A stretch of 64,000 bases of DNA. Source: Candidatus Omnitrophota bacterium (GTDB taxonomy: Bacteria; Omnitrophota; Gorgyraeia; Gygaellales; Profunditerraquicolaceae). Where the stretch lies: contig QZKA01000027.1 of NCBI GenBank assembly GCA_003598135.1, positions 20,788 through 84,787 on the forward strand, in the 5' to 3' direction. Below, one piece after another: positions 1 through 64,000 of this stretch. Positions within the stretch are counted from its first letter, which is position 1. Every line of letters begins with the position of its first letter. Made by a program: the position numbers and the translations under genes. The notes beneath the pieces were generated by a model. That model was not told the origin of the DNA and did no database searches. It saw only the letters and a program-made list of their open reading frames with translations.

Positions 1-1286
1 ATAGCCAGCTCACTTCCGAACTATATAAGATTACCGATTCCAAACGGGCGATCCTGGGAAGCGATCATAACTTCTTGAAAGATTATTTTTATCGTGAGTA
101 CGAAAAGGATGCACAGCCGTTATCCTATGCCCTTTATCACCGTTCATTCAATTACTCGAGCCTTGACGTCATGGTCCAGAAGCGCCTTAACCGCTGGTAT
201 TCGCAGCTTGAGAAGTTGCCGGAAGTAAAATATAGCCTGCCGAGCCTTCAGGTCGGTCAGACGCCTTTATATTTTGAAAATAATATGTCCGCAGCCAACT
301 TCAATTATAAATACGCCGTCCCTTCAGCATCGGCAAATGACGTGAGTGTCTTGAGGTTCGATACTACAAATAAAATCTTTCTCCCTTCCAGGATTGCATT
401 TATGCAGTTTACTCCTTACCTGGCCAGCCGCCAGACTTTTTATGATAGGGATATCAACGGTTCTTCTGTTGCTCCCAGGACTGTTTTCTATACGGGGGCA
501 GACATAAGTACCAAGTTTTACCGTATCTATAACGTCAACACCAATTTTCTTAAGCTTGACCTTAACGGCTTGAGGCATGTGATTACACCGACAATCGGAT
601 ATGCCTATACGCATAAACCGACGGTGAACAGTGTAAGGCTTAATCAGATTGACGCGGTTGATGCCATTGGCAAGAGCAATGCGGTTTCATTTCAACTTTC
701 GAATAAATTGCAGACAAAGCGAAAAGAGGTAAACGTTGATGTGGTTGATCTATTGGTAACTACCGATTATAAATTTTATGCAGTAGACCCAGCTTCCGGC
801 GATAAAAGCGGAGGGAGTTTTTCTGATTTCCTTATGAAGATGAAACTTTTGCCTTTTTCCTGGATGCGCATGGATGTGGATGCCACCTATAAGCCTCAAG
901 GGGATTATTTTTCCGAAGTTAACCCCAGCCTCTCCATGGAATTCGGCAAAGAGCGTTCGATTTCGTTCGGTCACCGGTATTTAAGGAAAGGCGGCAAAGA
1001 AATGACTTTTAGTAGTTCATGGCGCCTTAACCCTAAGTGGAAGCTCGGTATGTATGAACGGTATCAAATTGCCGATCTGCTTGGTAGTACGAAAGGCCTA
1101 GCAGAGCAGCAATATAGCGTTACCCGGGACTTGCATTGTTGGGAGATGGAAGTGAATCACACTACCAAGAAGAACGAAGGCAGCACTATCTGGTTAATTT
1201 TTAGGCTTAAGGCATTTCCGGAAATGGAATTTAACGTTAATCAATCGTATCACAGCCCGCAATCTGGCTCACAGTCTAATCCATAA
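1..1286 (+). CDS. lptD: LptD/OstA-family LPS-assembly outer-membrane protein, C-terminal beta-barrel portion; 5' end lies outside the window
   Basis: Frame 3 is open from position 3 with no upstream stop, so the track's TTG at 75 is not the true start. C-terminal pattern D-x-H-CW-x(6)-H...IWLIFRLKAF resembles the LptD C-terminus (DCCWAVRLVYER...IFLQLELKGL in E. coli). The stretch reads as beta-strand-rich and aromatic. Confidence 0.55.
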   Translation, partial: SQLTSELYKITDSKRAILGSDHNFLKDYFYREYEKDAQPLSYALYHRSFNYSSLDVMVQKRLNRWYSQLEKLPEVKYSLPSLQVGQTPLYFENNMSAANFNYKYAVPSASANDVSVLRFDTTNKIFLPSRIAFMQFTPYLASRQTFYDRDINGSSVAPRTVFYTGADISTKFYRIYNVNTNFLKLDLNGLRHVITPTIGYAYTHKPTVNSVRLNQIDAVDAIGKSNAVSFQLSNKLQTKRKEVNVDVVDLLVTTDYKFYAVDPASGDKSGGSFSDFLMKMKLLPFSWMRMDVDATYKPQGDYFSEVNPSLSMEFGKERSISFGHRYLRKGGKEMTFSSSWRLNPKWKLGMYERYQIADLLGSTKGLAEQQYSVTRDLHCWEMEVNHTTKKNEGSTIWLIFRLKAFPEMEFNVNQSYHSPQSGSQSNP

Positions 1287-1299
1287 CACATTAGAGGCC

Positions 1300-2610
1300 A
1301 TGGAGAATTTTGTCAGACAGTTCAGGGACAAGGTTAAGAAGAAACAGCTTAAAATCGGGGTAGTGGGCTTAGGGTATGTGGGCCTACCATTGGCTATAGA
1401 GTTTGCAAAGAAGGGGTTTTCAGTAACCGGCATAGAAGTCGATACAGACAGGCTCTCTAGCCTTAAGAAAAAAATATCGTATATTACCGATGTCAGCACC
1501 GTCGAATTACGCTGTGTCGTTGACTCTGGCGCTTTAACCGCTACTTGTGATTTCGGTGTCCTCAAGAAGATAGACGTAGTAATTATTTGCGTGCCGACCC
1601 CTTTAAAGAAAAAATACCTTCCTGACATCTCCTATATCAAGACCGCAGTCAGGGCTATAGCCGGGCATTTAAAAAAGAAGGCCCTGGTTATTCTAGAGAG
1701 CACCACTTATCCAGGCACTACCGAAGAAGTGATACGCCCATTATTTGAGGCGCGGGATTTAAGGCACGGCAGGGATTTTTATCTCTGTTTTTCTCCTGAA
1801 AGAATAGACCCTGGCAATACGGTGTTTCCGGTGCATAAAATCACCAAGGTGGTAGGCGGCATAGATAAGACCGATGCGTACCTCGCAGGATTAGTGTACG
1901 GCACCATTATTGAAAAAGTCGAATTGGTTTCTTCGGTCAGGGTAGCTGAATTCGCCAAATTACTTGAGAATACCTTTCGGCTCGTCAATATAGGCCTTAT
2001 CGATGAGATAGCCATGATGTGCCATAAGATGGACGTTAAGGTCTGGGAAGTAATCAAGGCAGCCAAAACCAAGCCTTTTGGCTTTATGCCTTTTTATCCC
2101 GGGCCGGGTGTAGGCGGCCATTGTATTCCTAAGGACCCGCTGTACCTTTACTGGAAGGCAAAAAAATTCGGTTTCAGCTCGCGTTTCATAAGACTCGCTT
2201 CTGATATCATTTCCTATATGCCGGCATATGTTACCTCAAGAGTCGCAGACTTATTGCGCAAAAAAAACAAGTCTCTTCAGAAAGCAAAGATTTTGGTAGT
2301 TGGCGTGACATACAAGAAAGATATAAAGGACCTCAGGAAATCGCCCGCGCTTGATATAATCGGGATATTGCAGGAGAAGAGATGCGCAGTTTCGTATTAC
2401 GATCCGTTAATTCCCTATTTGAAATTTAACGATATCGACCTTATTTCAATTAAACTTACTCCTTCGGCCATTAAGCGTTTTGATTGCGTAATCATTGCGA
2501 CTGACCATTCCCGCCTAGATTATGCAATGATTGCAGGGAACGCAAAGCTTGTGTTTGATACCAGGAACGTGTACAACAACCTTAGCGCAAAGAATATTTT
2601 TTTGTTATAA
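1300..2610 (+). CDS. Nucleotide-sugar 6-dehydrogenase of the UDP-ManNAc/UDP-GlcNAc dehydrogenase family (WecC/WbpA/Cap5O-like)
   Basis: N-terminal Rossmann motif IGVVGLGYVGLPLA and catalytic GGHCIPKDP motif. Length 436 aa is typical of the UDP-glucose/GDP-mannose dehydrogenase superfamily. Confidence 0.8.
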   Translation: MENFVRQFRDKVKKKQLKIGVVGLGYVGLPLAIEFAKKGFSVTGIEVDTDRLSSLKKKISYITDVSTVELRCVVDSGALTATCDFGVLKKIDVVIICVPTPLKKKYLPDISYIKTAVRAIAGHLKKKALVILESTTYPGTTEEVIRPLFEARDLRHGRDFYLCFSPERIDPGNTVFPVHKITKVVGGIDKTDAYLAGLVYGTIIEKVELVSSVRVAEFAKLLENTFRLVNIGLIDEIAMMCHKMDVKVWEVIKAAKTKPFGFMPFYPGPGVGGHCIPKDPLYLYWKAKKFGFSSRFIRLASDIISYMPAYVTSRVADLLRKKNKSLQKAKILVVGVTYKKDIKDLRKSPALDIIGILQEKRCAVSYYDPLIPYLKFNDIDLISIKLTPSAIKRFDCVIIATDHSRLDYAMIAGNAKLVFDTRNVYNNLSAKNIFLL

Positions 2611-2623
2611 TAAAGGCACGGAT

Positions 2624-3031
2624 ATGCAAAAGCGCTCATTTACGCTCGTTGAAGTAATGCTGGTAGTTACGATAATCGCCGCATTAGTTGCAATTGCCAT
2701 CCCGCAGCTTTTACGCATGCGCATAAACGCAAATGATGCAGCTGCGCAGACTACCCTCAGGACAATCGCAATTGCCTGCGAAGATTATGCCTCGGCAAAC
2801 CACGGTAACTATCCTTCTGAGTTCGGCGCCCTTCTTAATTCTACTCCTGCATACCTCAATGAAAACTACACCTCCCGAAGCAGGCAGGGTTATAATTTCA
2901 ATTGCAGTGCGCAGATGAACATGGTGGGATATAATTGTAGCGCAACGCCTGTTGCATGTAATATGACCGGTGCAAAAATTTTCACGATTACTACGGGAAG
3001 CGTATTGACCAATACCGATTGTGCGCCGTAG
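2624..3031 (+). CDS. Type IV pilin-like protein, paralog 1 (class III signal peptide; S at the -1 position)
   Basis: MQKRS-FTLVEVMLVVTIIAALVAIAIP is a prepilin cleavage/methylation N-terminus with E at +5. The track ORF at 2531 begins inside the upstream gene, and the ATG at 2624 fits the pilin N-terminus. The conserved C-terminal block PAYLNENYT..RQGYNF.C...YNC.ATP..CN.TG..F.ITTG is shared with paralogs 2-4. Confidence 0.7.
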   Translation: MQKRSFTLVEVMLVVTIIAALVAIAIPQLLRMRINANDAAAQTTLRTIAIACEDYASANHGNYPSEFGALLNSTPAYLNENYTSRSRQGYNFNCSAQMNMVGYNCSATPVACNMTGAKIFTITTGSVLTNTDCAP

Positions 3032-3049
3032 CTACTAAAGGAGTAAGGC

Positions 3050-3466
3050 ATGAAAAAAGGCCTAACACTGATAGAGGTATTTGTGACAACGGTTATTATT
3101 GTGATATTGTTTTCAATCGCAGTGCCCCGCCTGCAGCGCATGCGGATTAACAGTAACGAGGCTGCTGCCAGGGTTATTGTCCAGAAAATATCCGTTGCTG
3201 CTGAGACATACGCGTTTGCGCATAATGGAGTGTATGCGAGCAATATAATAAATCTCACTTCTTCTACTCCAAGATATCTTGAGGAAAATTATTCCGCCAA
3301 ACCCCAGCACGGTTACAATTTTGTTTACTCGTCACCAGATATTCAGGGTACGGGTTATTCGGCGACCGGTATCCCTGTATCCTGTAACAGAACCGGGACC
3401 AGGGTTTTTGTGGTTACTACGAATAATACGACGCGTGCAGCATTAAGTGTCTCAGGCTGCATTTGA
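3050..3466 (+). CDS. Type IV pilin-like protein, paralog 2
   Basis: MKKG-LTLIEVFV prepilin N-terminus; RBS AAGGAG lies 8 nt upstream. Shares the C-terminal ENYS..QHGYNF...CNRTG..F.VTT block with the other paralogs. Confidence 0.75.
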   Translation: MKKGLTLIEVFVTTVIIVILFSIAVPRLQRMRINSNEAAARVIVQKISVAAETYAFAHNGVYASNIINLTSSTPRYLEENYSAKPQHGYNFVYSSPDIQGTGYSATGIPVSCNRTGTRVFVVTTNNTTRAALSVSGCI

Positions 3467-3476
3467 CCCGCCTGTC

Positions 3477-3505
3477 TTGACAAACCCAGATATGCGTGGT
3501 ATACT
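3477..3505 (+). promoter_or_regulatory. Candidate sigma70 promoter, 11 nt downstream of the pilin-2 stop codon
   Basis: TTGACA (3477-3482), 17-nt spacer, TATACT (3500-3505). A consensus -35 with a near-consensus -10 at optimal spacing. Confidence 0.4.
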
Positions 3506-3511
3506 TTTAAT

Positions 3512-3756
3512 TGACAATTTGGTGTAACTGAAAAAGGCAAACCATTCGTAAGAATGGGACGGGTCTTTACCCGGCTTAGCGTATGTCTTTATCTATAAAG
3601 CGTAAGCCGCAAAACTAAAGGGCCCCTGAGCCGAAAATGAAGCAAGGCTCTTGAGGGTAGCCAGTTGCCAGTTAAAAGAACTCGAACCTATTCTTTCCCT
3701 TCTTAAAAGAAGGGGGGCAGTATTTTGCCTGAGTGGAGAATAGGTTTTTTATTTTT
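3512..3756 (+). ncRNA. Candidate small non-coding RNA of about 240 nt, running from the promoter at 3477-3505 to the terminator at 3687-3756; family not recognised
   Basis: The longest + strand ORF in the unit is 14 codons and has no RBS. The unit is bounded by a consensus promoter and a nested-stem intrinsic terminator, and the next gene carries its own promoter. Confidence 0.25.
3687..3756 (+). terminator. Rho-independent terminator (nested hairpins followed by a U-tract)
   Basis: Outer stem CCTATTCT (3687-3694) pairs with AGAATAGG (3737-3744). It encloses the inner hairpin CCCTTCTT-AA-AAGAAGGG (3697-3714) and is followed by TTTTTTATTTTT (3745-3756). Confidence 0.5.
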
Positions 3757-3769
3757 AGAGAAATTTTGC

Positions 3770-3798
3770 TTGACAAGAACGAAAGGAGGTGATATAAA
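3770..3798 (+). promoter_or_regulatory. Sigma70 promoter of the candidate major pilin gene
   Basis: TTGACA (3770-3775), 17-nt spacer, TATAAA (3793-3798). The predicted 5' UTR to the ATG at 3947 is about 140 nt, with GGGGG/GGAAAG RBS-like sequence ahead of the start. Confidence 0.5.
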
Positions 3799-3946
3799 GT
3801 TATAAATCAGGGGACTGGCAGGAAATCTTATTCTTTGGAACTCAATGAACAGCAATAAGTTATAATTTAGCTAGTATAAAACTAGTCATAAAGAATAAGA
3901 GAGTAATGCCCTAGTCAATCATACCTAGAAAGGGGGTATTGGAAAG

Positions 3947-4366
3947 ATGAAGAAAGGTTTTACGCTCGTAGAAATCATGATTGTTGTAGCCATTATCGCA
4001 TTGTTAGCAGCAATCGCCATACCTAACCTGTTGCGTGCAAGAGTAAATGCCAATGAATCCACCGCACAGGCTACGCTTAAGACGATTGCAACCGCAGCTG
4101 AATCTTTTGCTTCGGCGAACGCCGGCGCATACCCAAGCAACATGTCGGCTATGTTGACCGCTAATCCTGCGTATCTAAACGAAAACTATACCAATGGTAC
4201 GAGGCAGGGATATAATTTCACCTGTACCTTTACTGCAACTTCGTATGTATGCAACGCGACTCCTGCTACCATTAACCAGACAGGTACCAGGTCGTTCGCC
4301 ATTTGCACGGGTGCGGTTATGAATACGTCGGCAGTTGGTAGTGCTACAGCTCCTGCGTGTCCGTAG
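3947..4366 (+). CDS. Type IV pilin, paralog 3; candidate major pilin
   Basis: Canonical MKKG-FTLVEIMIVVAIIALLAAIAIP prepilin N-terminus. It is the only paralog flanked by both a consensus promoter and a strong terminator. It has four Cys and eight N-x-S/T sequons in 139 aa. Confidence 0.8.
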   Translation: MKKGFTLVEIMIVVAIIALLAAIAIPNLLRARVNANESTAQATLKTIATAAESFASANAGAYPSNMSAMLTANPAYLNENYTNGTRQGYNFTCTFTATSYVCNATPATINQTGTRSFAICTGAVMNTSAVGSATAPACP

Positions 4367-4393
4367 TTTTTTATACCACAGCCTGAGGATTTT

Positions 4394-4434
4394 CCCCGTA
4401 CCTACTTTTTAGTAGGTACGGGGCTTTAATTTTA
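4394..4434 (+). terminator. Strong rho-independent terminator downstream of pilin paralog 3
   Basis: CCCCGTACCTACT / AGTAGGTACGGGG forms a perfect 13-bp GC-rich stem around a TTTT loop, followed by CTTTAATTTT. Confidence 0.65.
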
Positions 4435-4562
4435 TGCGGGCAGCTAAAAGTATACCCGTTCTTTTTAATATCTAAATTTTCCTTTAGCAATAAATAAAAT
4501 AGAATACTATTGTATTCAGAAATATTTATGATAAAATAGTTTTATTCTTAAGGAGTGCGTGT

Positions 4563-4982
4563 ATGTATCGTGACAACAAAGGATTAAGCCTTATCGCCGT
4601 AATGATCAGCATCGCGGCGGTATCCTTGCTTTTAAGAATCGCAATAGGCCAGATCATTAAGATTAATATTGCGCAGAATGAAGCTGATGCTTCTAATACT
4701 ATGAAACTGATTTCAGCTGCGCTTGAAAATTATGCCAAGAATTACAAGGATGCATACCCTTCGAACCTGTCCGTCCTTATTGAAACAACGCCGCCGTACC
4801 TTGAAAAAGATTTTACCAGTTTTGAATCGATAAAGGGATACGAATACAATTGTGACAGGCTTGATCCTTTGGGTTATAACTGTCTGGCATCTCCTGTGAA
4901 ATGCATGCTCAGCGGAGAAAAAAGCTTTACCATCATTACAGGAGGAATTATTTCTTCGGAAGATTGCCGCAGGAGAGAGTAA
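4563..4982 (+). CDS. Divergent type IV pilin-like protein, paralog 4 (degenerate N-terminus)
   Basis: N-terminus NKG-LSLIAVMISIAAVSLLL lacks Glu at +5. The paralog C-terminal block is kept: YPSN...PPYLEKD..GYEYNC...GYNC.ASPVKC..SGEKSF.IITGG. RBS AAGGAG present; a possible TTGTAT-16-TAAAAT promoter lies upstream. Confidence 0.55.
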   Translation: MYRDNKGLSLIAVMISIAAVSLLLRIAIGQIIKINIAQNEADASNTMKLISAALENYAKNYKDAYPSNLSVLIETTPPYLEKDFTSFESIKGYEYNCDRLDPLGYNCLASPVKCMLSGEKSFTIITGGIISSEDCRRRE

Positions 4983-4983
4983 G

Positions 4984-5379
4984 ATGAAGCCTAGGGGTTT
5001 TACTCTGGCAGAGCTTCTTCTGGCAGCTGCGATTTTGGCGTTTGCGTTGACTAGCTTGCTTGTTCTTTTTGTAAATTGCCTGTTTCTGAATGAAAATAAC
5101 CGTAACTCAAGTATTGCCGTTGGCCATGCACAGTATGTGCTTGAGGATATCAAGAATACAGCGTTTGAGTTGATGAGCTCAAGGATTCAGAACGGTACCT
5201 GGAGTTGGAGCAGTACGGTGATAGAGTCTCGGGGCCTTACGCCCTTGAGGAATGAACTTATCACTACTTCCTGTTCAGGAACAGACCCTTTGGACGTACG
5301 GGTGAGGGTGTTCTGGCAGAGCAAGGGCCAGACCGCAGGGACGAAAAACGTTACCGTAGAAACCTTATTTAGCAGATAA
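4984..5379 (+). CDS. Minor pseudopilin with a prepilin-type N-terminal cleavage/methylation domain
   Basis: MKPRG-FTLAELLLAAAILAFALTSLLVLF matches the class III signal. The 2-nt gap to the upstream gene suggests co-translation. Confidence 0.6.
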   Translation: MKPRGFTLAELLLAAAILAFALTSLLVLFVNCLFLNENNRNSSIAVGHAQYVLEDIKNTAFELMSSRIQNGTWSWSSTVIESRGLTPLRNELITTSCSGTDPLDVRVRVFWQSKGQTAGTKNVTVETLFSR

Positions 5380-5383
5380 TGCC

Positions 5384-5923
5384 ATGAACGGTTTTACGCT
5401 GATTGAATTGCTCTTGGTGGCGGTGCTTTTTGTGTTTCTCATTAGCGGGATCTTTTTGGTGTTGGATGTAGGAGAGAAAACCTGGAATTATGATTTGGGA
5501 ATCCTGGATTTGCAGCAGTATGCCCGTAATGCGATGGACGGAATGGTGAGGGAGCTAAGACAGGCGCGCTCCAACAATATCACTATTACGAATATTACCT
5601 TAAATAGTACCAGAATCGATTTTAAAATGCCTTATAATGCCACCAATACCACGGTGAGTTATTTCTTAAACGGTACTCAGATTATAAGGGAGCAGCCAAC
5701 TGGATCGAATTGCGTCTCTGTGTGGGATGGGAACCGCTGCAGGATTCTCGCCCAGAACATTACGGTTCTTAATTTCGGACGTTCTGGCAATGTGGTGGAT
5801 GTACAATTGAGGGCGGAAAAGTCCGCAAGGGGAAGATGGCTGTATTACCCTTTAAAAAATAATCCTGCCAACGTAACCGAAGTGAGATTTTTGAAAGAAC
5901 GGGTAAGGTTAAGAAATGAATAA
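5384..5923 (+). CDS. Minor pseudopilin (PilW/GspJ-like)
   Basis: MNG-FTLIELLLVAVLFVFLISGIFL prepilin N-terminus. The protein is extremely rich in N-x-T sequons: NIT, NIT, NST, NAT, NTT, NGT, NIT, NVT. Confidence 0.6.
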   Translation: MNGFTLIELLLVAVLFVFLISGIFLVLDVGEKTWNYDLGILDLQQYARNAMDGMVRELRQARSNNITITNITLNSTRIDFKMPYNATNTTVSYFLNGTQIIREQPTGSNCVSVWDGNRCRILAQNITVLNFGRSGNVVDVQLRAEKSARGRWLYYPLKNNPANVTEVRFLKERVRLRNE

Positions 5924-7007
5924 GAAGGGCATTGCCTTGATTCTCATTTTTTCCACGATCGTGGTATTGACTGCGATAGGCGCGGCAATAGTGTTGCGCA
6001 GTGTAGCAGAGCGTGCCTATGTGCAGCAATATATGGAGTCAACCCAGGCATTCTGGCTTGCTGAAGCAGGCATCAACAGGGCTAAAAAAGAATTACGCAG
6101 TACGTATAGCGCAACAGGAACCGATATCTGGCAGGGTAATTTAACTTCAGTGCCCGGCGGCTACAATGTAAGTGTAGCGGATGTCTCTATTGACGGAAAA
6201 CCATGCAAAAACGTTACTGCATACGGGTATGTCCCCACAACTGCTCCTTACAGGGCGCGACGCGCCATTCAGGTCATTATCAAGAAACAAATTCCTGGCG
6301 GGTTTTATGATAATGCCATCTATACTGCAGGAGATTTGGATATCAATGGCGATTCATATAGCGTGACAGGGAACATCCTTTATGCCGGAGATTATGAAGT
6401 TGAGCATGATAATATCAGCGGAACCGCAACTCAGGATACCAGCATCAGCCCTTTGGCTAGGTTCGATTTTACACAACTAAAAGTCTTGAGTGAGGCGCAA
6501 GGGAATTTTTATGATATCACCCGGATTACCCGCGTGGAACATAAACAGGAAACCTTTCCTTCAACCTTCTGGTACACGCGCGCAGACGATGGTGTTGACA
6601 ATGATGGCGATGGTACTATTGATGAGGTAGATGAGTGGGTGCCGAATATCCTGTATCTCGAAGGAGATTTGACGCTTAATGGTAACATCGGGACAATCGG
6701 TGGCTTTTTTGTGGTAGTCGGCGATGTGATTACTGATCCTGATGATACAGAGGATATGACCATTAACGGCAATGGTACGATAGACGGGGTGATTTATACA
6801 AGGGGCGAGTTCAGGATAAACGGCGGCGGCGGGAATCTAAACGTAAACGGCGGAATATGGTCCGGTATTGAGGCAAGGATTAATGGTAATGCCAATATTG
6901 CCTATAACCAGGCATACATGGATTCTATTGAAGGGCTCAATATTGAGCCCGATATCCAGATAACAAACTGGAAGGAAAGCATAAATCCTTATAAAATGTA
7001 TCTTTAA
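5916..7007 (+). CDS. PilX/GspK-like minor pilin (pilus-tip adhesin or priming-subunit candidate)
   Basis: Has an N-terminal hydrophobic helix followed by YVQQY..TQAFWLAEAGI, which is the PilX_N-type motif. A 363-aa secreted domain rich in G, N and D follows. Confidence 0.5.
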   Translation: MNKKGIALILIFSTIVVLTAIGAAIVLRSVAERAYVQQYMESTQAFWLAEAGINRAKKELRSTYSATGTDIWQGNLTSVPGGYNVSVADVSIDGKPCKNVTAYGYVPTTAPYRARRAIQVIIKKQIPGGFYDNAIYTAGDLDINGDSYSVTGNILYAGDYEVEHDNISGTATQDTSISPLARFDFTQLKVLSEAQGNFYDITRITRVEHKQETFPSTFWYTRADDGVDNDGDGTIDEVDEWVPNILYLEGDLTLNGNIGTIGGFFVVVGDVITDPDDTEDMTINGNGTIDGVIYTRGEFRINGGGGNLNVNGGIWSGIEARINGNANIAYNQAYMDSIEGLNIEPDIQITNWKESINPYKMYL

Positions 7008-7017
7008 AGGCAATCCG

Positions 7018-8052
7018 ATGAAATTACCTATAGATATTTTCGTAAAAAAGGGCCCACAAGCGAAAGCCAGGGTTACTTTAGGTTTGGACGTAGGTTCAAA
7101 TTCCATAAAGTTCGTAAAGTTATTGCAAGATAAGGATGCGTTCCAGCTTGTATCGTATGCCTTAGAAGAGAAGCAGCTTGATCTGGAAGAGGTATTCAAG
7201 AAAATAATCGATCCCAAAGACTTAAAAAGGCCGGTTACTATTTCTGTATCGGGTGCTCCTACCATCATGAGGTACGTGTCGTTTCCCAAAATGAACCAGC
7301 AGGAATTAAAGCAGGCCCTTAAATTCGAGGCACAAAAGCACATTCCTTTTTCAATCGCCGAGGTCAACCTTGACAGCTGCATTTTGAAACAAGACCTGCC
7401 TGATAACAAGATGCTGGTTTTGGTAGCTGCGGTTAAGAAAGAACCGCTGGAACAGAAGCTCAGGGTTTTTAAGGAACTGAACCTCCTGATACATTTTATT
7501 GATATCGATGCCCTTGCGTTGATAAATGCGTTTACCTTTAATTATGCAGATACCGATGTCCTTAAAGGGAAGGCAGTAGCGTTGCTTAATATCGGGGCGC
7601 TTGAAAGCAACCTCGATATCCTTGAAGACGGCGTTCCCCGTCTTAGCCGGGATATACACATAGGGGGTAACCATTTTACCCAGAAGCTTGCCGATATCTT
7701 TGGCGCCGACCAGAAAGCAGCGGAAAAAATGAAGCTGTCCCCTGATAAGGAAAAAACCGAACAGATCAATGCTGCGGCTGAAAACGTACTCGTGCATCTT
7801 GCCAAGGAGTTGCGCAGCTCTTTTGATTATTATGAAAGCCAGAGCGTTTCTTCGGTAAGCAAGATTTTCCTAAGCGGAGGCTCGAGTCTGTATATGAGCC
7901 TCGGTTCTATCCTTACCACAATGCTGGGAGTTCCCGTTGAAAGATGGGATCCGTTTAGGCGGATTATTCTACCGGATTCCGCTGATATGTCGCAGCTTAA
8001 GTCAGTAGCAGGCCAATTCGCGGTAGCAGTAGGCCTGGCATTGAGGACTTAA
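7018..8052 (+). CDS. pilM: Type IV pilus assembly protein PilM (actin-like ATPase fold)
   Basis: LGLDVGSNSIKFVKL is the characteristic PilM N-terminal motif. The protein is 344 aa and sits immediately upstream of pilN. Confidence 0.8.
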   Translation: MKLPIDIFVKKGPQAKARVTLGLDVGSNSIKFVKLLQDKDAFQLVSYALEEKQLDLEEVFKKIIDPKDLKRPVTISVSGAPTIMRYVSFPKMNQQELKQALKFEAQKHIPFSIAEVNLDSCILKQDLPDNKMLVLVAAVKKEPLEQKLRVFKELNLLIHFIDIDALALINAFTFNYADTDVLKGKAVALLNIGALESNLDILEDGVPRLSRDIHIGGNHFTQKLADIFGADQKAAEKMKLSPDKEKTEQINAAAENVLVHLAKELRSSFDYYESQSVSSVSKIFLSGGSSLYMSLGSILTTMLGVPVERWDPFRRIILPDSADMSQLKSVAGQFAVAVGLALRT

Positions 8053-8060
8053 TAATCCCT

Positions 8061-8636
8061 ATGATAGAAATTAACCTTTTACCAGAAGAACTGAAGGCGA
8101 AGGCGAGAAAAATCCAGGCAAGCGAAAAATTCCAATATATCGTTTACGGGATTCTTGCGGTGTGTGTGCTTTTCATTGTCTTGCATGTTTTCTTTGGTGT
8201 AATAGCAATCGCAAAGGGCGTGCGTCTGAATTCTCTTAAGGCCCAAGGCAAAAAATTACAGCCGCAACTGAAGGCCTTGGAAGATTTCAGGAAAGAGAAC
8301 AAAGAGCTCTCAGCCGAAGAGAAGGGTATGCAGGATTTAGTTGCCAAGAGAATAAACTGGGCCGAAAAACTAAATTTCTTAAGCCGTGACCTTATCATGG
8401 GGACCTGGTTTAGGGAGTTATCCGTAACCCCTAAGGAATTAATTATAAAAGGAGCCGCGGTGTCTTTAGAGAAAGAAGAGCTGAGGCTTCTTGATAAGTT
8501 TATAGAGAACCTTAAGAAAGACGAACGTTTCTTTAAGGACTTTACCGCAATAGAATTGAAATCCGTAACGCGAGCACTGATCGGCAACTATGAAGTGGTT
8601 GATTTTACGCTGGTAGTGCCTGCGAGAGAAAGATGA
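8061..8636 (+). CDS. pilN: Type IV pilus assembly protein PilN
   Basis: Hallmark N-terminal INLLP motif (MIEINLLPEEL) followed by a single TM helix. Confidence 0.8.
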   Translation: MIEINLLPEELKAKARKIQASEKFQYIVYGILAVCVLFIVLHVFFGVIAIAKGVRLNSLKAQGKKLQPQLKALEDFRKENKELSAEEKGMQDLVAKRINWAEKLNFLSRDLIMGTWFRELSVTPKELIIKGAAVSLEKEELRLLDKFIENLKKDERFFKDFTAIELKSVTRALIGNYEVVDFTLVVPARER

Positions 8637-9181
8637 TGAATCTACCCGAATTAGACATAAAGAAAATAGCGGTTATTGTGCTTTTTTCTTTTGCGGTCCT
8701 CTATACGGACGCGGCTTTTTTGTTTAAGAAACAATTCAGTTCGTTGCGCGCAACCGGCAAGAAGATCGAGCAGTTGCAAAAAGCCATAAGCACCGTGAGT
8801 AAAGAGCTTGAAAAAATGAACGAAGAGAAGGCAAGGGCAAAGAAGGAAAACCAGGGCGGAGGCAAAACACTCATTTCCGAAGAGCAGATACCATCACTTT
8901 TGCATATCATCTCAAATTTTGCCAACGACAACAAAGTAAAAATCATGCAGATGAGGCCGGTAAAGGACACGGCGGTTCAAAGCCCTGGCCCGGGAACGCA
9001 GATTGCGCTCTCCATCATTATGGATGTATCTTGTTCGTATCACAATTTTGGGAAATTCATTAACGATCTGGAAAATGCTGGTCAATTTATGGCAATCCAA
9101 GAGATGCGGATTATGAACCGGCCGGATACAGATTTAGAGCAGAGTATATACCTAATACTGAAGACCTATGTCAAAAAATAA
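8633..9181 (+). CDS. pilO: Type IV pilus assembly protein PilO
   Basis: Sits between pilN and pilP with an overlapping stop/start. It has one N-terminal TM helix followed by a coiled-coil, at 182 aa. Confidence 0.6.
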   Translation: MMNLPELDIKKIAVIVLFSFAVLYTDAAFLFKKQFSSLRATGKKIEQLQKAISTVSKELEKMNEEKARAKKENQGGGKTLISEEQIPSLLHIISNFANDNKVKIMQMRPVKDTAVQSPGPGTQIALSIIMDVSCSYHNFGKFINDLENAGQFMAIQEMRIMNRPDTDLEQSIYLILKTYVKK

Positions 9182-9578
9182 CATTTTTGTCTTTATGCTT
9201 GCCTTAGGTTTGTATTCTTGCGTGAACTGTTTTGCGCAAAACGAGACCGTTTCTGTGCCGGCAGTCGTGCCTACGCAGGAAAACGCTGCAGAAAATAAAT
9301 TTGTCTACGATGCCCAAGGAAAACGTAATCCCTTCATTGCGCTGGTTACTTCTGACGGGCGTTTGCTTAAGATTTCCGACGAACAACAATCCGGCGGCTT
9401 GACGTTGGAAGGTATTATCTACGACGAGCAGGGGATATCGTTTGCGATGGTGAATGGCTCTGTGGTAAAGGTCGGCGATACAATAAGTGGTTATCAGGTG
9501 CTTAAAATAGAATCAAGCCGAGTTATCTTTATTAAGGACGGGGAGCCTTTTATGGCAGAATTAAAGAAGGAGGAATAA
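9168..9578 (+). CDS. pilP: PilP-like lipoprotein
   Basis: Has a signal peptide and a Cys (LGLYSC). It is a small beta-rich protein immediately upstream of the secretin, with an overlapping start. Confidence 0.5.
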   Translation: MSKNNIFVFMLALGLYSCVNCFAQNETVSVPAVVPTQENAAENKFVYDAQGKRNPFIALVTSDGRLLKISDEQQSGGLTLEGIIYDEQGISFAMVNGSVVKVGDTISGYQVLKIESSRVIFIKDGEPFMAELKKEE

Positions 9579-11182
9579 TGAAGCCTATTGTGAGGGTGAG
9601 GACAAGAATATTGCTAATTCTTTTCGGTTTAATGATAACTTTTGTTGTGCGCAGTTCTCTCGTTGCTCAAGAATCCAATGCTACATCTGTGCAGGGCAAG
9701 GATAATGAAACTGCTGTGCAGGAGCAGGCGGAGGCAGGAGAGGTTTTTGGGAATACTGCTGAATCTCCAAGCGAAATGTCGCTTAAGGCCAATGGGTCAG
9801 CGGCACAGAAAAACGTGACACTTGATTTTAAAGATGCCGATATCCGCAACGTCCTGAAAATTATTTCTTATAAGGCAGGCGTCAATATCGTGGTAACCCC
9901 GGATGTGGTCGGTAACGTGAATATGCGCCTGGTGGATGTCCCGTGGCAGAATGCACTGGATACCATTGTAAAGACCTATGGGTTCGGGTATGAATGGCTT
10001 AACGACCGCGTGATTATGGTCTCTACGCTTGCGCGGCTTGCAGAACAGAGGAAGTCGCAAGAAGAGGCGATGGAGAAAGAGCCGCTTGATACAGACACCT
10101 TCGTTTTGAACTTTTCTTCAGCCATAGATATCAAAAATGTCCTGGACAAGCTGCTTTCCGCAAGGGGAAAGATTACGGTAGAGAGCAGGACTAATACCCT
10201 GATTGTGACTGATACCAAGTCTACGCTATTGAAAATCAAAGAGGCAATCCAGCGGCTTGACAAAATGACTCCCCAGGTTATGATTGAGGCAAGGATTATT
10301 GAGACAACGCTTGGAAGTTCTGAAAAATTAGGCATTGATTGGAACCTCAGGGTTGCGTTAAGCGGTCCAAAAAGGCCGACTACCTGGCCTTTTACAGGAG
10401 AAATAAAGGGAGCAGGGTCAAAATATTTTCCCAAAACTACGGTTCCGACTTCCCTTGTGAGGGAAGCAACTACGACGTATAGCGAAACAGGGGCCGTGGT
10501 CGGTACGAGTTATTCCGAAAATACCTACCATAGCCTTGTGGCTGGTTTTCCGGATGTACCTACGGGCCTTTTTACCTTCGGTACTCTTGACATGACAGGA
10601 TTACAAGCCGTACTTGAAGTTTTAAAATCAAGCTCTGATACAAAGATAATTTCTAACCCCCGGATTACTACCTTGAATAATCAGGAGGCAAAGATCTTGG
10701 TGGGTAAGGTCGTGCCGATTCCCAAATACGAATACAGCAAAGAGACGGGAGCCTTGAGCATATCAGGCTATGAAGATAAAGAAGTCGGAGTAAAGCTTAT
10801 TGTAACGCCCAATATCAATGAGCAGGAGTATGTTACCTTGAGTGTTAAGCCAAGCGTTGAGGCTATCATTGGTTCAACCGGACCCAACGGAGAAAGGCCC
10901 GTGATTTCAACCCGAAGCGCTGAAACAAATGTTATGATAAAAAATGGGCAGACTCTCGTGATAGGGGGCTTGATTTCGGAAGATAAAATAAAGTCAAAGA
11001 ATGGAATCCCTATTTTGGGCAGCCTGCCGCTTTTAAAGTACCTATTCGGCAGGAAAGAGGACACTATTACCAAAACAGAGATGCTTATTTTTATTACTCC
11101 GCACATCATAAGAGAAAAGAAGCCTTTGCTTGAAAAAGCCGGCTCAGAAGGAATACCGGCGGTATCTCCTACTGGTGCATAG
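9578..11182 (+). CDS. pilQ: Type IV pilus secretin PilQ
   Basis: Secretin C-domain: NPRITTLNNQEAKI...TLVIGGLISED....GIPILGSLPLLKYLFG....EMLIFITPHII. An N-terminal signal peptide is present. Confidence 0.85.
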   Translation: MKPIVRVRTRILLILFGLMITFVVRSSLVAQESNATSVQGKDNETAVQEQAEAGEVFGNTAESPSEMSLKANGSAAQKNVTLDFKDADIRNVLKIISYKAGVNIVVTPDVVGNVNMRLVDVPWQNALDTIVKTYGFGYEWLNDRVIMVSTLARLAEQRKSQEEAMEKEPLDTDTFVLNFSSAIDIKNVLDKLLSARGKITVESRTNTLIVTDTKSTLLKIKEAIQRLDKMTPQVMIEARIIETTLGSSEKLGIDWNLRVALSGPKRPTTWPFTGEIKGAGSKYFPKTTVPTSLVREATTTYSETGAVVGTSYSENTYHSLVAGFPDVPTGLFTFGTLDMTGLQAVLEVLKSSSDTKIISNPRITTLNNQEAKILVGKVVPIPKYEYSKETGALSISGYEDKEVGVKLIVTPNINEQEYVTLSVKPSVEAIIGSTGPNGERPVISTRSAETNVMIKNGQTLVIGGLISEDKIKSKNGIPILGSLPLLKYLFGRKEDTITKTEMLIFITPHIIREKKPLLEKAGSEGIPAVSPTGA

Positions 11183-11221
11183 TTCTGATTTTATACGATT
11201 TGGAAGGGCGCCTTTCTAAAC

Positions 11222-11539
11222 ATGTACGAAATTTCTTTCAGTTTCACTAAAAAGGGCGCAATGAGGTTTATTTCTCATCTTGATCTGTTACGTTTATTAC
11301 AGCGTGCATTACGCAGGTCAGGATTGCCCTTGAAGATGACCGAAGGATTCAGCCCCCACCCCAAACTAAGCATTATCAGGGCATTAAAGCTTGGACTTGA
11401 AAGCGAAAATGAAGAAGCGAAGGCAGTGCTTAGGGAAGTAGTTGAGCCTCATCAGGCAAAGGAATTACTCAACACACAGCTGCCCGAAGGGATAGAGATA
11501 GTAGCCCTTACCGGAAGACAGAATAGCGAGAGGGCGTAA
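11222..11539 (+). CDS. Short DUF2344/TIGR03936-like protein (radical-SAM-associated family), only about half the usual length
   Basis: N-terminus MRFISHLDLLRLLQRALRRSGLPL..GFSPHPKLS matches the conserved start of the DUF2344 family, which is commonly found next to RNase E/G genes. It is 105 aa against roughly 230 aa for typical members. Confidence 0.4.
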   Translation: MYEISFSFTKKGAMRFISHLDLLRLLQRALRRSGLPLKMTEGFSPHPKLSIIRALKLGLESENEEAKAVLREVVEPHQAKELLNTQLPEGIEIVALTGRQNSERA

Positions 11540-11544
11540 AGGAT

Positions 11545-12984
11545 ATGGCAAAAGAAATACTGATTAATATTGAACCTCGACAAAAGCGCGTTGCCATAGT
11601 AAATAACGGCAGGCTGGAAGAGTTTTATATCGAACGGCCTAGCGATAAGACTATTGTCGGGAATATTTATAAGGGCATTATTGAAGCAGTAGTGCCGTCT
11701 ATAGGAGCGGCATTTGTGGATATCGGTTTACCCAAAAAGGGTTTTTTGTACCTTTCCGAAATAGAATCCGCATATGAATCCTCCGATTCTCCGTTGTCAA
11801 AACCCCAAGAAGTAAAAAAGGGCCAGGAGATTCTTGTCCAGGTAGTCAAAGAGCAATTCGGTACTAAGGGCCCCAGGATTTCTTGTCACACTGGCCTTGC
11901 GGGTAGGTATTTGGTGATGATGCCGCAGGATCAGCAGATAGGTATTTCCCGCAGGATAGAAGACGACGAGGAAAGAAGGCGGCTCAGGCAGATTTTAGCG
12001 GAATTGCGCCTTCCAAAAAATATAGGTTTTATTGTCAGGACTGCGGCGTTCGGCATGTCGAAAAAAGAGCTCTTAAGAGACGCGCATTTCCTGATCAAGT
12101 TGTGGAAAAGACTTGAGAGGACGATGCGCCAAAAAAGGCCACCTTCGCTTATCTATGAAGAATATGATTTGAGTTTCAGGGCTATCAGGGATTCTTTCAC
12201 CGAAGACGTTTCCAAGTTGATCGTAGATTCAAAAGACGAATATTACCGTATTATGCGTTTTGTGAAGACTTTTCTTGGGTATCTTGCGCCCCGTATAGAA
12301 TTATACAAAGGAGATGATCTTTTTATCAGTAAAGACGTTGAACGGCAGGTAAGCCGGATTTTTGAACCTATGGTGCACCTTAAATCGAAATCGTACCTGG
12401 TAATAGAACCCACTGAAGGGCTGGTAGTCATAGATGTTAATAGCGGGGGGTTCAAAGATAAGATTAGCCAGGAAGACGCAGCCTTCAAGGTTAATTGCGA
12501 AGCGGCAACTGAAACAGCGCACCAGCTCAAGCTACGTGACCTCGGCGGTATAATCGTTATTGATTTTATCGATATGGAGAAAGAAGGGCACCGTAGGCAC
12601 GTGCTCGATACCCTTAAGCATGCCTTAAGAAGCGACAAGGCTAAATACGATATTTTGGGGATCTCAAAGTTCGGCTTGGTAGAGATGACCCGCGAGCGCA
12701 TCCATAATACGGTGCAGACCCTTTCGTTTCAGGCTTGTCCATATTGCCAGGGAAGGGGTAAGGTCAAATCGGCACTTACCGTATCCATTGATGCGCTTAA
12801 GGAACTGAAGAAGTACCTTAAAGAGAAAACCCATAAAGAGGTAAGCCTTTTTCTAAACCCTGTGGTAGTGGATGAAATACTCAAACACAAGGAGCACATC
12901 AGGTTCATTGAGCGCAAATTTGGCACAAAGGTCAACCTTATCTCCAATCCTGCCTTACACATCGAAGACATCAGAATATCTTAA
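11545..12984 (+). CDS. rng: Ribonuclease G/E family endoribonuclease (Rng/CafA-like)
   Basis: S1 domain (GNIYKGIIEAVVPSIGAAFVDIG) and RNase E/G catalytic core (GGIIVIDFIDME, RISCHTGLAGRYLV). At 479 aa it is the size of RNase G. Confidence 0.85.
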   Translation: MAKEILINIEPRQKRVAIVNNGRLEEFYIERPSDKTIVGNIYKGIIEAVVPSIGAAFVDIGLPKKGFLYLSEIESAYESSDSPLSKPQEVKKGQEILVQVVKEQFGTKGPRISCHTGLAGRYLVMMPQDQQIGISRRIEDDEERRRLRQILAELRLPKNIGFIVRTAAFGMSKKELLRDAHFLIKLWKRLERTMRQKRPPSLIYEEYDLSFRAIRDSFTEDVSKLIVDSKDEYYRIMRFVKTFLGYLAPRIELYKGDDLFISKDVERQVSRIFEPMVHLKSKSYLVIEPTEGLVVIDVNSGGFKDKISQEDAAFKVNCEAATETAHQLKLRDLGGIIVIDFIDMEKEGHRRHVLDTLKHALRSDKAKYDILGISKFGLVEMTRERIHNTVQTLSFQACPYCQGRGKVKSALTVSIDALKELKKYLKEKTHKEVSLFLNPVVVDEILKHKEHIRFIERKFGTKVNLISNPALHIEDIRIS

Positions 12985-13087
12985 AATCGCACAGCAGATT
13001 ATATTGATTACCTAAAATTCCGCTTCGCTGAATTGCGGGGCTTTTGAAAAATGGTTAATCCCGCTATTTTTCAGGAGGCAATTTTAC

Positions 13088-13115
13088 TTGATTCTTTGAT
13101 TTTATGGTGTATAAT
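13088..13115 (+). promoter_or_regulatory. Candidate sigma70 promoter for rplU-obg
   Basis: TTGATT (13088-13093), 16-nt spacer, TATAAT (13110-13115). It lies about 50 nt upstream of the GGAGG RBS of rplU. Confidence 0.45.
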
Positions 13116-13163
13116 TAAACTTCAGACTTTTTAACCGTAGTAAACCCCCAAGGAGGATGGAAA

Positions 13164-13478
13164 ATGTATGCAATAATTGAAGTTGGCGCAAAACAGTATA
13201 TCGTAAAAGAAGGCGACTCGATTGAAGTTGAGCGTCAAAAAATAGAACAACATAAAGATATTATTCTTAAGAATATTTTATTGATTTCCAATGATAAGGA
13301 AACAAAGGTCGGCCAGCCTTTTTTAAAGGACGCAACAGTCAAAGCCACGGTTGTAGAGCACACAAAAGCCGAGAAGTTAATCTCTTTTAAATACCGCCGG
13401 AGAAAATCCTCACACTGGACAAAAGGGCATCGCCAGAGGCTAACGAGGCTTACAATCAAAGAGATCAAGGCAAGCTGA
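13164..13478 (+). CDS. rplU: 50S ribosomal protein L21
   Basis: MYAIIEVGAKQYIVKEGD... is the canonical L21 N-terminus, at 104 aa. Confidence 0.9.
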   Translation: MYAIIEVGAKQYIVKEGDSIEVERQKIEQHKDIILKNILLISNDKETKVGQPFLKDATVKATVVEHTKAEKLISFKYRRRKSSHWTKGHRQRLTRLTIKEIKAS

Positions 13479-13500
13479 TACAATTGAAAGCTGGTTTTCG

Positions 13501-14454
13501 ATGTTCATTGATAGCGTCAAGATTTACGTTAAGGGCGGCCGCGGAGGAAACGGCTGCAATAGTGTATACCGGGATAAGTTAAATCGTCGAGGGTTCCCTG
13601 ATGGAGGAAGCGGCGGGAAAGGCGCCGATGTAATCCTTAAGGCCGATAGGAACTTGCGCACCCTGCTTGATTTTAAGTACAACAGGCATTTTTACGGCTT
13701 AAAAGGCAAGGACGGCTCCAGTAAAAGAAAAAAAGGAAAAACCGCCCCGGATTTATCCGTGAGGGTTCCTTGCGGGGTAGTCGTCTTAGACGCGGCAAAG
13801 AACTGTATACTCGGAAGTCTTGAGTATGACGGCCAAATGCTCGTTGTTGCTTCAGGCGGTAAACCCGGCTTGGGGAATCAGCACAACCGCGATGCAACAA
13901 GCGGCGAACCCGGAGAAGAGCGCGAGCTCCTTATTGACTTAAAGCTTATAGCGGATGTCGGGATCATAGGGTTCCCTAACGCAGGCAAATCTACCCTGAT
14001 ATCGGTAATTTCTGGGGCTCATCCGAGAATTGCACCGTATCCCTTTACTACAAAGACCCCGACTTTAGGTGTAGTCAAAGTTGCCGGCGGACATTTTGTA
14101 GCGGCAGATATACCCGGTCTGATCGAAGGTTCTCATTCTGGCAGAGGCCTAGGAGACCGTTTCTTAAGGCATGTTGAGCGCACAAAGCTGCTTGTGCACC
14201 TGATTGATATTTCAGGATGCGAAGGCAGAAACCCGCTTGAAGACTATCGGATCATTAAAGATGAGCTGCGTAGGTATAGCCCGGAGTTAGCCAAGAAGCC
14301 GCAGATCCTTGCCGCAAACAAAATGGACCTGGGGCAGGCAGCAGGAAACCTTAAAGTTTTTAGGAGCAAGATACGTAGGGTGATATACCCTATTTCGGCA
14401 TTGAATAAAGAGGGGCTCGATGAGCTTATCAACGCAATCAGAAAAAAATTATAA
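13501..14454 (+). CDS. obg: GTPase Obg/CgtA (short form without a C-terminal extension)
   Basis: Gly-rich Obg-fold N-terminus (KGGRGGNGC, GGSGGKGADV) with G1 GFPNAGKST and G3 DIPGLIEG motifs. Confidence 0.9.
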   Translation: MFIDSVKIYVKGGRGGNGCNSVYRDKLNRRGFPDGGSGGKGADVILKADRNLRTLLDFKYNRHFYGLKGKDGSSKRKKGKTAPDLSVRVPCGVVVLDAAKNCILGSLEYDGQMLVVASGGKPGLGNQHNRDATSGEPGEERELLIDLKLIADVGIIGFPNAGKSTLISVISGAHPRIAPYPFTTKTPTLGVVKVAGGHFVAADIPGLIEGSHSGRGLGDRFLRHVERTKLLVHLIDISGCEGRNPLEDYRIIKDELRRYSPELAKKPQILAANKMDLGQAAGNLKVFRSKIRRVIYPISALNKEGLDELINAIRKKL

Positions 14455-15493
14455 AAGAATCGTAATCAAGATTGGTAGCAGCCTGTTTTTTAAGGACTGT
14501 ACACAGCCGGATTTCAGGCTTTTTCATGCAATCTCCTCCCAGATTCAAGAGTTACTCAAGGATGGCAAAGAGGTAATATTGGTTTCTTCCGGGGCGATTG
14601 CCCATGGAATGTATCTTTTGCACCGCCAAGAAAGGCCAAAGGAATTGAGCCTGCTTCAGTCAATGTCAGCAATCGGCCAGAACGCGCTCATGAATGCATA
14701 CGCCGGCGCCTTTGAAGATTCAGGGTATCATGTTGCACAGATTCTTCTGACCTGGGATGATTTCGCTGATTCCGAACGTTATCTTAACGCCAAGAATACC
14801 ATATTGTCCCTTTTGAAACTAAAAGGCGTGCCGATTATTAACGAAAACGATACTATCTCAACCGAGGAGATCAAGTTCGGCGATAATGATCGGCTTTCTG
14901 CGCTTGTGGCGGGACTTGTGTTTGCGGATCTCCTCGTCATACTTTCTGACGTCGATGGACTTCTTGATAACGAAAAAAAGGTTATAAAAATCGTGAAGGA
15001 AATCACGCCTCAGATTAAGTCGCTTGCCTGCCCTACGGGCAAGAAGGTCTGCGTTGGAGGGATGGTGACTAAGATTGAGGCGGCAAGAATTGCAATTGAT
15101 TCGGGAATTCCGTGTTTGATCACCAATGGCAATATCGAAGGCAGCATTGTATCCGCGGTCAGAAACCCGGGAGGGAGCGGCACTTTATTTATGCCGAAAA
15201 AAGGCCTGAAAGCAAAAAAGCGGTGGATCGCCTTTAGCGCAAAGACGAAAGGTAAAGTTATGGTTGACGAAGGCGCGCAAAAAGCGCTGCGAGGCAACAA
15301 AAGCCTCCTTTCCGTCGGCATTATATCCTGTTCCGGTAATTTTGAGGCCGGGGATATAGTCTTTGTTGCCGATAAGGACGGGATACTCTTTGCGAAGGGC
15401 AAAATTGCTGTTTCTTCGAAACAACTGGAAAGGATTAAGGGGAGCCGTTACCACAAAGAGATAATTCATCTGGATAACATAGTCATTCTATAG
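14420..15493 (+). CDS. proB: Glutamate 5-kinase with a C-terminal PUA domain
   Basis: KRIVIKIGSSL N-terminal motif, amino-acid-kinase fold and PUA tail. It overlaps the obg 3' end by 35 nt. Confidence 0.9.
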   Translation: MSLSTQSEKNYKRIVIKIGSSLFFKDCTQPDFRLFHAISSQIQELLKDGKEVILVSSGAIAHGMYLLHRQERPKELSLLQSMSAIGQNALMNAYAGAFEDSGYHVAQILLTWDDFADSERYLNAKNTILSLLKLKGVPIINENDTISTEEIKFGDNDRLSALVAGLVFADLLVILSDVDGLLDNEKKVIKIVKEITPQIKSLACPTGKKVCVGGMVTKIEAARIAIDSGIPCLITNGNIEGSIVSAVRNPGGSGTLFMPKKGLKAKKRWIAFSAKTKGKVMVDEGAQKALRGNKSLLSVGIISCSGNFEAGDIVFVADKDGILFAKGKIAVSSKQLERIKGSRYHKEIIHLDNIVIL

Positions 15494-15509
15494 AAGTACG
15501 GGATTACGC

Positions 15510-16775
15510 ATGGAACTTAAAAAATATCTTACCACAATAGGGAAATTGGCAAAAGAGGCGTCATACGGGGCAATGTGTCTTTCGACCAAAGTAAAAAACT
15601 TAGCTCTTAAGGATATGGCAAAGTCTCTCTGTGCGCATAATTCCGCCATCTTGAAAGCGAATGCCAGAGATGTGCGCGCAGCGTTAAAAAAGAAACTGCC
15701 ATTACCTCTTATCGACAGGTTGCAATTGAATGCTAAAAGGATTCGCGTAATGGCTGATTCCTTAGCTGAAATCGCAACGCTCGACGACCCTGTGGGGGAG
15801 GTACTAAAGGCTTGGCGTAGGCCAAACGGCTTATGGATTCATAAGGTGCGCGTGCCCATAGGCGTTATTGCCATTATTTATGAATCGAGGCCGAACGTGA
15901 CTTCTGATTGTATCGGGCTTTGTGTGAAATCCGGCAACAGTGTTATTTTAAGGGGCGGAAGCGAAGCGATGCATTCAAACCTGAGTATTTACGCAAGCAT
16001 CAAAGGGGCCTTGAAAAAGCACCGTATTCATGAAGGCATGGTTAATATGGTTTCGACGTGCGACAGAAAAGCGCTTGATGTGTTGCTTAGGCTTAATGAG
16101 TACATTGATTTAGTAATGCCTCGGGGTGGCGAAGGACTAATTAAACGAGTGATGCAGATATCGCGCATCCCTGTGATTAAACATTATAAGGGCATCTGTG
16201 CGGTCTATGTCGATGAATCGGCGGACGTAAAAATGGCGAAAGAGGTTTGTTTCAACGCAAAAGTTCAGCGTCCGGGCGTCTGCAATGCGATGGAAACTAT
16301 GTTAGTGCACAGAAGGATTGCGAAGAAGTTTCTTCCTTCTATGCTTGCCGATTTCAGAAAGGCAAACGTTGAGATACGCGGCTGTCCGTACACGAGGAGG
16401 CTTTTTAAGGGAGCAAAAGCCGCAACTCAGGCAGATTACCGGACTGAGTTTCTCGGCTTGATACTTAGCGTCAAAGTGGTCAAAGACGTAGCTGAGGCAA
16501 CCGCACACATCAACACCTGCGGTACGCATCATTCGGATAGCATTATTACCGAAGATTACCGTAATGCCCTCTCATTTTTGAGGAACGTTGATTCGGCCTG
16601 CGTCTATGTGAACGCCTCTACCCGCTTTACGGACGGTTATCAGTTTGGTATGGGTGCAGAGGTAGGGATTTCGACCGATAAGTTGCATGCCCGCGGGCCC
16701 ATGGCCCTGGAAGAATTGACGACCTATAAATATATGGTGTTTGGCAAGGGCCAGGTGAGGACTGAGTTAAAATGA
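15510..16775 (+). CDS. proA: Gamma-glutamyl phosphate reductase
   Basis: Aldehyde-dehydrogenase-family ProA pattern with the catalytic Cys region (NTCGTHHSD), at 421 aa. Confidence 0.9.
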   Translation: MELKKYLTTIGKLAKEASYGAMCLSTKVKNLALKDMAKSLCAHNSAILKANARDVRAALKKKLPLPLIDRLQLNAKRIRVMADSLAEIATLDDPVGEVLKAWRRPNGLWIHKVRVPIGVIAIIYESRPNVTSDCIGLCVKSGNSVILRGGSEAMHSNLSIYASIKGALKKHRIHEGMVNMVSTCDRKALDVLLRLNEYIDLVMPRGGEGLIKRVMQISRIPVIKHYKGICAVYVDESADVKMAKEVCFNAKVQRPGVCNAMETMLVHRRIAKKFLPSMLADFRKANVEIRGCPYTRRLFKGAKAATQADYRTEFLGLILSVKVVKDVAEATAHINTCGTHHSDSIITEDYRNALSFLRNVDSACVYVNASTRFTDGYQFGMGAEVGISTDKLHARGPMALEELTTYKYMVFGKGQVRTELK

Positions 16776-17338
16776 AAATTGGTATTCTTGGAGGGACGTT
16801 TAACCCCATACATCTGGGGCATCTTATTCTGGCTGAGGAGGTCAGGGAACAGATGAATCTGGAGAAAATAATTTTTGTTCCAACGTTTCTGGCGCCTCAT
16901 AAAGATAACTCCAATGTTGCTTCAGCGAAAGATAGGCATGAAATGATTACACTTGCCATCCGCGGGAATAGACATTTTTCTGTCTCTGATATCGAAATTG
17001 CCAGAAAGGGCCGTTCTTATACCATTGATACGCTTAAAGAGCTGGTAAGGAGGTTTTCTTCCGACGAATTATCGTTTATCACCGGTTCTGACCTGTTGAA
17101 TTACCTCGACGAATGGAAGGATTTACAGGATATCATCAAGTTGGTGCGATTTATTGTCGCTACAAGGCCGGGATACCCTTTGGAAAAGATTCCTTCCTAT
17201 ATCGATACGGTCGAGATCAGGGCAGTAGATATTTCTGCGTTTGAAATACGTAAGCGCATACAACAACGTCAATCATTTCGTTACCTTGTTCCTGAGGCGG
17301 TGTATGCCTACATCGCCAGGAAAAGATTATATTCCTAA
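16772..17338 (+). CDS. nadD: Nicotinate-nucleotide adenylyltransferase
   Basis: GILGGTFNPIHLGH is the (H/T)xGH nucleotidyltransferase motif. It overlaps proA with ATGA. Confidence 0.85.
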   Translation: MKIGILGGTFNPIHLGHLILAEEVREQMNLEKIIFVPTFLAPHKDNSNVASAKDRHEMITLAIRGNRHFSVSDIEIARKGRSYTIDTLKELVRRFSSDELSFITGSDLLNYLDEWKDLQDIIKLVRFIVATRPGYPLEKIPSYIDTVEIRAVDISAFEIRKRIQQRQSFRYLVPEAVYAYIARKRLYS

Positions 17339-17342
17339 AGAG

Positions 17343-17987
17343 ATGAAAATAAAAATCGCAGCTTCAATACTGTCGGCAGATTTCAGCTGTTTGAATGAAG
17401 AGATCAGAAAGGTAGAAAGTGCAGGCGCGGACATGCTGCATATTGACGTCATGGACGGCCATTTTGTTCCTAACATTACCATCGGGCCTATGGTGGTTGA
17501 GGATATCCGTAAATCAACCGCCCTTCCGCTTGATGTGCATTTGATGATTGAGAAGCCACAGGATTTTATCGATGACTTTGTCAAGGCCGGCAGTAACCTT
17601 ATAACCGTGCACATCGAAACGGTTACGGAGAGAAAGGCCAGAGAGATAAAAGAGAGATTGCAGAAGAAGGGTGTGCGGCTGGGTATTTCGCTTAACCCCT
17701 TAACTGCGCTACATACGATTGATAAAACGCTTGCGTTTGTTGATTTCGTGTTAGTGATGTCAGTCAATCCCGGTTTTGGTGGCCAGGAGTTTATCGGGTC
17801 AGTAGTCCCGAAGATTAAAGAGCTGCGTTCGTTTTTTAAAGGCGACATTGCAGTGGATGGCGGCATTAATGAAACGACCGGTAAACAGGTGGTGGCAGCG
17901 GGTGCTTCGATTTTGGCTGCGGGCTCATATATTTTTAAATCAAAAGATTATGCGGATTCAATAAGGAGATTGAAATGTCAGGCGTAA
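17343..17987 (+). CDS. rpe: Ribulose-phosphate 3-epimerase
   Basis: MKIKIAASILSADFSCLNEEI...DVMDGHFVPNITIGP matches Rpe. The start is placed 4 nt after the nadD stop rather than at the track's 17241, which would overlap nadD in another frame. Confidence 0.85.
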   Translation: MKIKIAASILSADFSCLNEEIRKVESAGADMLHIDVMDGHFVPNITIGPMVVEDIRKSTALPLDVHLMIEKPQDFIDDFVKAGSNLITVHIETVTERKAREIKERLQKKGVRLGISLNPLTALHTIDKTLAFVDFVLVMSVNPGFGGQEFIGSVVPKIKELRSFFKGDIAVDGGINETTGKQVVAAGASILAAGSYIFKSKDYADSIRRLKCQA

Positions 17988-19390
17988 AGAGAGAGATCAA
18001 GTTCGGGACCGATGGCTGGCGGGGGGTTATCGGCGATAATTTTACTTTTAAGAATGTCGGGAGGGTGGCCAAGGCAGTTGCTGATTATTATAATCTCAAG
18101 GCCCGAGAACATAGCAAGGCCTGCGTCCGCATAGCTGTCGGTTATGATACTCGCTTCTTGTCTGAAAAATTCGCACGCATCGTCAGTGAAGTGCTTGTCC
18201 GGGAAGGTATCAGTGTTATTGTATCTAACCGGTCAATACCCACGCCTACTTTAAGTTTCGCCGTAGAAAAAAGGAAACTCACTGCTGGAATTATGATTAC
18301 TGCCAGCCATAATCCTTGCGAATACAACGGCATTAAGATCAAGACTGCTTCAGGTGGAGCTGCCGGAATAGAGGTTACCTCTGAAGTCGAAAAATTAGTC
18401 GAGAGGCCCAAGAAAGCAGGATGGATAGGTAAGAACGCAAAGATAGAAGAGGCCGATTTTGTCAAAGACTATATCCGGTTCTTAAAGGGCTACATTGATT
18501 TTGAAAGACTGCGCAATATGAAGTTTAGGGTGCTTGTGGATGCGATGCACGGAAGCGGAAACAGCTTTATCGCAGAAATCTTGAAAGGCTCTCGCATAAA
18601 AGTAGAATTCATTCGTTCCGACATCAATCCTTCATTCGGAGGCTTAAGGCCAGAACCGGTCCTTGAGAATCTCGCTCCCACGGTCGCAAGGTTAAAGAAA
18701 GACCGTTTTGACCTTTGTTTGGTTTTAGATGGGGATGCAGATAGGATAGCTGCCTTTGCGGGCAATGGTGAGTTTATTTATCCGCAGAAAATATTGGGTT
18801 TATTGACGTTGCATTTGCGCCAGGACCGTAAGATGTCAGGAGGGGTGGTAAAGACGATAGTTGGCACTAATATGATTGATGCGATTGCCAAAAAATTAGG
18901 TTTGCCGTTATATGAAACACCGGTAGGGTTCAAATATATTTCTGAATTAATGGTAAAAAAAGAGATTCTTGTGGGTGGAGAAGAAGCCGGAGGCATGGGT
19001 TTTAAAGGGTACATTCCTGAAAGGGACGGCAGTCTTGCCGGACTTTTGCTTCTTGAAATGATGGCGTACCGCAAAAAGAATATGCTCGCCATCTTGCGCG
19101 AAATGGAAAAAGAGTTCGGCAGGTATTATTACTGGCGCGATGATTTAAAGCTCAAACAGTCAAAGGTTAATGTTCGTAATTTTAAAAAGATAAAACGGAT
19201 CTTAGGGCAGGATGTTGTTTTAGTCAAAGACTATGACGGAGTGAAATTGATCCGACAAGATACTAGCTGGCTGATGCTTAGGGCTTCAGGCACTGAGCCG
19301 ATTGTCAGGGTCTACGCGGAATCAAAGAGCCAGGCGACTTCCCGAAGGCTGGTTGAATTCGGTAGCAGATTGATTAAAAATGTTTTATAA
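17975..19390 (+). CDS. Phosphoglucomutase/phosphomannomutase family protein
   Basis: Active-site serine loop ITASHNPCEYNGIKI and N-terminal GTDGWRG motif. Confidence 0.8.
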   Translation: MSGVKREIKFGTDGWRGVIGDNFTFKNVGRVAKAVADYYNLKAREHSKACVRIAVGYDTRFLSEKFARIVSEVLVREGISVIVSNRSIPTPTLSFAVEKRKLTAGIMITASHNPCEYNGIKIKTASGGAAGIEVTSEVEKLVERPKKAGWIGKNAKIEEADFVKDYIRFLKGYIDFERLRNMKFRVLVDAMHGSGNSFIAEILKGSRIKVEFIRSDINPSFGGLRPEPVLENLAPTVARLKKDRFDLCLVLDGDADRIAAFAGNGEFIYPQKILGLLTLHLRQDRKMSGGVVKTIVGTNMIDAIAKKLGLPLYETPVGFKYISELMVKKEILVGGEEAGGMGFKGYIPERDGSLAGLLLLEMMAYRKKNMLAILREMEKEFGRYYYWRDDLKLKQSKVNVRNFKKIKRILGQDVVLVKDYDGVKLIRQDTSWLMLRASGTEPIVRVYAESKSQATSRRLVEFGSRLIKNVL

Positions 19391-19976
19391 TATAGTAAGA
19401 TTTTTTCTCTTTATTCTCTTGAAGTTGTCATGCAGGATCACTGCAACCGGCAGGGCATATATACCGAGGAAAGGCGGGTTCATCCTGGCAAGCAATCATA
19501 CCAGCTACCTTGATCCCATGGTTCTGGCAGTTACCTGTTTTCGTAGGCTCAATTTTATGGCCAGACATGACCTGTTTATTAATCCGCTGTTTGCTTGGCT
19601 TATTAGGCAGCTCGGCGCTTTTCCGGTGAAACGTAAGACTACAGACTTTTCAGCCTTTAAGGAAGCTATCCGGAGGCTGCGCAGGGGAGAGTCTTTAGTT
19701 ATTTTTCCCGAAGGTACACGCCAGGGCGAAGGGGTTCTCGGCGATCCCGAAAAGGGGGTAGGGCTTTTGGCAGCAAAGCTCAATGTCCCCATTGTTCCCG
19801 TTTTCATACATGGCGCAGAGCGCGTGTTGCCAAAAAATGCACGTTCTCTCAATGCATCGAAAATCTCTGTATATTTCGGCAAACAAATATTTGTAGAAAG
19901 GAGGACGCCTTATCAGGAAACAGCTCAGATGGTTATGGAATCCATCAGGCGCCTTTCATGGTCAGTATCAAAATAG
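19380..19976 (+). CDS. plsC: 1-acyl-sn-glycerol-3-phosphate acyltransferase
   Basis: Acyltransferase motifs NHTSYLD (HxxxxD) and FPEGTR. Confidence 0.75.
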   Translation: MFYNIVRFFLFILLKLSCRITATGRAYIPRKGGFILASNHTSYLDPMVLAVTCFRRLNFMARHDLFINPLFAWLIRQLGAFPVKRKTTDFSAFKEAIRRLRRGESLVIFPEGTRQGEGVLGDPEKGVGLLAAKLNVPIVPVFIHGAERVLPKNARSLNASKISVYFGKQIFVERRTPYQETAQMVMESIRRLSWSVSK

Positions 19977-20821
19977 CCACACACACAGGATTTTGCTCTG
20001 GAGTCAAAAGGGCAGTTCAGTTAGTTCAACAAAGTCTCTCCACGCATAAGGGTAGCGTTTATTCCCTCGGTCCGGTGATACACAATCACCGCGTCATGGA
20101 AATACTTAAGCACAATAAGCTGCGTATTGTCAGTTCTATCGACAATATCAAACCCGGCGCAACGCTTATTCTTCCTTCGCATGGGAGTTCTCATCTTACA
20201 GAATTCAAGGCAAGCCAGAAGCGTTTGAGGCTAGTCAATACCATGTGCCCTTACGTTTCTCTGGTACAGAAGATTTGTGCAAAGCTTAACCGTGACGGCC
20301 TCCAGGTGCTTATTGTAGGAGATAGGGCGCATCCTGAGATTAAGGCGTTGCTTGATATCGTCCCTACTGCGCGGGTAATTACACGCATGAAAGAAGTCAG
20401 GGCGAATATTTTTTCGGGCAAGAGGATAGGGATAATTTCACAAACCACCCAGTCCAGGAGGTTCTTTATAGACGTCGTTAACAGTATCCTTAAAAAAAAT
20501 CAAAAAGTATCGGAAGTCCATATATTCAATACCATATGTTTGGATACGAGTCGTAGGCAAGAGGAGGTGAAAGAATTAGCGGGTTTGGTCGATGTATTGC
20601 TGGTGATTGGTTCTAAGTCCAGTGCTAATACTAAACGGCTTTTGGTAATCGGCCAAGCCATCAATAAAAATAGTTATTTAGTCGAATCAGAACGTTCTCG
20701 ATTCCCCGCCGTTATCAAAAAGGCCCGCCGGGTGGGTGTTATCAGCGGAGCTTCTACGCCCAGCTGGCTTGTTGAAAAGGTGGTAGAGAAACTAAAAAAA
20801 TACGGAGGAAACAAAAAATGA
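19958..20821 (+). CDS. ispH: 4-hydroxy-3-methylbut-2-enyl diphosphate reductase (IspH/LytB)
   Basis: N-terminus GFCSGVKRAV carries the first cluster Cys. Length 287 aa. It is adjacent to rpsA, as in many bacteria. Confidence 0.9.
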   Translation: MVSIKIATHTGFCSGVKRAVQLVQQSLSTHKGSVYSLGPVIHNHRVMEILKHNKLRIVSSIDNIKPGATLILPSHGSSHLTEFKASQKRLRLVNTMCPYVSLVQKICAKLNRDGLQVLIVGDRAHPEIKALLDIVPTARVITRMKEVRANIFSGKRIGIISQTTQSRRFFIDVVNSILKKNQKVSEVHIFNTICLDTSRRQEEVKELAGLVDVLLVIGSKSSANTKRLLVIGQAINKNSYLVESERSRFPAVIKKARRVGVISGASTPSWLVEKVVEKLKKYGGNKK

Positions 20822-22368
20822 GCGAAACTAAAAGTACCCTTGAACAACTGTACAATGAAACTATCAAGATAATAAAAGAAGGCGAGGTGATTAAGGGTAA
20901 GATTGTATCCGTCAGGAATAAAGACGTCATTGTCGACGTGGGTTTTAAATCCGAAGGAGTTGTTACTATCACGGAGTTCAACACAAGCGAACTTCAGGTA
21001 GGTAGAGAGATAGAGTTTTTTGTCGAATCCATAGAGGATGATTCGGGCTCGATAGTTCTTTCCCGGGAGAAGGCAAGCCGCATCCACGGCTGGGGAAGTG
21101 TTATGGACTGCTATAATAAGGGGGACCTTATTGAAGGCAAGCCCATGAAGAAGGTCAAGGGAGGGTTCTTAGTGGATGTGATGGGGATCGAAGGGTTCCT
21201 GCCTTCTTCGCTTTCAGCGTTTAAGAACGTGGCGGACAGGGACATACTCAGCAAGCCCTTTAAGTTTAAGATCATCAAGGTGAATAAGCTTAGGTACAGC
21301 GTGATTCTTTCCCGCAAAGAGGCGGCCATGAAGGAACGGGAAGAAGCAAAGGAAAAAATATGGCAGGACCTAAAAGTAGGGAGTATCTATCCAGGATTAG
21401 TTAAGGCAATAACCGATTTTGGGGCTTTTATTGACTTAGGCGGCGTTGACGGGCTTCTTTACATTACGGATATGTCCTGGTCGAAAATCTCCCATCCTTC
21501 AGAAGTAGTAGCGGTAGGAGACAAAATCGAAGTACTGATATTGAATGTAGATAAGGAATCAGGAAAAATCTCGCTTGGCCTGAAGCAGCGTTTCCCTGAT
21601 CCATGGCAGGATATTGAGACGAAGTATAGCGTAGGCGCTAAAGTAAAAGGAAAAATTGTCAACATTGTCCCCTACGGCATATTCGTCGAAATCGAAAACG
21701 GCATCGAAGGATTGATTCATATCTCTGAGATTTCCTGGACAAAAAAGATTAGCAACCCGGTTGAGCTCTTTGCAATCGGAGACACCATTGAAAGCCATGT
21801 CATCAGCATCGATAAGGATGCCAGAAAAATAGCCCTGAGCATCAAGCAGCTTGAGCAAAATCCATGGCAGGATATCGAGGGCAAATATACCAAAGGCACA
21901 CGGGTGCATGGCAAAGTCAAGGGGTTTACTAAATACGGGGTCTTTGTTGAGCTTGATAATAGTATCGAAGGCATGGTCCATATTTCGGATATTTCTTGGA
22001 CCAAAAGGGTAGTCAACCCCCAGGATATACTTAAGAAAGGGCAGAAAGTAGAAGTGGAGGTTTTGTCAGTTGATGCCCAGAATCAGCGGATTGCGCTTGG
22101 CCTAAAACAACTGCAGACTAATCCGTGGCCTGAGATCGCGCAAAAGTATCCCTTAAACAGCACTGTGGAAGCGGAGGTGTCAAATATTACCGATTTCGGC
22201 GTATTCGTAAAGATCGAAGAAGACCTTGAAGGCTTGATTTTCGCCAATGAGATCAACCAGGAGCAGCTGAAACAATTAAAGCCTCAGGATAAAATCAAGG
22301 CCAAGGTAATCAAGGTTGATACCGAACAGGGCAAAATTGGGTTATCGGCGAAAGTTGAAAACGTATAG
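20818..22368 (+). CDS. rpsA: 30S ribosomal protein S1
   Basis: Carries six S1-domain repeats (GxV.G.V..I.DFG.FV..xG..GL.H.SE.SW), at 516 aa. Confidence 0.85.
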   Translation: MSETKSTLEQLYNETIKIIKEGEVIKGKIVSVRNKDVIVDVGFKSEGVVTITEFNTSELQVGREIEFFVESIEDDSGSIVLSREKASRIHGWGSVMDCYNKGDLIEGKPMKKVKGGFLVDVMGIEGFLPSSLSAFKNVADRDILSKPFKFKIIKVNKLRYSVILSRKEAAMKEREEAKEKIWQDLKVGSIYPGLVKAITDFGAFIDLGGVDGLLYITDMSWSKISHPSEVVAVGDKIEVLILNVDKESGKISLGLKQRFPDPWQDIETKYSVGAKVKGKIVNIVPYGIFVEIENGIEGLIHISEISWTKKISNPVELFAIGDTIESHVISIDKDARKIALSIKQLEQNPWQDIEGKYTKGTRVHGKVKGFTKYGVFVELDNSIEGMVHISDISWTKRVVNPQDILKKGQKVEVEVLSVDAQNQRIALGLKQLQTNPWPEIAQKYPLNSTVEAEVSNITDFGVFVKIEEDLEGLIFANEINQEQLKQLKPQDKIKAKVIKVDTEQGKIGLSAKVENV

Positions 22369-22398
22369 CCTGATTGGGTAACGAAAGAGGGCCTGGCA

Positions 22399-23586
22399 AT
22401 GAAAAGTGCGGAAGAACAGCTTAAGATAATTAAACGCGGGACAGTTGATATTATTTCTGAAGAGGAACTGTCGCAAAAATTGAAGAAATCATTGAGGGAT
22501 AAACGTCCGCTGTGCATCAAAGCTGGTTTTGACCCTACTGCGCCGGATATCCACCTGGGCCATACGGTGCTGCTGAATAAATTGCGGCAGTTCCAGGAAC
22601 TGGGCCATACGGTGTATTTCTTGATAGGAGATTTTACTGCGCGTATCGGTGATCCCTCGGGCCGCACCCAGGTCCGTAAACCCATGGGCAGGGTTGAAAT
22701 AGTCAAGAATGCCCTTACCTACAAAAGGCAGGTCGGCAAGATCCTTGATTTGCGCAAGACCAAGGTCGTCTTTAACAGCCGCTGGTTTGAAAGAATGCGC
22801 CTCGCTGATTTTTTGCGGCTCACTATGAAGGTGACTGTTAGCCAGATGATTGCCCGCCAGGATTTCAAGAAGAGGCTTGAGAATAACCAGGATGTTTCAC
22901 TTCTTGAGTTTATGTACCCTGTGTTGCAGGGGTATGACTCGGTAGTGGTACGCAGCGATATAGAACTAGGCGGGACCGACCAGATTTTTAATTTATTGGT
23001 AGGCAGAGACTTGCAAAAAGATTTTGCGCAGGAGCCCCAGGTAGTCATTACGCTTCCTCTCCTTGAGGGGACCGACGGCCTGCAAAAGATGAGCAAATCA
23101 CTGGGTAATTATATCTCTATCAACGATAAGCCCGGGGAGATATTCGGGAAGATCATGTCTATCCCAGATGAATTAATGCATAAATACTACACCCTCCTGA
23201 CCGATGAAGACCTTGAGCAGATAAAGCGCCAGCATCCAAAAGAGTCAAAAGAAAAGCTAGGAAAGCTTATCGTAAGCAGGTACTATTCTCAAAGGTCAGC
23301 GCAAGCCTGCGCAGAAGAATTTAAGAGGGTATTTACGCAGCGAAGCATTCCCGAAGAAGTAGAGGCCATAACCTTAGACGCAAATACTTCAATACTGCAG
23401 TCAATGAGTGCGGCAAAAGTTGTGAAGAGCAAAAACGAAGGCAGAAGGCTTATCAGGCAGAATGCAGTCGAGTTCGATGGCAAGAAAGTGACTGATGAGA
23501 ACATGCTGATCACCCAGCCGGGAATATTGAAGGTTGGAAGCCGTCAATTTCGTAGAATAGTGATAAAGAAAAAGAGCAGCACTTAG
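22399..23586 (+). CDS. tyrS: Tyrosyl-tRNA synthetase with a C-terminal S4 domain
   Basis: Class I motifs HLGH (PDIHLGHTV) and KMSKS, plus an S4-like C-terminus. Confidence 0.9.
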
Positions 23587-23606
23587 TTTTTTATGAAGGA
23601 GGTTTT

Positions 23607-24557
23607 ATGGGGCGATTCTTGGTAACCGGCGGTGCAGGCTTCATCGGATCGCATATCGTGGAGAGGTTGCTTAAAGAAGGCAATTTTGTAAGGGTTCTTG
23701 ATAATTTCTCAAGCGGTAAAGAAAAGAACCTTGCGTTTACTAATGAGTTGTCAGCTACGAACTACGAACTCATTCGCGCAGATATCCGTGACTTTACAGC
23801 CTGCCAGGACGCCTGTAAAGGTATTGACTATGTACTGCACCAGGCAGCGCTGCGGTCTGTCCCAAAGTCGCTGCTCGATCCTTATGTGTACAACAGTGTG
23901 AATATAGACGGTACGTTGAATATGCTCAGGGCTGCGCATGAGAAAAAAGCGAAGCGGTTTGTCCTTGCTTCCTCAAGTTCGGTATACGGAGATATTGATG
24001 TATTTCCCGAAAAGGAAACCGATTACCCTCAATTGATTTCACCTTATGCGTTAACAAAGCTGGCGGGCGAATATTATTGCCGTATTTTTTCTACGATCTA
24101 CGGCCTTACGACTGTCTCGTTGCGTTATTTCAATGTTTTTGGTCCCCGTCAGGCAGTAGATGATGAATATGCGGTAGTAATCCCAAAATTTATCACCTGC
24201 ATGCTTAAGGGCGAAGAGCCTCCTATTTTTGGAACGGGCAAACAATCGCGTGATTTCACTTATGTTGATAATGTAGCGGAGGCAAACATATTGGCCGCGA
24301 CTACGCCGGGAATACAGTGTGAGGTTTTTAATGTTGCCAACGGCAAGGACCACTCGGTGCTTGAGCTCGTCGATACTATTAACAAAATCCTCAATCTCCG
24401 CATAAAGCCTTTGTTTTTAGATAAACGCCCCGGAGACGTATATAAGACTCTTGCGGACATACGCAGCGTTAGGAAAATACTAGGGTTGCGTATGAAGGTG
24501 GATTTTGTTGAGGGACTGAAAAGAACAATTGAGTACTTTAAAAATGTCTCGGCATAA
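23607..24557 (+). CDS. NAD-dependent sugar-nucleotide 4-epimerase of the WbpP/WbgU/GalE SDR family
   Basis: N-terminus FLVTGGAGFIGSH...VLDNFSSGKEKNL is the extended-SDR Rossmann region; the motif assignment YxxxK is assumed rather than checked, the sequence reading YALTK. RBS GGAGG present. Confidence 0.7.
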   Translation: MGRFLVTGGAGFIGSHIVERLLKEGNFVRVLDNFSSGKEKNLAFTNELSATNYELIRADIRDFTACQDACKGIDYVLHQAALRSVPKSLLDPYVYNSVNIDGTLNMLRAAHEKKAKRFVLASSSSVYGDIDVFPEKETDYPQLISPYALTKLAGEYYCRIFSTIYGLTTVSLRYFNVFGPRQAVDDEYAVVIPKFITCMLKGEEPPIFGTGKQSRDFTYVDNVAEANILAATTPGIQCEVFNVANGKDHSVLELVDTINKILNLRIKPLFLDKRPGDVYKTLADIRSVRKILGLRMKVDFVEGLKRTIEYFKNVSA

Positions 24558-25950
24558 CTTCGCGATACTTTTAGCTGGCGGGCAGGGAAGCAGGTTCTGG
24601 CCTTTAAGCCGTACCTTAGAACCAAAACAGTTCTTATCGCTACATGTCAATGGGAGCCTTTTTGAGCAGACGGTACTACGAATCCGCCCTCTTATCCCTG
24701 CCGAAAATATTTTTATTGTTACTTCGCAGCTCTACCGATTTCAGGTACTAGAGTATATTGCTGTATTGAAAATCCCCGTGGCCAACGTTATATTCGAGCC
24801 GGAAGCGAAAAATACCTCTGCTTCCATTTGTGCGGGAGTGCAGCTTGTTTATGCCAAAGACCGGTTGGCGAGAGTTTGTGTGTTGCCTTGCGATCACCTC
24901 ATCGGGAAAAAGAAGTGGTTTTTGTCGTTGTTGCAAAAAGCCTTTCGCGTATGCGAAGATTCCCTTGTCGTGTTTGGGATCCCGCCCACAAGGCCGGCAA
25001 CAGGTTACGGCTATATTAAGGCGGCTCGAGAGCCTCTGCACAAGAGCAGGGTAATGGTATACAGGGTAGAAAGGTTTACGGAGAAGCCCGATAGAAAAAC
25101 CGCACAGGGATTTCTAAAAAGCGGCTTATTTTTTTGGAACAGCGGTATCTTTGTGGGCTCAGTCTCGGTATTTTTGAACGAGTTTAAAACACATCTGCCT
25201 GCGCTTTATTCCCAGCTTCGCCGTATTCAACAGGCTCAGGATATTGAGAAGGCCTGGAATAGGGTTCAAGCGGTGTCATTTGATTACGGAGTCCTTGAGA
25301 AATCACGCAATATTCTCATGCTTAAGGCGCAAGGGTTAGGGTGGTCTGACCTAGGCAGCTGGCAGGCCTGGGATGAGCTCCTCAAAAAAGACAGTCAGGG
25401 AAACTCACTCGGCCAGGACGTGATCAGCCTGAAAAACAAAAACCTGACTGTCTTAGGCAAGAATCGCCTTGTTGCCGCTATCGGCCTCGAAGATATAATC
25501 GTAATAGATACACCTGATGCGCTTCTGATTACGAAAAAAGACAGAAGCGAAGAGGTCAAAAAGGTTGTTGATGTTCTTAGGCGCACAAAGAGGCAGGAGC
25601 ATTATTATCACCGCACCGTGAAAAGACCATGGGGAAGCTATACGGTTCTTGATATGGGCAGGGGGTTTAAAATCAAGCTCGTTGAAGTAAAGCCGCGCAG
25701 CGCGTTAAGCCTTCAGTACCATCGTAAGAGAAGCGAGCATTGGGTAGTGGTGGAGGGGCAGGCCAAGATCATAAAAAGAAAAAAAAGCATTTATCTTAAT
25801 GCCAATGAAAGCACCTTTATCCCTTTATCTTGTACTCATCGGATTACTAACCCCAAAGATACCTGGCTTAGGATTGTTGAGGTACAGGCAGGCAGTTATC
25901 TTGAGGAAGACGATATCGTGCGATTAAAAGATTATTTCGGAAGGAGCTAA
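24544..25950 (+). CDS. manC: Mannose-1-phosphate guanylyltransferase / mannose-6-phosphate isomerase (bifunctional type II, cupin C-terminus)
   Basis: AILLAGGQGSRFWPLSR nucleotidyltransferase motif and a C-terminal cupin (QYHRKRSEHWVVVEG). Confidence 0.8.
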   Translation: MSRHNFAILLAGGQGSRFWPLSRTLEPKQFLSLHVNGSLFEQTVLRIRPLIPAENIFIVTSQLYRFQVLEYIAVLKIPVANVIFEPEAKNTSASICAGVQLVYAKDRLARVCVLPCDHLIGKKKWFLSLLQKAFRVCEDSLVVFGIPPTRPATGYGYIKAAREPLHKSRVMVYRVERFTEKPDRKTAQGFLKSGLFFWNSGIFVGSVSVFLNEFKTHLPALYSQLRRIQQAQDIEKAWNRVQAVSFDYGVLEKSRNILMLKAQGLGWSDLGSWQAWDELLKKDSQGNSLGQDVISLKNKNLTVLGKNRLVAAIGLEDIIVIDTPDALLITKKDRSEEVKKVVDVLRRTKRQEHYYHRTVKRPWGSYTVLDMGRGFKIKLVEVKPRSALSLQYHRKRSEHWVVVEGQAKIIKRKKSIYLNANESTFIPLSCTHRITNPKDTWLRIVEVQAGSYLEEDDIVRLKDYFGRS

Positions 25951-25953
25951 ACG

Positions 25954-27255
25954 ATGCAAAAAATTGCGGTGATAGGGGCCGGTTACGTCGGCCTTGTGAC
26001 TGCGGCCGCTCTTGCGGAAACAGGCAACAAGGTGCTGTGCGTAGACAGCGATACGGAAAAAATAAGAAAACTAAAAAATGGGGCAATTCCCATTTATGAA
26101 CCGGGCCTTGAGAAAATCATTTTAAAAAATAAGAATCTCAAAAGGCTTCTCTTTTCAACCAACATTAAAGAGGCTACCGTATCAGCACAGATTATTTTTA
26201 TATGCGTAGGCACTCCGTCTCGGCATGACGGCAGTGCTGACCTATCGGCCGTACAAAAAGTAGCGCAGGAAATCGCCCGGAACATGAAAGAGTACAAAGT
26301 AATCGTTGAAAAAAGCACGGTTCCCGCAGAGACAGGAGAAAAGATTAAGCATACAATAGAGATGAATAATCCAGGAGGGGTTGCGTTCGATGTAGTCTCA
26401 AACCCGGAATTTTTACGCGAAGGTTCGGCAATGCACGATGCCTTCCATCCGGACAGGATTGTGATCGGGGTAGAGAGCGAGCGTGCAGAGAAAATAATGC
26501 GGCAATTGTACAAACCCTTTAAGGCACCCATTGTTGCTACTAATATTAATACTGCTGAATTGATAAAACACGCCTGTAATTCATTCCTGGCAACCAAAAT
26601 CTCTTTTATCAATGCGATCTCAAACATCTGCGAAAGAGTTAATGCCGATGTGGAAAAAGTAGCGCTCGCTATGGGCCTGGATACGCGTATCGGCAAGGAA
26701 TTCTTACAGGCCGGCATCGGGTTTGGTGGTTCTTGTTTTCCCAAGGATGTAGATGCTTTTATATACCTGGCAGCGCAGAAGGGATACGATTTCGAGCTGC
26801 TTAAAGCCGCCCGTAAGATAAACCAAGAGCGCAAGGACGTGCTTTTAAAAAAAATTGAGGAGGCGCTCTGGATTATCAAAGATAAAACCATTGGCGTCCT
26901 TGGTTTGAGTTTTAAGCCGGACACCGATGATATCCGCTCATCGGTTGCCATTGACATAATAAAGCTTTTGCTTTACGCCGGCGCAAAAGTGAAAGCCTAT
27001 GATCCTAAGGCTATGGAGAAAGCAAGGTCGCAGCTTAAGGGCGTCATATTCTGCGCCAACCCTTATGAGGTTGCCCGCAAGAGCGATTGCGTGGCGATTC
27101 TGACTGAATGGCAGGAATTCAGAGAGTTGGATTTGAAAAAAATCAAAAAACTCTTACGCCAACCGGTAATCATTGACGGGCGAAATATGTTTGAGCCGCA
27201 GCAGATGCATGCAATGGGTTTCGTATATAAAAGCATCGGACGGAGAAGAAAATGA
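25954..27255 (+). CDS. ugd: UDP-glucose 6-dehydrogenase
   Basis: IAVIGAGYVGLVTAA Rossmann fold and catalytic GFGGSCFPKD. Confidence 0.85.
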   Translation: MQKIAVIGAGYVGLVTAAALAETGNKVLCVDSDTEKIRKLKNGAIPIYEPGLEKIILKNKNLKRLLFSTNIKEATVSAQIIFICVGTPSRHDGSADLSAVQKVAQEIARNMKEYKVIVEKSTVPAETGEKIKHTIEMNNPGGVAFDVVSNPEFLREGSAMHDAFHPDRIVIGVESERAEKIMRQLYKPFKAPIVATNINTAELIKHACNSFLATKISFINAISNICERVNADVEKVALAMGLDTRIGKEFLQAGIGFGGSCFPKDVDAFIYLAAQKGYDFELLKAARKINQERKDVLLKKIEEALWIIKDKTIGVLGLSFKPDTDDIRSSVAIDIIKLLLYAGAKVKAYDPKAMEKARSQLKGVIFCANPYEVARKSDCVAILTEWQEFRELDLKKIKKLLRQPVIIDGRNMFEPQQMHAMGFVYKSIGRRRK

Positions 27256-28190
27256 GGCTACTCATTACTGGAGGCTCAGGGTTTATCGGCAGTCATTTGT
27301 GCCGCACGCTGCTTGCGCAGGGAAATACCGTCATTTGCGTGGATAATTTTATTACAGGGGATAGGGACAATATCAAGGATTTAATCGATAATCCTTCTTT
27401 TGTCCTGATAGAGCATGATATTTCAGAGCCCCTGAAAATTTCTGAAAAACTGGACTGGATCCTGCATTTTGCATCTCCTGCTTCGCCGAAAGATTACCTG
27501 AAGCATCCTATCAAAACCTTAAAAGTAGGGACCTTAGGGACACATAATTGTTTGGGAATCTCCAGGCTCCATAATGCCAGGTTTTTCCTGGCATCTACCT
27601 CTGAAGTATACGGCGATCCCGCGATAAGCCCCCAGCCGGAGGAGTATTGGGGTAATGTCAATCCCGTAGGAGTGCGTTCCTGTTACGATGAAGCAAAAAG
27701 GGCAGCCGAGGCATTGACGTCTGCGTATCGTAGGGAACATAATATCGATACCAAAATAGTCAGGATATTCAATACCTACGGCCCTTCGATGCGGCTTGAC
27801 GACGGAAGGGTGGTATCAAATTTTATTTACCAGGCTCTTACAGGAAAGAATCTAACCATATATGGTAAAGGAGACCAGACACGTTCATTTTGCTACATCG
27901 ACGATTTGGTTGAAGGCATACTGAAGTTTTTAGAGGTCGATTACCCGGGTCCTCTGAACCTTGGGACGGAATTTGAATTTACGATACTAGAATTGGCAAA
28001 ACAGGTGATCGAGGTGACAGGGTCAACTTCAAGGGCAACTTTTTTGCCGCTTCCTGAAGATGACCCCAAACAGCGACGGCCTGATCTTTCCAAAGCTAAA
28101 AAATTACTTACGTGGAATCCGCGCATCGGCATCAAAGAAGGGTTAGAGAGGACAATCCCTTATTTTAGAAAAAAATTGGGCAGTTCTTGA
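27252..28190 (+). CDS. UDP-glucuronate decarboxylase (UDP-xylose synthase, UXS-like SDR)
   Basis: LITGGSGFIGSHL...VICVDNFITG matches the UXS/ArnA-decarboxylase N-terminus. It sits directly after ugd with an ATGA overlap. Confidence 0.7.
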   Translation: MRLLITGGSGFIGSHLCRTLLAQGNTVICVDNFITGDRDNIKDLIDNPSFVLIEHDISEPLKISEKLDWILHFASPASPKDYLKHPIKTLKVGTLGTHNCLGISRLHNARFFLASTSEVYGDPAISPQPEEYWGNVNPVGVRSCYDEAKRAAEALTSAYRREHNIDTKIVRIFNTYGPSMRLDDGRVVSNFIYQALTGKNLTIYGKGDQTRSFCYIDDLVEGILKFLEVDYPGPLNLGTEFEFTILELAKQVIEVTGSTSRATFLPLPEDDPKQRRPDLSKAKKLLTWNPRIGIKEGLERTIPYFRKKLGSS

Positions 28191-28219
28191 TATCGTTTTA
28201 AAACAAAAGAGGCAGGCAA

Positions 28220-29086
28220 ATGAAAGGGATTATATTAGCAGGTGGTAAAGCGACACGTCTCTATCCCATTACCAGGGCTGTGTGCAAACAATTGCTACCG
28301 GTCTATGATAAGCCGATGGTGTATTACCCCCTTTCATTGCTCATGCTTGCCGGCATCAAGGACATTTTGTTGATATCCACTCCTGAGGCGCTCCCCCGTT
28401 TCAAAGACTTGCTTGGCAACGGTTCAGAAATAGGGATCAAAATACGTTTTGCTGAACAACGAACGCCAAGAGGCATAGCGCAGGCATTAACTATCGCAGA
28501 GGGCTTTATCGGAAAAGACAAAGTATGCCTGGTGCTTGGGGATAATGTATTTTTCGGGCAGGGTTTATCCTCGCTTTTGAAAGAAGCAGTACGCCAGAAA
28601 GAAGGGGCAACTATTTTTGGCTATTATGTAAACGACCCTGCACGCTACGGAGTAATTGGGTTCGACCGTAAAGGCGGGGTATCTTCCATCGAGGAGAAGC
28701 CCAAGCGGCCAAAATCAAATTACGTGATCACCGGTATTTATTTTTATGATCATCTTGCCTGCAGCATTGCCAAGGCGCTGAAACCGTCGCAAAGGAAAGA
28801 GTTTGAGATTACCGATGTGAATAGGTATTATTTAGAACGCGGAAAGCTTAAGGTAAAATTGCTGGGTAGGGGGTATGCGTGGCTTGATATGGGAACGTAC
28901 GAGTCCCTAATGGAGGCATCAGAGTTTATTAAGACGATGGAACAGCGGCAGGGTGTCAAGGTCGGCTGCATCGAGGAAGTCGCCTACAAAAAAAGATATA
29001 TCGACGAAAGGCAATTACGTAAACTTGCAAAAGAAATACCTACCAGCTACGGTGACTATTTAAGGCGGTTGCTAAAAAATGAATGA
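28220..29086 (+). CDS. rfbA: Glucose-1-phosphate thymidylyltransferase
   Basis: MKGIILAGGKATRLYPIT...KQLLPVYDKPMVYYPLS is the canonical RmlA N-terminus. Confidence 0.85.
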   Translation: MKGIILAGGKATRLYPITRAVCKQLLPVYDKPMVYYPLSLLMLAGIKDILLISTPEALPRFKDLLGNGSEIGIKIRFAEQRTPRGIAQALTIAEGFIGKDKVCLVLGDNVFFGQGLSSLLKEAVRQKEGATIFGYYVNDPARYGVIGFDRKGGVSSIEEKPKRPKSNYVITGIYFYDHLACSIAKALKPSQRKEFEITDVNRYYLERGKLKVKLLGRGYAWLDMGTYESLMEASEFIKTMEQRQGVKVGCIEEVAYKKRYIDERQLRKLAKEIPTSYGDYLRRLLKNE

Positions 29087-29912
29087 AAGAATACTGATTC
29101 TGGGGAATGGGTATATCGGACAGAGATTGCATGAGGGCTTGGGGTGTGAGGTTTCTGAGCGCAAGATTTACTCGTTAGCTGACGCAGAGGAAGAAATAAA
29201 AAAATTTAAGCCCGCAGTCTTGATTAATGCAATAGGCTATATTGGTAATACGGTTGATGACTGCGAACAGGATAAAGATAAGGCGCTTATGGCCAATGCC
29301 TTTGTCCCGCTTATTCTCGGCGAAGCCGCAATAAGAAACCACATCAAGCTGGTCCATATAAGCAGCGGCTGTATTTATCGGTTCGATTACCTTTGTGATG
29401 ACCCGATTGCGGAAGAGAAGGTCCCGGATTATTTCGACCTTTTCTACAGCCGCACAAAGATATATTCGGAGCAACCCTTGCTCATTCTTTCGAAATCATA
29501 CCCGATTTTGATAGTAAGGATACGTGTGCCGCTTGACAACCGCCCCCACCCTAGAAACCTGCTAGATAAACTCATCAAGTATAAGAAAATTATCGATGTC
29601 CCCAATTCGCTTACCTATGTGCCTGATTTTATCCAGGCAATGAAGCACCTGCTTAAAGTTGATGCCCGGGGTATTTATAACGTAGTGAATAAAGGGAGCT
29701 TAAAGTACCCAGACCTAATGTATGTGTATAAAAAATATGTACCCGCCTTTGAGTATGAGGTAGTGGATCTTAAAAATCTTTCGCTTAAACGCACTAATCT
29801 GATTATGTCGTGCGAAAAACTTGAGAAAACGGGATTCAAGATGAGGAATATCAAGGATGTGTTGGAAGAATGCGTGAGGGAATACTTAAACGCCAGGGGA
29901 TCAACTCGATGA
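29079..29912 (+). CDS. dTDP-4-dehydro-6-deoxyhexose reductase-like SDR (RfbD/RmlD-like)
   Basis: Short 277-aa SDR with ILILGNGYIG. It sits between rfbA and rfbB with overlapping stop/starts. A specific RmlD assignment is tentative. Confidence 0.5.
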   Translation: MNERILILGNGYIGQRLHEGLGCEVSERKIYSLADAEEEIKKFKPAVLINAIGYIGNTVDDCEQDKDKALMANAFVPLILGEAAIRNHIKLVHISSGCIYRFDYLCDDPIAEEKVPDYFDLFYSRTKIYSEQPLLILSKSYPILIVRIRVPLDNRPHPRNLLDKLIKYKKIIDVPNSLTYVPDFIQAMKHLLKVDARGIYNVVNKGSLKYPDLMYVYKKYVPAFEYEVVDLKNLSLKRTNLIMSCEKLEKTGFKMRNIKDVLEECVREYLNARGSTR

Positions 29913-30901
29913 AAAGAGAGAAGTTATTGATTACCGGGGGGGCTGGTTTTATCGGGAGCACTTTCGTGAAGGAAGTTTTACAGGACGGCTTTACCCTGCC
30001 TGTTGTAGTAGATAAGCTTACCTATGCCGGCGACCTCTTGAGGTTGCAGGCAGTAAAAGGCCGTTATGTATTTTATAAAGCCGATATTATCGACAAGCAG
30101 TCCCTTAGGTCTGTTTTTAAAAAAGAGAAGCCGCACGCCGTCGTACATTTTGCCGCAGAGTCGCACGTCGACAGGAGTATCAGGGATGCGAGTACTTTTA
30201 TAGAAACGAATGTCCGCGGAACTCAGGTGCTTGCTGACGTGGCTAGAGAATATAATGTTAAGAGGTTTATTCATATTTCAACCGACGAGGTATACGGAGA
30301 AATTAGAAAAGGGGGTTTTCCCGAATCGCATCCACTATGCCCGAGTTCGCCTTATTCTGCAGCAAAGGCAGCAGCTGACTTGTTGGTGATTTCTTATATC
30401 AGGACGCACGGCTTTCCGGCTATTATAGTCAGGCCCAGTAATATTTATGGCCCCTGGCAATACCCGGAGAAATTAGTACCTTGGGCAGTGCTGTGCCTGC
30501 TTAAAAAGCAAAAAATTCCCGTTTACGGCAGGGGGCAAAACATAAGGGAGTGGCTTTTTGTAGGCGATTGCGTTGCCGGAATACTTGATATTTTAAAAAG
30601 GGGCAGAGCCGGAGAAATCTATAATCTAGGTAGTGGTGAGGAAAGAAAAAATATGGAGGTGGTACAGGCAATCCTTACGCAGGCGCATAAGGGAAGGTCC
30701 TGGATTGTGTTTGTGAAGGACCGGCAAGGCCACGATATCCGCTATAGAATGGATTCCCGTAAGATACGAAAAGAACTCGGATGGAAGCCGTCATTGGATT
30801 TTGAAAAAGGTCTCAAAGCAACGGTTGAGTGGTGCCTGGATAACAGGGAATGGCTTTTGCGCAAATGGCGTTATATCGCGCCATTTTATCATAGAGAATA
30901 A
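29909..30901 (+). CDS. rfbB: dTDP-glucose 4,6-dehydratase
   Basis: LLITGGAGFIGS...VVVDKLTYAGDL matches RmlB. The start at 29909 (MKREK) gives the typical ATGA overlap with the upstream gene; the track's 29870 start is rejected. Confidence 0.85.
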   Translation: MKREKLLITGGAGFIGSTFVKEVLQDGFTLPVVVDKLTYAGDLLRLQAVKGRYVFYKADIIDKQSLRSVFKKEKPHAVVHFAAESHVDRSIRDASTFIETNVRGTQVLADVAREYNVKRFIHISTDEVYGEIRKGGFPESHPLCPSSPYSAAKAAADLLVISYIRTHGFPAIIVRPSNIYGPWQYPEKLVPWAVLCLLKKQKIPVYGRGQNIREWLFVGDCVAGILDILKRGRAGEIYNLGSGEERKNMEVVQAILTQAHKGRSWIVFVKDRQGHDIRYRMDSRKIRKELGWKPSLDFEKGLKATVEWCLDNREWLLRKWRYIAPFYHRE

Positions 30902-31165
30902 ATGTGGCTTGTAATCGGTTCTCTGGCGGCTTGTTGTACCATGTTTGCCTTTATTCCGCAAATCATCAAAGTCGTAAGGACAAAATCCGCTAAAGACGTA
31001 AGCGCTATTACCGTCTTACAGCTTTCTTTCGGGGTGACTTTGTGGATAGCCTACGGCATACACCTTAAAGATGCGGTGATTATCGTTGCAAATAGCATTA
31101 CCCTGTGCAGTACTATTGTGCTTTATTTGCTCTATTTAAGATATAAAGAAGGAAGCCGGCACTAA
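30902..31165 (+). CDS. SemiSWEET / PQ-loop family 3-TM membrane protein
   Basis: An 87-aa, 3-helix protein with the signature FIPQIIKVVRTKS...LW.AYG......IIVAN....L. This fits the bacterial SemiSWEET pattern (F.PQ..K..RT.S / LW..YG / N). Confidence 0.6.
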   Translation: MWLVIGSLAACCTMFAFIPQIIKVVRTKSAKDVSAITVLQLSFGVTLWIAYGIHLKDAVIIVANSITLCSTIVLYLLYLRYKEGSRH

Positions 31166-31228
31166 AAGAGGCCTACGGGGTTTTGTGTTACCATAGTGCG
31201 CATCTTAAAAAAGAAAGCATAGACGACG

Positions 31229-32482
31229 ATGTTTTCACTTGGCAAATTCTTTAAGGGCGGTGACGGGTTTGGCCGCAACGTGCTTGTGGTGTTCTTCGGT
31301 ACTTCCCTGCTCAGTATCTTTAATCTTCTTTATCAGCTCCTTATAGCGCACCGGCTCAGCCCTGTGGATTTCGCCGTATTTAATTCTTTATTATCCCTGT
31401 TTCTCATATTCTCCGCTCCTTTGCTTACCCTGCAGGCTGTAACTGCAAAGTTTGCCGCTGAATTTGCCGCACGCAGCGAGGTCAATAAAATCAAAACCTT
31501 ATTTTCCGGGCTTCTTTTAAAGAGCGTGCTTTTCTCCCTTGGGACTTTTTTTGTCTTTCTTGTATGTGCTCCCCGCATTGCCTCAAGTTTAAAAATACCC
31601 TCTTATGGGCCGGTGTATATGCTTATGTGGTTGGTTGCGTTTGCATGGATTCTGCCCGTATTATTGGGCGGCCTCCAGGGGCTAAAAAAATTTAACTGGT
31701 TCGTATTTTCTTCGATAAGCGGCGGAGGGCTGAAACTGGTTTTGGCATTTGTATTCATTAGTTTTGGCTTCGGCATAAGCGGGGCGCTCGGCGGATATCT
31801 GGTCGCTACTATCGTTACTATCCTTATTGCAATGGTTGCGCTGCGGTCTTTTATCGTTGGGAAGGAGCAATGGGTTTATGTACATTTTAAGGAAATTTAC
31901 AGATATTTCTTCCCCCTCATTATCAGTAACCTCTGTTTTACGGGGCTGGTGAATAGCGATATGGTGTTGGTAAAATACTATTTTAGCCCTGAGAAGGCAG
32001 GCCTTTATTCCCTATCTCAAATGGTCGGAAAGATTTTTTTATTCCTTCCGATGGCTATCAGCGTAGTCATGTTTCCCCATGCCAGTTCCTTAAACGCCAA
32101 GGCGCAAGATGCCCGCCCCGTTCTGAATAAGTCGCTTTTATATGCCACGACCTTATGCGTCGCTGCAATCCTTTTTTATAACCTTTTCCCGGAGCGGACG
32201 CTTATTTTACTTACAGGCAAGATTTACCCGGAGTCGATTTTTGTTGGAAGGCTTTTCAGTGTTTCCATGACCGGCTTTGCATTATCTTTTCTGTTAATGA
32301 ATTATTTTCTCTCCGTTAAGGACCTGCGTTTTATCAAATTCATTTTTATAATTGCGGGTATACAGCTATTGTCGATTTTGATTATTCATCGCAGCCTCGC
32401 AGAGGTCCAGTATATTCTCTGCGTGAGCGCGCTTGTACTTTTTTCATCGTTATTCATATTATCCAGGAAGAGTTCGGCATGA
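31229..32482 (+). CDS. wzx: Wzx-like oligosaccharide/polysaccharide flippase (MOP superfamily)
   Basis: A 417-aa protein with about 12 TM helices and the polysaccharide-biosynthesis-protein topology. Confidence 0.7.
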   Translation: MFSLGKFFKGGDGFGRNVLVVFFGTSLLSIFNLLYQLLIAHRLSPVDFAVFNSLLSLFLIFSAPLLTLQAVTAKFAAEFAARSEVNKIKTLFSGLLLKSVLFSLGTFFVFLVCAPRIASSLKIPSYGPVYMLMWLVAFAWILPVLLGGLQGLKKFNWFVFSSISGGGLKLVLAFVFISFGFGISGALGGYLVATIVTILIAMVALRSFIVGKEQWVYVHFKEIYRYFFPLIISNLCFTGLVNSDMVLVKYYFSPEKAGLYSLSQMVGKIFLFLPMAISVVMFPHASSLNAKAQDARPVLNKSLLYATTLCVAAILFYNLFPERTLILLTGKIYPESIFVGRLFSVSMTGFALSFLLMNYFLSVKDLRFIKFIFIIAGIQLLSILIIHRSLAEVQYILCVSALVLFSSLFILSRKSSA

Positions 32483-33279
32483 AGAACCTGACAACAGAAA
32501 AAGTCTCTATTATCATGCCTGCGTTTAACGAGGCAGAACATATCGTCAATAGCATCAGAGAGACTGCCAAGACTTTTCAGGAATTTGGATGCGCCTGGGA
32601 GTTGATTGTTATTGATGACGGTTCCACCGATTCTACGTTCGAATTGGCAAGATCCCTCTGTAGCGAATTCCCCGGGAATCTTATCGTGAAGAAAAATGCT
32701 CATCGAGCCAGGGGAAAAGGGCGAGCATTCAAAAAGGCGTTTCATTATGTAAGTGGTGATTATGTTGTTTTTTTGGATGCGGATATGGACCTGCATCCTA
32801 TTCAGGTACAAACGCTCTTTGATATCATGAGATTCGATAATGCAGACGTGGTTATCGGTTCAAAGCTACACCCTAACTCGATCGTAAATTATCCAGGGCA
32901 TCGTCGGATAATGAGTCTTGTATATTATTACCTCATTAAGATCTTGTTTAACTTGCCTTGCCGCGATACCCAGACCGGGCTAAAATTATTCAAGACCGAG
33001 GTATTACGTAAAGTCTTTCCGCGCCTATTAGTCAAAAAATTTGCCTACGATTTAGAAGTTTTGGTAAATGCGCACCATCTGGGATTTCAGATTGCTGAGG
33101 CCCCTATAAAGCTTAGTTCTCAGAGGAAGTACGGAAGGATAGGCCTCAGGGCCGTATGTGCCACTACTTGGGATACTCTGGCTATATTTTACCGCATGTA
33201 TGTCTTGAAATATTATGACCGTATCGATTATCATCGCCGTAAAAACCTGGCAAAGGAATTTAGAAGAATGCGTCGTTAG
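32479..33279 (+). CDS. GT2 glycosyltransferase, Dpm1/GtrB-like (polyprenyl-phosphate sugar synthase type)
   Basis: VSIIMPAFNEAEHI...LIVIDDGSTDST and DADMD (DxD). Length 266 aa. Confidence 0.75.
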   Translation: MKNLTTEKVSIIMPAFNEAEHIVNSIRETAKTFQEFGCAWELIVIDDGSTDSTFELARSLCSEFPGNLIVKKNAHRARGKGRAFKKAFHYVSGDYVVFLDADMDLHPIQVQTLFDIMRFDNADVVIGSKLHPNSIVNYPGHRRIMSLVYYYLIKILFNLPCRDTQTGLKLFKTEVLRKVFPRLLVKKFAYDLEVLVNAHHLGFQIAEAPIKLSSQRKYGRIGLRAVCATTWDTLAIFYRMYVLKYYDRIDYHRRKNLAKEFRRMRR

Positions 33280-34189
33280 GTGCATTGAGCTGTCGCAGAG
33301 CAATTTTGAAATCATCATCTTGCCCGACGAACCTTTCTCTTTCGATTTATTGCCAAGGCAGGCATCTGTTCCTATTGCGATTATCCCCACCGGAAGCGTG
33401 ACTCCCGCAAAAAAAAGAGATCTTGGTGTTACGCATGCAAAAGGCGAAATACTGGCATTTTTGGATGATGACGCCTATCCCGACAAAAACTGGCTGGTAA
33501 ACGCAGTGAGGCATTTTCAAGACTCCAAAGTTGCGGCTGTTGCCGGCCCAGCAGTGACACCGACAACTGATTCGATAAAACAGAGGGCAAGCGGGGAGGT
33601 GTATTCCTCGTTTCTGGTGAGCGGCAGTTACGCCTACCGTTATTTTCCGAATCGACAAAGAGAAGTTGACGACTATCCGAGCTGTAATTTCCTGGTCCGT
33701 AAATCCGTAATGGAAGAGATAGGGGGGTTCAATACCAATTTTTGGCCGGGTGAAGATACCAAGCTGTGCTTAGAGATAACGAAGAAACTGCATAAAAAAA
33801 TCACCTACGATCCGAAAGTCCTGGTCTTTCATCACCGCAGGCCCTTGTTTATTCCTCATTTAAAACAAATTGCAAGTTACGCATTGCATCGCGGCTACTT
33901 TGTAAAAAAGTACCCTGAAACTTCTTTAAGGGTTGCATATTTTATACCAAGCGTCTTTCTTGCTGCGCTTGTCATCGGCGCAGTATTTTCTCTATTCTTC
34001 CCAGCCCTAATCAACATTTATATTGCTGGCCTGCTATGTTACTTCGTACTTGTGCTCTTGGAAGCTATACGTAAAAACCCTCGTTTGATTTTTTATGTAT
34101 TCCTTGGGATAATCCTGACGCACCTGACATACGGAGCTTATTTTATAAAAGGCTTATTCCGAAAAAGGCTCCCGGAGGAGGAAGAATGA
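33215..34189 (+). CDS. GT2 glycosyltransferase with a C-terminal transmembrane anchor
   Basis: VSIIIAVKTW...LDDDAYPD (DxD) is the GT-A core. Three predicted C-terminal TM helices follow. It overlaps the upstream GT2 by 65 nt. Confidence 0.65.
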   Translation: MTVSIIIAVKTWQRNLEECVVRCIELSQSNFEIIILPDEPFSFDLLPRQASVPIAIIPTGSVTPAKKRDLGVTHAKGEILAFLDDDAYPDKNWLVNAVRHFQDSKVAAVAGPAVTPTTDSIKQRASGEVYSSFLVSGSYAYRYFPNRQREVDDYPSCNFLVRKSVMEEIGGFNTNFWPGEDTKLCLEITKKLHKKITYDPKVLVFHHRRPLFIPHLKQIASYALHRGYFVKKYPETSLRVAYFIPSVFLAALVIGAVFSLFFPALINIYIAGLLCYFVLVLLEAIRKNPRLIFYVFLGIILTHLTYGAYFIKGLFRKRLPEEEE

Positions 34190-35697
34190 AGGTCATTATC
34201 TCATACCCTCCGCTTGATGCAGCGAAAGGCTGTCCGACTCTCGGCCAGAACAGGCAGTTCCAATATTTTAAAGACCCTACCTTTATTTATCCGGTAGTAC
34301 CGGCACAGGCCGCCACATTACTTAAAAACTCAGGTTTCAAGGTAATCTGGAATGATTGCATTGCCTTGGGCTGGACATATGAGCAGTTTCTAGACTTCGT
34401 AAAAGAGGAAAAGCCTGACTTAATCGCCTTTGAGACCAAAACTCCCGTAATCAAGCAGCATTGGCAGATTATCAATAATATCAAACGACTTTCGTCAGCC
34501 GGCTGCCGTCCGTGGATAGTGCTCTTCGGCGACCACGTGACTGCGCTTCCCGAAGAGTCGTTTCAAAATTCAGAGGTTGATTATGTTCTTACCGGAGGCG
34601 ATTACGACTTTTTGCTGCTTAACCTGTGCAAATTTCTATCTTCTCAACTCAATACTCAATACTCAATACACAATACATCACTAGAGCCCGGAATCTATTA
34701 TCGCGAACATAAAGAAGTAAAAAACACCGGAAAATTCCAGCTCAATCATGACTTGAGCCAACTCCCTTTTATAGACCGTGATCTTACAGGCTGGGAAATG
34801 TACGCGTATCAAAACGGAAACTATAAACGGACTCCGGGGACTTATATTATGAGCGGCAGGGATTGCTGGTGGGCGCGCTGTTCTTTTTGCTCATGGCCGA
34901 CTCTCTATCCGTCGTTTAGGGTAAGAAATATAGATAATGTATTGGATGAAATAGGCATGCTTTTGGAGCGTTACAAGGTACGCGAAATAATGGATGATAC
35001 GGGATGTTTTCCTGCTGGGGATTGGCTTGGAGATTTTTGTTGCGGTTTGCTGAAACGGGGATACGAGAAGAAAATGTACATAGATTGCAATGCCCGGTTC
35101 GGCGCTCTGAGTAAGATTGATTTCAAGTTAATGAGAAAGGCAGGGTTTCGTTTGTTGCTATTTGGCCTTGAGTCCGCCAATCAAAAGACACTCGATAGAA
35201 TAAATAAGAACGTCAAGGTAGAAAGAATGATCGCCGATTGTCAGAATGCCTCCAGGGCAGGCCTCTTTCCACACATCACTATTATGTTTGGCTATCCCTG
35301 GGAATCGTTCGAAGATGCATCCCGAACGCTTCAATTGGGGTCATGGTTGTTGAAAAAGGGATATGCGTACACTATGCAGGCGACTATTGTCATACCATAT
35401 CCCGGGACTCCTTTATTTCAGGAGTGTAAAGAAGAGGGATGGCTTAAGACCGTTGATTGGGATAGGTATGATATGAAAGAAGCAGTGATGCGTATTCCTT
35501 TTGCCGAAGATGCGATGCGCCAGTTGGTACAAGGCATGTATAAAGTCTCTTTCGGCCCTGAGTTTATCGCAAGAAGGTTATTCTCAATCAGAGACACGGA
35601 TGACGTAGCGTATTTCCTCCGTGCTGCAAAAAAAGTGCTCGGGCATATTTTTGACTTTAGGAATAAAAAGTCATGTAATGGAAAAAAGCAAGTATAG
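34186..35697 (+). CDS. Cobalamin-binding (class B) radical SAM protein with a non-canonical Cx4Cx2C cluster motif
   Basis: Has an N-terminal B12-binding-like Rossmann domain and the motif CWWARCSFC in place of the usual CxxxCxxC. A downstream GLESANQKTLD motif is typical of radical SAM proteins. The start overlaps the upstream GT2 stop (ATGA). Confidence 0.7.
   Translation: MKVIISYPPLDAAKGCPTLGQNRQFQYFKDPTFIYPVVPAQAATLLKNSGFKVIWNDCIALGWTYEQFLDFVKEEKPDLIAFETKTPVIKQHWQIINNIKRLSSAGCRPWIVLFGDHVTALPEESFQNSEVDYVLTGGDYDFLLLNLCKFLSSQLNTQYSIHNTSLEPGIYYREHKEVKNTGKFQLNHDLSQLPFIDRDLTGWEMYAYQNGNYKRTPGTYIMSGRDCWWARCSFCSWPTLYPSFRVRNIDNVLDEIGMLLERYKVREIMDDTGCFPAGDWLGDFCCGLLKRGYEKKMYIDCNARFGALSKIDFKLMRKAGFRLLLFGLESANQKTLDRINKNVKVERMIADCQNASRAGLFPHITIMFGYPWESFEDASRTLQLGSWLLKKGYAYTMQATIVIPYPGTPLFQECKEEGWLKTVDWDRYDMKEAVMRIPFAEDAMRQLVQGMYKVSFGPEFIARRLFSIRDTDDVAYFLRAAKKVLGHIFDFRNKKSCNGKKQV
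34649..34676 (+). repeat. Imperfect tandem heptanucleotide repeat (TCAATAC x3 perfect plus one ACAATAC) inside the radical SAM CDS
   Basis: Read directly from the sequence: tcaatac tcaatac tcaatac acaatac. The encoded peptide is NTQYSIHNT. Confidence 0.5.
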
Positions 35698-36703
35698 CTA
35701 TTCAGTCGACGGACATAACCGGCTTCTGATAAAATCCCCAGGAAGCAAAAAAGCTGTTTCCCCCAACGGACAATTCCGGGTAACCAGAGATAACGGACTT
35801 TCGTTTTGGCTCAATGAGCCTCCTTCCTGGAGAAAAGAAAACAACCTTCCTAAGAAAATTACTTTTACCGGAACCTGGCAGCTGGATGAAAAGAACGGCC
35901 TGGAGTTCATTCTGGATAAAAGCAGATATCAAAATGCAGGAGAGAAGATTAGCTTTAAAGGCAAGCTCTTTGCGGTTGACGGAAATTCTGTCGCCTTTTC
36001 GATTTCCAGTTATAAAGAAGCGGCTTTGCGCTTGAGCCGTATCCAGACATTCAGGCTTGCCGGCTTATGGCAGGCAGATAAATATAACCGCCTCAATTTT
36101 ATTATCAGCCGGAAATTGCATTCTGATACGCTTACATTTGAGGGCGGCTGGCAGATCAACAAAAACCAGCAGATTGTGTATATATGCGAGAAGACAGGCC
36201 TCAAGAACAAAACCAGGATTTCTGAAGAAGTGGTATTGCGGGGTTATTGGCAGATAGTAAATAATAGAAGGTTAGTATATATACTTTCCCATAACGGCGA
36301 TTCCTGTCTTGAGTTCCGCGTCCAGCTCGAAACACCTAATCTCTACCCTCAAAAGGGAAAAATAAAGTTTCGTCTTGGAGTAGGCCTTAAAAAGAACAGG
36401 CCACCTGTGCCAAAAACTATTTGTCTTTACGGAGAGTGGAAGTTTTCCCACAAGTGGGGGTTAGTTTTTGCAATGGATTACGGGGCAGGAACAGTACACA
36501 ACATTGAGTTCGGTTTTACAGTTGCAGTACATAACGCAGACAGTATTTCGGTAAGTTTGACAAACAAACAAAACGAACCCCTTGGTATTACGGTTACTTT
36601 TACGCATCGTTTTTTAAAAGAACATGGCGCGCAAGGTTTTATCCGGTTAAAACCGGAAAGGAAAAGGTCGGGCCTGGAAGCAGGATTTACTTTTCCGTTT
36701 TAA
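35678..36703 (+). CDS. Uncharacterised cytoplasmic protein with five internal G-x-W-Q beta-hairpin-like repeats
   Basis: The repeats are TGTWQLDEKNGLEFIL, AGLWQADKYNRLNFII, EGGWQINKNQQIVYIC, RGYWQIVNNRRLVYIL and YGEWKFSHKWGLVFAM. It has no signal peptide. The start is taken at MEKSK (35678), overlapping the upstream gene by 20 nt. Confidence 0.5.
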   Translation: MEKSKYSYSVDGHNRLLIKSPGSKKAVSPNGQFRVTRDNGLSFWLNEPPSWRKENNLPKKITFTGTWQLDEKNGLEFILDKSRYQNAGEKISFKGKLFAVDGNSVAFSISSYKEAALRLSRIQTFRLAGLWQADKYNRLNFIISRKLHSDTLTFEGGWQINKNQQIVYICEKTGLKNKTRISEEVVLRGYWQIVNNRRLVYILSHNGDSCLEFRVQLETPNLYPQKGKIKFRLGVGLKKNRPPVPKTICLYGEWKFSHKWGLVFAMDYGAGTVHNIEFGFTVAVHNADSISVSLTNKQNEPLGITVTFTHRFLKEHGAQGFIRLKPERKRSGLEAGFTFPF

Positions 36704-36876
36704 AGCCATTTCTGCAGCATAAAAAGCTTTTAAAAGTTCATAACGTATGGGATAATAATAAGTTAAATACCTTTTAAAACAAAGAATCTTTTAGAAAAAT
36801 GCGGCTGTACGGTTAATAGGGATAAACAGGCGCGTTGCTGGTTTATAATAAATTTTGCTTTGTAGAGGAGCCTAAA

Positions 36877-37905
36877 GTGAAAAAGATTAATTTAGGGATA
36901 ATCGGGTGTGGGCATTGGGGGCCGAATTATGTGAGGAACTTTAGTACGATGCCTGAAGCAAGAGTTGTATGGGTAAGCGACCTGAAGGAAGAAAGGCTCA
37001 CGCATATCAGGCAATTGTTCCCTGGCGTAAAGGTTTCCAAGGATAGTAATCGCGTCATCAACGACGATACAATTGACGCAGTAGTGATTGCTACCCCGAC
37101 GGTTACCCACTACAAAATGGCCCTACGGTGCCTGCAGGCGGGTAAACACGTGTTGGTTGAGAAGCCGATGACTACCGCTATCAAGGAGGCAGAAACACTC
37201 CTCAGTCTTGCCTCAAGGTGCAAAAAGACGTTGATGGTAGGCCATACCTTCACCTATAACAGTGCAGTGCAGGCAATAAAGGAACTTATCGGCCAGGACA
37301 AATTGGGCAGGCTTTACTATCTCTATTCTTCGCGGACCAATTTAGGGCCGTTACGCAGCGACGTGAATGTGTTATGGGATTTAGCTCCGCATGACGTCTC
37401 TGTATTTTCTTATCTGCTTGGCTGCCTGCCGGTCAAAGTAAGCGCTCAAGGCGCATCTTATTTGCGCAAGGGTATCGAGGACGTGGTGTTCATTACGCTC
37501 TACTTCCCGCGTAATATAATCGCCGGTATACATCTTAGCTGGCTTAATCCCCGCAAGGTCAGAGAGATAACGATTGTGGGGAACAAAAAGATGCTGGTGT
37601 TTGACGATCTCAACACTGCTAATCCCATTTATCTCTATAGTAAAGGAGTTATCCGTAAACAGATATCTCTTCCTTACTACGATACATTCGGTGAATTCCA
37701 GTATATCATCCGCGACGGTGACGCAACTATTCCTAAGGTGGCAATGAAGGAGCCTCTTACGGCTGAATGCCGCCACTTTTTGGAATGCGTTATGACAAGA
37801 AAAGAGCCCCATAGTAGCGGCAGGGACGGCTTAAATGTAGTACGGGTGCTTGCAGCTATCCAGAGTTCCCTGGAAGATAAAGGCCGCTTAAAGGAGGTGC
37901 GTTAA
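36877..37905 (+). CDS. Gfo/Idh/MocA-family NAD(P)-dependent sugar oxidoreductase (WbpB-like), copy 1
   Basis: KINLGIIGCGHWGPNYVRNF Rossmann fold plus the EKPMT family motif. A GTG start at 36877 sits 6 nt after a GAGGAG RBS and is preferred over the track's ATG at 36835. Confidence 0.75.
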   Translation: MKKINLGIIGCGHWGPNYVRNFSTMPEARVVWVSDLKEERLTHIRQLFPGVKVSKDSNRVINDDTIDAVVIATPTVTHYKMALRCLQAGKHVLVEKPMTTAIKEAETLLSLASRCKKTLMVGHTFTYNSAVQAIKELIGQDKLGRLYYLYSSRTNLGPLRSDVNVLWDLAPHDVSVFSYLLGCLPVKVSAQGASYLRKGIEDVVFITLYFPRNIIAGIHLSWLNPRKVREITIVGNKKMLVFDDLNTANPIYLYSKGVIRKQISLPYYDTFGEFQYIIRDGDATIPKVAMKEPLTAECRHFLECVMTRKEPHSSGRDGLNVVRVLAAIQSSLEDKGRLKEVR

Positions 37906-38565
37906 TTGAAAACAGCAGCCAATAAATCAGGAAGAGTTCGGTTTGGAAAGGATTGTTTGATTGACGAAGGAGTAATCTTGGGCTATCGTTCCGGCAGAAA
38001 GGGCTTGACCGGTATTTTGGTTATCGGCGCAGGAGCCCATTTGCGCAGTGGCACTGTTATTTATCAATCGAGCATAATAGGGAATCATCTAGAGACAGGC
38101 CATAATGTCGTAATCAGGGAACAGAACCATATTGGAAATAACTTTGCAATCTGGAATAATTCAACGGTTGATTACGGCTGTAAAATAGGAAATAATGTAA
38201 AAATTCATTCTAATTGTTATATAGCCCAATTTACCGTTCTTGAAGATGATGTATTTCTTGCGCCAGGCACTAGCATAGCCAATGACCTTCACCCGGGCTG
38301 TGACTTTTCTAAAAAGTGCCTTCGCGGCCCGACTATAAAAAAGGGAGCGCAGATAGGGGTCGGCTGCACCCTGCTTCCTTATGTTACGATTGGGGAAGGG
38401 GCCTTGATTGGCGCGGGCAGTGTAGTAACCAAGGATATACCTGCGCACTCGGTTGCCTACGGGAACCCAGCCAGGGTAGCAGGCTCTGCTTTTGATCTTA
38501 CGTGTAGATTCGAATTCACCGATAAGCCTTATCGCGAGGCGACCAAGGCTAAGCGTCGTAAGTAA
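37906..38565 (+). CDS. Left-handed beta-helix (hexapeptide-repeat) acetyltransferase, WbpD-like
   Basis: Hexapeptide repeats ([28 protein letters not shown]...[25 protein letters not shown]). It follows the Gfo oxidoreductase with a 0-nt gap. Confidence 0.75.
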
Positions 38566-38661
38566 TATTTTAGAATTCTGGCCACACCTTGGACTAAAGC
38601 AATAGGCGGTAGGCGCATAACGGCAAATTCTCAACACCTTCAAAAATTATTTGATTGTACT

Positions 38662-39969
38662 ATGCCTGAACAGCCGGTTGTATTAATTAATCCCCCAAGC
38701 CCTTTTTTGATTAACCAAAAAAGCTTTTCTCCGCTTGGCATACTCTATCTTGCCGCCGAATTGGAAAAAAATAACCTACCCGTGCGGGTTGTCGATTTGG
38801 CGGACTCAGAGAATGATATGGAGGCGGCCTTACGTTCGTATTTGGATGCCGAGCTATTTGGTATCAGCGCAACAACCCCGCAATATCCTTATGCAAGAGC
38901 GATAAAGGATGCGATCAAGAGAGCGCACCCTGAGGCGAAAGTAGTATTGGGTGGCGTTCATGGAACAGACCTCACTGAAAAGTGTCTTAATGACGGGTTT
39001 GATATCGTGGTTAAGGGAGAAGGTGAGAAGGCAATAGTTAAGATCGTGCACGATTTCGCAACGCATTCCCTTGATTACAGGACTTTGCAATTGCCTTATG
39101 AAAAAGATATGGATTCTTTGCCTCTTCCTGCGCGGCACCTGATTCCCCTGAAGGAGTACGGTTATGATATTGATGGTGTACCTGGGGCAAGCGTTATTAC
39201 CAGCAGGGGCTGTCCGTATCATTGCGTTTTTTGTTCAAAAGGCGTCTGGGAACAGGGGGTAAGGCTTCATAGCGTTGAGTACGTCGTAAGGGAGCTGGTC
39301 TCAATCATACAAAACTATACGATTAGCCATTTTCTTTTCCTTGATGATGCCATTAATATTGATAGAAACAGGTTGGTGCGGTTATGCACTGCGATAAAAC
39401 CGCTTGGAATAAAATGGCGTTGCTATGCGCGGGCGGATTTTCACGCCAAGGGTATGCTTATTGCGATGAAGGAAGCAGGTTGCGTGGAGATAGGTGTGGG
39501 CATTGAGAGCGGTTCGCAGAAGATATTAGACATCGTAGGCAAAGGGAGCACTGTGGAAAAGAATACCAGTTTTGTTAAAGAATGCAAATCTGTTGGCGTG
39601 GCGGTGAATGCCTTTGTGATGATTGGGCTACCCGGTGAGACGCATGAAACGGTCGAAGCCACAAAAAAATGGATAGGAGATGCAATGCCGGATAAGTTTG
39701 GTTTTAATATTTTTATGCCTTATGCTGGCACTCCGGTCTGGCGCAACCTAGAAAAATATGATTTGTGTATCGCAGATATTCCCGAGGAACATAGCTGGGT
39801 AAAGGGCAGGCCAGGCCAGCACCATTGTTATGTCTCGACAAACGAGTTGAGCTCTAGTGAAATCTTAAGGTTGTTCAACGAGTTGTTTGATTATTACACA
39901 CAATTGTTACATTGGAGGCCCGGAGTAGGCAGGGTAAAGCAGACTGTCCCGGGTAACACAGTATGCTGA
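38662..39969 (+). CDS. Cobalamin-binding (class B) radical SAM protein, copy 2
   Basis: N-terminal B12-binding domain (VVLINPPSP...PLGILYLAAEL) and a canonical cluster motif, RGCPYHCVFCSK. Confidence 0.85.
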   Translation: MPEQPVVLINPPSPFLINQKSFSPLGILYLAAELEKNNLPVRVVDLADSENDMEAALRSYLDAELFGISATTPQYPYARAIKDAIKRAHPEAKVVLGGVHGTDLTEKCLNDGFDIVVKGEGEKAIVKIVHDFATHSLDYRTLQLPYEKDMDSLPLPARHLIPLKEYGYDIDGVPGASVITSRGCPYHCVFCSKGVWEQGVRLHSVEYVVRELVSIIQNYTISHFLFLDDAINIDRNRLVRLCTAIKPLGIKWRCYARADFHAKGMLIAMKEAGCVEIGVGIESGSQKILDIVGKGSTVEKNTSFVKECKSVGVAVNAFVMIGLPGETHETVEATKKWIGDAMPDKFGFNIFMPYAGTPVWRNLEKYDLCIADIPEEHSWVKGRPGQHHCYVSTNELSSSEILRLFNELFDYYTQLLHWRPGVGRVKQTVPGNTVC

Positions 39970-41483
39970 TAGGCGCGTTGTTGTTTTTTGTGGGGTATCT
40001 GTTTCAGTGCTGGCCGCGGTTTTTTAACCCTTATTTCGGGGTGGATGTATGGAGGAATCTTTCTATCGCCGATGAAATCAGAAAGTATAAGCGGCTGCCC
40101 AGGCGCAATCTTCCCAAATATATGTTAAAGGGGCCGTTTGACTATCCGCCGCTGCTCAATATATTTCTGTCGCTTTTTTCTAAAAAGTGGCTAGAAAAAT
40201 ACCAGGGTTTTATCGCGCCTCTTTTTGATGCAATCACCGGATTTATCCTTTTTTCATTCACCCTTTTCCTTACGAGAGAAGTCGCAGTTGCGCTCCTGGC
40301 GCAGCTTCTTTTTGTTACTAATCCCCTTGCAGCTATGGAAAACGCAAGCCTTACTGCGAGAAGCCTGGGTAATTTGACTTTTTCATTGACATTCCTTTTT
40401 ATTATTCTTTTCACCGTATTCCATTCATGGGCCTATTTTCTGTTGGCAATCATTTTTGGATTTTTGGTGATTTTTGCCCAGAAAATGGCATCCCAGGCCT
40501 TGATTATGATATCCGTTATCTTTATGCTCTTCAGAATGGATGTTTCCTATGTTCTTATCGTTTCTCTAAGTATACTGGTTGCACTCTTATTGGCAGGCGA
40601 TTTGTATGTCCGGATCGCCAGTGGACATCTTTCTGTGCTTAGATACTTTAGAAAGATTCTTGATAATCGCTATGCGCATCAGGTATCAGGCAATATTGCA
40701 TTAAAAGGCGGGAATGATTTCATCGATAAAGTTAAGTCTTATGTGAATAAACAACCGTTTTTGGCAATGCTGGCCAGTGCTCCTCTTGTCACCATGGGGT
40801 TGGTGCTGTCCTTGTGGGGACTAATTTTTATACCGAAGAGTTTTTCGATACCCCCCGAGCTTTATCTTTACCATATATTGTTTCAATTTTGTCTATGGCT
40901 AATAGTACTGTATTACTTTGGGATTCTTACCGCGCAAGTGCGCGCTATACAATTTTTAGGCGAGGGCATGAAATACTTGGTCTTTGCAAGTTTCCCTGCT
41001 TCTTTTATCGTGGCATACGTGTCGTTTTATGAAATCCGGTTAAACGCTAATTTCATTCCTTTAGTGTTTAGTTTGGTTGTTGTCGCAATGAGCGTAGCCC
41101 AAACGGTTTTCCTTCAGAAGAAAGGGATCGTCAACGACCGGCAGCGCACCCTTACCCCGGTTTTGCGGCAAGTTATGGATTTTTTACAGAATGAGCCTGG
41201 CGAAATCCGTCTGGCGACTATACCTTTTTCGCTCTCGGATATCATTGCCTATTTTACAAAGTGTAATGTTTTTTCATCCGATTCGGCGTTTGTCTTGGGC
41301 AATGATCCTGCGTATACTGACTTTTATCCGGTGTTAAAGAGGCCGCTTGAAGAAATCCTAAGCGTCCACAATATCAATTATTTGCTGATAGATAAGAACT
41401 ATGTGAACCCTGAGGCTTTGCAACTTGCGGCGGGCTCAAAGATTGTCCTTGAGAGAGAGAACCTGTGTCTGATAAAACGCTAA
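39963..41483 (+). CDS. Polytopic membrane protein (about 12 TM helices plus a C-terminal soluble domain of about 110 aa); possible GT-C-fold glycosyltransferase or polymerase/ligase-like protein
   Basis: The first extracytoplasmic loop reads GVDVWRNLSIADEIRKYKR, a DE..R(Y/K) motif reminiscent of the ArnT/PMT loop-1 DE(x)RY. There is no WWDYG motif. Topology only; no confident family assignment. Confidence 0.4.
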   Translation: MLIGALLFFVGYLFQCWPRFFNPYFGVDVWRNLSIADEIRKYKRLPRRNLPKYMLKGPFDYPPLLNIFLSLFSKKWLEKYQGFIAPLFDAITGFILFSFTLFLTREVAVALLAQLLFVTNPLAAMENASLTARSLGNLTFSLTFLFIILFTVFHSWAYFLLAIIFGFLVIFAQKMASQALIMISVIFMLFRMDVSYVLIVSLSILVALLLAGDLYVRIASGHLSVLRYFRKILDNRYAHQVSGNIALKGGNDFIDKVKSYVNKQPFLAMLASAPLVTMGLVLSLWGLIFIPKSFSIPPELYLYHILFQFCLWLIVLYYFGILTAQVRAIQFLGEGMKYLVFASFPASFIVAYVSFYEIRLNANFIPLVFSLVVVAMSVAQTVFLQKKGIVNDRQRTLTPVLRQVMDFLQNEPGEIRLATIPFSLSDIIAYFTKCNVFSSDSAFVLGNDPAYTDFYPVLKRPLEEILSVHNINYLLIDKNYVNPEALQLAAGSKIVLERENLCLIKR

Positions 41484-42724
41484 ATACCAATTTCAGAGTT
41501 TCGTTATTGCGGTGTCAGTCAGCAAAGCAGATACGGCAAAAGCTATATGCGGCCCTTGTTTCTTTTTCGGATATTTTTCCGACCTCTAAAGATGCGCATA
41601 TCCTAATCAAGCCGAATTTAAACAGCAACATGAACGCGTTAACAGGCAATACGACTGATTTGAGGCTACTGGATGCGCTTTTAAGCTACTTGCGCGATCA
41701 AGGGTATGGCGCTATTACGATAGGGGAAGGAACCAGTAGCGGCTTTCATAGAGAAAAAATCAATATATTCACTCGTCTTTGCATTGACAAGCTGGCTAGG
41801 CGCTTCAATGCGAAACTGCTCGATCTTAATTATGCCCCTTATGAGTATGTCGAGTTTGAGCACGGGGAAAAAGCAGCCGTGGCTCGAATATGCAAGGAAG
41901 CGGATTTTTTTATCAACCTTCCTAAATTAAAGACGCATTTTGAGGCCCTTCTTTCTGTGTGTTTGAAAAATATGATGGGTGCGTTAGTGGGCCTTCCCAA
42001 CAAACAAAAGACCCACCGCAGCCTTTTTAAAAATATTCTCAATCTCAATAAATTCGTAAAGCCGCATTTGCACATTATTGACGGCCTTATTGCCATGGAG
42101 GGCACAGGTCCTTCATCAGGGACTCCGATCAAGACTGATGTGGTGCTTATTGGCACCGATCCATATCTGTTGGATTTAGCGTGTGCTAAAATCGCAGGCT
42201 TTGATTATAAAGAGATTCCCTATTTGAGGTTGGCAGAAGAGCGAGGCATCATTAATCAAGATTATTTAAATTTTGTTGAAGCGTTTATCCCTAAAGAAGT
42301 TATCAGGATTTTCAAAAGGCCACACGTCAACTCGCTAGTCAGGTTCGTTAATCATCCTAATTGGCAGTATAGTTTTATCAAAATAAGGCTATCTCCTTTA
42401 GTGAATAAGCTGTTTTCTTTTAAAAGCTTTGGGAGGCTGCTTAATGCGGCAGGCCTACGCCAGGATGTTTTTGACAAGCAGGATTTGTGCCTTAAGGATA
42501 TCTATTTTGAGGCCTCGTTGTGCGATAACTGTAAAAAGTGCCAAGCCTATTGTCCGGTTGGTCTTGTTTTGCCTGAACAGTTACATCCGCTGCATGAACA
42601 GTGTATCGGCTGCCTTTATTGTTTTTTGGTCTGTCCTAAAAAGGCAATCAAAATAAAGGGAACCCTTGGGTTTTTTAAGGAGCAGTTAAAACGTTACGAC
42701 AACATTACGCGCTCAATAGCATAG
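41465..42724 (+). CDS. DUF362 domain protein fused to a C-terminal di-[4Fe-4S] ferredoxin domain
   Basis: DUF362 signatures (ILIKPNLN, KTH, NMMG, IIDGLIAMEGTGPSSGTP) plus two CxxCxxCxxxCP motifs (CDNCKKCQAYCP; CIGCLYCFLVCP). The start codon is uncertain; a GTG at 41465 overlaps the upstream gene by 19 nt. Confidence 0.7.
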   Translation: MSDKTLNTNFRVSLLRCQSAKQIRQKLYAALVSFSDIFPTSKDAHILIKPNLNSNMNALTGNTTDLRLLDALLSYLRDQGYGAITIGEGTSSGFHREKINIFTRLCIDKLARRFNAKLLDLNYAPYEYVEFEHGEKAAVARICKEADFFINLPKLKTHFEALLSVCLKNMMGALVGLPNKQKTHRSLFKNILNLNKFVKPHLHIIDGLIAMEGTGPSSGTPIKTDVVLIGTDPYLLDLACAKIAGFDYKEIPYLRLAEERGIINQDYLNFVEAFIPKEVIRIFKRPHVNSLVRFVNHPNWQYSFIKIRLSPLVNKLFSFKSFGRLLNAAGLRQDVFDKQDLCLKDIYFEASLCDNCKKCQAYCPVGLVLPEQLHPLHEQCIGCLYCFLVCPKKAIKIKGTLGFFKEQLKRYDNITRSIA

Positions 42725-42740
42725 CGCAAGGAGCCCGGAG

Positions 42741-43754
42741 ATGATTAGAATAGGCGTAATCGGTTGCGGATACTGGGGGCCTAACCTTATCAGGAATTTC
42801 AGTGAAGTCAGGGACGCGCACGTGATCGTCTGTGCAGACGTTAGGGAGGACCGCTTACAATTTGTAAAACAAAGATACCCGGCTGTTGAGGTTACGAAAG
42901 ATTACAAGAGGCTGTTGCAGCGTAAAGATATTGACGCGGTAAGCATTGCGACGCCAGCGTCAACCCATTTTTCTCTTGCGCGCGAGGCCCTTTCGTACAA
43001 TAAGCACGTGCTTATAGAAAAGCCTATGACTAAGACCTCAGGTCAAGCAGAAGAGCTTATACGAGCGGCAAAAAGCAAGAAAAGGGTTTTGATGGTCGGC
43101 CATACCTTTGAGTATGCGGGAGCAGTGCGCAAGATCAGAGAGCTCTTGAGCCGCGGGGAAATCGGCGATATCTTTTATTTTGATTCAACCAGGGCAAATT
43201 TGGGCCTTTTCCAGAAAGACGTCAATGTTATTTGGGACCTTGCTCCTCATGATCTCTCTATTATGCTCTACGCACTCAAACTGCATCCTGTTCGGGTACT
43301 GGCGGTAGGAAGCGCCTTTGTCAATTCTTCGATAGAGGATATTTGCTATATAACTTTGTTTTTTCCTAAGAAGATCATCGGGCATATACATATTAGTTGG
43401 CTGGCGCCTGTCAAATTTAGACGCACGGTTATTGCGGGGAGCAGGAAAATGATCGTATATGATGATGTCGAGAATATTGAAAAGATAAAGGTGTTTGAAC
43501 GCGGAGTCACGATTAAAGAAAACAACGGGCCCAAAGGGATACTGGAACGCCAGCTCTTTTACCAGATGGGAGACGTTTGGAGTCCCCGGATTGACACTCA
43601 GGAGCCCTTAAAAATCGAATGCGAGCATTTTATTGATTGCGTCAAAAAAGGCAAGACGCCTTCCAGTGATGGGAAAAATGGCCTTGAGATCGTGAGGATT
43701 CTGGAGGCGGTGGATGAATCGCTTAAGGAGGGCGGGAAAATAATAGATATTTAG
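42741..43754 (+). CDS. Gfo/Idh/MocA-family oxidoreductase, copy 2
   Basis: IRIGVIGCGYWGPNLIRNF and EKPMT motifs. About 45% identical by eye to copy 1. Confidence 0.8.
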   Translation: MIRIGVIGCGYWGPNLIRNFSEVRDAHVIVCADVREDRLQFVKQRYPAVEVTKDYKRLLQRKDIDAVSIATPASTHFSLAREALSYNKHVLIEKPMTKTSGQAEELIRAAKSKKRVLMVGHTFEYAGAVRKIRELLSRGEIGDIFYFDSTRANLGLFQKDVNVIWDLAPHDLSIMLYALKLHPVRVLAVGSAFVNSSIEDICYITLFFPKKIIGHIHISWLAPVKFRRTVIAGSRKMIVYDDVENIEKIKVFERGVTIKENNGPKGILERQLFYQMGDVWSPRIDTQEPLKIECEHFIDCVKKGKTPSSDGKNGLEIVRILEAVDESLKEGGKIIDI

Positions 43755-44483
43755 ATGGATGGACGGCTAAACCAGAAAGAACAAGTAGGTGTAAGTATTA
43801 TTCTGCCCGCTTTCAACGAGCGGAATAACCTTAAAACGGTGGTTGAATCCGTGATTGCCTCTGTTGCTTGCGCTGTGAATACGTACGAAGTTATCATAGT
43901 TGATGACGGAAGCAATGACGGGACCGGTGAAGTGGCGCGTTTATTGACAAGCCTGCCAAATGTAAAGTTTTTTCGGCACGAGGCCAATTTGGGGATGGGT
44001 GAGGCGGTCAAGACAGGCATCCGTCACGCTGTGTTTCCGATAGTAATGGATATCCCTTGCGATAATCAGTTTAATGCGAAAGATATTTTGTCATTTATCG
44101 AAAAAATTAAAGTCGCCGATATCGTGGTGGGGTATCGGATCAATAAAGCCCAGGGATTCAGGCGGAAATTTTTTAGCGGATTCAATATCCTGCTGCTTAA
44201 GGTACTTTTTGGGCTCAGGCTTAAGGACCCTACATGGGTGAAAATGTGCAGGAAACAAATTTTTGACAGCATCGGAATAGAATCTAAAGGATTTTTCTGG
44301 GAGACGGAAGTTCTGGTAAAGGCTAAGAATCAAGGGCTAAGAATCGAAGAAGTGCCCACGACCATGCAGCCAAGGCTTAGCGGCCAGTCAAAGGGAAATA
44401 GTTTTTTTAGGGCTGTTGATGTATTGTTCTCAATGTTACGCTTGAAAACTGCTTTTGTATTTTCAAATTTTCCGAAGAGATGA
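43755..44483 (+). CDS. GT2 glycosyltransferase, Dpm1-like (polyprenyl-phosphate sugar synthase type)
   Basis: VSIILPAFNERNNL...VIIVDDGSNDGT. Length 242 aa. The start abuts the Gfo-2 stop (TAGATG). Confidence 0.8.
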   Translation: MDGRLNQKEQVGVSIILPAFNERNNLKTVVESVIASVACAVNTYEVIIVDDGSNDGTGEVARLLTSLPNVKFFRHEANLGMGEAVKTGIRHAVFPIVMDIPCDNQFNAKDILSFIEKIKVADIVVGYRINKAQGFRRKFFSGFNILLLKVLFGLRLKDPTWVKMCRKQIFDSIGIESKGFFWETEVLVKAKNQGLRIEEVPTTMQPRLSGQSKGNSFFRAVDVLFSMLRLKTAFVFSNFPKR

Positions 44484-45871
44484 AAGTTGCGCTAATAAAC
44501 CCTTCAGTACAAAAGGTAATCGAACGTCGCTATGACAGGCCGGTATTTCCACACTTGGGGCTTGGCTATATTGCCTCTTATTTGCGTAAGCGTGACGTTG
44601 ATTGCCATGTGGTAGACGCAAAGATGGAAGGCTTAAGTCTTCCTGGGCTTTTGGGGCGCTTGAAAGAAATCAGGCCGCATTTAGTCGGCTTGACATCTAT
44701 GACGCACGAAATAGGCAGTGTGCATTGCGTTGCCAAGCGGATAAGGGAATTATTTCCAGATGCCAAGATTGCTTTGGGTGGAGTGCATGCAACTTTCTTA
44801 CCCGCAGAAACTTTGCGTGATTATCCAGAATTTGACTTTGTAGTTTCCGGGGAAGGTGAAGAGACTTTTTTTGATCTTTATAACACGTTATCCTGCGGTA
44901 AACCGAACGTAAGTACTGTTGCAGGCTTAAGTTTTCTTGAGGGTGGTACTATCAAAACGAATCCTTCCCGGGAGAAGATCTACAATCTTGATGCTCTGCC
45001 TTTTCCTGACTGGGAAAATTTTCCTGTGGCAAGGGAATATCCGGTGATGACAAGTAGGGGATGTCCGTTTGAGTGTATTTTTTGCGCCAACCCTAACGGA
45101 AGGGTCTTGCGCGCGCGTTCCGCTGAAAGTGTAGTAAGTGAGTTCGAATGGGTAGTGAATAGGTTTCATCCCCAAAGGATTGTTTTCTGGGATGAAGGCT
45201 TGACGTTTGACCGAAGGAGGGCAGAAGCAATTTTTGATGCACTGATTAAGAAAGGTTTGCAGAAGAAGGTAAAATGGTATGCTCAGACCCATGTCTTGAG
45301 TGTCGATTACCTTCTTTTTAAAAAGATGAAAGAGGCAGGTTGTGTTTCTATCGGGTTAGGGATTGAGTCTGGCAATGAAAAAATCCTATCCCGCCTTCAG
45401 AAGAAGACAAATATTGCAAAGATTAAAATGGCCGTCAAAGATGCCAAAAGAGCGGGCTTGCCGGTTGAGGGGTATTTTATTTTTGGCCATCCCTATGAAA
45501 CGAAAGAAACCGCCATTGATACCATTCGGTTTGCAGTAAAGCTTAACCCCGAATATCCTGTATTCGGTATTATGGTTCCTTATCCAGGCACCGAGGTCCT
45601 GCGTATGGCTCAGAAGGGAGAAGGGGATTACCGTTTGCTTTCAAAAGATTGGTCTGACTATAATAAACAACTGGGCCATGCACTTGAGCTTGCCCATTTG
45701 AATCGCCGCCAGCTTGAGCTATTTCAGCTTAAGGGATATATATATGTGTTTATCTGTAACTTAAGACTAATAAGCCTAGTGAGGTTCTTTTTTAAGTACA
45801 GAAAAGAAGCGGTTGCCTTTATGAAAAAAATGCTGTTACGAAAGGAAAATCATGGACCTGAGGCAATTTAA
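44480..45871 (+). CDS. Cobalamin-binding (class B) radical SAM protein, copy 3
   Basis: B12-binding N-terminus (KVALINPS...LGLGYIASYL) and TSRGCPFECIFCANP. Its start overlaps the upstream GT2 stop. Confidence 0.85.
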   Translation: MKVALINPSVQKVIERRYDRPVFPHLGLGYIASYLRKRDVDCHVVDAKMEGLSLPGLLGRLKEIRPHLVGLTSMTHEIGSVHCVAKRIRELFPDAKIALGGVHATFLPAETLRDYPEFDFVVSGEGEETFFDLYNTLSCGKPNVSTVAGLSFLEGGTIKTNPSREKIYNLDALPFPDWENFPVAREYPVMTSRGCPFECIFCANPNGRVLRARSAESVVSEFEWVVNRFHPQRIVFWDEGLTFDRRRAEAIFDALIKKGLQKKVKWYAQTHVLSVDYLLFKKMKEAGCVSIGLGIESGNEKILSRLQKKTNIAKIKMAVKDAKRAGLPVEGYFIFGHPYETKETAIDTIRFAVKLNPEYPVFGIMVPYPGTEVLRMAQKGEGDYRLLSKDWSDYNKQLGHALELAHLNRRQLELFQLKGYIYVFICNLRLISLVRFFFKYRKEAVAFMKKMLLRKENHGPEAI

Positions 45872-46907
45872 CCCCTTAAAGGTATTAAACCATTGGGAGA
45901 CGCTTAAGGTGGTTATCGAAGGGAAGAACCCTTATCCGGTCTCCTGCGAAATTGACCCGAGCAATATCTGTAACCATAATTGTATCTGGTGTATTAATGA
46001 CCGTTTTAGAAAGTCGAACAAAGCAATGATTCCAAAAGAGTTAATGTGTAGGATCATTAAGGAAATTGCTGCGTGTGGCGTAAAGTCCATTGCGTTTACG
46101 GGCGGAGGAGAGCCGTTAATGAACCCGGCAAGCATAGAGGCTATTCAGTTGACGAGACGAAAGCGGATGGATGTCGGAATTGTAACTAATGGCGAGCTTC
46201 TCGATCCTGAGAAATGCCGGGTTATTGTGGATAATTGTAGTTATGTTCGTATAAGCCTTGATGCCGGTACCCGCAAGACGCATACCGTTGTCCACGCGCC
46301 CCTTAACAAGCGACAGGATGTGTATAGAAAAATCCTGGACAATATAGGTTTACTCGTAAAATACCGGCAGAAAAATAAAAGGAATATTACGATAGGGATT
46401 GGATATTTGGTAAATTTAGATAATTATCACGAAATAGCCAGGGCTGCGAAATTGGTACGGGATTCAGGTGTTGATTATATGCAGATCCGTCCTGCATTCA
46501 TGCCTGGAAAGCAGCTTTCCGAAAGAATCCGTTTTGAGGCAGAGCGTTTGATCCAAGAAACTCTTGCGTTATCCGATGGGCGGTTTTATGTGTTTCCGAT
46601 TCTGCACCGTTTCGATGAGGTAATAAACCTTGACCGTGCATACGACCGTTGCTTGGGCCACGGCCTCGTGGGAGTAGTTGCGGCAAACGCAAAGATGTAT
46701 ATCTGCTGTCAGCTAAGGGGGGAGGAGGCATTTTGTATCGGCGACCTGCGCCGGGCATCATTTTCTCAAATATGGAAAGGCAAAAGGAGGAAGTCAGTAA
46801 TTAAGTCGATAAACCTCGACCGTTGCCCTCCTTGTCGTTACAACAAATATAACGAAATCTTGGATTATCTTGCGAGTGAAAATAAGACACACAAAAATTT
46901 TCTATAA
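45852..46907 (+). CDS. Radical SAM protein without a B12 domain, with a C-terminal Cys cluster (SPASM/twitch-like); paralog a
   Basis: CNHNCIWC is the CxxxCxxC cluster motif, near the N-terminus. C-terminal cysteines sit at CPPCRYNKYNE. The N-terminus MDLRQFN is shared with paralog a' at 47860. Confidence 0.75.
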   Translation: MDLRQFNPLKVLNHWETLKVVIEGKNPYPVSCEIDPSNICNHNCIWCINDRFRKSNKAMIPKELMCRIIKEIAACGVKSIAFTGGGEPLMNPASIEAIQLTRRKRMDVGIVTNGELLDPEKCRVIVDNCSYVRISLDAGTRKTHTVVHAPLNKRQDVYRKILDNIGLLVKYRQKNKRNITIGIGYLVNLDNYHEIARAAKLVRDSGVDYMQIRPAFMPGKQLSERIRFEAERLIQETLALSDGRFYVFPILHRFDEVINLDRAYDRCLGHGLVGVVAANAKMYICCQLRGEEAFCIGDLRRASFSQIWKGKRRKSVIKSINLDRCPPCRYNKYNEILDYLASENKTHKNFL

Positions 46908-46910
46908 CGT

Positions 46911-47879
46911 ATGGAACTAAAAGGAAAAAACATTCTAGTTACCGGAGGTACGGGTTTCCTGGGCAGCTACATTGTCCAGCGTTGCCTTGATGAGAAGGCG
47001 CGGGTGCGGGTTTTTTCTACGGGAGCGCAGCTAGACAATATAAGGCATCTTTTAAAGAACCCAAGGCTGCATTTTATCGCATCTGATATGAGCGATGCTG
47101 CTTCTTTGGGGAAGGCGGTGAGAGGGGTTGACCTGGTGTTTCATTTCGCCTCTTTTACCAAGACCCAAGAATCGTATCAATACCCCATGAAGGATTTCCA
47201 GACCAATGTGGTGGGCTCGATGCTTCTTCTGGAGGCGATGAGGGCTCACGGAGTGAAACAAATTGTTTTTGCTTCTACGGGAAAGGTGTATGGCCAGCCC
47301 CGCTATTCCCCGGTGGACGAAAATCATCCTATCAGCCCCCAGGAACCTTATAGCGTAGGTAAATATTCGATAGAAAGGTATATCTTGCTTTACCACAAGC
47401 TATACCAGATGAATTACCTCATACTAAGAATATTCGGCATTTATGGCCCCCGGCAACTCCCTAAACCCGGTTCTCTGGTGGGTGTGATCAGCATCCTCGT
47501 TGAAAATATATTAAAATACGGGAAAGTTGACATTTATGGCAACGGCTCGCTTAAAAGGGATTTTCTTTATATCGATGATTTTGTGGAATTTTGCTGCGCT
47601 CTCATAAAAAGAAACCGCTGGCAGCATATACTCAACGTTGCTTCCGGAAAGACTGTCGACCTAAACGGGGTCTTAAAAATCATCTCCAAGGAAATTTACC
47701 CCGATACATTTAAGGTTAATTATAAGCCTTCCTTAAAGAGCGACATAGACCTTTGTCCGGATGTTTCTTTATTAAAGAAAATTTCTTGCTACAAACCTAA
47801 GGTAACCCTACGGAGCGGGATCTCTCGCTATATAGCCTGGTATAAGGACATAAAAAGACATGGATCTGCAGCAGTTTAA
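46911..47879 (+). CDS. NAD-dependent epimerase/dehydratase (extended SDR)
   Basis: ILVTGGTGFLGSYIV plus an SDR Tyr (YSVGK). Confidence 0.75.
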   Translation: MELKGKNILVTGGTGFLGSYIVQRCLDEKARVRVFSTGAQLDNIRHLLKNPRLHFIASDMSDAASLGKAVRGVDLVFHFASFTKTQESYQYPMKDFQTNVVGSMLLLEAMRAHGVKQIVFASTGKVYGQPRYSPVDENHPISPQEPYSVGKYSIERYILLYHKLYQMNYLILRIFGIYGPRQLPKPGSLVGVISILVENILKYGKVDIYGNGSLKRDFLYIDDFVEFCCALIKRNRWQHILNVASGKTVDLNGVLKIISKEIYPDTFKVNYKPSLKSDIDLCPDVSLLKKISCYKPKVTLRSGISRYIAWYKDIKRHGSAAV

Positions 47880-48915
47880 TAGCTACAAAATATTAACACA
47901 CCTGGGAACGATTCGTAAATTCTCAAGGGGCAATAATCCCTTTCCTGTTTCCTGCGAAATTGACCCGAGCAATCTATGCAACCATGATTGCCTCTGGTGT
48001 TATTTCGTTGACAGCCGTAAAGGCACCAGGACAAACCTGAAAAAAGAAACCCTGCTTAGTTTAATTGATGACCTGGCTAAGGGAGGCACTAAGTCTGTTA
48101 CGCTTACCGGGGGAGGCGAGCCCCTGGTCAATCCCGCCACGATGGAAGCCATTGCCAGGACGCATGCAAAGGGAATGCGCGTCGGCCTGGTAACCAATGG
48201 CGGGCTCTTGGATGAAGGAAAAAACAAGGTTATTGTTTCTTGCTGTGATTTTGTCAGGATAAGCCTTGATGCGGTTGACCGGAAATCGCATAGTAAGTTG
48301 CATAAGCCGCATAACCCTACGGCGGATAATTTCGAGATGGTCCTTAAGAATCTTTCTTCTTTGGTGGCACTGCGCAGGAAGTTACGAAAAAAAATAACCA
48401 TAGGAATCGGTTTTCTCGTACATAGCGATAACTATAGAAAACTTTCATCTTTAGCCTCATGGCTTAAAAAAGCGGGCGCGGATTACCTGCAGATTAGGCC
48501 AATCTTTATACCGGGAAATGAGGCGATTACCAGGGTTTGGGTAACTGCCTATAAAGAGATCCGCAAGGCAATTGCCTTGACAGATCGTTCATTTTATGTG
48601 TTTCCCATAAAGCAGCGCTACGAAGAAATTATGAGCCGGCATAAAAATTATAGTTGTTGTAATATTCACAATTTGTTATCGGTTGTTGGTGCTGATGCAA
48701 ACGTATATATGTGTAGCCTATTCCGTGGTGATGGCCGGTTCAGTTTTGGCAGCCTTTATGAGAATTCGTTTGCTGAAATCTGGAACGGCAAAAGAAGGAA
48801 AGAGGTACTAAGGTCATTTGATATCAGAAAGTGTCCGGCGTGTCGTTATAATACGTATAACGAGATCCTCCAGTATGTATTGAACCCTAAGAAGCCGCAT
48901 GCAGAATTTTTATGA
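47860..48915 (+). CDS. Radical SAM protein, paralog a' of 45852..46907
   Basis: CNHDCLWC, with C-terminal CPACRYNTYNE. A 24-nt stretch (tcctgcgaaattgacccgagcaat) is identical in the two paralog genes. Confidence 0.75.
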   Translation: MDLQQFNSYKILTHLGTIRKFSRGNNPFPVSCEIDPSNLCNHDCLWCYFVDSRKGTRTNLKKETLLSLIDDLAKGGTKSVTLTGGGEPLVNPATMEAIARTHAKGMRVGLVTNGGLLDEGKNKVIVSCCDFVRISLDAVDRKSHSKLHKPHNPTADNFEMVLKNLSSLVALRRKLRKKITIGIGFLVHSDNYRKLSSLASWLKKAGADYLQIRPIFIPGNEAITRVWVTAYKEIRKAIALTDRSFYVFPIKQRYEEIMSRHKNYSCCNIHNLLSVVGADANVYMCSLFRGDGRFSFGSLYENSFAEIWNGKRRKEVLRSFDIRKCPACRYNTYNEILQYVLNPKKPHAEFL

Positions 48916-50069
48916 TGAAAATAGCCGATATAAAGGCGGTCGTAGTAACCCATGTGACTATTTCAGAGCCTTCTTTGGCTGAAGTATACGGCCAGTGTCA
49001 CGCAATAGCCGACTTTTTAAAAGAAAATGCGCAAGAGCTACTTTTTATCCGTCATCCGCTTAACGGAAAATTTTGCTCCCGGGCAGAACGATTCTCAAAA
49101 GATACCGTTGTCCCAACTGATACGGGCAAGAATACTGCTTCGGGGATAATGAGATACATCGCCGATGTTTTGACTACCCTGAAGGTAACATACTCGTCAA
49201 GCAAAAGCTGGGATGTGTTCATCGGCGTAAATAGCCTTAATGCATTCAGCGGAATTCTGCTTAAGCGGATGAAGAAGGTAAAGCGGGTTATTTTCTATAC
49301 TGCAGACTACGTTCCGTTACGTTTTAAGAACAGGATTATGAATTCAACATACCATTGGTTTGATAGGTTTTGCATAAGGAACGCTGATTTTGTCTGGAAT
49401 ATTTCTCAGGCCCAGGTTGCGATAAGGCGTACACAAGGCGTTTCAGATGCGCACAATATTCATGTGCCCCACGGCATAGATACGGAAAAGATAAAGCCCC
49501 AGCCAGTTGAGAATATAGACAGGTTCAGCTTTGTTATCGCAGCCAACCTTACCCGGGCTTTCAATCATACGCTTATTCTGGATGCATTTAGCGAGACGGT
49601 AAAACGGATACCTCACGCCAGGTTATTTATTGTCGGTACAGGTGAGTCAGAACAAGAGATTCAACATTACATCAATCTAAAAAATATAGAAAATTCAGTT
49701 TTTATGGAGGGTTGGATGCCTCATGAGAAATTACTCGCTTTTCTATCGCGCTGCGGGGTAGGGATAGCCATTTATACTTCTGAGTGCAGTTGGACTAATT
49801 TCTCCGATTCTTTTAAAACCAAGGAATACCTCGGTTGCGGCTGCCCTGTTATTATTTCCGGCGCCCAAGGCGCCATTAGTGAGGCGAAAGAAAGCAATGC
49901 CCTTATCGTTGTAGAGCAGACAAAAGACTCCCTCTCGCAGGCAATGTTGAAAATGCTGCAAGACGAAACGTTCTATATGCAATGCCGTAAGAACGCAATT
50001 AATTTCATGAAAAACCTTGATTGGCGCGCGATTTACGGGCGCAGCCTCAAGTTTCTTAATTCAAACTAA
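48912..50069 (+). CDS. GT4-family (GT-B fold) glycosyltransferase
   Basis: C-terminal E..K motif region (EGWMPHEKLLAFLSRCGVGIAIYTS...KTKEYLGCGCPVIIS), typical of retaining GT4 enzymes. Confidence 0.6.
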   Translation: MMKIADIKAVVVTHVTISEPSLAEVYGQCHAIADFLKENAQELLFIRHPLNGKFCSRAERFSKDTVVPTDTGKNTASGIMRYIADVLTTLKVTYSSSKSWDVFIGVNSLNAFSGILLKRMKKVKRVIFYTADYVPLRFKNRIMNSTYHWFDRFCIRNADFVWNISQAQVAIRRTQGVSDAHNIHVPHGIDTEKIKPQPVENIDRFSFVIAANLTRAFNHTLILDAFSETVKRIPHARLFIVGTGESEQEIQHYINLKNIENSVFMEGWMPHEKLLAFLSRCGVGIAIYTSECSWTNFSDSFKTKEYLGCGCPVIISGAQGAISEAKESNALIVVEQTKDSLSQAMLKMLQDETFYMQCRKNAINFMKNLDWRAIYGRSLKFLNSN

Positions 50070-50073
50070 GGAT

Positions 50074-51507
50074 ATGGACACACGCAGGGTAGTTTTATTC
50101 AATGCGCCGGTCTGCCAAAGCAAGAAAGACGAGATAGAGGAGGGTAATGAACACTTGCGTATCGGCATCGCTTCAATAGCGGCATATTTGAAAAGCAAAG
50201 GTGTTTCAGTCTTGATGATAGATACCGAAGATTTACCCAGCATTAAAAAGATGCTACGGGTCTTCTCTCCTCAATTCGCCGGACTTCCGGCATATACCTG
50301 CGAGGTGTATGATACCGCTAGAACGGCTAAGATGGTGAAAGAGATAGTACCAGAGTCCAGAATTGTAGTAGGAGGCCCGCATCCTAGTGCGCTTCCGGAA
50401 GAGACGCTGCGCGAATTTCCCGTGTTTGATCTGGCCGTTATCGGTGAAGGGGAAAAGACTTTTTATGAAATCGTGCGAGGGGATACGCGGATTGAGGAGC
50501 TCAAAGGGGTTGCATATGCCAGAAACGGTTCAATTTATGTTAATCCTAAAGCGGGTCCTTTAGAGTCTCTGGACGCGCTTCCGGATCCGGCCTGGGACCT
50601 CTATAACCTGGTTCGTTATAAGAAAATTTTTTGGGGTAAAACACGCAATGCGTTTAAAATTGTAAAAGATAATGATATGCTGTTTCTGCCAATTGAGAGT
50701 ATGCGAGGGTGTCCTTTTGAATGCCTCTTTTGTTTCCGTTTAAATGACAGGAGCGTACGCTATAAGTCACCTTTGCGGGTAGCAGAGGAGCTAGAGCGTG
50801 GCATCGAACAGTTTAATGCAGGCAGGTTTTATTTCGTTGATCCTACTTTCGGTATCAATAAGCAATACACACTTGAATTGTGTGATTTGATAGTAAAGAA
50901 AAGGCTGCAGGAAAGAATCGGCTGGGAAGTAAGCTCAAGGGTAGATGTGATGGATGAGGAATTATTGAAGAGCATGAAAAAGGCAGGGTGCGATACTATC
51001 GGTTTCGGGATAGAATCAGGCAACGATGACGTCCTTGAACATACAGGAAAGCATACGAATAAAAAGATGATCCTTGATGTCATAAGACTTTGCAATAAGA
51101 TCGGGATAACCGTAGGCAGCACTTTTATTTTCGGCCATCCGCATGAGTCCAAGCAAAGAATAAATGAAACCATCAAATTTGCAAGGAGCCTGCCTATTGC
51201 TACCGCAAGTTTCGCTATTATGGTCCCTTTCCCAGGCACAAAGATATATGAAATGGCCAAACAGGACCTCGGAGGATTCAGGATTCTGACAAAACAGTGG
51301 GATGCCTACGGCAAACAGGTAGGGATGGCTATGGAATTAGAAAATGTTCCCCAAAAGGAATTATTAAAGTTGCAAGCCAAGGCATACATTTATTTTTATT
51401 GCAGTTTTCGCAGGATTGCATTTCTTTTGCGTCATCTTACGTTTGCAAGGGCGCTGTATGCTTTTAAAAGATCCTTGTTTTTATTACGCGTTGATAAAAG
51501 ATCTTAA
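50074..51507 (+). CDS. Cobalamin-binding (class B) radical SAM protein, copy 4
   Basis: B12-binding N-terminus (RVVLFNAP...IGIASIAAYL) and MRGCPFECLFCFR. The start at MDTRR has an AAGGA RBS. Confidence 0.85.
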   Translation: MDTRRVVLFNAPVCQSKKDEIEEGNEHLRIGIASIAAYLKSKGVSVLMIDTEDLPSIKKMLRVFSPQFAGLPAYTCEVYDTARTAKMVKEIVPESRIVVGGPHPSALPEETLREFPVFDLAVIGEGEKTFYEIVRGDTRIEELKGVAYARNGSIYVNPKAGPLESLDALPDPAWDLYNLVRYKKIFWGKTRNAFKIVKDNDMLFLPIESMRGCPFECLFCFRLNDRSVRYKSPLRVAEELERGIEQFNAGRFYFVDPTFGINKQYTLELCDLIVKKRLQERIGWEVSSRVDVMDEELLKSMKKAGCDTIGFGIESGNDDVLEHTGKHTNKKMILDVIRLCNKIGITVGSTFIFGHPHESKQRINETIKFARSLPIATASFAIMVPFPGTKIYEMAKQDLGGFRILTKQWDAYGKQVGMAMELENVPQKELLKLQAKAYIYFYCSFRRIAFLLRHLTFARALYAFKRSLFLLRVDKRS

Positions 51508-51552
51508 TAGTGCTTTTAACGAAATACTATAATGAAGGGAGATTAAAATAGT

Positions 51553-52584
51553 ATGCTTAAAATAGGAATAATCGGGGCAGGCGGTTGGGGCCAGAATTTG
51601 GTGCGTGTATTTAGTCAGCTTCCGAATGCGCAGGTCTTAAGCATATGCGATTCTAATGCAAGCCGTTTAGAGTTCATAAAATCAAAATATCACCCTTTAA
51701 AGAGCGCTACGGATTATCGCGAGCTTCTTAAGGACGCCGAGATTGATGCAGTGGTAATTGCAACTTCTGCGGCGAGCCATTTCCCGATCGCCAAAGATGT
51801 ACTCACGCACAACAAGCATGTATTTGTAGAAAAGCCGCTGGCCCTCTCGTCAGCTGAGTGTGAAACGCTCATTACGATGGCTCAAGGCCGGCATTTAACG
51901 CTGATGGTAGGGCATACGTTCCTCTACAATCCCGCTGTCCGCAAGGCTAAAGAATACCTGGAAAAGAAATACTTAGGAGACATTTATTATATTTACACGC
52001 AACGGCTTAACTTAGGCATAGTCCGCAGGGACGTGAATGCGATGTGGAATTTTGCTCCTCATGATATTTCTATCATCATGTATCTTTTGGATAAGCTTCC
52101 TTCGGCGGTTTCTGCCCGAGGGCTTTCCTATATCCAGGAGAATATTGAAGACGTGGTATTTTTGAACCTCGATTTCCCCGGAGGCGCTTCCGCGCATATC
52201 CATATCAGCTGGTTGGATCCGAATAAAACGAGAAAGGTAACGATTATCGGCAGCGAAAGGATGATTGTCTACGATGACATCAACTCCGATGCCAGGATCC
52301 AGATTTACGACAAGGGGATTACGAAAAAGGCGAACGTCTCTCTTGAAGAATTCAATTCCTACGGCCAGTTCCAGCTTATTCATCGCGCAGGAGACGTGCT
52401 TATCCCTAAGGTAGATACCACAGAAGCGCTGCAGACAGAAGCTGAGCATTTCGTCGATTGTATCATCAATAAGAAAAAGCCGCTTTCTGACGGGACTAAT
52501 GGCCTTGCGGTCGTAAAGATCCTTGAAGCAGCAGACAGGTCCATAAAGGCAGGCGGCACAGTACAGCAGGTTACCTGGAGGTAG
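51553..52584 (+). CDS. Gfo/Idh/MocA-family oxidoreductase, copy 3
   Basis: LKIGIIGAGGWGQNLVRVF and EKPLA motifs. Confidence 0.8.
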   Translation: MLKIGIIGAGGWGQNLVRVFSQLPNAQVLSICDSNASRLEFIKSKYHPLKSATDYRELLKDAEIDAVVIATSAASHFPIAKDVLTHNKHVFVEKPLALSSAECETLITMAQGRHLTLMVGHTFLYNPAVRKAKEYLEKKYLGDIYYIYTQRLNLGIVRRDVNAMWNFAPHDISIIMYLLDKLPSAVSARGLSYIQENIEDVVFLNLDFPGGASAHIHISWLDPNKTRKVTIIGSERMIVYDDINSDARIQIYDKGITKKANVSLEEFNSYGQFQLIHRAGDVLIPKVDTTEALQTEAEHFVDCIINKKKPLSDGTNGLAVVKILEAADRSIKAGGTVQQVTWR

Positions 52585-52590
52585 CAAGAT

Positions 52591-53649
52591 ATGAAGGTCG
52601 CATCGATTATCGGGACAAGGCCTAATTTTATCAAAGAATATTCCATTAATCGCGCCTTTAAGAACAAGGGCATTAAGGAAGTCATTATTCACACCGGTCA
52701 GCATTACGATTTCGCTATGTCCAACATCTTTTTTAAGGAACTCAATATCCCCCAACCCGATTATATTGCTGAAATACTAAAGGGGCGGCACGGGCAGGAA
52801 ACCGCGGCTATGCTGTCTTTTATAGAAGATATCTTAATTCAGGAAAAGCCTACTCTCACGCTTGTCTATGGTGATGTGAATTCGACCGTTGCCGGCGCTT
52901 TGGCTTCAGCAAAGCTTAAAATCCCCGTAGCCCACATAGAGGCGGGGTTACGGACTGAATCCAGGCATAATCCCGAGGAAATCAACCGCAGGGTTGCTGA
53001 TACCCTTTCATCTGTTTTATTTCCGCACATAAAGGAGGCATATGATTCCCTCCTTAATGAAAGTTACCACAAGGATGATGTTTTTTTGGTAGGGGACGTA
53101 ATGTTAGACAGCCTCACCAGGGCAATAAAGGAGTTTTCGATAAAAGTAACGAAAGGAGACTATCTCCTTGTGACTCTTCACAGGGAAGAGAACACCGATA
53201 CGCGGCAGCGCCTGTCGAATGTTATCGATGCCCTGATTGAGTGTAAAGAAAAGGTCAAATTTCCTGTGCATCCTAGGACTGAAAAGAAGCTGCGAGAATA
53301 TAAACTTTACGAAAAACTTGCCCGTGCGCCCTCAGTTGAGATTTTGAAGCCGCTAGGCTACGTTGATTTTGTCCGTTTGCTCGCTGGTGCAAAAAAGGTG
53401 CTTACGGATTCGGGAGGAGTAAGGCGTGAGGCATACATGTTGAAAAAGCCGGTGATAACCCTGATTGATATAATCTGGGTCCCGCGCATGGTAGAGATCG
53501 GCTGGAGCAGGGTGGTTGATGTTGATAAGAAAAAAATTCTTGATGCTATCCGTACCCATGACCCAAAACTAAATACTTGGGAAAATATCTTTGGAGACGG
53601 TAAGGCATCAGAGAGGGTCGCTGACATTTTAATGAAAAGGTACGGGTGA
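52591..53649 (+). CDS. UDP-N-acetylglucosamine 2-epimerase-like (non-hydrolysing WecB/Cap5P family)
   Basis: IGTRPNFIKEYSI...HTGQHYDFAMSNIFF...VHIEAGLRT matches the WecB fold signatures. Confidence 0.75.
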   Translation: MKVASIIGTRPNFIKEYSINRAFKNKGIKEVIIHTGQHYDFAMSNIFFKELNIPQPDYIAEILKGRHGQETAAMLSFIEDILIQEKPTLTLVYGDVNSTVAGALASAKLKIPVAHIEAGLRTESRHNPEEINRRVADTLSSVLFPHIKEAYDSLLNESYHKDDVFLVGDVMLDSLTRAIKEFSIKVTKGDYLLVTLHREENTDTRQRLSNVIDALIECKEKVKFPVHPRTEKKLREYKLYEKLARAPSVEILKPLGYVDFVRLLAGAKKVLTDSGGVRREAYMLKKPVITLIDIIWVPRMVEIGWSRVVDVDKKKILDAIRTHDPKLNTWENIFGDGKASERVADILMKRYG

Positions 53650-53652
53650 AGC

Positions 53653-54381
53653 ATGAAAAAAACAAGACTTTCTGTCGTAACTCCCTGCTACAACGAAGAA
53701 GATTCTCTTCCTATGATATTTTACCGCTTTGATCTGTTAGAAAGGCTTATGAATGACTCTGCCTACGATATCGAGTTCGTCATAGTTGATGACGGAAGCC
53801 GCGATAAGACCCCTACAATGCTGGCGTTAAAATACGGCAATAAGCAAAACGTCAAGATAATTACACATCCTACTAACAAAGGATTCGGCGCTGCCCTTAA
53901 AACCGGGCTGCGTGCGGCAAGCGGTGAGGTGGTGGTAACTATTGATGCAGACACCAACTATGACCACGAGGAGATTCCGGAAATTCTTGAGCATCTGTCT
54001 GAAGGGGTAGACGTAGTGACCGCATCGCCTTTTCATCCGGAAGGTAAATGGAATTATCCTGTTCACCGGTTTATTCCTAGCCGTACCGTAGTAGCGCTGT
54101 ACAAGTTCGTATTAAGAGGCAAGGCGGATTTTATGCATACTATGACCAGCGGTTTCCGGGTGTACCGTAAGTATGTCCTCGCAGATATTATGCCCGAAGC
54201 CAATGATTTTCTAGCCACCGCAGAATTGCTTGTCCGGGCATTGCTTAAGGGTTACCAGGTGAAGGAATATCCTACTGTGTTATACGAAAGAAAATTCGGC
54301 GTATCGAAACTAAAGACTTTTAAGACCACAATGAGCCATTTACGCTTTATGTGGAAGATTTACAGGGGGAAAATCCGATAA
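53653..54381 (+). CDS. GT2 glycosyltransferase, Dpm1-like
   Basis: LSVVTPCYNEEDSL...FVIVDDGSRDKT and DADTN. Confidence 0.8.
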   Translation: MKKTRLSVVTPCYNEEDSLPMIFYRFDLLERLMNDSAYDIEFVIVDDGSRDKTPTMLALKYGNKQNVKIITHPTNKGFGAALKTGLRAASGEVVVTIDADTNYDHEEIPEILEHLSEGVDVVTASPFHPEGKWNYPVHRFIPSRTVVALYKFVLRGKADFMHTMTSGFRVYRKYVLADIMPEANDFLATAELLVRALLKGYQVKEYPTVLYERKFGVSKLKTFKTTMSHLRFMWKIYRGKIR

Positions 54382-54383
54382 CT

Positions 54384-56258
54384 ATGTGCGGTATCTGTGG
54401 CATATACCATTTTTCGGGCAAAAGGGTAGATAAGGAATCTCTAGTTGCGATGAGGGATATTATGATCCATCGCGGTCCGGATGGGGAGGGTTTGTTCCTT
54501 GAAAAAAATGTGGGCTTGGGCCACAGGAGACTAAGTATTATCGATATTTCAGGTGGAGCCCAACCGATGTTTAACGAAGATGGCTCGATTGTTCTGGTTC
54601 TTAACGGAGAGATCTACAACTACCTGGAACTAAAAGAAGACTTAAAAAAACGTAACCACGTATTTAAGACCTACAGCGATGCCGAAGTAGTCCTGCATCT
54701 TTACGAAGAATATGGACAAAACTTCCTGCCGTATCTAAATGGAATGTACGCGTTTGCGCTTTATGATAAAAGGAAGAAAAGGCTGTTTATGGCCCGGGAC
54801 CCGTTCGGGATAAAACCCCTTTATTATAAAAGGACCGGCGAAGGATTGCTTTTCGCTTCAGAAATCAAGGCATTGTTGCAATACCCGGGAGAGCGGCCTT
54901 GTATGGATAAGGAAGCATTGATGGATTATTTGACCTTTCAGTATGTGTTAGGAGAAAAAACTTTTTTTAAAAATATCAAAAAAATACTTCCCGGGCATAT
55001 GGTAGTAATTAACAATAGCGAATTCAGCATGAGTCGTTTTTGGGACTTGCCGGCGCAGGAAGAAACAAATCTTAGCGAAGGAGAGTGTCAAGAAGCGCTC
55101 TTATTAGCCTTGAAGGATTCAGTAAGGATTCAGCTGCGAAGCGACGTGCCTGTGGGGAGTTACTTAAGCGGCGGTATCGACACATCTTCAATAGTTTGCT
55201 TAGCTTCCAGGCATTTAGGATATCAACTCAAGACTTTTACTGCCGGATTTAAGGAGGGGGGGGTGTATGATGATACGGAGTTCGCGCGTGTAACCTCCCG
55301 ATACGCCGATACGCGACATTATGAAATTTTTCCGACTTCCGCTGACTTCAGTAATTCTTTTGATAAAATAATATGGCATTTGGATGAGCCTGTTGCAGCC
55401 CAAGGGATATTTCCGCAATATATGGTCTCAAGGCTCGCCAGTGAAAATGTAAAGGTGGCTTTGGGAGGCCAGGGGGCAGATGAAATTATCGGAGGGTATA
55501 CCCGCTACTATTTGCTCTACTTAGAAAGACTACTCCAAGAAAGGATAAGCGGAGTAAAAGACAAAAGCATTTCTTCCTTTCCTTTAGAAGGCGCTCTTTC
55601 GAATATCTCACAGTTGACAAGATATATCCCTCTCTTGCACTATTTTTTTAAAGAAAATTTATTCGGTCCGGTTGAAGAGAGATATTTCAGGTTGATTTGC
55701 AGGTGCGAAAACTTAAATAGCATTTTGTCGGAAGAATTTTTGCAGGACTCCAAGAATTATTCTCCGTTTGAAAGTTTCCTTGAGGTTTTTAAAGGAGGCG
55801 GATATACTCAACTGCTTAATAGGGTACTGCGCTATGAAACAAAAGCGTGGCTTCCGGCATTGCTTCAGGTAGAGGATAGGGTGAGCATGGCTTGCTCTCT
55901 GGAATCACGGGTTCCGTTTCTTGATACGCGTATTGCCCAGTTGATTTTCGGCATGCCGGTCAGCATAAAGTTCAAAAACGGGCAGACCAAATCTATCCTG
56001 CGCAAAACCGTAAAAGGAATTATTCCTGATGCAATCGATGAAAGGAAAGACAAAATAGGGTTTCCGGTCCCGCTTTTTAAATGGTTAAAAAACGACTTAA
56101 ATGATTTTCTTCATGAGAGGGTTGGCGATACTTGTTGTCTCAATGGAATTTTTAAACCCGCTGCCATTCATAAGATTATTGAAGGCAGTCGCGAGTTTGA
56201 CCGTGATGTCTGGGGCATTATGTGTCTGGAATCATGGTACCGGCAGTTTTTTCTTTAA
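54384..56258 (+). CDS. Asparagine synthase (glutamine-hydrolysing)-like amidotransferase
   Basis: N-terminal nucleophile MCGICGI and the PP-loop SGGIDTSS of the AsnB family. Length 625 aa. Confidence 0.8.
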   Translation: MCGICGIYHFSGKRVDKESLVAMRDIMIHRGPDGEGLFLEKNVGLGHRRLSIIDISGGAQPMFNEDGSIVLVLNGEIYNYLELKEDLKKRNHVFKTYSDAEVVLHLYEEYGQNFLPYLNGMYAFALYDKRKKRLFMARDPFGIKPLYYKRTGEGLLFASEIKALLQYPGERPCMDKEALMDYLTFQYVLGEKTFFKNIKKILPGHMVVINNSEFSMSRFWDLPAQEETNLSEGECQEALLLALKDSVRIQLRSDVPVGSYLSGGIDTSSIVCLASRHLGYQLKTFTAGFKEGGVYDDTEFARVTSRYADTRHYEIFPTSADFSNSFDKIIWHLDEPVAAQGIFPQYMVSRLASENVKVALGGQGADEIIGGYTRYYLLYLERLLQERISGVKDKSISSFPLEGALSNISQLTRYIPLLHYFFKENLFGPVEERYFRLICRCENLNSILSEEFLQDSKNYSPFESFLEVFKGGGYTQLLNRVLRYETKAWLPALLQVEDRVSMACSLESRVPFLDTRIAQLIFGMPVSIKFKNGQTKSILRKTVKGIIPDAIDERKDKIGFPVPLFKWLKNDLNDFLHERVGDTCCLNGIFKPAAIHKIIEGSREFDRDVWGIMCLESWYRQFFL

Positions 56259-56264
56259 AAAGAA

Positions 56265-57794
56265 ATGACCATATTTATACAAACTTCCGACGATGCGCAG
56301 GATTTAAAATATGTAGCATTTATTTGCGAGACATTTAAACACGTTACCAAGACGGCGGTTGAGTTCAGGTTTCGAAAAGAAAACGATCCCATAGAATCGC
56401 AAGATTGTCTTATCAATTACGGGTTGCCGCCGAAAGAAGGCTGTATCAATATCCCAAGGGTGCGCTCTCGCATGCAGGAAGGTTATTGTTACGGCAAGTG
56501 CGATAGTTCATTCTTTACCGATGCGCGCCTGAGCGATACCGCACTACCCGTATACCGGCAGCTTCTCAGTAACCAGCAGGTCAGGGGTAGCGTAGTTTTT
56601 TCTGAGGCAAGCACCAAAGCGCCCTTAATTAGCAGCGCAGGCAGCGGGACCAAGGGAATCAATGTCCATTTCGACTTTTTTTACAACATCTTTTGTTTTT
56701 TGGGGAATATCCCTGATATTGCCTTTGAAGAGAAGCACGGGATTGCACACTCTTACGCAAAATTTATACGCCGAGATCAGGCGTTTTACGGTAAACCTTG
56801 GGTCAATTATTTTTTTATCATATTTCAGTCGTTGATAGAAGCGGTTTCAGGTAAAAGCCTTGATTGCCAAAAGTCGCCTCGCCGTTTAGGTTTTCAGGTT
56901 CTTATGATGTATGATGTCGATGCGATAAGAAAGACGCCGATCATGCAGGCAAAACAACTTTTGTTTATTGTCATTAACCTTTTCCGATCCCTTTTTGAAA
57001 TGGATTTTAAGAAATCCCGTGAAGAGGGGAAGCGTTTTTTTCGCTTTATTTTTTTTCGTTGTAATTATTTATGTTTTGAAGTAATTGCCTCAGGTGAGGA
57101 GTCGTTAAAGGTCCCTTCAATATTTAATATTTATCAAAAAATTAGATACGGGAGGATAAAGAAAATAAAAAGCCTGATCTTTGACCCCGCATATGATATT
57201 TCCAAAGAAGCGGTTTTAAAGGATTCGATTAAAATGTTGATTCGCAAAGGAAAAGGTATTGGGTTGCACTCAGGCTATAATTCCTATGCCTCAAGCGGTG
57301 AACTGTTATTACAGAAGTCCATGCTTTCTCGGACCCTAAATTATTCGGTAAGGGGGTTACGGCAGCACTGGTTGAGGTTTTCTGTTAAGAATACCTGGAA
57401 AGCGCAAGAGGAGGCAGGGTTTTTGTATGATGCCAGTTTTGGTTTTAACGATGCGATAGGGTTCAGGTCCGGGCTGGCGCATCCTTACTTTCCCTATTCG
57501 CACGAAGAAGGGAGAAGTTACAGGATTTTGGAGGTTCCGCCTGTATTGATGGATTCAACGCTCATGCATTATGGCAATCGTACAGAGGAGAGTGCATTTA
57601 CAGAAGCGGTCTGCGTGCTTAAAGAGGTGAAAAAATTCGCCGGAACCTGCGTGATGGTTTGGCATCAGGAATCTTTCTGTCGGGATTATGGATGGGGGAA
57701 CCTGTTGAAACGAATCCTTGGCTGGGTTGCCGATAGCGGAGGCAGCTTTATTTCAGAACAAGAGCTACTATCGCAATACAATCTTTTACATTAA
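56265..57794 (+). CDS. Hypothetical protein; the C-terminal half is weakly similar to a CE4/NodB-type polysaccharide deacetylase (DUF3473-like)
   Basis: Motif order YDVDA ... GLHSGYN ... HPYFPY ... VWHQ loosely follows the CE4 motif series (DxD, HSxxN, RxPY, ...H). The N-terminal roughly 200 aa are unrecognised. Confidence 0.3.
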   Translation: MTIFIQTSDDAQDLKYVAFICETFKHVTKTAVEFRFRKENDPIESQDCLINYGLPPKEGCINIPRVRSRMQEGYCYGKCDSSFFTDARLSDTALPVYRQLLSNQQVRGSVVFSEASTKAPLISSAGSGTKGINVHFDFFYNIFCFLGNIPDIAFEEKHGIAHSYAKFIRRDQAFYGKPWVNYFFIIFQSLIEAVSGKSLDCQKSPRRLGFQVLMMYDVDAIRKTPIMQAKQLLFIVINLFRSLFEMDFKKSREEGKRFFRFIFFRCNYLCFEVIASGEESLKVPSIFNIYQKIRYGRIKKIKSLIFDPAYDISKEAVLKDSIKMLIRKGKGIGLHSGYNSYASSGELLLQKSMLSRTLNYSVRGLRQHWLRFSVKNTWKAQEEAGFLYDASFGFNDAIGFRSGLAHPYFPYSHEEGRSYRILEVPPVLMDSTLMHYGNRTEESAFTEAVCVLKEVKKFAGTCVMVWHQESFCRDYGWGNLLKRILGWVADSGGSFISEQELLSQYNLLH

Positions 57795-57803
57795 AGGGCT
57801 CCA

Positions 57804-58985
57804 TTGAAAACAAAGAATGTATTAATACTGGATGGCTTTACCAAGCATTCCCTCCCCTTTGTTCGGTCCCTGGGAAAAGAGGGGATCAGGATTACCCTCG
57901 GTTCTCCGGTGAAGTACCTGTCATTATCTTTTTATTCTAAATTCGTAAACAGGTTTTTCAGGTATCCCGAACCCGAAAGTAATCCCCAAGGCTTTGTTGA
58001 AGCCTTATTAGAAGAAGTCAAAAAGACCCATTATGACGCTATTTTTCCTTTAAGGGATGCTTCTACGTATCTTGTCTCCCGCCATAAGAAAGAGTTCCTC
58101 AAGCATACGAATACCGCTGTTGCCGATTTTAATCAGATGGAGATCGCTTCAGATAAATCTAAGACTATAACCTTTGCGCGAGGGCTGGGCGTAGCAATAC
58201 CCGTAACAAAAACTATCGATGAACAGGGTTTTTCCAGCCTTTGCGATTCAGACTTTCCCGCGGTTTTGAAGTTACCGATGAAATCCGGAGGGGTAAGGTA
58301 TGTAAACTCAAAGAGTGAGTTTCTCGGAGCTTTCAGGGCATTACGCAGCGAAAAGAGCGTTCTTTCTACCGGGCGAGTGTTGTTACAGGAATATATACCC
58401 GGACAGGGCTATGGCTACTTTGCGCTTTGTGACCAAGGCAGGGTTATTGCGCATTTCATGCATAAAAGAATCAGGGAGTATCCGGTAACTGGCGGCATCA
58501 GCGCGGCAGCCGAAAGTGTTTACGAAGATGGCCTGAAGTCTATCGGAGAATTAATCTTGAGCAGGCTACGGTGGCACGGGGTTATCATGATGGAATTCAA
58601 GCGCGATGCGCGCGATAACTCTTTTAAGCTTATGGAGCTCAATCCTAAATTCTGGGGGTCACTGGATTTAGCTATCGCCTGCGGGGTGGATTTTCCTGTT
58701 CTTGCCTATCGTCTTGCAACGCAGGAAGCATTAATTCCCCCTTTAAGCTATAACGTGGGAACGAAATTCCGATGGCTTATTCCGTGGGAGATCCTGCATG
58801 TATGTGCGAAGCCCGCTTCTCTGCCGGCTTTTATACGTGATTTTAAAGAAAAGAATGTTTTCTATGACATAGACTACCGGGACTTAAAACCTAACCTTTT
58901 TCAATGGCTTCTATTTTTAGGGTATGCGCGATACTATAAAGGCAAGCTGAAATTCCCTCACGGAAGGCCGCCATGTATACGGTAG
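57804..58985 (+). CDS. ATP-grasp domain protein (carboxylate-amine ligase-like)
   Basis: ATP-grasp signatures (LKLPMKSGGVRYV, LLQEYIPG, MELNPKFWGS). A TTG start at 57804 is the first in-frame start after the upstream stop; the start is uncertain. Confidence 0.55.
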   Translation: MKTKNVLILDGFTKHSLPFVRSLGKEGIRITLGSPVKYLSLSFYSKFVNRFFRYPEPESNPQGFVEALLEEVKKTHYDAIFPLRDASTYLVSRHKKEFLKHTNTAVADFNQMEIASDKSKTITFARGLGVAIPVTKTIDEQGFSSLCDSDFPAVLKLPMKSGGVRYVNSKSEFLGAFRALRSEKSVLSTGRVLLQEYIPGQGYGYFALCDQGRVIAHFMHKRIREYPVTGGISAAAESVYEDGLKSIGELILSRLRWHGVIMMEFKRDARDNSFKLMELNPKFWGSLDLAIACGVDFPVLAYRLATQEALIPPLSYNVGTKFRWLIPWEILHVCAKPASLPAFIRDFKEKNVFYDIDYRDLKPNLFQWLLFLGYARYYKGKLKFPHGRPPCIR

Positions 58986-59605
58986 ATTTTCATATTCATT
59001 CACGGTACTCTTTCGACGCGCTTTCTTCCATAGACGGATTGCTCTGCAAAGCAAAGAAGTGCGGTTTAGACGCAATCGCGATTACCGACCACAATACGAT
59101 ACGGGGAAGCGTTGAGGCTGCGCGAAGAAACACAGACCCGGGATTTTTGGTAATCTGTGCTTCTGAGGTTGCTACGGAATTCGGGGATATGATCGGTTTG
59201 TTTCTCAATAAAGAAATCACCTCGCGAAAGTGTGCTGATGTAATCGAGGAAATAAAAGGGCAGGGTGGAGTAGTATTGATTCCGCATCCGGACTTACGCA
59301 GGCTGCCGTTATCCATTCTTAAGTCCGCCGATTTGATAGAACTTTACAGTGCCCGCAGTCCTGCGAAAGAGGAATTACGAATTGCGCAGATTGCCGAGGA
59401 GTGCTCTTTGATACCTGTAGGAGGTAGTGACGCGCACTTTGTTTCCGATGTGGGTAGCTGTCTGAATACGTATGAGGAAAAAATAGCCAACATGGAATCG
59501 CTTAAAGCGGTCGTTACCCGCAGTGCTCCCGATGTCAAGATACTGAAGAAAGCGTCGTTTCTTAAATTTTGCGCCAGCCAGCTCATAAAGCATATTAAAT
59601 CATGA
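58973..59605 (+). CDS. PHP-domain metal-dependent phosphoesterase
   Basis: N-terminal DFHIHSRYSFDA...AIAITDHN is the His-rich PHP motif. Length 210 aa. Confidence 0.65.
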   Translation: MYTVDFHIHSRYSFDALSSIDGLLCKAKKCGLDAIAITDHNTIRGSVEAARRNTDPGFLVICASEVATEFGDMIGLFLNKEITSRKCADVIEEIKGQGGVVLIPHPDLRRLPLSILKSADLIELYSARSPAKEELRIAQIAEECSLIPVGGSDAHFVSDVGSCLNTYEEKIANMESLKAVVTRSAPDVKILKKASFLKFCASQLIKHIKS

Positions 59606-60585
59606 AAACGCAATTATGGGACAGCCTTATTAAGGTTTTGGGCCGGGTGATTGCCAGGTACTATTTAAAAAAGCCTTCATTTGAGTATATTATTTCCACT
59701 CGCTACCCAAGCGCATCCGCGTTTTTTTTAGACTCCTTGAATCAATTGATGAGGGGCTTGGGTTCAACGTTTGTGTTTGGCCTGACTACCGTGACGTTTG
59801 AGTTGACAAATGTATGTAACCTAAAATGCTCTATCTGTCCGGTAAATTCTGGAATGAAGCGGAAAAGGGGCCTTTTTCCGCTCAAGGAGTACAAAAGAAT
59901 AATTGATGCAAATCCTCTTATAAGAAGGGTAGGTTTGGTAAATTGGGGGGAGCCGCTTCTGCATCCGGAATTCGTAGAATTTATTACGTATGCTTCTTCT
60001 AAGGGCATCCATACGTCAACCACGACTAATGCAGTATTACTTAACGAAGGCAAATGTAAAGAAATAATAAGTAGCGGGTTAGATATTATGAGATTTTCCA
60101 TGGATGCAGTCGGAAAAGAATACGAGAAAATACGAGGGCATAATTATCTAGAAGTAAAACAGAATATCGAGCGCTTCATAGAATATAGGAACCGAAACAA
60201 CCCGCGGATGAAGATTGAAATAACCGCAGTGATTGGTAATGATAACGAAGCGGACATCGGGGCGCTTAAAGAAGAGTGGAAAGGCAAAGTCGATTTCATC
60301 AATTTTCAACCGTTGTTGTTATTCCAAAAGCATTCAAGGCAACAGGCGTGCAGGGAATTATGGAGGAGCCTCTACGTGCTCGTTGACGGAACCGTTATTC
60401 CCTGTTGCGCTGATTATGAAGGATTGCTTGATGTAGGGAATGCGTTTACTCAGGATTTAGAGAAAATATGGAACGGCAGGCTGATTCGGGAACTAAGGCG
60501 CGGGCATTTATCTAGGAGGTTTCAAGCTACATGTGCTCTTTGCTCGGAATTTTCGTCCAGCCGGATAGAAAGCAGGTTTCAATAA
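59602..60585 (+). CDS. Radical SAM protein with a C-terminal Cys-rich (SPASM/twitch-like) region
   Basis: CNLKCSICPV is the CxxxCxxC cluster motif, near the N-terminus. C-terminal cysteines sit at CCADYEGL...CALCSE. Confidence 0.7.
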   Translation: MKTQLWDSLIKVLGRVIARYYLKKPSFEYIISTRYPSASAFFLDSLNQLMRGLGSTFVFGLTTVTFELTNVCNLKCSICPVNSGMKRKRGLFPLKEYKRIIDANPLIRRVGLVNWGEPLLHPEFVEFITYASSKGIHTSTTTNAVLLNEGKCKEIISSGLDIMRFSMDAVGKEYEKIRGHNYLEVKQNIERFIEYRNRNNPRMKIEITAVIGNDNEADIGALKEEWKGKVDFINFQPLLLFQKHSRQQACRELWRSLYVLVDGTVIPCCADYEGLLDVGNAFTQDLEKIWNGRLIRELRRGHLSRRFQATCALCSEFSSSRIESRFQ

Positions 60586-60588
60586 GAT

Positions 60589-62061
60589 ATGAAAATTTTG
60601 CTTATTTTTCCTCCGCTTGTTCATAAACAGATATATGACCTTCCTGAGTTTGTTGAAAATGAAGCGTCTTTGCATCCTCCTTTAGGCTTAATGTCTTTGG
60701 CTGGCTACCTGCAACGCTTCAGTAGGCATGAAGTGAGGATCCTTGATGCCAATGCGCAAAAAATGGAGTATCGTCAATTAAGTCAGGCCCTGCAGGAATA
60801 TGGGCCGGATCTGGTAGGGATAACCGTAAATACCACCTTTTTATACGATGCAGCGTTAACTGCCAAAACGGTGAAGGAAGTAGACAGAGATATCCATGTC
60901 TGCCTTGGCGGCGCCCATGTGAATTTGTATCCAAACCAGACCATGCGCCTGGAAGGGGTTGATTCAGTGGTGGTAGGTGACGGAGAATTATCCTTCATGA
61001 AGTTGGCCGATTCTCTTAGCGAAGAAAAAAATGGGTCAGGCATTGACGGCGTTTTCATAAGTAAGACAGACAGAGATAAAAAAATAAATCCCATGAATCC
61101 TGCCTATTATATCGATGACCTCGATTCTTTGCCGTTTCCTGCGCGCGGCCTGGTAAACCCACAAGATTATTACTCGGTTTTTTCTTCAGGAAAGACAAAA
61201 TTGATGACTTCACTCGTTACCAGCAGGGGGTGTCCTTTCAGGTGTTCTTTTTGCCAGCTGCCTTTTGAGAAACTCAGGATGCGCTCCCCAAAGAATGTTA
61301 TTGAAGAAATAGAAGAGTGTGTCGAAAACGGTTATGCAGAATTTGATATTTACGATGACACATTCAATTTTTCCATAGACAGGGTAATTGAGATATGCAA
61401 GCTTATTTGTGAGAAGAAGTTTAAGATCGAGTGGTCATTCAGGGGAAGGGTGGATAGGGTTAATAGAGAAATGTTGCAATGGGCAAAAAAGGCAGGATGC
61501 AGCCGGATTCAGTTCGGAATTGAGTCTGGGTCACAGCGGATATTATCCGCATACAACAAAGGAATATCCTTAAGCGATGTCTATGAGGCATTCAGGCTTA
61601 TGCGCCAAGTCGGTATCGCTTCTTTTGCCTATTTTATTGTGGGAGGGCCTGGTGAGACACTGCAAGATTTCGAGGAGTCGCTTACGTTGATTAAAAAGAT
61701 AAAGCCCGACTACATCACCTTTTCCATCTTAAAACCGATGCCCGGAACAGCCATATACGACTTAAGCCTAAAAAAAGGGTTACGAAAAAATGATTACTGG
61801 GAGGGGTTCGCACGTAATCCTACAAAAGACTTTATCCCTCCGCTATGGGAGGAGAACTTTACTCTTAGTGAATTGATAGCGTTGCGTAACCGTGCGCTGA
61901 GAAGTTTTTATTTCCGCCTTTCGTATATCGCACGCAGGGCAACTACTATAAAGAGCCTCAATGAACTAACGAATATGGTCAAATCGGGAATTTTACTTTT
62001 TAGGGATATCTGCGTAAGTCCGATATTCAAGGCCTCTATACAACATGTTAAGAAAACTTAA
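60589..62061 (+). CDS. Cobalamin-binding (class B) radical SAM protein, copy 5
   Basis: B12-binding N-terminus (ILLIFPPLV...PLGLMSLAGYL) and TSRGCPFRCSFCQLP. Confidence 0.85.
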   Translation: MKILLIFPPLVHKQIYDLPEFVENEASLHPPLGLMSLAGYLQRFSRHEVRILDANAQKMEYRQLSQALQEYGPDLVGITVNTTFLYDAALTAKTVKEVDRDIHVCLGGAHVNLYPNQTMRLEGVDSVVVGDGELSFMKLADSLSEEKNGSGIDGVFISKTDRDKKINPMNPAYYIDDLDSLPFPARGLVNPQDYYSVFSSGKTKLMTSLVTSRGCPFRCSFCQLPFEKLRMRSPKNVIEEIEECVENGYAEFDIYDDTFNFSIDRVIEICKLICEKKFKIEWSFRGRVDRVNREMLQWAKKAGCSRIQFGIESGSQRILSAYNKGISLSDVYEAFRLMRQVGIASFAYFIVGGPGETLQDFEESLTLIKKIKPDYITFSILKPMPGTAIYDLSLKKGLRKNDYWEGFARNPTKDFIPPLWEENFTLSELIALRNRALRSFYFRLSYIARRATTIKSLNELTNMVKSGILLFRDICVSPIFKASIQHVKKT

Positions 62062-63196
62062 AAAGAGGATCGATAGTTTTATCGCCCATCCTAACTCCCA
62101 GGACGAAGGAATATTTTCGCTTCTGTGGCAGGCAATGCCATATTACGTCTCGAGGAAGGGCTTTAGCCTTTTCCCTAAAATAATTTATCTGGTTGTCAAT
62201 AGCGTCTGCAATCTTCATTGTAAAATGTGCGATGTGGGAATGAATGATAAGGAGACCTATTTTTATAAGAACATGGTGGCAGATGCGCGCCAGGAACTCG
62301 ACCCCACCCGGCTTAAAGCACTTTTTGAAGAAGTAAAAAAGTTCAAACCGCTTATTTCCATCACCTCAACCGAGCCACTTTTGTACGGTCCTTTGCTGGA
62401 AGTCTGTGAATATGCTACAAAGAAATGCGGCTTAAAAGTTTCCATAAATACCAACGGACTGCTATTGGAGGATATGGCAGAAGGACTTCTTCGTGCCGGA
62501 ATTACAAGGATTGTAGTTTCACTGGACGGGCCGCCTGAGGTTAACGATATGATACGCGGTTTTTCCGGTGGTTTTAACCGCGTTTTGGCCGGAATGCGCA
62601 AAATCGACCGGATTAAAAAACAGAGAAAGCTGCGATACCCGCGTTTTGCCACTATCCATGTAGTCACCAATTATAATTATGATTCGCTTGACCGCATCCC
62701 GGATTACTTCAGCGGTATTGACATAGAAAAATTTATTTTTTCGCATATGACATTCATTACGCAGGAGATGGCTGATGCCCATAACCGCATATATGCGCAT
62801 ATCTATCCCATTACGCACTCCTGTATCGGGGGAGGGATTGATCCGAAAAAGGTTGATGTTGAGGTACTCTGGGACCAGCTTAATAAGGTCAAAAGAATGC
62901 TTAAAAATAAAGCATTCTTCAGCCCGACAATGGATAAAGAGGATTTGCAGAAATACTACCTTGAGCCTGATAGTTTTGTCGGCGGACACCGTTGCTATAT
63001 TCCCTGGGGGGTAAGCCAGATTACTGCCAGCGGCGATGTGATTGGCCTTACCCGCTGTTTTCATTACCCGATGGGCAATATATATGAGAATAGCTTTAAG
63101 GAGATATGGAACGGAGATAAATTGAGAAGATTCAGGAAGGATTTACGCGCAAAAGGTGCTTTTGTTGCCTGTAGCCGTTGCCGCGGAGTGTTATAG
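62045..63196 (+). CDS. Radical SAM protein with a C-terminal Cys cluster
   Basis: CNLHCKMCDV is the CxxxCxxC cluster motif, near the N-terminus. C-terminal cysteines sit at CFHYP...CSRCRG. Confidence 0.7.
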   Translation: MLRKLKKRIDSFIAHPNSQDEGIFSLLWQAMPYYVSRKGFSLFPKIIYLVVNSVCNLHCKMCDVGMNDKETYFYKNMVADARQELDPTRLKALFEEVKKFKPLISITSTEPLLYGPLLEVCEYATKKCGLKVSINTNGLLLEDMAEGLLRAGITRIVVSLDGPPEVNDMIRGFSGGFNRVLAGMRKIDRIKKQRKLRYPRFATIHVVTNYNYDSLDRIPDYFSGIDIEKFIFSHMTFITQEMADAHNRIYAHIYPITHSCIGGGIDPKKVDVEVLWDQLNKVKRMLKNKAFFSPTMDKEDLQKYYLEPDSFVGGHRCYIPWGVSQITASGDVIGLTRCFHYPMGNIYENSFKEIWNGDKLRRFRKDLRAKGAFVACSRCRGVL

Positions 63197-63198
63197 AG

Positions 63199-63927
63199 AT
63201 GCGCGAGCTTTCTTTGGTTATTCCTTTATACAATGAAGCAGATAATATCAGCGAATTGATTGAAACACTATCCCGTGCGTTGGATAAAGAGAAAATAGAT
63301 TACGAGCTTGTGCTTGTGGATAATGGCTCATGCGATGCGACAGGAGACTTGATTGAAAAATACTCAAGGACCAACAATCGCATACGTAAAGTAACAGTGG
63401 TTAAGAATCGTGGCTATGGCTGGGGGATTATTAAAGGCCTGGAAGGGGCTTGCGGTGAGTATCTCGGTTTTATGTGCGGAGACGGCCAGATAAAGCCGGC
63501 AGATGTCGTAAAGGTATATAGAAAATTAACAGAAAAACGCCTGGATTTATGTAAAGTCAGGAGGGTTTTCCGGGAAGACGGGTTGCAACGTAAAGTCATA
63601 TCGTTTTTCTATAACGCGATTTTCGGCGTTCTTTTTAAGGCACACACCGATGATATAAACGGCACCCCCAAGATATTTGCGCGCCGCTTATATGAGGCGC
63701 TTAAGCCCGTTTCAAAAGATTGGTTCATCGATGCGGAGATCATTCTGAAGTGCGCGCAATTGCGCGGTAAGGTTGGGTCAGTACCGGTAACATTCTACAA
63801 GAGGAAGTGCGGCTCAACCAATGTGGGGCTGGCTACGATTATGGAGTTCCTTAAAAACATTACATTATATTATTTCATGCCGGAGAAATTCAGAAGGGAA
63901 CATGGAGACGTCACTAAAAGGCTGTAG
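63199..63927 (+). CDS. GT2 glycosyltransferase, Dpm1-like
   Basis: LSLVIPLYNEADNI...LVLVDNGSCDAT. The start at 63199 falls 3 nt after the upstream stop. Confidence 0.75.
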   Translation: MRELSLVIPLYNEADNISELIETLSRALDKEKIDYELVLVDNGSCDATGDLIEKYSRTNNRIRKVTVVKNRGYGWGIIKGLEGACGEYLGFMCGDGQIKPADVVKVYRKLTEKRLDLCKVRRVFREDGLQRKVISFFYNAIFGVLFKAHTDDINGTPKIFARRLYEALKPVSKDWFIDAEIILKCAQLRGKVGSVPVTFYKRKCGSTNVGLATIMEFLKNITLYYFMPEKFRREHGDVTKRL

Positions 63928-64000
63928 AGTCCTGGTTACGGGCATAAACGGTTTTATCGGCTCTCATCTAGCGCGGGAGTTGATTGCGACCGGAGCAGAG
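63902..64000 (+). CDS. NAD-dependent epimerase/dehydratase (SDR); 5' end only, the gene continues past the window
   Basis: METSLKGCRVLVTGINGFIGSHLARELIATGAE is a Rossmann GxxGxxG N-terminus. Confidence 0.55.
   Translation, partial: METSLKGCRVLVTGINGFIGSHLARELIATGAE

Follow-up and report, generated by a model that had tools for sequence, protein, structure and literature searches.

The question raised by this locus is what a polytopic membrane protein of 506 aa does among the glycan genes of the window (the whole stretch of 64,000 nucleotides that was analysed). The original prediction regarded it as a possible GT-C glycosyltransferase supplied with Dpm1-type lipid-sugar donors, and equally as a possible Wzy-like polymerase or ligase. 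The ORF and the polytopic nature of its product were confirmed, and the product is identical to the NCBI entry 'hypothetical protein C4540_05465 [Candidatus Omnitrophota bacterium]'. The ORF shares 7 nt with the radical-SAM gene upstream of it and 19 nt with the DUF362 gene that follows. The features discussed here are collected in Table 1.

Table 1. Positions in the window of the GT-C-like gene, its candidate functional elements and the neighbouring genes
Feature	Position	Strand	Basis or remark
SemiSWEET	30902..31165		
Wzx-like protein, Pfam Polysacc_synt, 12 TM; candidate flippase of lipid-linked sugar	31229..32482	+	
Short GT2, polyprenyl-phosphate sugar synthase class; conserved partner	32479..33279	+	Best matches ArnC, P. 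furiosus Dol-P-Man synthase, GtrB, AglJ
GT2 with three C-terminal hydrophobic segments, MftF/EpsD/AglG-like; conserved partner	33215..34189	+	Orthologs at 270-450 bits across phyla
B12-binding radical SAM enzyme; conserved partner	34186..35697	+	Orthologs at 340-600 bits beside the GT-C gene
Target ORF, 506 aa; 11-TM GT-C(A)-fold protein with C-terminal alpha/beta domain	39963..41483	+	AF2 model, Foldseek
D28 codon (motif F-G-V-D-V-W), directly after TM1; candidate catalytic/acceptor-activating Asp	40044..40046	+	Conservation
D37-E38 codons (within ADEIRKY, residues 36-42), first juxtamembrane helix; pair not conserved	40071..40076	+	126-member alignment
D60-Y61-P62-P63 ('DYPP') codons, end of EL1; Y61 94%, P62 99%, P63 96%	40140..40151	+	Conservation
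R133 codon, 99% conserved, loop 2/TM4 boundary; candidate phosphate ligand	40359..40361	+	Conservation; role inferred
Loop EL4, residues 212-264; amphipathic helix and loop with H222, W/F229, H239	40596..40754	+	AF2 model, conservation
Codons 332-338 (L-G-E-G-M-K-Y); G333 99%, G335 91%, Lys/Arg337 79%, Y338 99%	40956..40976	+	Conservation
C-terminal alpha/beta domain, residues 391-506, 116 aa; P421 and P456 conserved	41133..41480	+	AF2 model
DUF362 and 2x[4Fe-4S] ferredoxin-domain protein; overlaps the target stop	41465..42724	+	
NAD-dependent epimerase/dehydratase (SDR)	46911..47879	+	
GT4 glycosyltransferase; recurrent in the module of several phyla	48912..50069	+	

Fold and architecture of the protein

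In the AlphaFold2 (AF2) model (pLDDT 92.7, pTM 0.92), the protein has 11 TM helices, not the about 12 first counted, together with juxtamembrane helices. TM1 leads into a helical loop, EL1, which opens at D28 and closes with 'DYPP' and is followed by ten TM helices and a C-terminal domain. Such a combination of 11 TM helices and a C-terminal domain is a standard GT-C plan (PMC6801728; GT136 in PMC11127046). The C-terminal soluble domain, previously put at about 110 aa, was recovered close to that length, and is similar to the globular domain at the C-terminus of archaeal AglB (3vu0, Foldseek prob 0.99), without its WWDYG motif. The loop at the EL5 position has 9 residues only.

When this model was searched with Foldseek, all 24 PDB matches with E ≤ 0.001 were GT-C(A) enzymes. 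The matches included STT3 (6ezn, E = 7.8e-7), AglB (7e9s/3waj), DPY19 (7zli), PglB (5ogl), ArnT (5f15/5ezm), AftA and ALG12, followed by ALG9, Pmt4, AftB and Emb. STT3, AglB and PglB were the best structural matches overall (E about 1e-6, TMq 0.53-0.57), and the highest TM-score was obtained for DPY19 (7zli, TMq 0.60). As modelled, the protein has the GT-C structural class A fold, so that of the two options originally put forward, the GT-C one held.

Similarity to Wzy, a ligase or a transporter, which the original prediction had named as the outcome that would speak against a GT-C, was looked for by Foldseek, and no confident case of it was found among the matches listed. A true polymerase or ligase of the Wzy/WaaL families, or a transporter or flippase, would be polytopic and at home in a glycan cluster beside Wzx with no other Wzy found. 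Moreover, the Wzy clan GT-C3 (GT122-124, Pfam EpsG) shares with our protein an N-proximal loop with a conserved G-x-D, Arg and His (PMC10920833), as well as an occurrence in Wzx-containing clusters; its catalytic loop, however, follows TM2 and not TM1. MFS transporters in the PDB reached only prob <0.1 and a TM-score of about 0.12, and the 50 best PDB matches listed included neither WaaL nor a SEDS structure (RodA, FtsW). The GT122 (Pfam EpsG) control, E. coli O104 Wzy, behaved differently: its model (pLDDT 89.4) had no significant PDB match (best E = 0.81), and the protein has 370 aa, no C-terminal domain and an unrelated profile. PF14897 is carried by all O104-Wzy homologs and by no member of the target family. 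In hhalign comparisons, the target family gave a probability of 0.07% against the EpsG/GT122 profile and 0.13% against a single E. coli WaaL sequence. An identity as a true Wzy, WaaL or transporter is largely refuted by the fold search and the Wzy control, and we regard it as hardly credible.

Family conservation and comparison with known GT-C enzymes

The protein has no Pfam match at E ≤ 1, and 81 family members have none at E ≤ 0.1; the family is likewise without matches among NCBIfam models and PDB sequences, profile searches included. About 1,843 cluster representatives were found in metagenomes. The protein belongs to a large, so far nameless GT-C class A family from uncultured bacteria.

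Conservation was examined in 126 diverse representatives with a mean column identity of 24%. The sole invariant column is D28, followed by Ala, Thr, Val or Ser. All GT-C enzymes are known to share one residue only, an Asp that directly follows TM1 as EL1 begins (PMC7801869), and by analogy the position of D28 is probably equivalent to this universal catalytic Asp. Further analysis revealed that the positions conserved in at least 75% of representatives lie in the loops of one face, in the adjoining TM ends, in TM helices or in the C-terminal domain, and that the loops of the opposite face contain none. The L-G-E-G-M-K-Y stretch may be a lipid-phosphate-binding motif comparable to the Arg/Tyr motif of other GT-Cs (PMC7801869).

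The string ADEIRKY, which had been read as an ArnT/PMT-like DE loop, is indeed present, whereas the DE motif itself did not stand, because the pair is not conserved and no PMT/PMT_2 or ArnT profile match was obtained. Of the 126 members, 89 have an acidic residue at position 37 and 24 have Arg or Lys there; Glu at position 38 is limited to 34, and 25 contain an acidic pair in this stretch. Pfam PMT (PF02366) and PMT_2 (PF13231) are missing from the family, unlike the 120 ArnT homologs listed, all of which carry PF02366 and nearly all PF13231 as well; the hhalign probability against a shallow ArnT profile was 0.33%. What the protein shares with ArnT/PMT (GT83/GT39) is the GT-C(A) fold, seen in the 5f15/5ezm matches, and an Asp immediately after TM1. 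It differs from them in having this single Asp, D28, and not a DE pair, and in an opposite charge distribution. By eye, the end of EL1 also offers a common aromatic/acidic-x-Pro element (F-E-K-P in ArnT, F-D-Y-P here), but the EL1 likeness (D...F-E/D-K/Y-P) is not significant, since 797 of 1000 shuffles scored at least as high as the real sequence.

With STT3/AglB/PglB (GT66), the protein has in common an odd number of TM helices, the Asp at the start of EL1, here presumably catalytic, and the C-terminal alpha/beta domain, which is similar to the AglB-S2 globular domain. The differences are 11 TM helices in place of 13, a short C-terminal domain, the short loop at the EL5 position, basic EL1 and EL4, and the lack of an STT3 Pfam match. 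As originally noted, there is no WWDYG: a similar motif was found in none of the 126 members, the target included. An Asn-X-Ser/Thr sequon is very unlikely to be the acceptor. DPY19, the C-mannosyltransferase of GT98 and the closest match by TM-score, uses a Dol-P-Man donor; unlike the target, it is eukaryotic, has 13 TM helices and modifies a Trp of proteins, and the two are not similar in sequence.

GT136, represented by ORF12 of Citrobacter youngae, is the GT-C of a three-component pentofuranosylation system (PMC11127046). It resembles the target in its 11 TM helices, in the small helical domain that follows TM1, in an Asp beside TM1 (D31 in GT136, catalytic there), in the additional domain that comes after TM11, and in having an epimerase gene beside the GT-C gene and a MOP-superfamily (MATE) flippase as partner, to which the candidate Wzx-like flippase would correspond. 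Its donor synthase, however, is a PRPP-dependent PPPRS and that of the target would be a GT2, and its C-terminal domain is a beta-rich CBM and that of the target alpha/beta, a comparison made on published architecture alone.

Conserved gene neighbourhood and a proposed pathway

In Omnitrophota, Nitrospirota, Nitrospinota and Chloroflexota, homologs of the GT-C gene are flanked by orthologs of both GT2 partners (32479 and 33215) and of the B12-binding radical SAM, Wzx-like, GT4 and SDR genes, and the Patescibacteria homolog has GT2s and sugar-modifying genes on its flanks. The radical SAM orthologs adjoin the GT-C gene in Omnitrophota, Nitrospinota and Chloroflexota. A counterpart of the SDR epimerase lies directly downstream of it in Chloroflexota, Nitrospinota and some Omnitrophota loci, with an overlap of 4 nt in three loci (L015, L017 and L019). 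The DUF362-ferredoxin gene is syntenic with the target only in Omnitrophota and Nitrospirota loci, and SemiSWEET was found in Omnitrophota loci only among those examined. Translation of the GT-C gene is probably coupled to that of its overlapping neighbours, which encode cytoplasmic enzymes: the DUF362-ferredoxin protein or the SDR epimerase.

Of five GT2s in the window that had been described as Dpm1-like, all exist but only four are short Dpm1/ArnC-like proteins, and the fifth (33215..34189) is TM-anchored. Against solved structures, the GT2 at 32479 ranked ArnC (E = 1.5e-16), Dol-P-Man synthase (5mlz, 1.3e-15, near full length) and GtrB at the top, and AglJ was its top NCBIfam match, although the GT2s score far short of the cut-offs set for the curated (equivalog) families. 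ArnC-like GT2s occur in most loci examined, full-length ones at 192 and 127 bits among them. The suggestion of lipid-phosphate-sugar donors fits this recurrence of a Dpm1/ArnC-like GT2 beside the GT-C gene in different phyla. The window also codes for UDP-sugar dehydrogenases, a VimE-like enzyme and AsnB, suggesting that the cluster makes uronic-acid-type sugars. No initiating phosphoglycosyltransferase (PGT) of the PHPT or PNPT type, Wzy, WaaL or Wzz was detected in the window, in agreement with the original prediction, and no homologs of these or of ArnE/F were found in 18 loci covering 390 kb.

We think it probable that the protein is the terminal membrane transferase of a polyprenyl-monophosphate-based glycosylation pathway, which would need no initiating PGT. 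The AglJ/ArnC/Dol-P-Man-synthase-like GT2 (32479) would put a sugar on polyprenyl phosphate. This lipid-P-monosaccharide might be used directly, in the style of GtrB/GtrA/GtrC, ArnC/ArnT or AglD/AglR/AglS; or the TM-anchored GT2, the GT4 and other GT2s might first lengthen it, with modification by the radical-SAM enzymes, in the archaeal style of AglJ-AglG...AglB. Within this explanation, a monosaccharide donor is only marginally preferred over an oligosaccharide. The Wzx-like protein would flip the lipid-linked sugar. The GT-C would then hold the lipid phosphate via R133, Y61 and K/R337-Y338, and D28 would activate a hydroxyl or amine of the acceptor. The sugar or glycan would thereby be transferred outside the cytoplasm, probably onto the glycan made by the cluster itself or onto a surface protein. 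The fold, the size of the family, its conservation pattern and the gene association are results of the analysis; the donor, the roles of the residues, the acceptor and the side of the membrane are inferred.

Precedents exist in three-component systems of a MOP-superfamily flippase and a GT-C (PMC11127046), and in AglD/AglR/AglS and the Dol-P-based assembly ending in AglB (PMC3871713). The gene context is similar to the archaeal Dol-P route, with AglJ-like and AglG-like GT2s and a Wzx-like flippase (PMC3871713). As in ArnT/GtrABC-type systems, an ArnC-like GT2 is encoded nearby; unlike in GtrA/ArnE/F systems, no GtrA or ArnE/F-type flippase is found in the target loci, and the module has the Wzx-like protein. 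The absence of a sequence-level link to any known GT-C family in Pfam, NCBIfam and PDB profiles was counted against the terminal-transferase reading.

A protein with the same GT-C(A) fold could also act as a functional analogue of Wzy, an O-antigen ligase or an O-oligosaccharyltransferase, polymerising or ligating (to lipid A-core or protein) a Wzx-flipped, pyrophosphate-linked unit initiated by a PGT encoded elsewhere. The protein is the sole conserved polytopic one besides Wzx in a cluster that is rich in cytoplasmic GTs and in which no Wzy or WaaL was found, and its best structural matches are oligosaccharyltransferases using lipid-linked oligosaccharides. E. coli-type clusters are likewise without their own PGT, because wecA lies elsewhere. 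We nevertheless find such an analogue quite improbable: none of 82 members has a Wzy_C or EpsG match in Pfam, the conserved GT2 neighbour is of the monophosphate type (ArnC/DPMS/AglJ-like), and lipid-P-monosaccharides are the donors for four of the five GT-C(A) CAZy families that have been classified by structure (Table 1 of PMC10920833). The negative EpsG profile comparison and the lack of WaaL/SEDS among the best structural matches listed point the same way. The family is present in Patescibacteria and Chloroflexota. Both phyla are taken to be without LPS, which argues against a lipid A-core ligase.

Charge distribution and membrane orientation

The GT-C superfamily has been described as topology-preserving, with the catalytic loops outside in every characterised GT-C (PMC6801728). 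We compared the charges on the two sides of the membrane, with counts that are based on AF2 helix boundaries. Across the 126 members, the conserved-loop side contains on average 20.5 K+R and the other side 1.9; the excess is at least 3-fold in all 126, and the mean net charge is +9.5 versus -0.4. EL4 is strongly basic (family mean K+R 9.4, net +5.8). For the target, loops of up to 70 aa contain 3 K/R on the 'GT-C-cytoplasmic' side and 23 on the conserved-loop side, whereas E. coli ArnT, with 17 in and 11 out, obeys the positive-inside rule. If the conserved-loop side is outside as in other GT-Cs, the positive-inside rule is thus broken in every member. The original prediction had proposed checking whether the motif faces the periplasm; the charge distribution speaks against periplasmic conserved loops, without a clean outcome. 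The bias is the reverse of that in ArnT and of the positive-inside rule, and it is the weightiest objection to the terminal-transferase reading with its extracytoplasmic step.

The charge pattern suggests that the family might sit the opposite way round from all its known relatives. The GT-C(A) fold would be inserted N-out, with D28, EL1, EL4 and the C-terminal domain in the cytoplasm, and would act at the inner leaflet. It could pass polyprenyl-P-linked sugars, modified in this form by the cytoplasmic radical-SAM enzymes and the epimerase, to a growing lipid-linked glycan before Wzx export, or could be an unconventional initiating enzyme on polyprenyl-P. Besides the charge distribution, which mirrors that of ArnT, several features are in favour of such an insertion. 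N-tails in the family are short and slightly acidic, with no in-frame start upstream of the target ORF able to add a basic tail, and about 1.8 K/R follow TM1 within 9-10 residues, besides a conserved Arg at the helix end. Moreover, no initiating PGT was found in any of the 18 loci, the gene overlaps are with genes for cytoplasmic enzymes, and nothing in the Cys pattern points to disulfides.

However, this arrangement would depart from the preserved topology of all characterised GT-Cs, and the C-terminal domain resembles an extracytoplasmic domain in AglB. EL1, EL4 and the C-terminal domain probably form one domain of roughly 230 aa, for which the positive-inside rule is weaker. The basic charge of the loops could instead serve to bind an anionic acceptor, in keeping with the uronic-acid-type sugars expected from the cluster, and the counts hang on the modelled helix boundaries. 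On balance, we consider an inverted GT-C rather unlikely. Somewhat less likely still is the full proposal of a first GT-C-fold family inserted in reverse, whose catalytic Asp, basic loops and AglB-like domain would all be cytoplasmic. It would act at the inner leaflet, either on polyprenyl-P-sugars tailored by cytoplasmic radical-SAM enzymes and the epimerase while bound to the lipid, or as a substitute for the initiating PGT. If it were true, a reversed GT-C would serve a pathway that Omnitrophota share with phyla as far apart as Chloroflexota and Patescibacteria.

Two minor observations were counted against the terminal-transferase reading. Extramembrane Cys residues amount to about 1.3-1.5%, with no bias towards even numbers and frequently with a lone Cys419, and one position that is His in 121 of the 126 members is Gln in the subclade of the target.

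Conserved residues and predicted fold of the target family

GT-C enzymes catalyse those steps of N-, O- and C-linked protein glycosylation, cell-wall assembly and LPS modification that take place outside the cytoplasm, and GT-C families are still being founded on single characterised members, as with GT136 from 2024. The target gene proved to be exactly the open reading frame that the original prediction described, and both the ADEIRKY string (residues 36-42) and the C-terminal soluble domain (116 aa) were found in its product, which is identical to a 'hypothetical protein' in a Candidatus Omnitrophota MAG. The frame has no further in-frame start upstream (it is listed from the first start codon past the preceding stop); its 5' end overlaps a B12-radical-SAM gene by 7 nt and its 3' end a DUF362/ferredoxin gene by 19 nt. 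The single target sequence gave no match in Pfam-A or NCBIfam even at permissive thresholds, and no PDB sequence matched the target or the family profiles. Searches of Pfam, NCBIfam and PDB with the target and two family profiles (A1 and A2) returned only chance matches (E 0.37-0.59), and when 81 divergent members were run against Pfam, only scattered single chance matches appeared. A word-indexed search retrieved 52 relatives, each about 500 aa. When a profile was run exhaustively against 1.84 billion cluster representatives, 1,843 of these matched with E<=1e-3, and for 532 the E-value was <=1e-30. With about 1,800 sequence clusters not detected by Pfam or NCBIfam, this is a candidate new CAZy family, so far confined to uncultured phyla, its named members coming from MAGs of Omnitrophota, Patescibacteria, Nitrospirota, Nitrospinota and Chloroflexota. 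The 509-aa Pfam-less ORF at 56265, considered as a possible paralog in the window, is unrelated to the target; its C-terminal half is VimE-deacetylase-like.

Conservation was counted in 126 representatives with a mean column identity of 24%. The sole invariant column is D28, found in the context G-x-D-[A/T/V]-[W/Y], 6-7 residues past TM1. The essential Asp of all GT-C enzymes also stands just after TM1 (D55 in ArnT, D77 in Pmt1, D56-type in OSTs; PMC7801869), and the Asp at the catalytic position of GT136 is D31 (PMC11127046); by analogy, D28 would be the position of the essential GT-C Asp. The DE pair within ADEIRKY, which had been likened to that of ArnT/PMT, did not hold up as a conserved feature: position 37 is Glu/Asp in 89 and Arg/Lys in 24 of the 126 sequences, only 34 have Glu at position 38, and an acidic pair is present in just 25. 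The invariant D28 takes the place of the DE pair. Further conserved positions (counts out of 126) are Y61-P62-P63 (94-99%), R133 (125), His at target Q173 (121), Q178 (121), H222 (111), Trp at target F229 (116), H239 (103), G333 (125), G335 (115), K/R337 (99), Y338 (125), P421 (121) and P456 (122). Assigned by TM parity, the loops of one face, the adjoining TM ends, the TM helices and the C-terminal domain hold all the conserved positions, and the loops of the opposite face contain none. The target and its close Omnitrophota relatives carry Gln173 (40479..40481) and Phe229 (40647..40649) instead of the family His and Trp, so that two positions among those best conserved in the family are altered specifically in this subclade.

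The AlphaFold2 model of the target, built with 44 homologs as input, has a mean pLDDT of 92.7 and a pTM of 0.92. In this model, TM1 (residues 2-21) is followed by a 52-residue loop (EL1) with a helix (29-42) and short strands, then by ten more TM helices, with a second long loop (EL4, 212-264) after TM7, and finally by an alpha/beta domain (391-506). Foldseek returned 24 PDB matches with E<=0.001, and all 24 are GT-C class A glycosyltransferases, including yeast and human STT3, archaeal AglB, PglB, DPY19, ArnT, AftA and ALG12. The best TM-score was that of DPY19 (0.60), and ALG9, Pmt4, AftB and Emb proteins came next in the list. In addition, the C-terminal domain matched the isolated C-terminal globular domain of AglB-S2 (3vu0) with a Foldseek probability of 0.99. 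Despite this OST-like fold and C-domain, a WWDYG-like motif was found in none of the 126 family members, and the target is therefore not a canonical N-oligosaccharyltransferase. ArnT 'D-E...F-E-K-P' aligns by eye with target 'D-V...F-D-Y-P', which is a lead only; in local alignment, the first 110 residues matched E. coli ArnT no better than shuffled controls, and the EL1 likeness was dropped as evidence. WaaL, RodA and FtsW were absent among the 50 best PDB matches listed, and MFS-type transporters scored a Foldseek probability below 0.1 (TM about 0.12). A PNPT (WecA/MraY-like) fold was also considered and rejected, with no such structure in the PDB matches listed, and the BFVD viral library yielded uncharacterised proteins only.

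The Wzy families GT122-124 form clan GT-C3 and have an N-proximal catalytic loop with a conserved Asp, two Arg and a His (Meitil et al., PMC10920833), superficially like that of the target family; a Wzy control was therefore run. The control was E. coli O104 Wzy (GT122 according to the Supplementary Data of Meitil et al., PMC10920833; 15753..16865 in the O104 locus L022), whose collected homologs all match Pfam EpsG PF14897. Its AF2 model (pLDDT 89.4) had no significant PDB match (best E 0.81), its only likenesses above noise being weak ones to AftD (prob 0.6) and PglB (prob 0.2), both with TMq 0.43. As the control gave no significant PDB match, the fold search is discriminating, and a GT122-type Wzy can be rejected as the identity of the target. 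In hhalign comparisons, every probability for A2 was <1%: against E. coli ArnT and WaaL as single sequences, against an ArnT alignment, and against the EpsG/GT122 alignment of O104 Wzy and its homologs (0.07%). The negative result with the ArnT alignment is weak because that profile is shallow (homologs all >=76% identical). In the O104 Wzy model, a conserved R-F-D-V-G-x-D-Y loop follows TM2; this and the weak likenesses hint that clan GT-C3 may be related very distantly to GT-C(A), having one more helix at the N-terminus. Structure prediction and the discriminating control thus support GT-C rather than Wzy, ligase or transporter, and confident similarity to these folds, which the original prediction had named as speaking against it, appeared neither in the fold search nor through the GT122 Wzy. 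The target represents a GT-C(A) family that is not yet curated and whose partner genes are conserved; judged by their defining sequence features, the GT66, GT83/39, EpsG-Wzy and WaaL families do not include it.

Gene neighbourhood and proposed pathway

All window ORFs of >=150 aa that match a protein family lie on the + strand, and the glycan-biosynthesis cluster occupies the window from about 23.6 kb onward. Only four proteins in the 64-kb window, including the target, have >=2 predicted TM segments.

Features of the window, with positions in window coordinates
Feature	Position	Strand	Details
Housekeeping and envelope genes	1..23586	same as cluster	LptD-like protein, UDP-glucose dehydrogenase, PilM, secretin, RNase E/G, Obg, ProB, NadD-like protein, Rpe, phosphomannomutase, PlsC, IspH, ribosomal protein S1, TyrRS
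SemiSWEET	30902..31165	+	87 aa, 3-TM; NF037968 85.8 bits (cut-off 80); Pfam PQ-loop/MtN3
Wzx-like protein	31229..32482		12-TM
GT2 32479	32479..33279		short GT2
GT2 33215	33215..34189		three C-terminal hydrophobic segments
B12-binding radical-SAM enzymes, five	34186 (34186..35697), 38662, 44480, 50017, 60589		
360-aa ORF	35621..36703	+	no Pfam or NCBIfam match
Hexapeptide acyltransferase	37906		sugar gene
Target	39963..41483	+	ATG start, 506 aa
DUF362-ferredoxin	41465		inside radical-SAM-dense cluster
SPASM-type radical-SAM enzymes, four	45852, 47860, 59602, 62045		
Sugar genes	51553..59605		GFO/IDH/MocA oxidoreductases, UDP-GlcNAc 2-epimerase, ATP-grasp, PHP phosphoesterase
AsnB-type amidotransferase	54351		sugar gene
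509-aa protein	56265		sugar gene; VimE-like C-half

We compared the window with 17 further loci from five phyla, 13 genome loci having been found with a narrow alignment and hence being biased to members with the FGVD[VT]WR[NH]L motif. A recurrent module surrounds the target homologs, consisting of orthologs of GT2 32479, of the TM-anchored GT2 33215 (270-450 bits) and of the B12-radical-SAM 34186 (340-600 bits), together with a Wzx-like gene and a GT4. The target family would be the missing membrane step of this glycan module, which is unusually rich in radical-SAM enzymes. Moreover, an SDR epimerase/dehydratase lies directly 3' of the GT-C homolog in L015, L017, L019, L013, L016 and L021 (Chloroflexota, Nitrospinota and some Omnitrophota), overlapping it by 4 nt in the first three. 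The arrangement is reminiscent of DprE1/E2 of mycobacteria and of the GT136-system epimerase, whose substrate is the lipid-linked donor. For GT2 32479, the top solved structures were ArnC, P. furiosus Dol-P-Man synthase and GtrB, and the top NCBIfam model was AglJ, all with scores far below equivalog cut-offs. ArnC-like GT2s are present in most loci, two of them being full-length ArnC-like proteins.

We propose that the module may operate a polyprenyl-monophosphate pathway without an initiating phosphoglycosyltransferase, in which a Dpm1/ArnC/AglJ-type GT2 would be the loader, a MOP-family protein the flippase and the GT-C the final transferase, making a complete set. The same loader/flippase/GT-C logic is seen in GtrB/GtrA/GtrC and ArnC/ArnEF/ArnT, and further precedents are the GT136 system, which includes a MATE flippase and a neighbouring epimerase (PMC11127046), and the archaeal Dol-P routes AglD/AglR/AglS and AglJ...AglB (PMC3871713). 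If the pathway truly starts at an AglJ/Dpm1-like GT2 and involves no phosphoglycosyltransferase, it would be a bacterial parallel to the archaeal Dol-P-based route. The donor could be a monosaccharide, as used by the majority of GT-C(A) families (Table 1, PMC10920833), with the GT-C moving a single sugar. Alternatively, the GT-C could move an assembled, radical-SAM-tailored glycan from an oligosaccharide donor, which would be consistent with the OST-like top Foldseek matches, the AglB-like C-domain and the AglG-like second GT2. It would also be consistent with the finding of neither a phosphoglycosyltransferase nor a Wzy in the loci probed: E. coli WcaJ, WecA, WaaL, two Wzy types, WzzE and ArnE/F had no match in 390 kb.

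Charge distribution and membrane orientation

Lys/Arg residues were counted in loops of <=70 aa with hand-checked TM boundaries, assuming the canonical GT-C orientation, and in the target 3 of them face the cytoplasm, compared with 23 on the 'periplasmic' face. For E. coli ArnT, an automatic count was uninformative (12 TMs, 12 vs 11 K/R), and the recount with hand-checked boundaries and 13 TMs gave 17 inside and 11 outside. Across the family (n=126), the conserved-loop face and the opposite face have mean K+R of 20.5 and 1.9 and net charges of +9.5 and -0.4, respectively, and all 126 members show a >=3-fold K+R excess on the conserved-loop face. The N-tails (mean 6 residues) are slightly acidic, the TM1-to-D28 stretch has about 1.8 K/R in addition to a conserved Arg, and EL4 has a mean net charge of +5.8. 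Under classical topogenic rules, this charge pattern places the conserved loops in the cytoplasm, which would contradict the topology described as 'preserved' in the GT-C superfamily (PMC6801728). Such an inverted GT-C is, in our judgement, the less likely reading. Two others would keep the standard orientation: the conserved loops may fold into one large domain exempt from the positive-inside rule, or an anionic, uronic-acid-rich acceptor may be what their basic surfaces bind. The family's extramembrane Cys pattern (1.3-1.5%, a frequent lone Cys419, no even-number bias) gives no hint of an oxidising compartment, and Cys co-variation revealed no pairing pattern suggesting disulfides or a metal site. 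Reversed orientation, more unusual than a plain GT-C(A) family, nevertheless has a non-trivial chance; if real, it would overturn the view of an invariant GT-C topology and make lipid-linked-donor glycosyl transfer possible at the cytoplasmic face.

Further features of the glycan cluster

The radical-SAM density of the cluster (34186..63196) is exceptional, and these enzymes may modify the sugar while it is attached to a nucleotide or a lipid. The sugar genes suggest a sugar of the 2,3-diacetamido-uronic-acid type that bears amide or other modifications, and if the glycan product is acidic, this could account for the basic GT-C loops. In another Omnitrophota MAG (L001), the ortholog of the B12-radical-SAM 34186 is 989 aa long (3827..6796) and has weak and faint intein-splicing and LAGLIDADG Pfam matches, which suggests an intein within this gene. 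The 360-aa ORF shares its first 77 nt with the radical-SAM gene before it and is kept only in the two closest loci, L009 and L012, a SemiSWEET lying there in other Omnitrophota loci. SemiSWEET synteny was seen in L001 (6781..7044), L009 (922..1185) and L010 (824..1093); a sugar-transporter fold adjoining Wzx is unusual in a lipid-linked glycan module, and the SemiSWEET could be a small flippase or precursor importer. The source organism is diderm, and the glycan cluster adjoins tyrS in the window and likewise in L001.

Follow-up and report, generated by a model that had tools for sequence, protein, structure and literature searches.

A DUF362-ferredoxin fusion protein encoded beside HpnJ-like cobalamin radical SAM enzymes in surface-glycan loci: a candidate redox partner

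A gene at 41465..42724 on the + strand of the 64-kb stretch of Omnitrophota DNA analyzed here (the window) encodes a DUF362 domain fused to a two-cluster ferredoxin (DUF362-Fd). The subfamily to which this protein belongs is a constant feature of loci for LPS core or surface glycans, and this holds in at least seven lineages at the phylum level. From its architecture, its fold, its conserved residues and its gene linkage, we assign a probability of about 0.45 to the reading that DUF362-Fd serves as the dedicated redox partner of cobalamin radical SAM (rSAM) enzymes resembling HpnJ/BchE in surface-sugar remodelling.

The open reading frame begins with GTG, immediately preceded by the purine-rich sequence GAGAGAGAG, and its 419-aa product matches, at 100% identity, a protein in NCBI that comes from a Candidatus Omnitrophota MAG. 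The DUF362 core (aa 46-242; 41600..42190, + strand) matches Pfam PF04015 over the full length of the domain (1-200/200) with a score of 151.3 bits against a cutoff of 24 (E=4.6e-44). The C-terminal ferredoxin domain (aa 346-399; 42500..42661, + strand) is recognized by Fer4, Fer4_7, Fer4_10 and Fer4_9, with Fer4 and dicluster families matching aa 345-399 (34 bits against a cutoff of 21.1 for Fer4, 31.7 against 27 for Fer4_7 and 29 against 25.5 for Fer4_10). It contains two CxxCxxCxxxCP motifs, CDNCKKCQAYCP at aa 353-364 (nt 42521-42556) and CIGCLYCFLVCP at aa 380-391 (nt 42602-42637), and each of their eight cysteines is either invariant or present in 68 of 69 orthologues. Two such motifs in one domain of ~55 aa are the signature of a clostridial-type 2x[4Fe-4S] ferredoxin, and both clusters are therefore predicted from the sequence. 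The architecture recurs in over 100 full-length homologues at ≥50% identity, which excludes a chance fusion, and the protein is most likely a cytoplasmic two-module redox protein. Among the orthologues the DUF362 domain is 59% identical and the ferredoxin domain 44%, so that constraint is strongest in the former. The 506-aa reading frame upstream (39963..41483) ends with a TAA at 41481-41483 and hence overlaps the DUF362-Fd gene by 19 nt; an identical overlap is found at an Omnitrophota locus with 62% identity. Both the fusion and the overlap with the preceding membrane-protein gene had been described in a first-pass annotation of this DNA, and both descriptions hold.

An AF2 model of the protein (pLDDT 90.5) consists of a LarA-like α/β domain spanning approximately aa 10-290, followed by a helical linker and the ferredoxin domain. 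When this model was compared with the PDB using Foldseek, the best 18 matches all belonged to the LarA superfamily (probability 0.99-1.00, E 2e-5 to 8e-3), which provided the only significant structural matches; these extend over 184-284 aligned columns with TM-scores of just 0.28-0.36, low because coverage is partial. The superfamily of the lactate racemase LarA (DUF2088; nickel-pincer nucleotide enzymes; PDB 5HUQ, 6D6Z, 9EIA) belongs to the same Pfam clan as DUF362, CL0471 (PMC11770544). In searches of PDB sequences the full protein and the full-length profile retrieved ferredoxin-domain matches only, and trimming to the DUF362 domain was needed; the sole significant match of the trimmed profile was Mar2 (E=0.0078). 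As modelled, the DUF362 domain has the α/β fold of the cofactor-binding N-domain of LarA.

A motif within this domain, His158-x9-Lys168-x15-His184 (41936..42016, + strand), aligns by hhalign and HMMER with LarA His174, Lys184 and His200, with identical spacing. In LarA, Lys184 is the cofactor tether (through a thioamide), His200 is a nickel ligand and His174 is one of the catalytic bases. In the HMMER alignment Lys168 and His184 fall on their equivalents in Mar2 (GGHK and EKNH). The hhalign comparisons of DUF362 profiles with a single LarA sequence gave probabilities of 1.4%, 5.5% and 12.7% and were used for register only; one run placed His184 on another LarA histidine, and the HMMER alignment and the gapless register were preferred. 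The other histidine of LarA's catalytic pair is His108; at its position the window protein has His95, 64 of the 69 orthologues have Tyr and many DUF362 proteins show a gap. Single-His homologues of LarA do exist (PMC12611868). The complete triad is present in 69/69 orthologues, and among 127 diverse DUF362 proteins His158, Lys168 and His184 are kept in 118, 124 and 122, respectively (≥93%). This polar pocket is thus family-wide, extending to members that have neither an Fe-S domain nor rSAM neighbours, which argues that the DUF362 domain has a chemistry of its own. With a LarA-like fold and a conserved pocket of catalytic or cofactor-binding type, the protein is more than a ferredoxin carrier. 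The earlier statement that DUF362 has no assigned function agrees with the literature searched, in which we found no functional study of DUF362 (PF04015, COG2006) or of Npun_F2552, but the family can now be described as a LarA-fold relative with a conserved pocket.

The genomic neighbourhood of the subfamily was surveyed in 80 species-level genomes that carry a DUF362-ferredoxin of ~413-419 aa, with 80 loci of other DUF362(-ferredoxin) subfamilies, scanned with the same HMMs, as the control. An rSAM gene lies within 8 kb at 70 of the 80 subfamily loci (1.34 rSAM ORFs per 10 kb), compared with 6 of the 80 control loci (0.09 per 10 kb; adjacent at 1). The rSAM density is 14-fold above that at other DUF362 genes, and the low value in the latter shows that the link is not general to DUF362. 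Co-occurrence with rSAM genes had been chosen beforehand as the test on which the proposal of an rSAM reductant could fail; the ~413-419-aa subfamily is enriched and the other subfamilies are not. That proposal, which came from the first-pass annotation, is therefore borne out in the conserved rSAM linkage but must be narrowed to one subfamily, and it has to accommodate an enzyme-like DUF362 domain. The recurrent neighbours of the other subfamilies are heterogeneous (ABC transporters, SDR, aminotransferases, AOR fragments), with no unifying theme.

Within the subfamily the linkage is tight. An rSAM gene is immediately 3' of the DUF362-Fd gene at 49 of 74 scorable loci and is the next labelled gene at 61/80, with a median intergenic gap of -0.5 nt; rSAM genes are also present in 8/8 contexts annotated from public assemblies. 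The usual order is a GT9 heptosyltransferase-like gene, DUF362-Fd, an HpnJ-like cobalamin rSAM (TIGR03471, 442 bits, E=1.9e-132) that overlaps it stop to start, and a GT2. The linkage is kept across Omnitrophota, Nitrospirota, Thermodesulfobacteriota, Planctomycetota/Brocadiaceae, Schekmanbacteria, Nitrospinia and Anaerolineales, with gene order, strand and overlap conserved across phyla. Fully flanked loci carry a mean of 2.5 rSAMs, and 5 of the 48 are orphans in unrelated contexts. Many loci possess one rSAM only, always the adjacent one, and where there are several, DUF362-Fd stays beside the one that is HpnJ-like. The DUF362-Fd proteins are 50-55% identical while the adjacent rSAM varies by lineage (HpnJ-like of ~488 aa, a type that we call rSAM503, or SPASM), and at some loci (L001, L043, L049, L070) the adjoining SPASM rSAMs lack B12 domains. 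A conserved DUF362-Fd beside a changing rSAM is more readily explained by an accessory role than by one tied to a particular substrate. A Rosetta-stone search revealed no DUF362-rSAM fusions; the only fusions seen were to the glycosyltransferases GT2 and WecG/GT26, and since each of these is a singleton on a short contig, we weight them lightly.

In the window the gene lies in a glycan cluster together with nine rSAM genes, the number given in the first-pass annotation; all nine were verified with Pfam. Five are of the B12 type. The first (34186..35697, +) is the HpnJ-related rSAM503 (131 bits to NCBIfam HpnJ), whose B12-binding match is under the Pfam cutoff (28 vs 32.1 bits); its orthologues are 50-67% identical in survey loci L004, L010 and L001, and in other lineages (L004, L055) they lie directly 5' of the DUF362-Fd gene. 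The second (38662..39969, +; 435 aa, Pfam B12-binding plus Radical_SAM) has HpnJ as its best NCBIfam match, under cutoff, and precedes the 506-aa membrane protein. The third (44480..45871, +; Pfam, NCBIfam) is BchE/HpnJ-like and is the closest relative in the window, at 32-33% identity by BLASTP, of the rSAM coupled to DUF362-Fd in other phyla. The remaining two are at 50017-51507 and 60589-62061, and the four SPASM-type genes are at 45852-46907, 47860-48915, 59602-60585 and 62045-63196. The immediate neighbours of DUF362-Fd here are not rSAM genes. On the 5' side is the membrane protein (39963..41483, +), which had no Pfam, NCBIfam or PDB-sequence match and is assigned from its AF2 model (pLDDT 93.1) as a GT-C fold glycosyltransferase, with Foldseek matches to STT3, AglB, PglB, DPY19 and ArnT at probability 1.0. 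Its synteny with DUF362-Fd is kept in L001, L012-L014 and L070. The GT-C protein was considered as a general DUF362 partner and rejected; distant homologues occur in glycan clusters devoid of DUF362 or rSAM genes, and the link is therefore lineage-specific. On the 3' side is a GFO/IDH/MocA oxidoreductase resembling UDP-GlcNAc 3-dehydrogenase (42741..43754, +; Pfam, NCBIfam), followed by a GT2 of the polyprenyl-phosphate-sugar synthase type (43755..44483, +; Pfam Glycos_transf_2), whose best NCBIfam matches, PpgS, AglJ and ArnC-like, are all under cutoff. A Pfam scan of 59 of the 60 long + strand ORFs, which left aside 14 + strand ORFs of 60-149 aa outside longer ORFs, found no other match to a ferredoxin or flavodoxin family.

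If DUF362-Fd is a dedicated partner, a bound cofactor or a small donor or acceptor would be oxidized or reduced in the DUF362 pocket, and the two clusters would relay single electrons between this pocket and the [4Fe-4S] cluster of the rSAM, its cobalamin, or both. We infer the electron transfer and its direction, a physical contact with the rSAM and the nature of the substrate; the carrier of the remodelled sugar is probably lipid A/core or polyprenyl phosphate. In the window, DUF362-Fd has the GT-C gene on one flank and the GT2 two genes 3'. This reading is favoured by, among other things, the tight gene coupling to the rSAM and the presence of the only ferredoxin module found among the scanned ORFs of the window. 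Against it, the DUF362 domain is more conserved than the ferredoxin domain, the pocket is conserved beyond rSAM contexts, the only fusions are to glycosyltransferases, 5/48 loci are orphans, and in this window there is neither an adjacent rSAM nor, within its 64 kb, a close orthologue of the canonical partner.

Comparison with known systems bears on the same reading. HpnJ and BchE both belong to the cobalamin rSAMs that do not methylate. The best turnover of BchE is obtained with multi-cluster ferredoxins, with which over-reduction of the cobalamin is avoided, and ferredoxins of the FdxA kind are the best physiological BchE reductants found (PMC13598231). Like the clostridial-type and [Fe7S8] ferredoxins of the FdxA/BchE system, DUF362-Fd has a two-cluster ferredoxin tied, here genetically, to cobalamin rSAMs of the BchE/HpnJ clade. 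It differs in that its ferredoxin is covalently fused to an enzyme-like domain of 340 aa and is encoded beside the rSAM. In the hopanoid module HpnI-HpnK-HpnJ (GT2, deacetylase and cobalamin rSAM for ring contraction), HpnJ and the GT2 HpnI act together on a hexosamine linked to lipid (PMC13459092). Two points here tell against the partner reading: the published pathway includes no DUF362 protein (PMC13459092), and DUF362 is not listed among Pfam's HpnJ-type matches. The partner rSAM is likewise a full-length HpnJ paralogue followed by a GT2, but its 442 bits fall short of the HpnJ equivalog cutoff of 577.6, it lies in an LPS core locus (GT9, LpxL-like, Wzy_C) rather than among hopanoid genes, no HpnK was seen at DUF362-Fd loci, and DUF362-Fd has no hopanoid counterpart. 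Periplasmic glycosylation of the ArnC/ArnT type also pairs a polyprenyl-P-sugar synthase GT2 with a GT-C protein, a likeness that is here one of fold and family only, and unlike the DUF362-Fd window, Arn and related systems have no rSAM or Fe-S partner.

The strongest alternative, which we regard as a live possibility although an unlikely one, is that DUF362-Fd is itself an enzyme of the glycan pathway, one that would oxidize, reduce or epimerize a carbon bearing a hydroxyl group in a sugar, an ulosonic acid or a polyprenyl-P-sugar. The clusters would then link the pocket to the cell's ferredoxin pool, and the rSAM and GT2 would carry out neighbouring steps; the first-pass annotation had offered a redox step of the protein's own in the same sense. 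The LarA-like fold, the family-wide His/Lys/His pocket and the strong constraint on the DUF362 domain all agree with such a role. So do the occurrence of DUF362 without Fe-S domains and, in lignocellulose-degrading consortia, its fusion to CBM9/dockerin modules (PMC5742341), the two glycosyltransferase fusions, the GT-C flank and the GT2 within two genes here, and the order DUF362-Fd, GT2, PMT in L004. These points must be set against the stop/start coupling, which in most genomes is specifically with the rSAM gene, and against the change of rSAM type beside a conserved DUF362-Fd. In addition, each of the fusion proteins was seen once, on a short contig, and no substrate can be named.

A more specific proposal for the pocket, which we judge improbable, is that DUF362 is a sister scaffold of LarA in which a Lys tethers and a His ligates a nickel-pincer or related pyridinium cofactor, with the clusters of this subfamily converting hydride to one-electron chemistry. 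By alignment, Lys168 and His184 may be the tether and ligand positions. The differences from LarA are considerable: the window protein has no DUF2088 Pfam match, lacks the LarA C-terminal domain, has no equivalent of Arg75 (in the loop KPNLNSN, which corresponds to SSDHTR, the aligned residue is not Arg) and adds the 2x[4Fe-4S] domain, whereas LarA enzymes are redox-neutral racemases without Fe-S clusters. NphT (Nat Chem 2026, PMC13524815) provides a precedent for a conserved Lys tether and His nickel ligand in a non-LarA scaffold, and the criterion by which it was found is the one applied to DUF362 here; it also acts on sugars. Yet NphT has an aldo-keto-reductase fold (TIM barrel), unrelated to that of DUF362, and it was discovered through adjacency to larB/C/E, neighbours that DUF362 genes do not have. 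No LarE homologue was detected by tblastn (E≤1e-3) in 2.36 Mb (the window plus 175 loci), no larE lies near any of ~160 DUF362 genes, no larB/larC/larE Pfam family occurs among the 59 scanned long + strand ORFs of the window, and no lar genes appear among the recurrent neighbours of the other subfamilies. Nickel-pincer use is thus possible but, because no larE is nearby, unsupported.

The principal suggestion of the first-pass annotation, that DUF362-Fd supplies electrons to all nine rSAMs of the cluster, now appears quite improbable. It has in its favour that no second ferredoxin-type module was found in the window and that rSAM-rich loci recur around orthologues, as the mean of 2.5 shows. 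Elsewhere, though, DUF362-Fd goes together with a GT2 and with one particular HpnJ-like B12-rSAM or a second type related to HpnJ; it keeps this place where other rSAMs are present, and many loci offer only the adjacent one. Moreover, a plain ferredoxin would not need a conserved, enzyme-like domain of 340 aa. By analogy with RamA/RACE proteins, DUF362-Fd might instead service a cofactor, by reductive reactivation or loading of cobalamin (cob(II) to cob(I)) or by maturing another cofactor of the partner rSAM. RamA also has a 2x[4Fe-4S] domain, and the specific link with cobalamin-type rSAMs would suit such a role. We hold it to be very improbable, since Pfam and NCBIfam reveal no ATPase/ASKHA domain and no corrinoid-binding motif and some loci adjoin SPASM rSAMs devoid of B12 domains; membership of the RamA/RACE activators was itself rejected, with no ASKHA-type ATPase or COG3894 domain match. 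Finally, that the gene merely resides in large rSAM-rich glycan islands with no functional link is scarcely credible, the five orphan loci being outweighed by the 14-fold rSAM density and by order, strand and overlap conserved across phyla.

These results give DUF362, a family of ~6,360 clusters at 50% identity, its first functional context, one that is reproducible, together with a specific pocket (Lys168, His184, His158) that can be mutated. They also bear on nickel-pincer use outside LarA and the AKR-fold NphT: if DUF362 did hold such a cofactor, it would be the first nickel-pincer enzyme with net redox catalysis, converting hydrides to electrons without a flavin and thereby feeding or draining cobalamin rSAMs in anaerobes. 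Cobalamin rSAMs are hard to reconstitute because their physiological reductant is usually unknown, and to our knowledge the HpnJ-type ring-contraction enzymes never have been. An Fe-S partner that is both conserved and translationally coupled offers itself at once as a candidate for such reconstitution. As a whole, the genes for GT9, DUF362-Fd, the HpnJ-like rSAM and GT2 make up an undescribed LPS module in Nitrospirota, Thermodesulfobacteriota (including cable bacteria), anammox Planctomycetota and Omnitrophota, which suggests a previously unknown, oxygen-independent step of envelope sugar remodelling.

The gene at 41465-42724 (+ strand) begins with GTG and encodes a 419-aa protein, here called DUF362-Fd, in which Pfam places DUF362 (PF04015) at residues 46-242 (E=4.6e-44) and several 4Fe-4S families at residues 345-399. 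Both cysteine motifs, CDNCKKCQAYCP and CIGCLYCFLVCP, were found, bearing out the first-pass description of a DUF362 protein fused to a two-motif ferredoxin, and across 69 orthologues each of the eight motif cysteines is either invariant or kept in 68. A protein deposited at NCBI for a Candidatus Omnitrophota MAG is 100% identical to this one. The GTG is preceded by a purine-rich stretch, and the 506-aa ORF upstream terminates at 41483, giving the 19-nt overlap with a membrane-protein gene that had been reported; the identical overlap is present in an Omnitrophota locus with a 62%-identical protein. Pfam scans, which covered 59 of the window's 60 long + strand ORFs, also verified that the gene sits among nine radical SAM (rSAM) genes, of which five match B12-binding domains and four have SPASM domains. 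A surface-glycan cluster spanning roughly 40 kb of the window (23.6-64 kb) houses these rSAM genes together with nucleotide-sugar enzymes, a flippase, GT2 and GT4 transferases, three GFO oxidoreductases and an AsnB-like enzyme. Two ORFs of the cluster, at 35621-36703 (360 aa) and 56265-57794 (509 aa), are without a Pfam match; the first has no NCBIfam match either and is syntenic in related Omnitrophota loci (L012, L013). Upstream of the cluster are pilus and housekeeping genes; PilM, PilO and a secretin, encoded at 5384-11182, form a block for type IV pilus assembly that is unrelated to the glycan cluster, and a pilin-like ORF at 2531-3031 carries an N-terminal methylation motif. All gene-like long ORFs of positions 1-64000 lie on the + strand, GC skew is positive in every 2-kb window and the cumulative skew climbs monotonically, and this stretch is therefore placed inside one replichore with a strong gene-strand bias.

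The overlapping upstream gene (39963-41483) encodes a protein that matches nothing in Pfam, NCBIfam or the PDB sequences and has just 52 homologues among 5.8 billion proteins. Its structural model (pLDDT 93.1) matches STT3, AglB, PglB, DPY19 and ArnT at probability 1.0 and predicts, with confidence, a glycosyltransferase of the GT-C fold. Asp28 and Trp30 are invariant near its N-terminus. Together with the PpgS/ArnC-like GT2 at 43755-44483, it suggests a branch that acts on a polyprenyl-phosphate sugar. The same order (DUF362-Fd, GT2, PMT) is found at locus L004, and distant GT-C homologues occur without DUF362 or rSAM genes.

In annotated public assemblies, rSAM genes are present in all eight contexts of 50-62%-identical homologues, which come from Omnitrophota, Nitrospirota, Schekmanbacteria, Deltaproteobacteria and metagenome bins. 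A scan of one genome per species yielded 80 loci of this subfamily (orthologues of about 413-419 aa), at which ORFs were labelled by BLAST to a Pfam-verified reference set and rSAMs were scored independently with HMMs built from B12 and SPASM rSAMs. By HMM scoring, at least one rSAM lies within 8 kb at 70 of the 80 loci (137 rSAM ORFs in 1,026 kb, or 1.34 per 10 kb), and an rSAM starts immediately downstream of DUF362-Fd at 49 of 74 scorable loci; by BLAST labels, the next labelled gene is an rSAM at 61/80. The median gap between the two genes is -0.5 nt. At five of the 48 fully flanked loci the gene is an orphan in an unrelated context. As a control, 80 metagenome loci of other DUF362(-ferredoxin) subfamilies, whose proteins usually have a length of about 375-395 aa and two Cys motifs, were passed through the same detector and gave 6 rSAM ORFs in 639 kb (0.09 per 10 kb), with one adjacency. 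Linkage to rSAMs is therefore genuine but specific to this subfamily, and DUF362-ferredoxin fusions as a whole do not share it, so that the enrichment anticipated for such fusions holds here and fails elsewhere.

The commonest order is LpxL-like acyltransferase, GT9 (heptosyltransferase III-like), DUF362-Fd, a B12-rSAM of about 488 aa and GT2, often preceded by Wzy_C and additional B12 and SPASM rSAMs. Its carriers are Nitrospirota, with magnetotactic lineages among them, Thermodesulfobacteriota, with cable bacteria among them, Planctomycetota/Brocadiaceae and Schekmanbacteria. As a full-length HpnJ paralogue, the coupled rSAM scores 442 bits on TIGR03471 (E=1.9e-132), short of the equivalog cutoff of 577.6. 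HpnJ is the putative cobalamin rSAM for contraction of a hopanoid's glucosamine ring to a cyclitol ether, and it has never been reconstituted (PMC13459092). In a second arrangement (L004, L010, L029, L055, and in expanded form Omnitrophota loci including the window) the neighbouring rSAM is a more distant HpnJ relative, with its window orthologue at 34186-35697. The orthologue of the latter in another Omnitrophota MAG (L001, 2319-5288; 989 aa) contains an intein (Intein_splicing plus LAGLIDADG endonuclease). The canonical partner has no close orthologue within the 64-kb window, where the nearest rSAM (44480-45871) is 32-33% identical. DUF362-Fd thus keeps 50-55% identity while the adjoining rSAM varies. 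At ten Nitrospirota and Thermodesulfobacteriota loci (L018, L020, L025, L046, L047, L051, L060, L065, L080, L085) the genes for GT9, DUF362-Fd, HpnJ-like rSAM and GT2 are directly preceded by three consecutive B12-rSAMs (about 510, 498 and 424 aa), by LpxL-like acyltransferases and by a SPASM rSAM. This larger cluster suggests that lipid A or core undergoes extensive radical chemistry.

The AlphaFold model of DUF362-Fd (pLDDT 90.5, pTM 0.91) has as its 18 best PDB matches only members of the lactate racemase (LarA) superfamily (probability 0.99-1.00), in agreement with the placement of DUF362 and DUF2088 in one Pfam clan, CL0471 (PMC11770544). A DUF362-only profile built from 26 diverse sequences and run against all PDB sequences gave a single significant match, malate racemase Mar2 (E=0.0078). 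In this alignment the His of KTH158 falls on LarA His174, Lys168 on the Lys184 tether and His184 on the nickel ligand His200 (LarA sequence checked against 5HUQ); the His-x9-Lys-x15-His spacing is identical in the two proteins, and hhalign places His158 and Lys168 alike, at low probability. A search of 1.84 billion representatives gave 6,360 DUF362 clusters, and in 127 diverse members (about 30-52% identity) these residues are kept in 118, 124 and 122, respectively, with similar conservation of Lys49, Asn51, Lys156, Lys180, Asp206, Glu212 and Asp237. Comparison of the orthologues shows stronger conservation in the DUF362 domain (59%) than in the ferredoxin domain (44%) or the linker (42%); the domain therefore contains a ligand or catalytic site of its own and does more than carry the clusters. 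Unlike LarA, however, DUF362-Fd lacks an equivalent of Arg75 and the C-terminal domain, and Tyr takes the His108 position in 64 of 69 orthologues. The window protein and its nearest relatives carry His there (His95, 41747-41749), at a position that hhalign pairs with the catalytic His108 of LarA (SGFHR versus TGFHR). No LarE homologue was found in 2.36 Mb of DUF362-flanking DNA, where the sole lar-related match is a LarA-like (DUF2088) gene fragment about 5 kb from an other-subfamily DUF362-ferredoxin gene (L152, ~9250-10236, - strand). A screen from 2026, which used adjacency to lar genes to look for new nickel-pincer enzymes, recovered AKR-fold enzymes and left DUF362 unmentioned (PMC13524815). 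That DUF362 binds a nickel-pincer-type cofactor wired to the Fe-S clusters is unlikely.

We favor, with a probability of roughly 0.45, the interpretation that DUF362-Fd is a dedicated redox partner of HpnJ/BchE-type cobalamin rSAMs, because of its stop/start coupling to the rSAM gene, its conservation across changing partners and the precedent of BchE, which turns over best with multi-cluster ferredoxins that spare cobalamin from over-reduction (PMC13598231). The main alternative, which is less likely, makes DUF362-Fd a sugar oxidoreductase or epimerase that acts in this pathway in addition to the rSAM. The family-wide retention of the pocket is in its favor, as are the Fe-S-free and CBM/dockerin-fused DUF362 proteins (PMC5742341) and two metagenomic fusions of subfamily-like DUF362-Fd to glycosyltransferases, P0122 (702 aa; GT2, both Cys motifs degenerate) and P0156 (681 aa; WecG/TagA/CpsF, GT26), but each of these fusions is a singleton. 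DUF362 without Fe-S motifs occurs in giant proteins of quite dissimilar context, joined to SAM-methyltransferase domains in P0231 (2949 aa, with additional N6-DNA-methylase/Eco57I-like modules) and P0245 (1171 aa), and as the sole domain shown in P0205 (1371 aa). A general electron donor for all nine rSAMs and a cobalamin-service role rank lower, as does coincidental proximity.

In line with the first-pass annotation, no functional assignment of DUF362 was found in the literature searched, and in the LarA literature it serves merely as an outgroup. Ferredoxin-type partners of rSAMs and enzymes of the LarA fold are both known kinds of protein; the conserved grouping of GT9, DUF362-Fd, HpnJ-like rSAM and GT2, and the retention of the LarA cofactor triad in DUF362, both appear not to have been described before. 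In a dedicated redox partner, the two clusters of DUF362-Fd would pass electrons between the LarA-like pocket on one side and the rSAM cluster, cobalamin or both on the other, and this relay would accompany the remodelling of a lipid- or polyprenyl-linked sugar.

What the first reader, a model, noticed from the sequence alone, without database searches (positions are those of the whole stretch)
45852..48915. Duplicated non-B12 radical SAM paralogs flanking an SDR epimerase/dehydratase
ORFs 45852-46907 and 47860-48915 are clear paralogs. They share the N-terminus MDL(R/Q)QFN, the cluster motif CNH(N/D)C(I/L)WC, the C-terminal CP(P/A)CRYN(K/T)YNEIL and a 24-nt identical DNA stretch. They bracket an NAD-dependent SDR at 46911-47879. 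The SDR start overlaps the second rSAM gene, and the upstream rSAM abuts the SDR. An rSAM-SDR-rSAM sandwich suggests sequential radical and NAD-dependent redox steps on one sugar nucleotide. Known sugar rSAMs such as DesII, BtrN and AprD4 do dehydration, deamination and dehydrogenation.
Basis: partly seen in the sequence, partly recalled or inferred. Interest (0 to 1): 0.6.

Follow-up and report, generated by a model that had tools for sequence, protein, structure and literature searches.

The report
Twin radical SAM sugar-tailoring enzymes
Two related iron-sulfur "radical" enzymes flanking a sugar reductase are real, conserved across bacterial phyla inside cell-surface sugar gene clusters, and belong to a large family nobody has characterised, so they probably make an unusual sugar by chemistry still to be worked out.

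Summary
ORFs 45852-46907 and 47860-48915 are 351-aa paralogs (47% identity, no gaps, E 8e-126) flanking an extended SDR (46911-47879). One detail is reversed: the SDR's end, not its start, overlaps the second rSAM.

Both are radical SAM enzymes with CX3CX2C plus four invariant C-terminal Cys (C-X17-C-X39-C-X2-C). That means one auxiliary cluster, so twitch rather than full SPASM. No curated family reaches its cut-off. The closest solved fold is DesII, a TDP-sugar radical SAM enzyme.

The duplication is old. A and B form separate clades, each containing Omnitrophota and Nitrospirota members.

The order A-SDR-B-GT4 is syntenic in at least five genomes. There it is preceded by a DUF362-ferredoxin, a new GT-C glycosyltransferase and a B12-rSAM. 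Single-copy relatives in many phyla and in phages sit beside glycosyltransferases. No peptide substrate is in sight.

Natural fusions link the domain to sugar enzymes. One polypeptide reads rSAM-DegT aminotransferase-rSAM, and another joins the domain to PGM/PMM.

The SDR orthologs lack the NAD-specifying Asp, so a NADP(H) ketoreductase is likely.

Best reading: a keto-sugar relay in envelope glycan synthesis. The exact reaction and substrate are unknown. This is a new variant of a known kind, of moderate interest.

The parts
45852..46907 (+). rSAM-A: 351-aa non-B12 radical SAM enzyme with a twitch-type C-terminal domain (A clade of the family)
   Evidence: ORF. Pfam Radical_SAM 77.6 bits, SPASM 27.2 bits. 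Invariant C40/C44/C47 plus C267/C285/C325/C328. AF2 pLDDT 93.3. Top PDB fold is DesII, TMq 0.70-0.73. Orthologs at 57-88% identity in Omnitrophota and Nitrospirota.
46911..47879 (+). Extended SDR (NDP-sugar epimerase/reductase type), probably NADP(H)-dependent ketoreductase
   Evidence: PF01370 181 bits. Best NCBIfam models are all below cut-off. Best PDB relatives are short GalE-type epimerases, 4ZRM at 9.5e-44. It has STGKVYG and Y147xxxK151, and no D-E dehydratase pair. All six cassette orthologs lack the Asp at the end of beta2.
47860..48915 (+). rSAM-B: 351-aa paralog (B clade), tightly coupled to the downstream GT4
   Evidence: 47% identical to rSAM-A. Pfam Radical_SAM 72.6 bits, SPASM 37.1 bits. 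It forms a separate clade with Omnitrophota and Nitrospirota members. Ser replaces Cys at position 286. It has a 4-nt overlap with GT4.
48912..50069 (+). GT4-type glycosyltransferase, conserved downstream partner of rSAM-B
   Evidence: PF00534 and PF13692. It is syntenic after rSAM-B in L001, L003, L010, L169 and L170.
41465..42724 (+). DUF362 domain fused to a 2x[4Fe-4S] ferredoxin; conserved upstream partner of rSAM-A and a candidate electron donor
   Evidence: PF04015 151 bits plus Fer4 families. It lies directly upstream of rSAM-A in L001, L003 and L169. DUF362 shares Pfam clan CL0471 with LarA (PMC11770544).
39963..41483 (+). 506-aa membrane protein with GT-C glycosyltransferase fold and no Pfam family; part of the conserved cassette
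   Evidence: No Pfam or PDB sequence hit. AF2 pLDDT 92.5. Foldseek hits are STT3, AglB, PglB, DPY19, ArnT and AftA. It is syntenic in L001, L003 and L010.
38662..39969 (+). B12-binding radical SAM enzyme, first gene of the conserved cassette
   Evidence: PF02310 and PF04055. Orthologs sit upstream of the GT-C gene in L001, L003 and L010.
42741..45871 (+). Lineage-specific insertion into the cassette: GFO/IDH/MocA oxidoreductase (42741-43754), DPM1-like GT2 (43755-44483) and B12-rSAM (44480-45871)
   Evidence: Pfam. It is present between the DUF362-Fd gene and rSAM-A only in the window and its 88%-identical relatives L010 and L011, and absent in L001, L003 and L169.
45942..45965 (+). 24-nt stretch identical to 47950-47973 (encodes SCEIDPSN just before the cluster motif)
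   Evidence: Longest common substring computed.
47860..47879 (+). 20-nt overlap of the SDR stop with the rSAM-B start. The same 20-nt overlap occurs at 45852-45871 (B12-rSAM/rSAM-A), where the upstream TAA stop lies inside the QFN codons
   Evidence: Same-length overlaps occur in L001 (SDR/rSAM-B) and L003 (DUF362-Fd/rSAM-A) by the coordinates.

Best explanation
rSAM-A and rSAM-B are two anciently diverged members of a large, uncharacterised family of about 350-aa radical SAM enzymes. The family has a DesII-like core plus a twitch domain, which holds one fully Cys-ligated auxiliary [4Fe-4S] cluster. These enzymes tailor a sugar during cell-envelope glycan synthesis. Proposed mechanism (inferred, not shown): each enzyme reductively cleaves SAM, and the 5'-deoxyadenosyl radical abstracts a hydrogen from a sugar carbon that bears a hydroxyl or amino group. 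The substrate radical then resolves to a keto sugar. This could happen by loss of an electron to the auxiliary cluster (BtrN-type dehydrogenation) or by elimination of a neighbouring group (DesII/AprD4-type). The SDR between the two genes, probably using NADP(H), reduces that ketone. The net result is an epimerised or deoxygenated sugar, on which the second rSAM acts. The finished sugar is passed to the translationally coupled GT4. It may also go, through a DPM1-like GT2, to the cassette's GT-C transferase for use outside the membrane. The DUF362-ferredoxin upstream is the likely low-potential electron donor or acceptor for the clusters. What is shown: paralogy, motifs, fold, synteny, glycan context and domain fusions. 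What is inferred: substrate class, order of steps, reaction type and the ferredoxin's role.
For: Paralogy and intact catalytic motifs in both copies. Seven invariant Cys, three for the SAM cluster and four in a C-X17-C-X39-C-X2-C pattern around a predicted beta-hairpin. A four-Cys auxiliary cluster matches BtrN, which performs a two-electron oxidation, rather than MoaA with its three-Cys open site (PMC9012708). The six best PDB fold matches are all DesII, a TDP-sugar rSAM, at E 7e-16 and TMq 0.70-0.73; BlsE and the viperins also rank high. The profile aligns to DesII over residues 17-215. A-SDR-B-GT4 is syntenic in the window, L010, L001, L003 and L169, spanning two phyla, with translational overlaps. 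A and B are separate clades, each with both phyla, so their functions are not redundant. Direct neighbours of 40-odd single-copy relatives are enriched in GT2, GT1/4 and GT9 glycosyltransferases, other rSAMs, methyltransferases and sugar SDRs. Fusions: P0121 is family rSAM, then DegT/DnrJ/EryC1 aminotransferase, then family rSAM, in one 1631-aa ORF. P0157 joins the family rSAM to PGM/PMM. P0261 joins an FkbM methyltransferase to the family rSAM. The enzyme in the middle of both sandwiches (SDR or DegT) consumes keto sugars. The cassette SDR keeps the S/T-Y-K triad but lacks the NAD-specifying Asp in all six orthologs. The surrounding 40 kb encodes ManC, Ugd, RmlA/B/D-like enzymes, WecB, Wzx, GTs and an AsnB-like protein.
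Against: No biochemical data exist for any family member. No curated model reaches its threshold: DesII TIGR04426 scores 39-56 bits against 450, and the best hit, TIGR04317, scores about 100 against 380. Peptide-modifying SPASM/twitch enzymes (SkfB, CteB, SuiB, anSME) score only slightly worse than DesII in sequence and fold searches, so the DesII lead is modest. DesII itself has no auxiliary cluster and has a large N-terminal domain that is absent here (PMC11434129). A and B can lie in separate loci (L170 and L171), so a strict A-SDR-B order is not obligatory. The SDR is not a universal neighbour of the family. The NADP(H) inference rests on a single sequence position. A nucleotide-sugar substrate is not distinguished from a lipid-linked one.
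Confidence: 0.6

Rival explanations
1. The rSAMs act after glycosyl transfer, on a sugar already attached to a lipid or glycan. That could be a polyprenyl-phosphate sugar made by the DPM1-like GT2, or a glycolipid head group. The reaction could be ring contraction or epimerisation, as proposed for Cds, HpnJ and AviX12, rather than tailoring of a soluble nucleotide sugar.
For: Family members are very often directly next to, or overlapping, a glycosyltransferase. rSAM-B/GT4 is the tightest pair. Every cassette neighbourhood holds small DPM1-like GT2s and GT-C enzymes, including PMT_2, YfhO, DUF2079 and the new GT-C at 39963. Neighbouring B12-rSAMs score best against HpnJ and BchE models. Cds and HpnJ are precedents for rSAMs that modify lipid-bound hexoses (PMC13459092).
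Against: The best fold match is a nucleotide-sugar enzyme. The fusions to DegT aminotransferase and PGM/PMM point to soluble sugar-phosphate or NDP-sugar metabolism. The proteins have no predicted membrane segment.
Confidence: 0.2
2. They are peptide or protein maturases of the SPASM/twitch class (sactisynthase-, anSME- or PqqE-like) acting on a ribosomal peptide or on a neighbouring protein.
For: Pfam SPASM matches exceed the gathering score. SkfB is the best profile hit in PDB at 1e-14, and CteB, SuiB and anSME are close fold matches. JGI auto-annotations call some members 'sulfatase maturation enzyme AslB'.
Against: All peptide-maturase NCBIfam models score 40-60 bits against cut-offs of 265-855. 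Only about 30 residues (two helices) precede the core, so there is no RRE/PqqD-like domain. Only one auxiliary cluster is possible. Genes in the cassette abut or overlap, which leaves no room for a precursor gene. The context is glycan synthesis in every phylum examined. No sulfatase is nearby.
Confidence: 0.05
3. They mature a cofactor or metal site of the adjacent DUF362-ferredoxin (a LarA-clan protein) or another enzyme, as proposed for the TIGR04317 tungsten-enzyme maturase.
For: TIGR04317 is the best NCBIfam hit for both paralogs at 98-100 bits, aligned nearly full-length for B. The DUF362-Fd gene lies directly upstream of rSAM-A, overlapping it in L003 and L169. LarA-clan proteins use an elaborate synthesised cofactor (PMC11770544).
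Against: The score is far below the 380-bit cut-off. DUF362 accompanies only the A/B cassette and was not found beside the many single-copy family members. This model does not explain the GT, SDR, DegT and PGM associations or fusions.
Confidence: 0.07
4. A and B catalyse the same reaction on two different sugars or acceptors. They would be parallel branches, A with the SDR and B with GT4, rather than consecutive steps on one molecule.
For: Only seven alignment columns strictly separate the A and B clades. In one sample the A+SDR and B+GT4 modules lie on different contigs. The cluster contains many other duplicated enzyme sets: 3 GFO, 4 small GT2 and 5 B12-rSAM.
Against: The sandwich order and translational coupling are kept in five genomes of two phyla. 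P0121 fuses two family domains around one aminotransferase, which is most simply read as consecutive steps.
Confidence: 0.15

Closest known systems
DesII (TDP-4-amino-4,6-dideoxy-D-glucose deaminase / TDP-quinovose dehydrogenase, Streptomyces venezuelae; PDB 8HZV, 8HZY)
   Same: It is the best structural match of the rSAM-A model: six top hits, E 7e-16, TMq 0.70-0.73. The profile aligns over the core, including the GG(G/L)EPLxNP, R-x-S and beta6 motifs. It is a radical SAM enzyme acting on a nucleotide sugar, producing a keto sugar and working between DegT-type and other sugar enzymes. It has a C-terminal beta-hairpin plus helices.
   Different: Sequence identity is only 14-16%. TIGR04426 scores 39-56 bits against a 450 cut-off. 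DesII has a roughly 130-aa six-helix N-terminal domain and a single cluster with no auxiliary Cys (PMC11434129). The present family has about 30 N-terminal residues and four invariant auxiliary Cys.
BtrN (2-deoxy-scyllo-inosamine dehydrogenase; twitch rSAM; PDB 4M7T)
   Same: It is a twitch architecture with one auxiliary [4Fe-4S] cluster ligated by four Cys. It oxidises a carbohydrate-like secondary alcohol to a ketone, and a DegT-family aminotransferase then uses that ketone. This matches the rSAM-DegT-rSAM fusion logic (PMC9012708).
   Different: Sequence relation is weak: profile E 2e-9 over the N-terminal 100 residues only. BtrN is about 250 aa, acts on a free aminocyclitol, and is not among the top fold hits.
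AprD4/AprD3 (radical SAM diol dehydratase plus NADPH-dependent reductase; C3' deoxygenation of aminoglycosides)
   Same: It works as a two-enzyme unit in which an rSAM makes a keto sugar and a nicotinamide-dependent reductase reduces it. That is the working model for rSAM-A plus the SDR.
   Different: AprD4 belongs to the B12-binding-domain-like class. NF033070 matches the neighbouring B12-rSAMs at 84-87 bits against 500, and does not match A or B. No membership is claimed, and the analogy rests on recalled literature.
HygY and NeoN (twitch / radical SAM carbohydrate epimerases)
   Same: They are radical SAM enzymes that invert one sugar stereocentre. HygY is described as a twitch enzyme that becomes a dehydrogenase when one Cys is mutated (title cited in PMC10991966). 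The single Cys/Ser difference between the A and B clades (C286S) invites the same test.
   Different: No sequence or structure of these enzymes was available for comparison. They act on aminoglycoside pseudo-oligosaccharides in Actinobacteria.
Cds and HpnJ (radical SAM ring contraction of lipid-bound hexose)
   Same: They are rSAMs that work together with a glycosyltransferase on a membrane-lipid head group (PMC13459092). HpnJ-like B12-rSAMs surround the cassette.
   Different: HpnJ is a B12-domain rSAM, unlike A and B. Homology of A and B to Cds was not tested.
NCBIfam TIGR04317 (tungsten cofactor oxidoreductase radical SAM maturase)
   Same: It is the best-scoring curated sequence model for both paralogs (E 1e-28), similar in length with a C-terminal Cys-rich domain.
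   Different: It scores 98-100 bits against a 380 cut-off. No aldehyde:ferredoxin oxidoreductase gene is nearby. The function of that family is itself only inferred.

Membership tests
Radical SAM superfamily (PF04055) | CX3CX2C motif for the SAM-binding [4Fe-4S] cluster; Pfam score above the gathering threshold | tested here: met
   C40-X3-C44-X2-C47 is invariant in 40 family members. PF04055 scores 77.6 and 72.6 bits against 29.5.
Radical SAM superfamily (PF04055) | SAM-binding GGE, ribose and beta6 motifs on a partial TIM barrel | tested here: met
   G84-G85-G86-E87-P88, R133/S135/D137 and Y209-x-Q-x-R213-P214 are invariant or nearly so. The AF2 model has six beta/alpha units at pLDDT 93 and aligns to the DesII motifs.
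SPASM subclass (two auxiliary clusters) | Seven-Cys motif including CX2CX5CX3C | tested here: not met
   Only CX2C (C325, C328) is present; the following Cys positions are Y/N (CPPCRYNKYNE). There are four conserved C-terminal Cys in all. The Pfam SPASM model still matches at 27 and 37 bits, because twitch is a truncated SPASM.
Twitch subclass (one auxiliary cluster, BtrN type) | Beta-hairpin flanked by two Cys plus a downstream CX2C, giving four ligands for one [4Fe-4S] cluster | tested here: met
   C267, then hairpin E273-276/E281-283, then C285, then C325-X2-C328, all invariant. The definition and BtrN's four-Cys ligation come from PMC9012708. Actual cluster binding is not testable here.
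DesII (NCBIfam TIGR04426) | Equivalog score of at least 450 bits; N-terminal six-helix domain; single cluster | tested here: not met
   It scores 39.3 and 55.6 bits. The N-terminal domain is absent. Auxiliary Cys are present, unlike DesII. The fold resemblance is nonetheless the best in PDB.
Anaerobic sulfatase maturase (TIGR03942) and RiPP SPASM maturases (PqqE, SkfB, CteB, PapB, others) | Curated score cut-off; two auxiliary clusters; RRE or peptide-binding N-terminal domain (RiPP enzymes); cognate peptide or sulfatase gene | tested here: not met
   It scores 41-42 bits against 349 for TIGR03942, and 40-50 bits against 265-855 for the peptide maturases. Only about 30 residues precede the core. 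No spare intergenic space or small ORF exists in the cassette. No sulfatase is found in the neighbourhoods.
TIGR04317 W_rSAM_matur | Equivalog score of at least 380 bits; adjacency to a tungsten aldehyde oxidoreductase | tested here: not met
   It scores 98.2 and 99.9 bits. No AOR-family gene is in the window region that was annotated.
Extended SDR, NDP-sugar epimerase/dehydratase (PF01370), for ORF 46911-47879 | GxxGxxG Rossmann motif, S/T-Y-K triad, Pfam score above threshold | tested here: met
   GGTGFLGS, S122/T123 and Y147xxxK151 are present. PF01370 scores 180.9 bits against 20.9.
dTDP-glucose 4,6-dehydratase (TIGR01181) / GalE (TIGR01179), for ORF 46911-47879 | Equivalog cut-offs; Asp-Glu pair after the catalytic Ser/Thr (dehydratases); Asp at the end of beta2 binding NAD | tested here: not met
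   It scores 155 against 365 and 133 against 262 bits. The motif is STGKVYG rather than STDEVYG. The Asp at the end of beta2 is replaced by S/C/G in all six cassette orthologs.
GT-C glycosyltransferases, for ORF 39963-41483 | Multi-helix membrane fold of STT3/PglB/ArnT type with a conserved acidic residue in the first external loop | tested here: met
   Foldseek gives 25 PDB hits at E<=1e-3, all GT-C enzymes. G26-x-D28-x-W30 is invariant. No Pfam family matches, so membership holds at the fold level only.

The most novel reading that the evidence does not exclude
The family performs a kind of carbohydrate radical chemistry not yet described. One example would be NAD-independent anaerobic epimerisation, deoxygenation or carbocycle formation on a nucleotide- or polyprenyl-phosphate-linked hexose. 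In this reading two specialised paralogs and a keto-sugar-processing enzyme form a fixed three-step module, with either an SDR or a DegT aminotransferase in the middle. The DUF362-ferredoxin would be its dedicated low-potential redox partner, which would be the first function assigned to DUF362. The product would be an unknown sugar displayed on the envelopes of Omnitrophota and Nitrospirota and, through phage-borne copies, possibly on virions or modified host surfaces.
Probability: 0.2. Interest if true: 0.75.

Novelty: new variant of a known kind. Interest (0 to 1): 0.5.

Why it matters
Radical SAM enzymes that tailor sugars are few and come almost entirely from antibiotic pathways of cultured Actinobacteria and Bacillus (DesII, BtrN, AprD4, BlsE, NeoN, HygY). 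This is a separate family, large (about 2,700 clusters at 50% identity at E<=1e-30) and completely uncharacterised. It is tied to primary cell-envelope glycan synthesis in uncultivated anaerobes of many phyla, in archaea and in phages. It combines a DesII-like core with a BtrN-like auxiliary cluster. The conserved A-SDR-B-GT4 cassette and the single-polypeptide rSAM-DegT-rSAM fusion give concrete, clonable targets for finding new sugar chemistry and the sugars it makes. The same cassette also offers a first functional handle on DUF362 proteins and on a GT-C family that has no Pfam model.

Tried and rejected
- **Literature searches with nothing relevant.** A search for DUF362 together with radical SAM returned nothing. 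Searches on twitch domains plus nucleotide sugars and on Omnitrophota plus radical SAM found no description of this family or cassette.
- **Wasted or blocked literature calls.** A search on HygY/SpeY/twitch was spoiled by unrelated word matches. The HygY paper is not held.
- **PHROGs.** It has no specific family for these proteins, only weak generic rSAM hits.
- **PDB sequence searches.** These gave nothing for the DUF362 domain (only the ferredoxin part matched) or for the 506-aa membrane protein. The latter was resolved only by structure prediction.
- **Catalytic H-donor cysteine.** C129 (at least 90% conserved) lies at the N-terminal end of strand beta4, away from the active-site face, so I do not propose it. 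C286 remains a candidate only.
- **Recent tandem duplication or gene conversion.** I rejected this. In-register nucleotide identity is 55%, and the tree places A and B in separate clades, each holding both phyla. The 24-nt identity falls in the most conserved peptide (SCEIDPSN).
- **Non-coding RNA.** Rfam and tRNA scans of the window found nothing.

Full report
**1. Observation**

The three ORFs exist as described: rSAM-A at 45852-46907, the SDR at 46911-47879 and rSAM-B at 47860-48915, all on the + strand. The two rSAM proteins are both 351 aa. They align end to end at 47% identity with no gap, E 8e-126.

All quoted motifs are present, and the 24-nt identical stretch is confirmed. It lies at 45942-45965 and 47950-47973 and encodes SCEIDPSN. 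In-register nucleotide identity is 55%.

Neither protein has a B12-binding domain, unlike five other rSAMs in the window.

One detail is reversed. The SDR's end, not its start, overlaps rSAM-B's start, by 20 nt. The upstream B12-rSAM overlaps rSAM-A's start by the same 20 nt, with the upstream TAA stop lying inside the conserved Q-F-N codons. By their coordinates, the same overlap length recurs in related genomes. This points to translational coupling.

**2. What the proteins are**

Pfam finds Radical_SAM, a weaker SPASM match and Fer4_12 in both.

In an alignment of 40 family members, seven Cys are invariant. C40/C44/C47 form the SAM-cluster motif. C267, C285, C325 and C328 have the spacing C-X17-C-X39-C-X2-C. 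The CX2CX5CX3C block that defines a full SPASM domain is absent, because only the CX2C remains. The domain can therefore hold one auxiliary cluster ligated by four Cys, which makes it a twitch domain of the BtrN type. MoaA, by contrast, has three Cys and an open iron site (definitions from PMC9012708).

No NCBIfam model reaches its cut-off:
- TIGR04317: about 100 bits against 380.
- DesII: 39-56 bits against 450.
- anSME: about 42 bits against 349.
- Peptide maturases: 40-60 bits against 265-855.

A profile search of PDB sequences gives SkfB, DesII, CteB, BlsE and MoaA, all near 1e-13 to 1e-14.

The AlphaFold model of rSAM-A is confident, with pLDDT 93.3 and pTM 0.91. It shows two short N-terminal helices, a six-stranded partial barrel, and a C-terminal beta-hairpin plus helices. 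In Foldseek against PDB, the six best hits are all DesII at E 7e-16 and TMq 0.70-0.73. They are followed by CteB, SkfB, SuiB, anSME, BlsE, the viperins and MoaA.

DesII acts on TDP-sugars. It has a similar C-terminal hairpin but no auxiliary cluster, and it has a large extra N-terminal domain (PMC11434129). The family is therefore best described as a DesII-like core carrying a BtrN-like auxiliary cluster. It is not a member of either family.

**3. Family size and distribution**

A word-indexed search found 180 relatives. All carry generic or automatic names, from Omnitrophota, Nitrospirota, Schekmanbacteria, Lentisphaerota and Atribacterota.

A scan of one genome per species found 189 relatives, all in MAGs. 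They include Planctomycetota, Elusimicrobiota, Desulfobacterota, Bacillota, Patescibacteria, Iainarchaeota and Methanosarcinales.

An exhaustive profile search of 1.84 billion representatives gave 2,694 clusters at E<=1e-30. Seventy-nine IMG/VR viral contigs also encode relatives.

The window itself comes from a Candidatus Omnitrophota MAG. A neighbouring protein is 100% identical to one with locus tag C4540_05465.

**4. The duplication is old**

In a neighbour-joining tree, A and B fall into separate clades, and each contains Omnitrophota and Nitrospirota members. Only seven columns strictly separate the clades. They include positions 48-49, directly after the cluster motif (IN against YF), and C286S, next to the auxiliary ligand C285. 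The two copies are thus distinct orthologous groups, not a recent tandem copy.

**5. Synteny**

The order DUF362-ferredoxin, rSAM-A, SDR, rSAM-B, GT4 is kept in:
- three Omnitrophota genomes: the window, L010 at 88% identity and L001 at 72%;
- a Nitrospirota MAG (L003, 57%);
- a further assembly (L169).

It is usually preceded by a B12-rSAM and a 505-aa membrane protein.

In the window and its closest relatives, a GFO/IDH/MocA oxidoreductase, a DPM1-like GT2 and a B12-rSAM have been inserted between the DUF362 gene and rSAM-A.

In one sample the modules are split onto two contigs. One carries B12-rSAM, A, B12-rSAM and the SDR. The other carries DegT, SDR, B12-rSAM, B, GT4 and two PMT_2 genes. 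The tightest pairs are therefore A with the SDR and B with GT4.

The membrane protein has no Pfam or PDB sequence match. Its confident model (pLDDT 92.5) matches only GT-C glycosyltransferases: STT3, AglB, PglB, DPY19, ArnT, AftA and ALG9/12.

**6. Context of single-copy relatives**

More distant members (30-50% identity) are single copies:
- in Lentisphaerota, followed by a GT4;
- in another lineage, overlapping a GT2;
- in a phage, between the major capsid and tail genes, after a GT9 and a GT2.

I ran a Pfam census of the immediate same-strand neighbours in about 45 further loci. The commonest families were GT2, GT1/4, GT9, Glyco_trans_1_2, other rSAM/SPASM and B12-rSAM proteins, methyltransferases, sugar SDRs, GFO oxidoreductases and formyltransferases. 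Nothing resembled a RiPP system.

**7. Domain fusions**

- P0121 is one 1,631-aa ORF on a 7.1-kb contig. It reads family rSAM (190-540), DegT/DnrJ/EryC1 aminotransferase (605-931), family rSAM (976-1323), then an unknown tail. This repeats the window's sandwich with a different enzyme in the middle.
- P0157 is a 6,428-aa multi-enzyme protein that places the family domain directly before a PGM/PMM sugar-phosphate mutase.
- P0261 fuses an FkbM methyltransferase to the family domain.
- P0169, P0197 and P0202 string three or four rSAM domains together.

DegT aminotransferases and SDR ketoreductases both consume keto sugars. This is the main reason to think the first radical step produces a ketone.

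**8. The SDR**

Its nearest solved relatives are short GalE-type 4-epimerases, such as 4ZRM at 9.5e-44. It keeps GxxGxxG and the S/T-Y-K triad. It has STGKVYG rather than the Asp-Glu pair of 4,6-dehydratases.

All six cassette orthologs replace the Asp at the end of beta2 with Ser, Cys or Gly, often followed by Arg. That Asp is present in the window's three other SDRs and in the Thermotoga enzyme. From general SDR knowledge this predicts NADP(H) as an exchangeable co-substrate. That would make it a ketoreductase rather than an epimerase with tightly bound NAD+. This is an inference from one position.

**9. Mechanism proposed**

What is shown:
- two intact, diverged twitch rSAMs;
- a keto-sugar-type enzyme between them;
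- coupling to a GT4;
- a dedicated ferredoxin-domain protein and a GT-C enzyme in the same conserved cassette;
- a surrounding 40-kb glycan cluster.

That cluster encodes ManC, Ugd, RmlA/B/D-like enzymes, Wzx, WecB, an AsnB-like protein, GTs, five B12-rSAMs and two further SPASM rSAMs.

What is inferred: each rSAM abstracts a hydrogen from a sugar carbon, and the radical collapses to a ketone. This could be by electron loss to the four-Cys auxiliary cluster, as in BtrN, or by elimination, as in DesII and AprD4. The SDR reduces the ketone, and the second rSAM acts on the product. GT4 then transfers the finished sugar. It may alternatively reach the outside through the DPM1-like GT2 and the GT-C enzyme. 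The DUF362-ferredoxin, whose DUF362 domain shares a Pfam clan with LarA (PMC11770544), is proposed as the redox partner.

I put 0.6 on the general statement. I put about 0.3 on the specific order and on keto-sugar chemistry.

**10. Rivals**

- Action on lipid- or glycan-bound sugar after transfer, as in Cds or HpnJ (PMC13459092), is a serious variant at 0.2.
- Parallel rather than consecutive roles for A and B: 0.15.
- Cofactor maturation for the DUF362 protein: 0.07.
- Peptide or protein maturation: 0.05.

The last two are poorly supported, for the reasons given under each rival explanation.

**11. Novelty and verdict**

No paper in the searchable library describes this family or cassette. 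Sugar-tailoring rSAMs are a known kind. This is a new, large family with a new combination of features and a conserved module architecture, so I rate it a new variant of a known kind.

Interest is moderate at 0.5. Uncharacterised rSAMs in glycan clusters are not surprising in themselves. However, the conserved sandwich, the rSAM-DegT-rSAM fusion, the phage copies and the DUF362 link make it a well-defined target for experiment.

Noticed in passing
L005/L006 10001-11029 (and 79 IMG/VR loci, L090-L168): A family member (P0089, 39% identical to rSAM-A) sits in a phage structural module. The order is portal, protease, SU10-type major capsid, GT9, GT2, rSAM, tail tube, tape measure. Seventy-nine viral contigs encode relatives at up to 49% identity. 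This could mean virion glycosylation or host-surface modification with a radical-tailored sugar.
   Followed up: partly
P0121 (locus L172 2097-6992): A single 1,631-aa ORF reads family rSAM, DegT aminotransferase, family rSAM, then a ~300-aa unknown C-terminal domain. It is a natural fusion that mirrors the window's rSAM-SDR-rSAM order.
   Followed up: yes
P0157 (6,428 aa), P0169, P0197, P0202, P0167: These are giant multi-enzyme proteins. P0157 has poly-Ser linkers and carries the family rSAM domain next to PGM/PMM. P0169, P0197 and P0202 concatenate three or four rSAM/SPASM domains (P0169 also has a B12-binding domain), and P0167 has two Radical_SAM stretches.
   Followed up: partly
P0228 (651 aa); L001 1021-3990: Inteins interrupt rSAM genes. 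In P0228 the insert splits the family domain exactly at the Y-x-C|C auxiliary-cluster site. In L001 a 989-aa B12-rSAM carries Intein_splicing and LAGLIDADG domains.
   Followed up: no
window 39963-41483: A 506-aa membrane protein has no Pfam family, but its confident model has a GT-C glycosyltransferase fold. G26-x-D28-x-W30 is invariant. It appears to be a GT-C family without a Pfam model, conserved in the cassette.
   Followed up: yes
window 41465-42724: A DUF362 (LarA-clan) domain is fused to a two-cluster ferredoxin. It is always directly upstream of rSAM-A in intact cassettes. The function of DUF362 is unknown.
   Followed up: partly
window 31229-63927: This stretch has an exceptional density of radical SAM genes. 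There are five B12-rSAMs (34186, 38662, 44480, 50017, 60589) and four non-B12 rSAMs (45852, 47860, 59602, 62045) in about 30 kb of a glycan cluster. It also holds three GFO/IDH/MocA paralogs (~44% identical), and the whole window holds four small DPM1-like GT2s and four SDRs.
   Followed up: partly
window 35621-36703 and 56265-57794: Two ORFs (360 aa and 509 aa) inside the glycan cluster have no Pfam match at E<=0.001. In the Nitrospirota locus L003, which has a different gene order, a DegT aminotransferase follows the GFO and hexapeptide-transferase genes; no DegT gene was found in the window.
   Followed up: no
window 2531-5923: A tandem array of six short genes has type IV pilin-like N-termini (FTLVE/LIE followed by a hydrophobic helix). 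They look like pilins or pseudopilins.
   Followed up: no
window 45852-45871 and 47860-47879; L001, L003: Both rSAM genes start 20 nt before the stop of the upstream gene. The upstream TAA lies inside the conserved Gln-Phe-Asn codons of the rSAM. As a result, unrelated upstream proteins end in similar tails (HGPEAI and HGSAAV). The same overlap length is seen in other genomes.
   Followed up: partly
L001 3975-4238: An 87-aa PQ-loop/MtN3 (SemiSWEET-like) membrane protein lies inside the related Omnitrophota cluster. It could be a small sugar or lipid-linked-sugar translocator.
   Followed up: no
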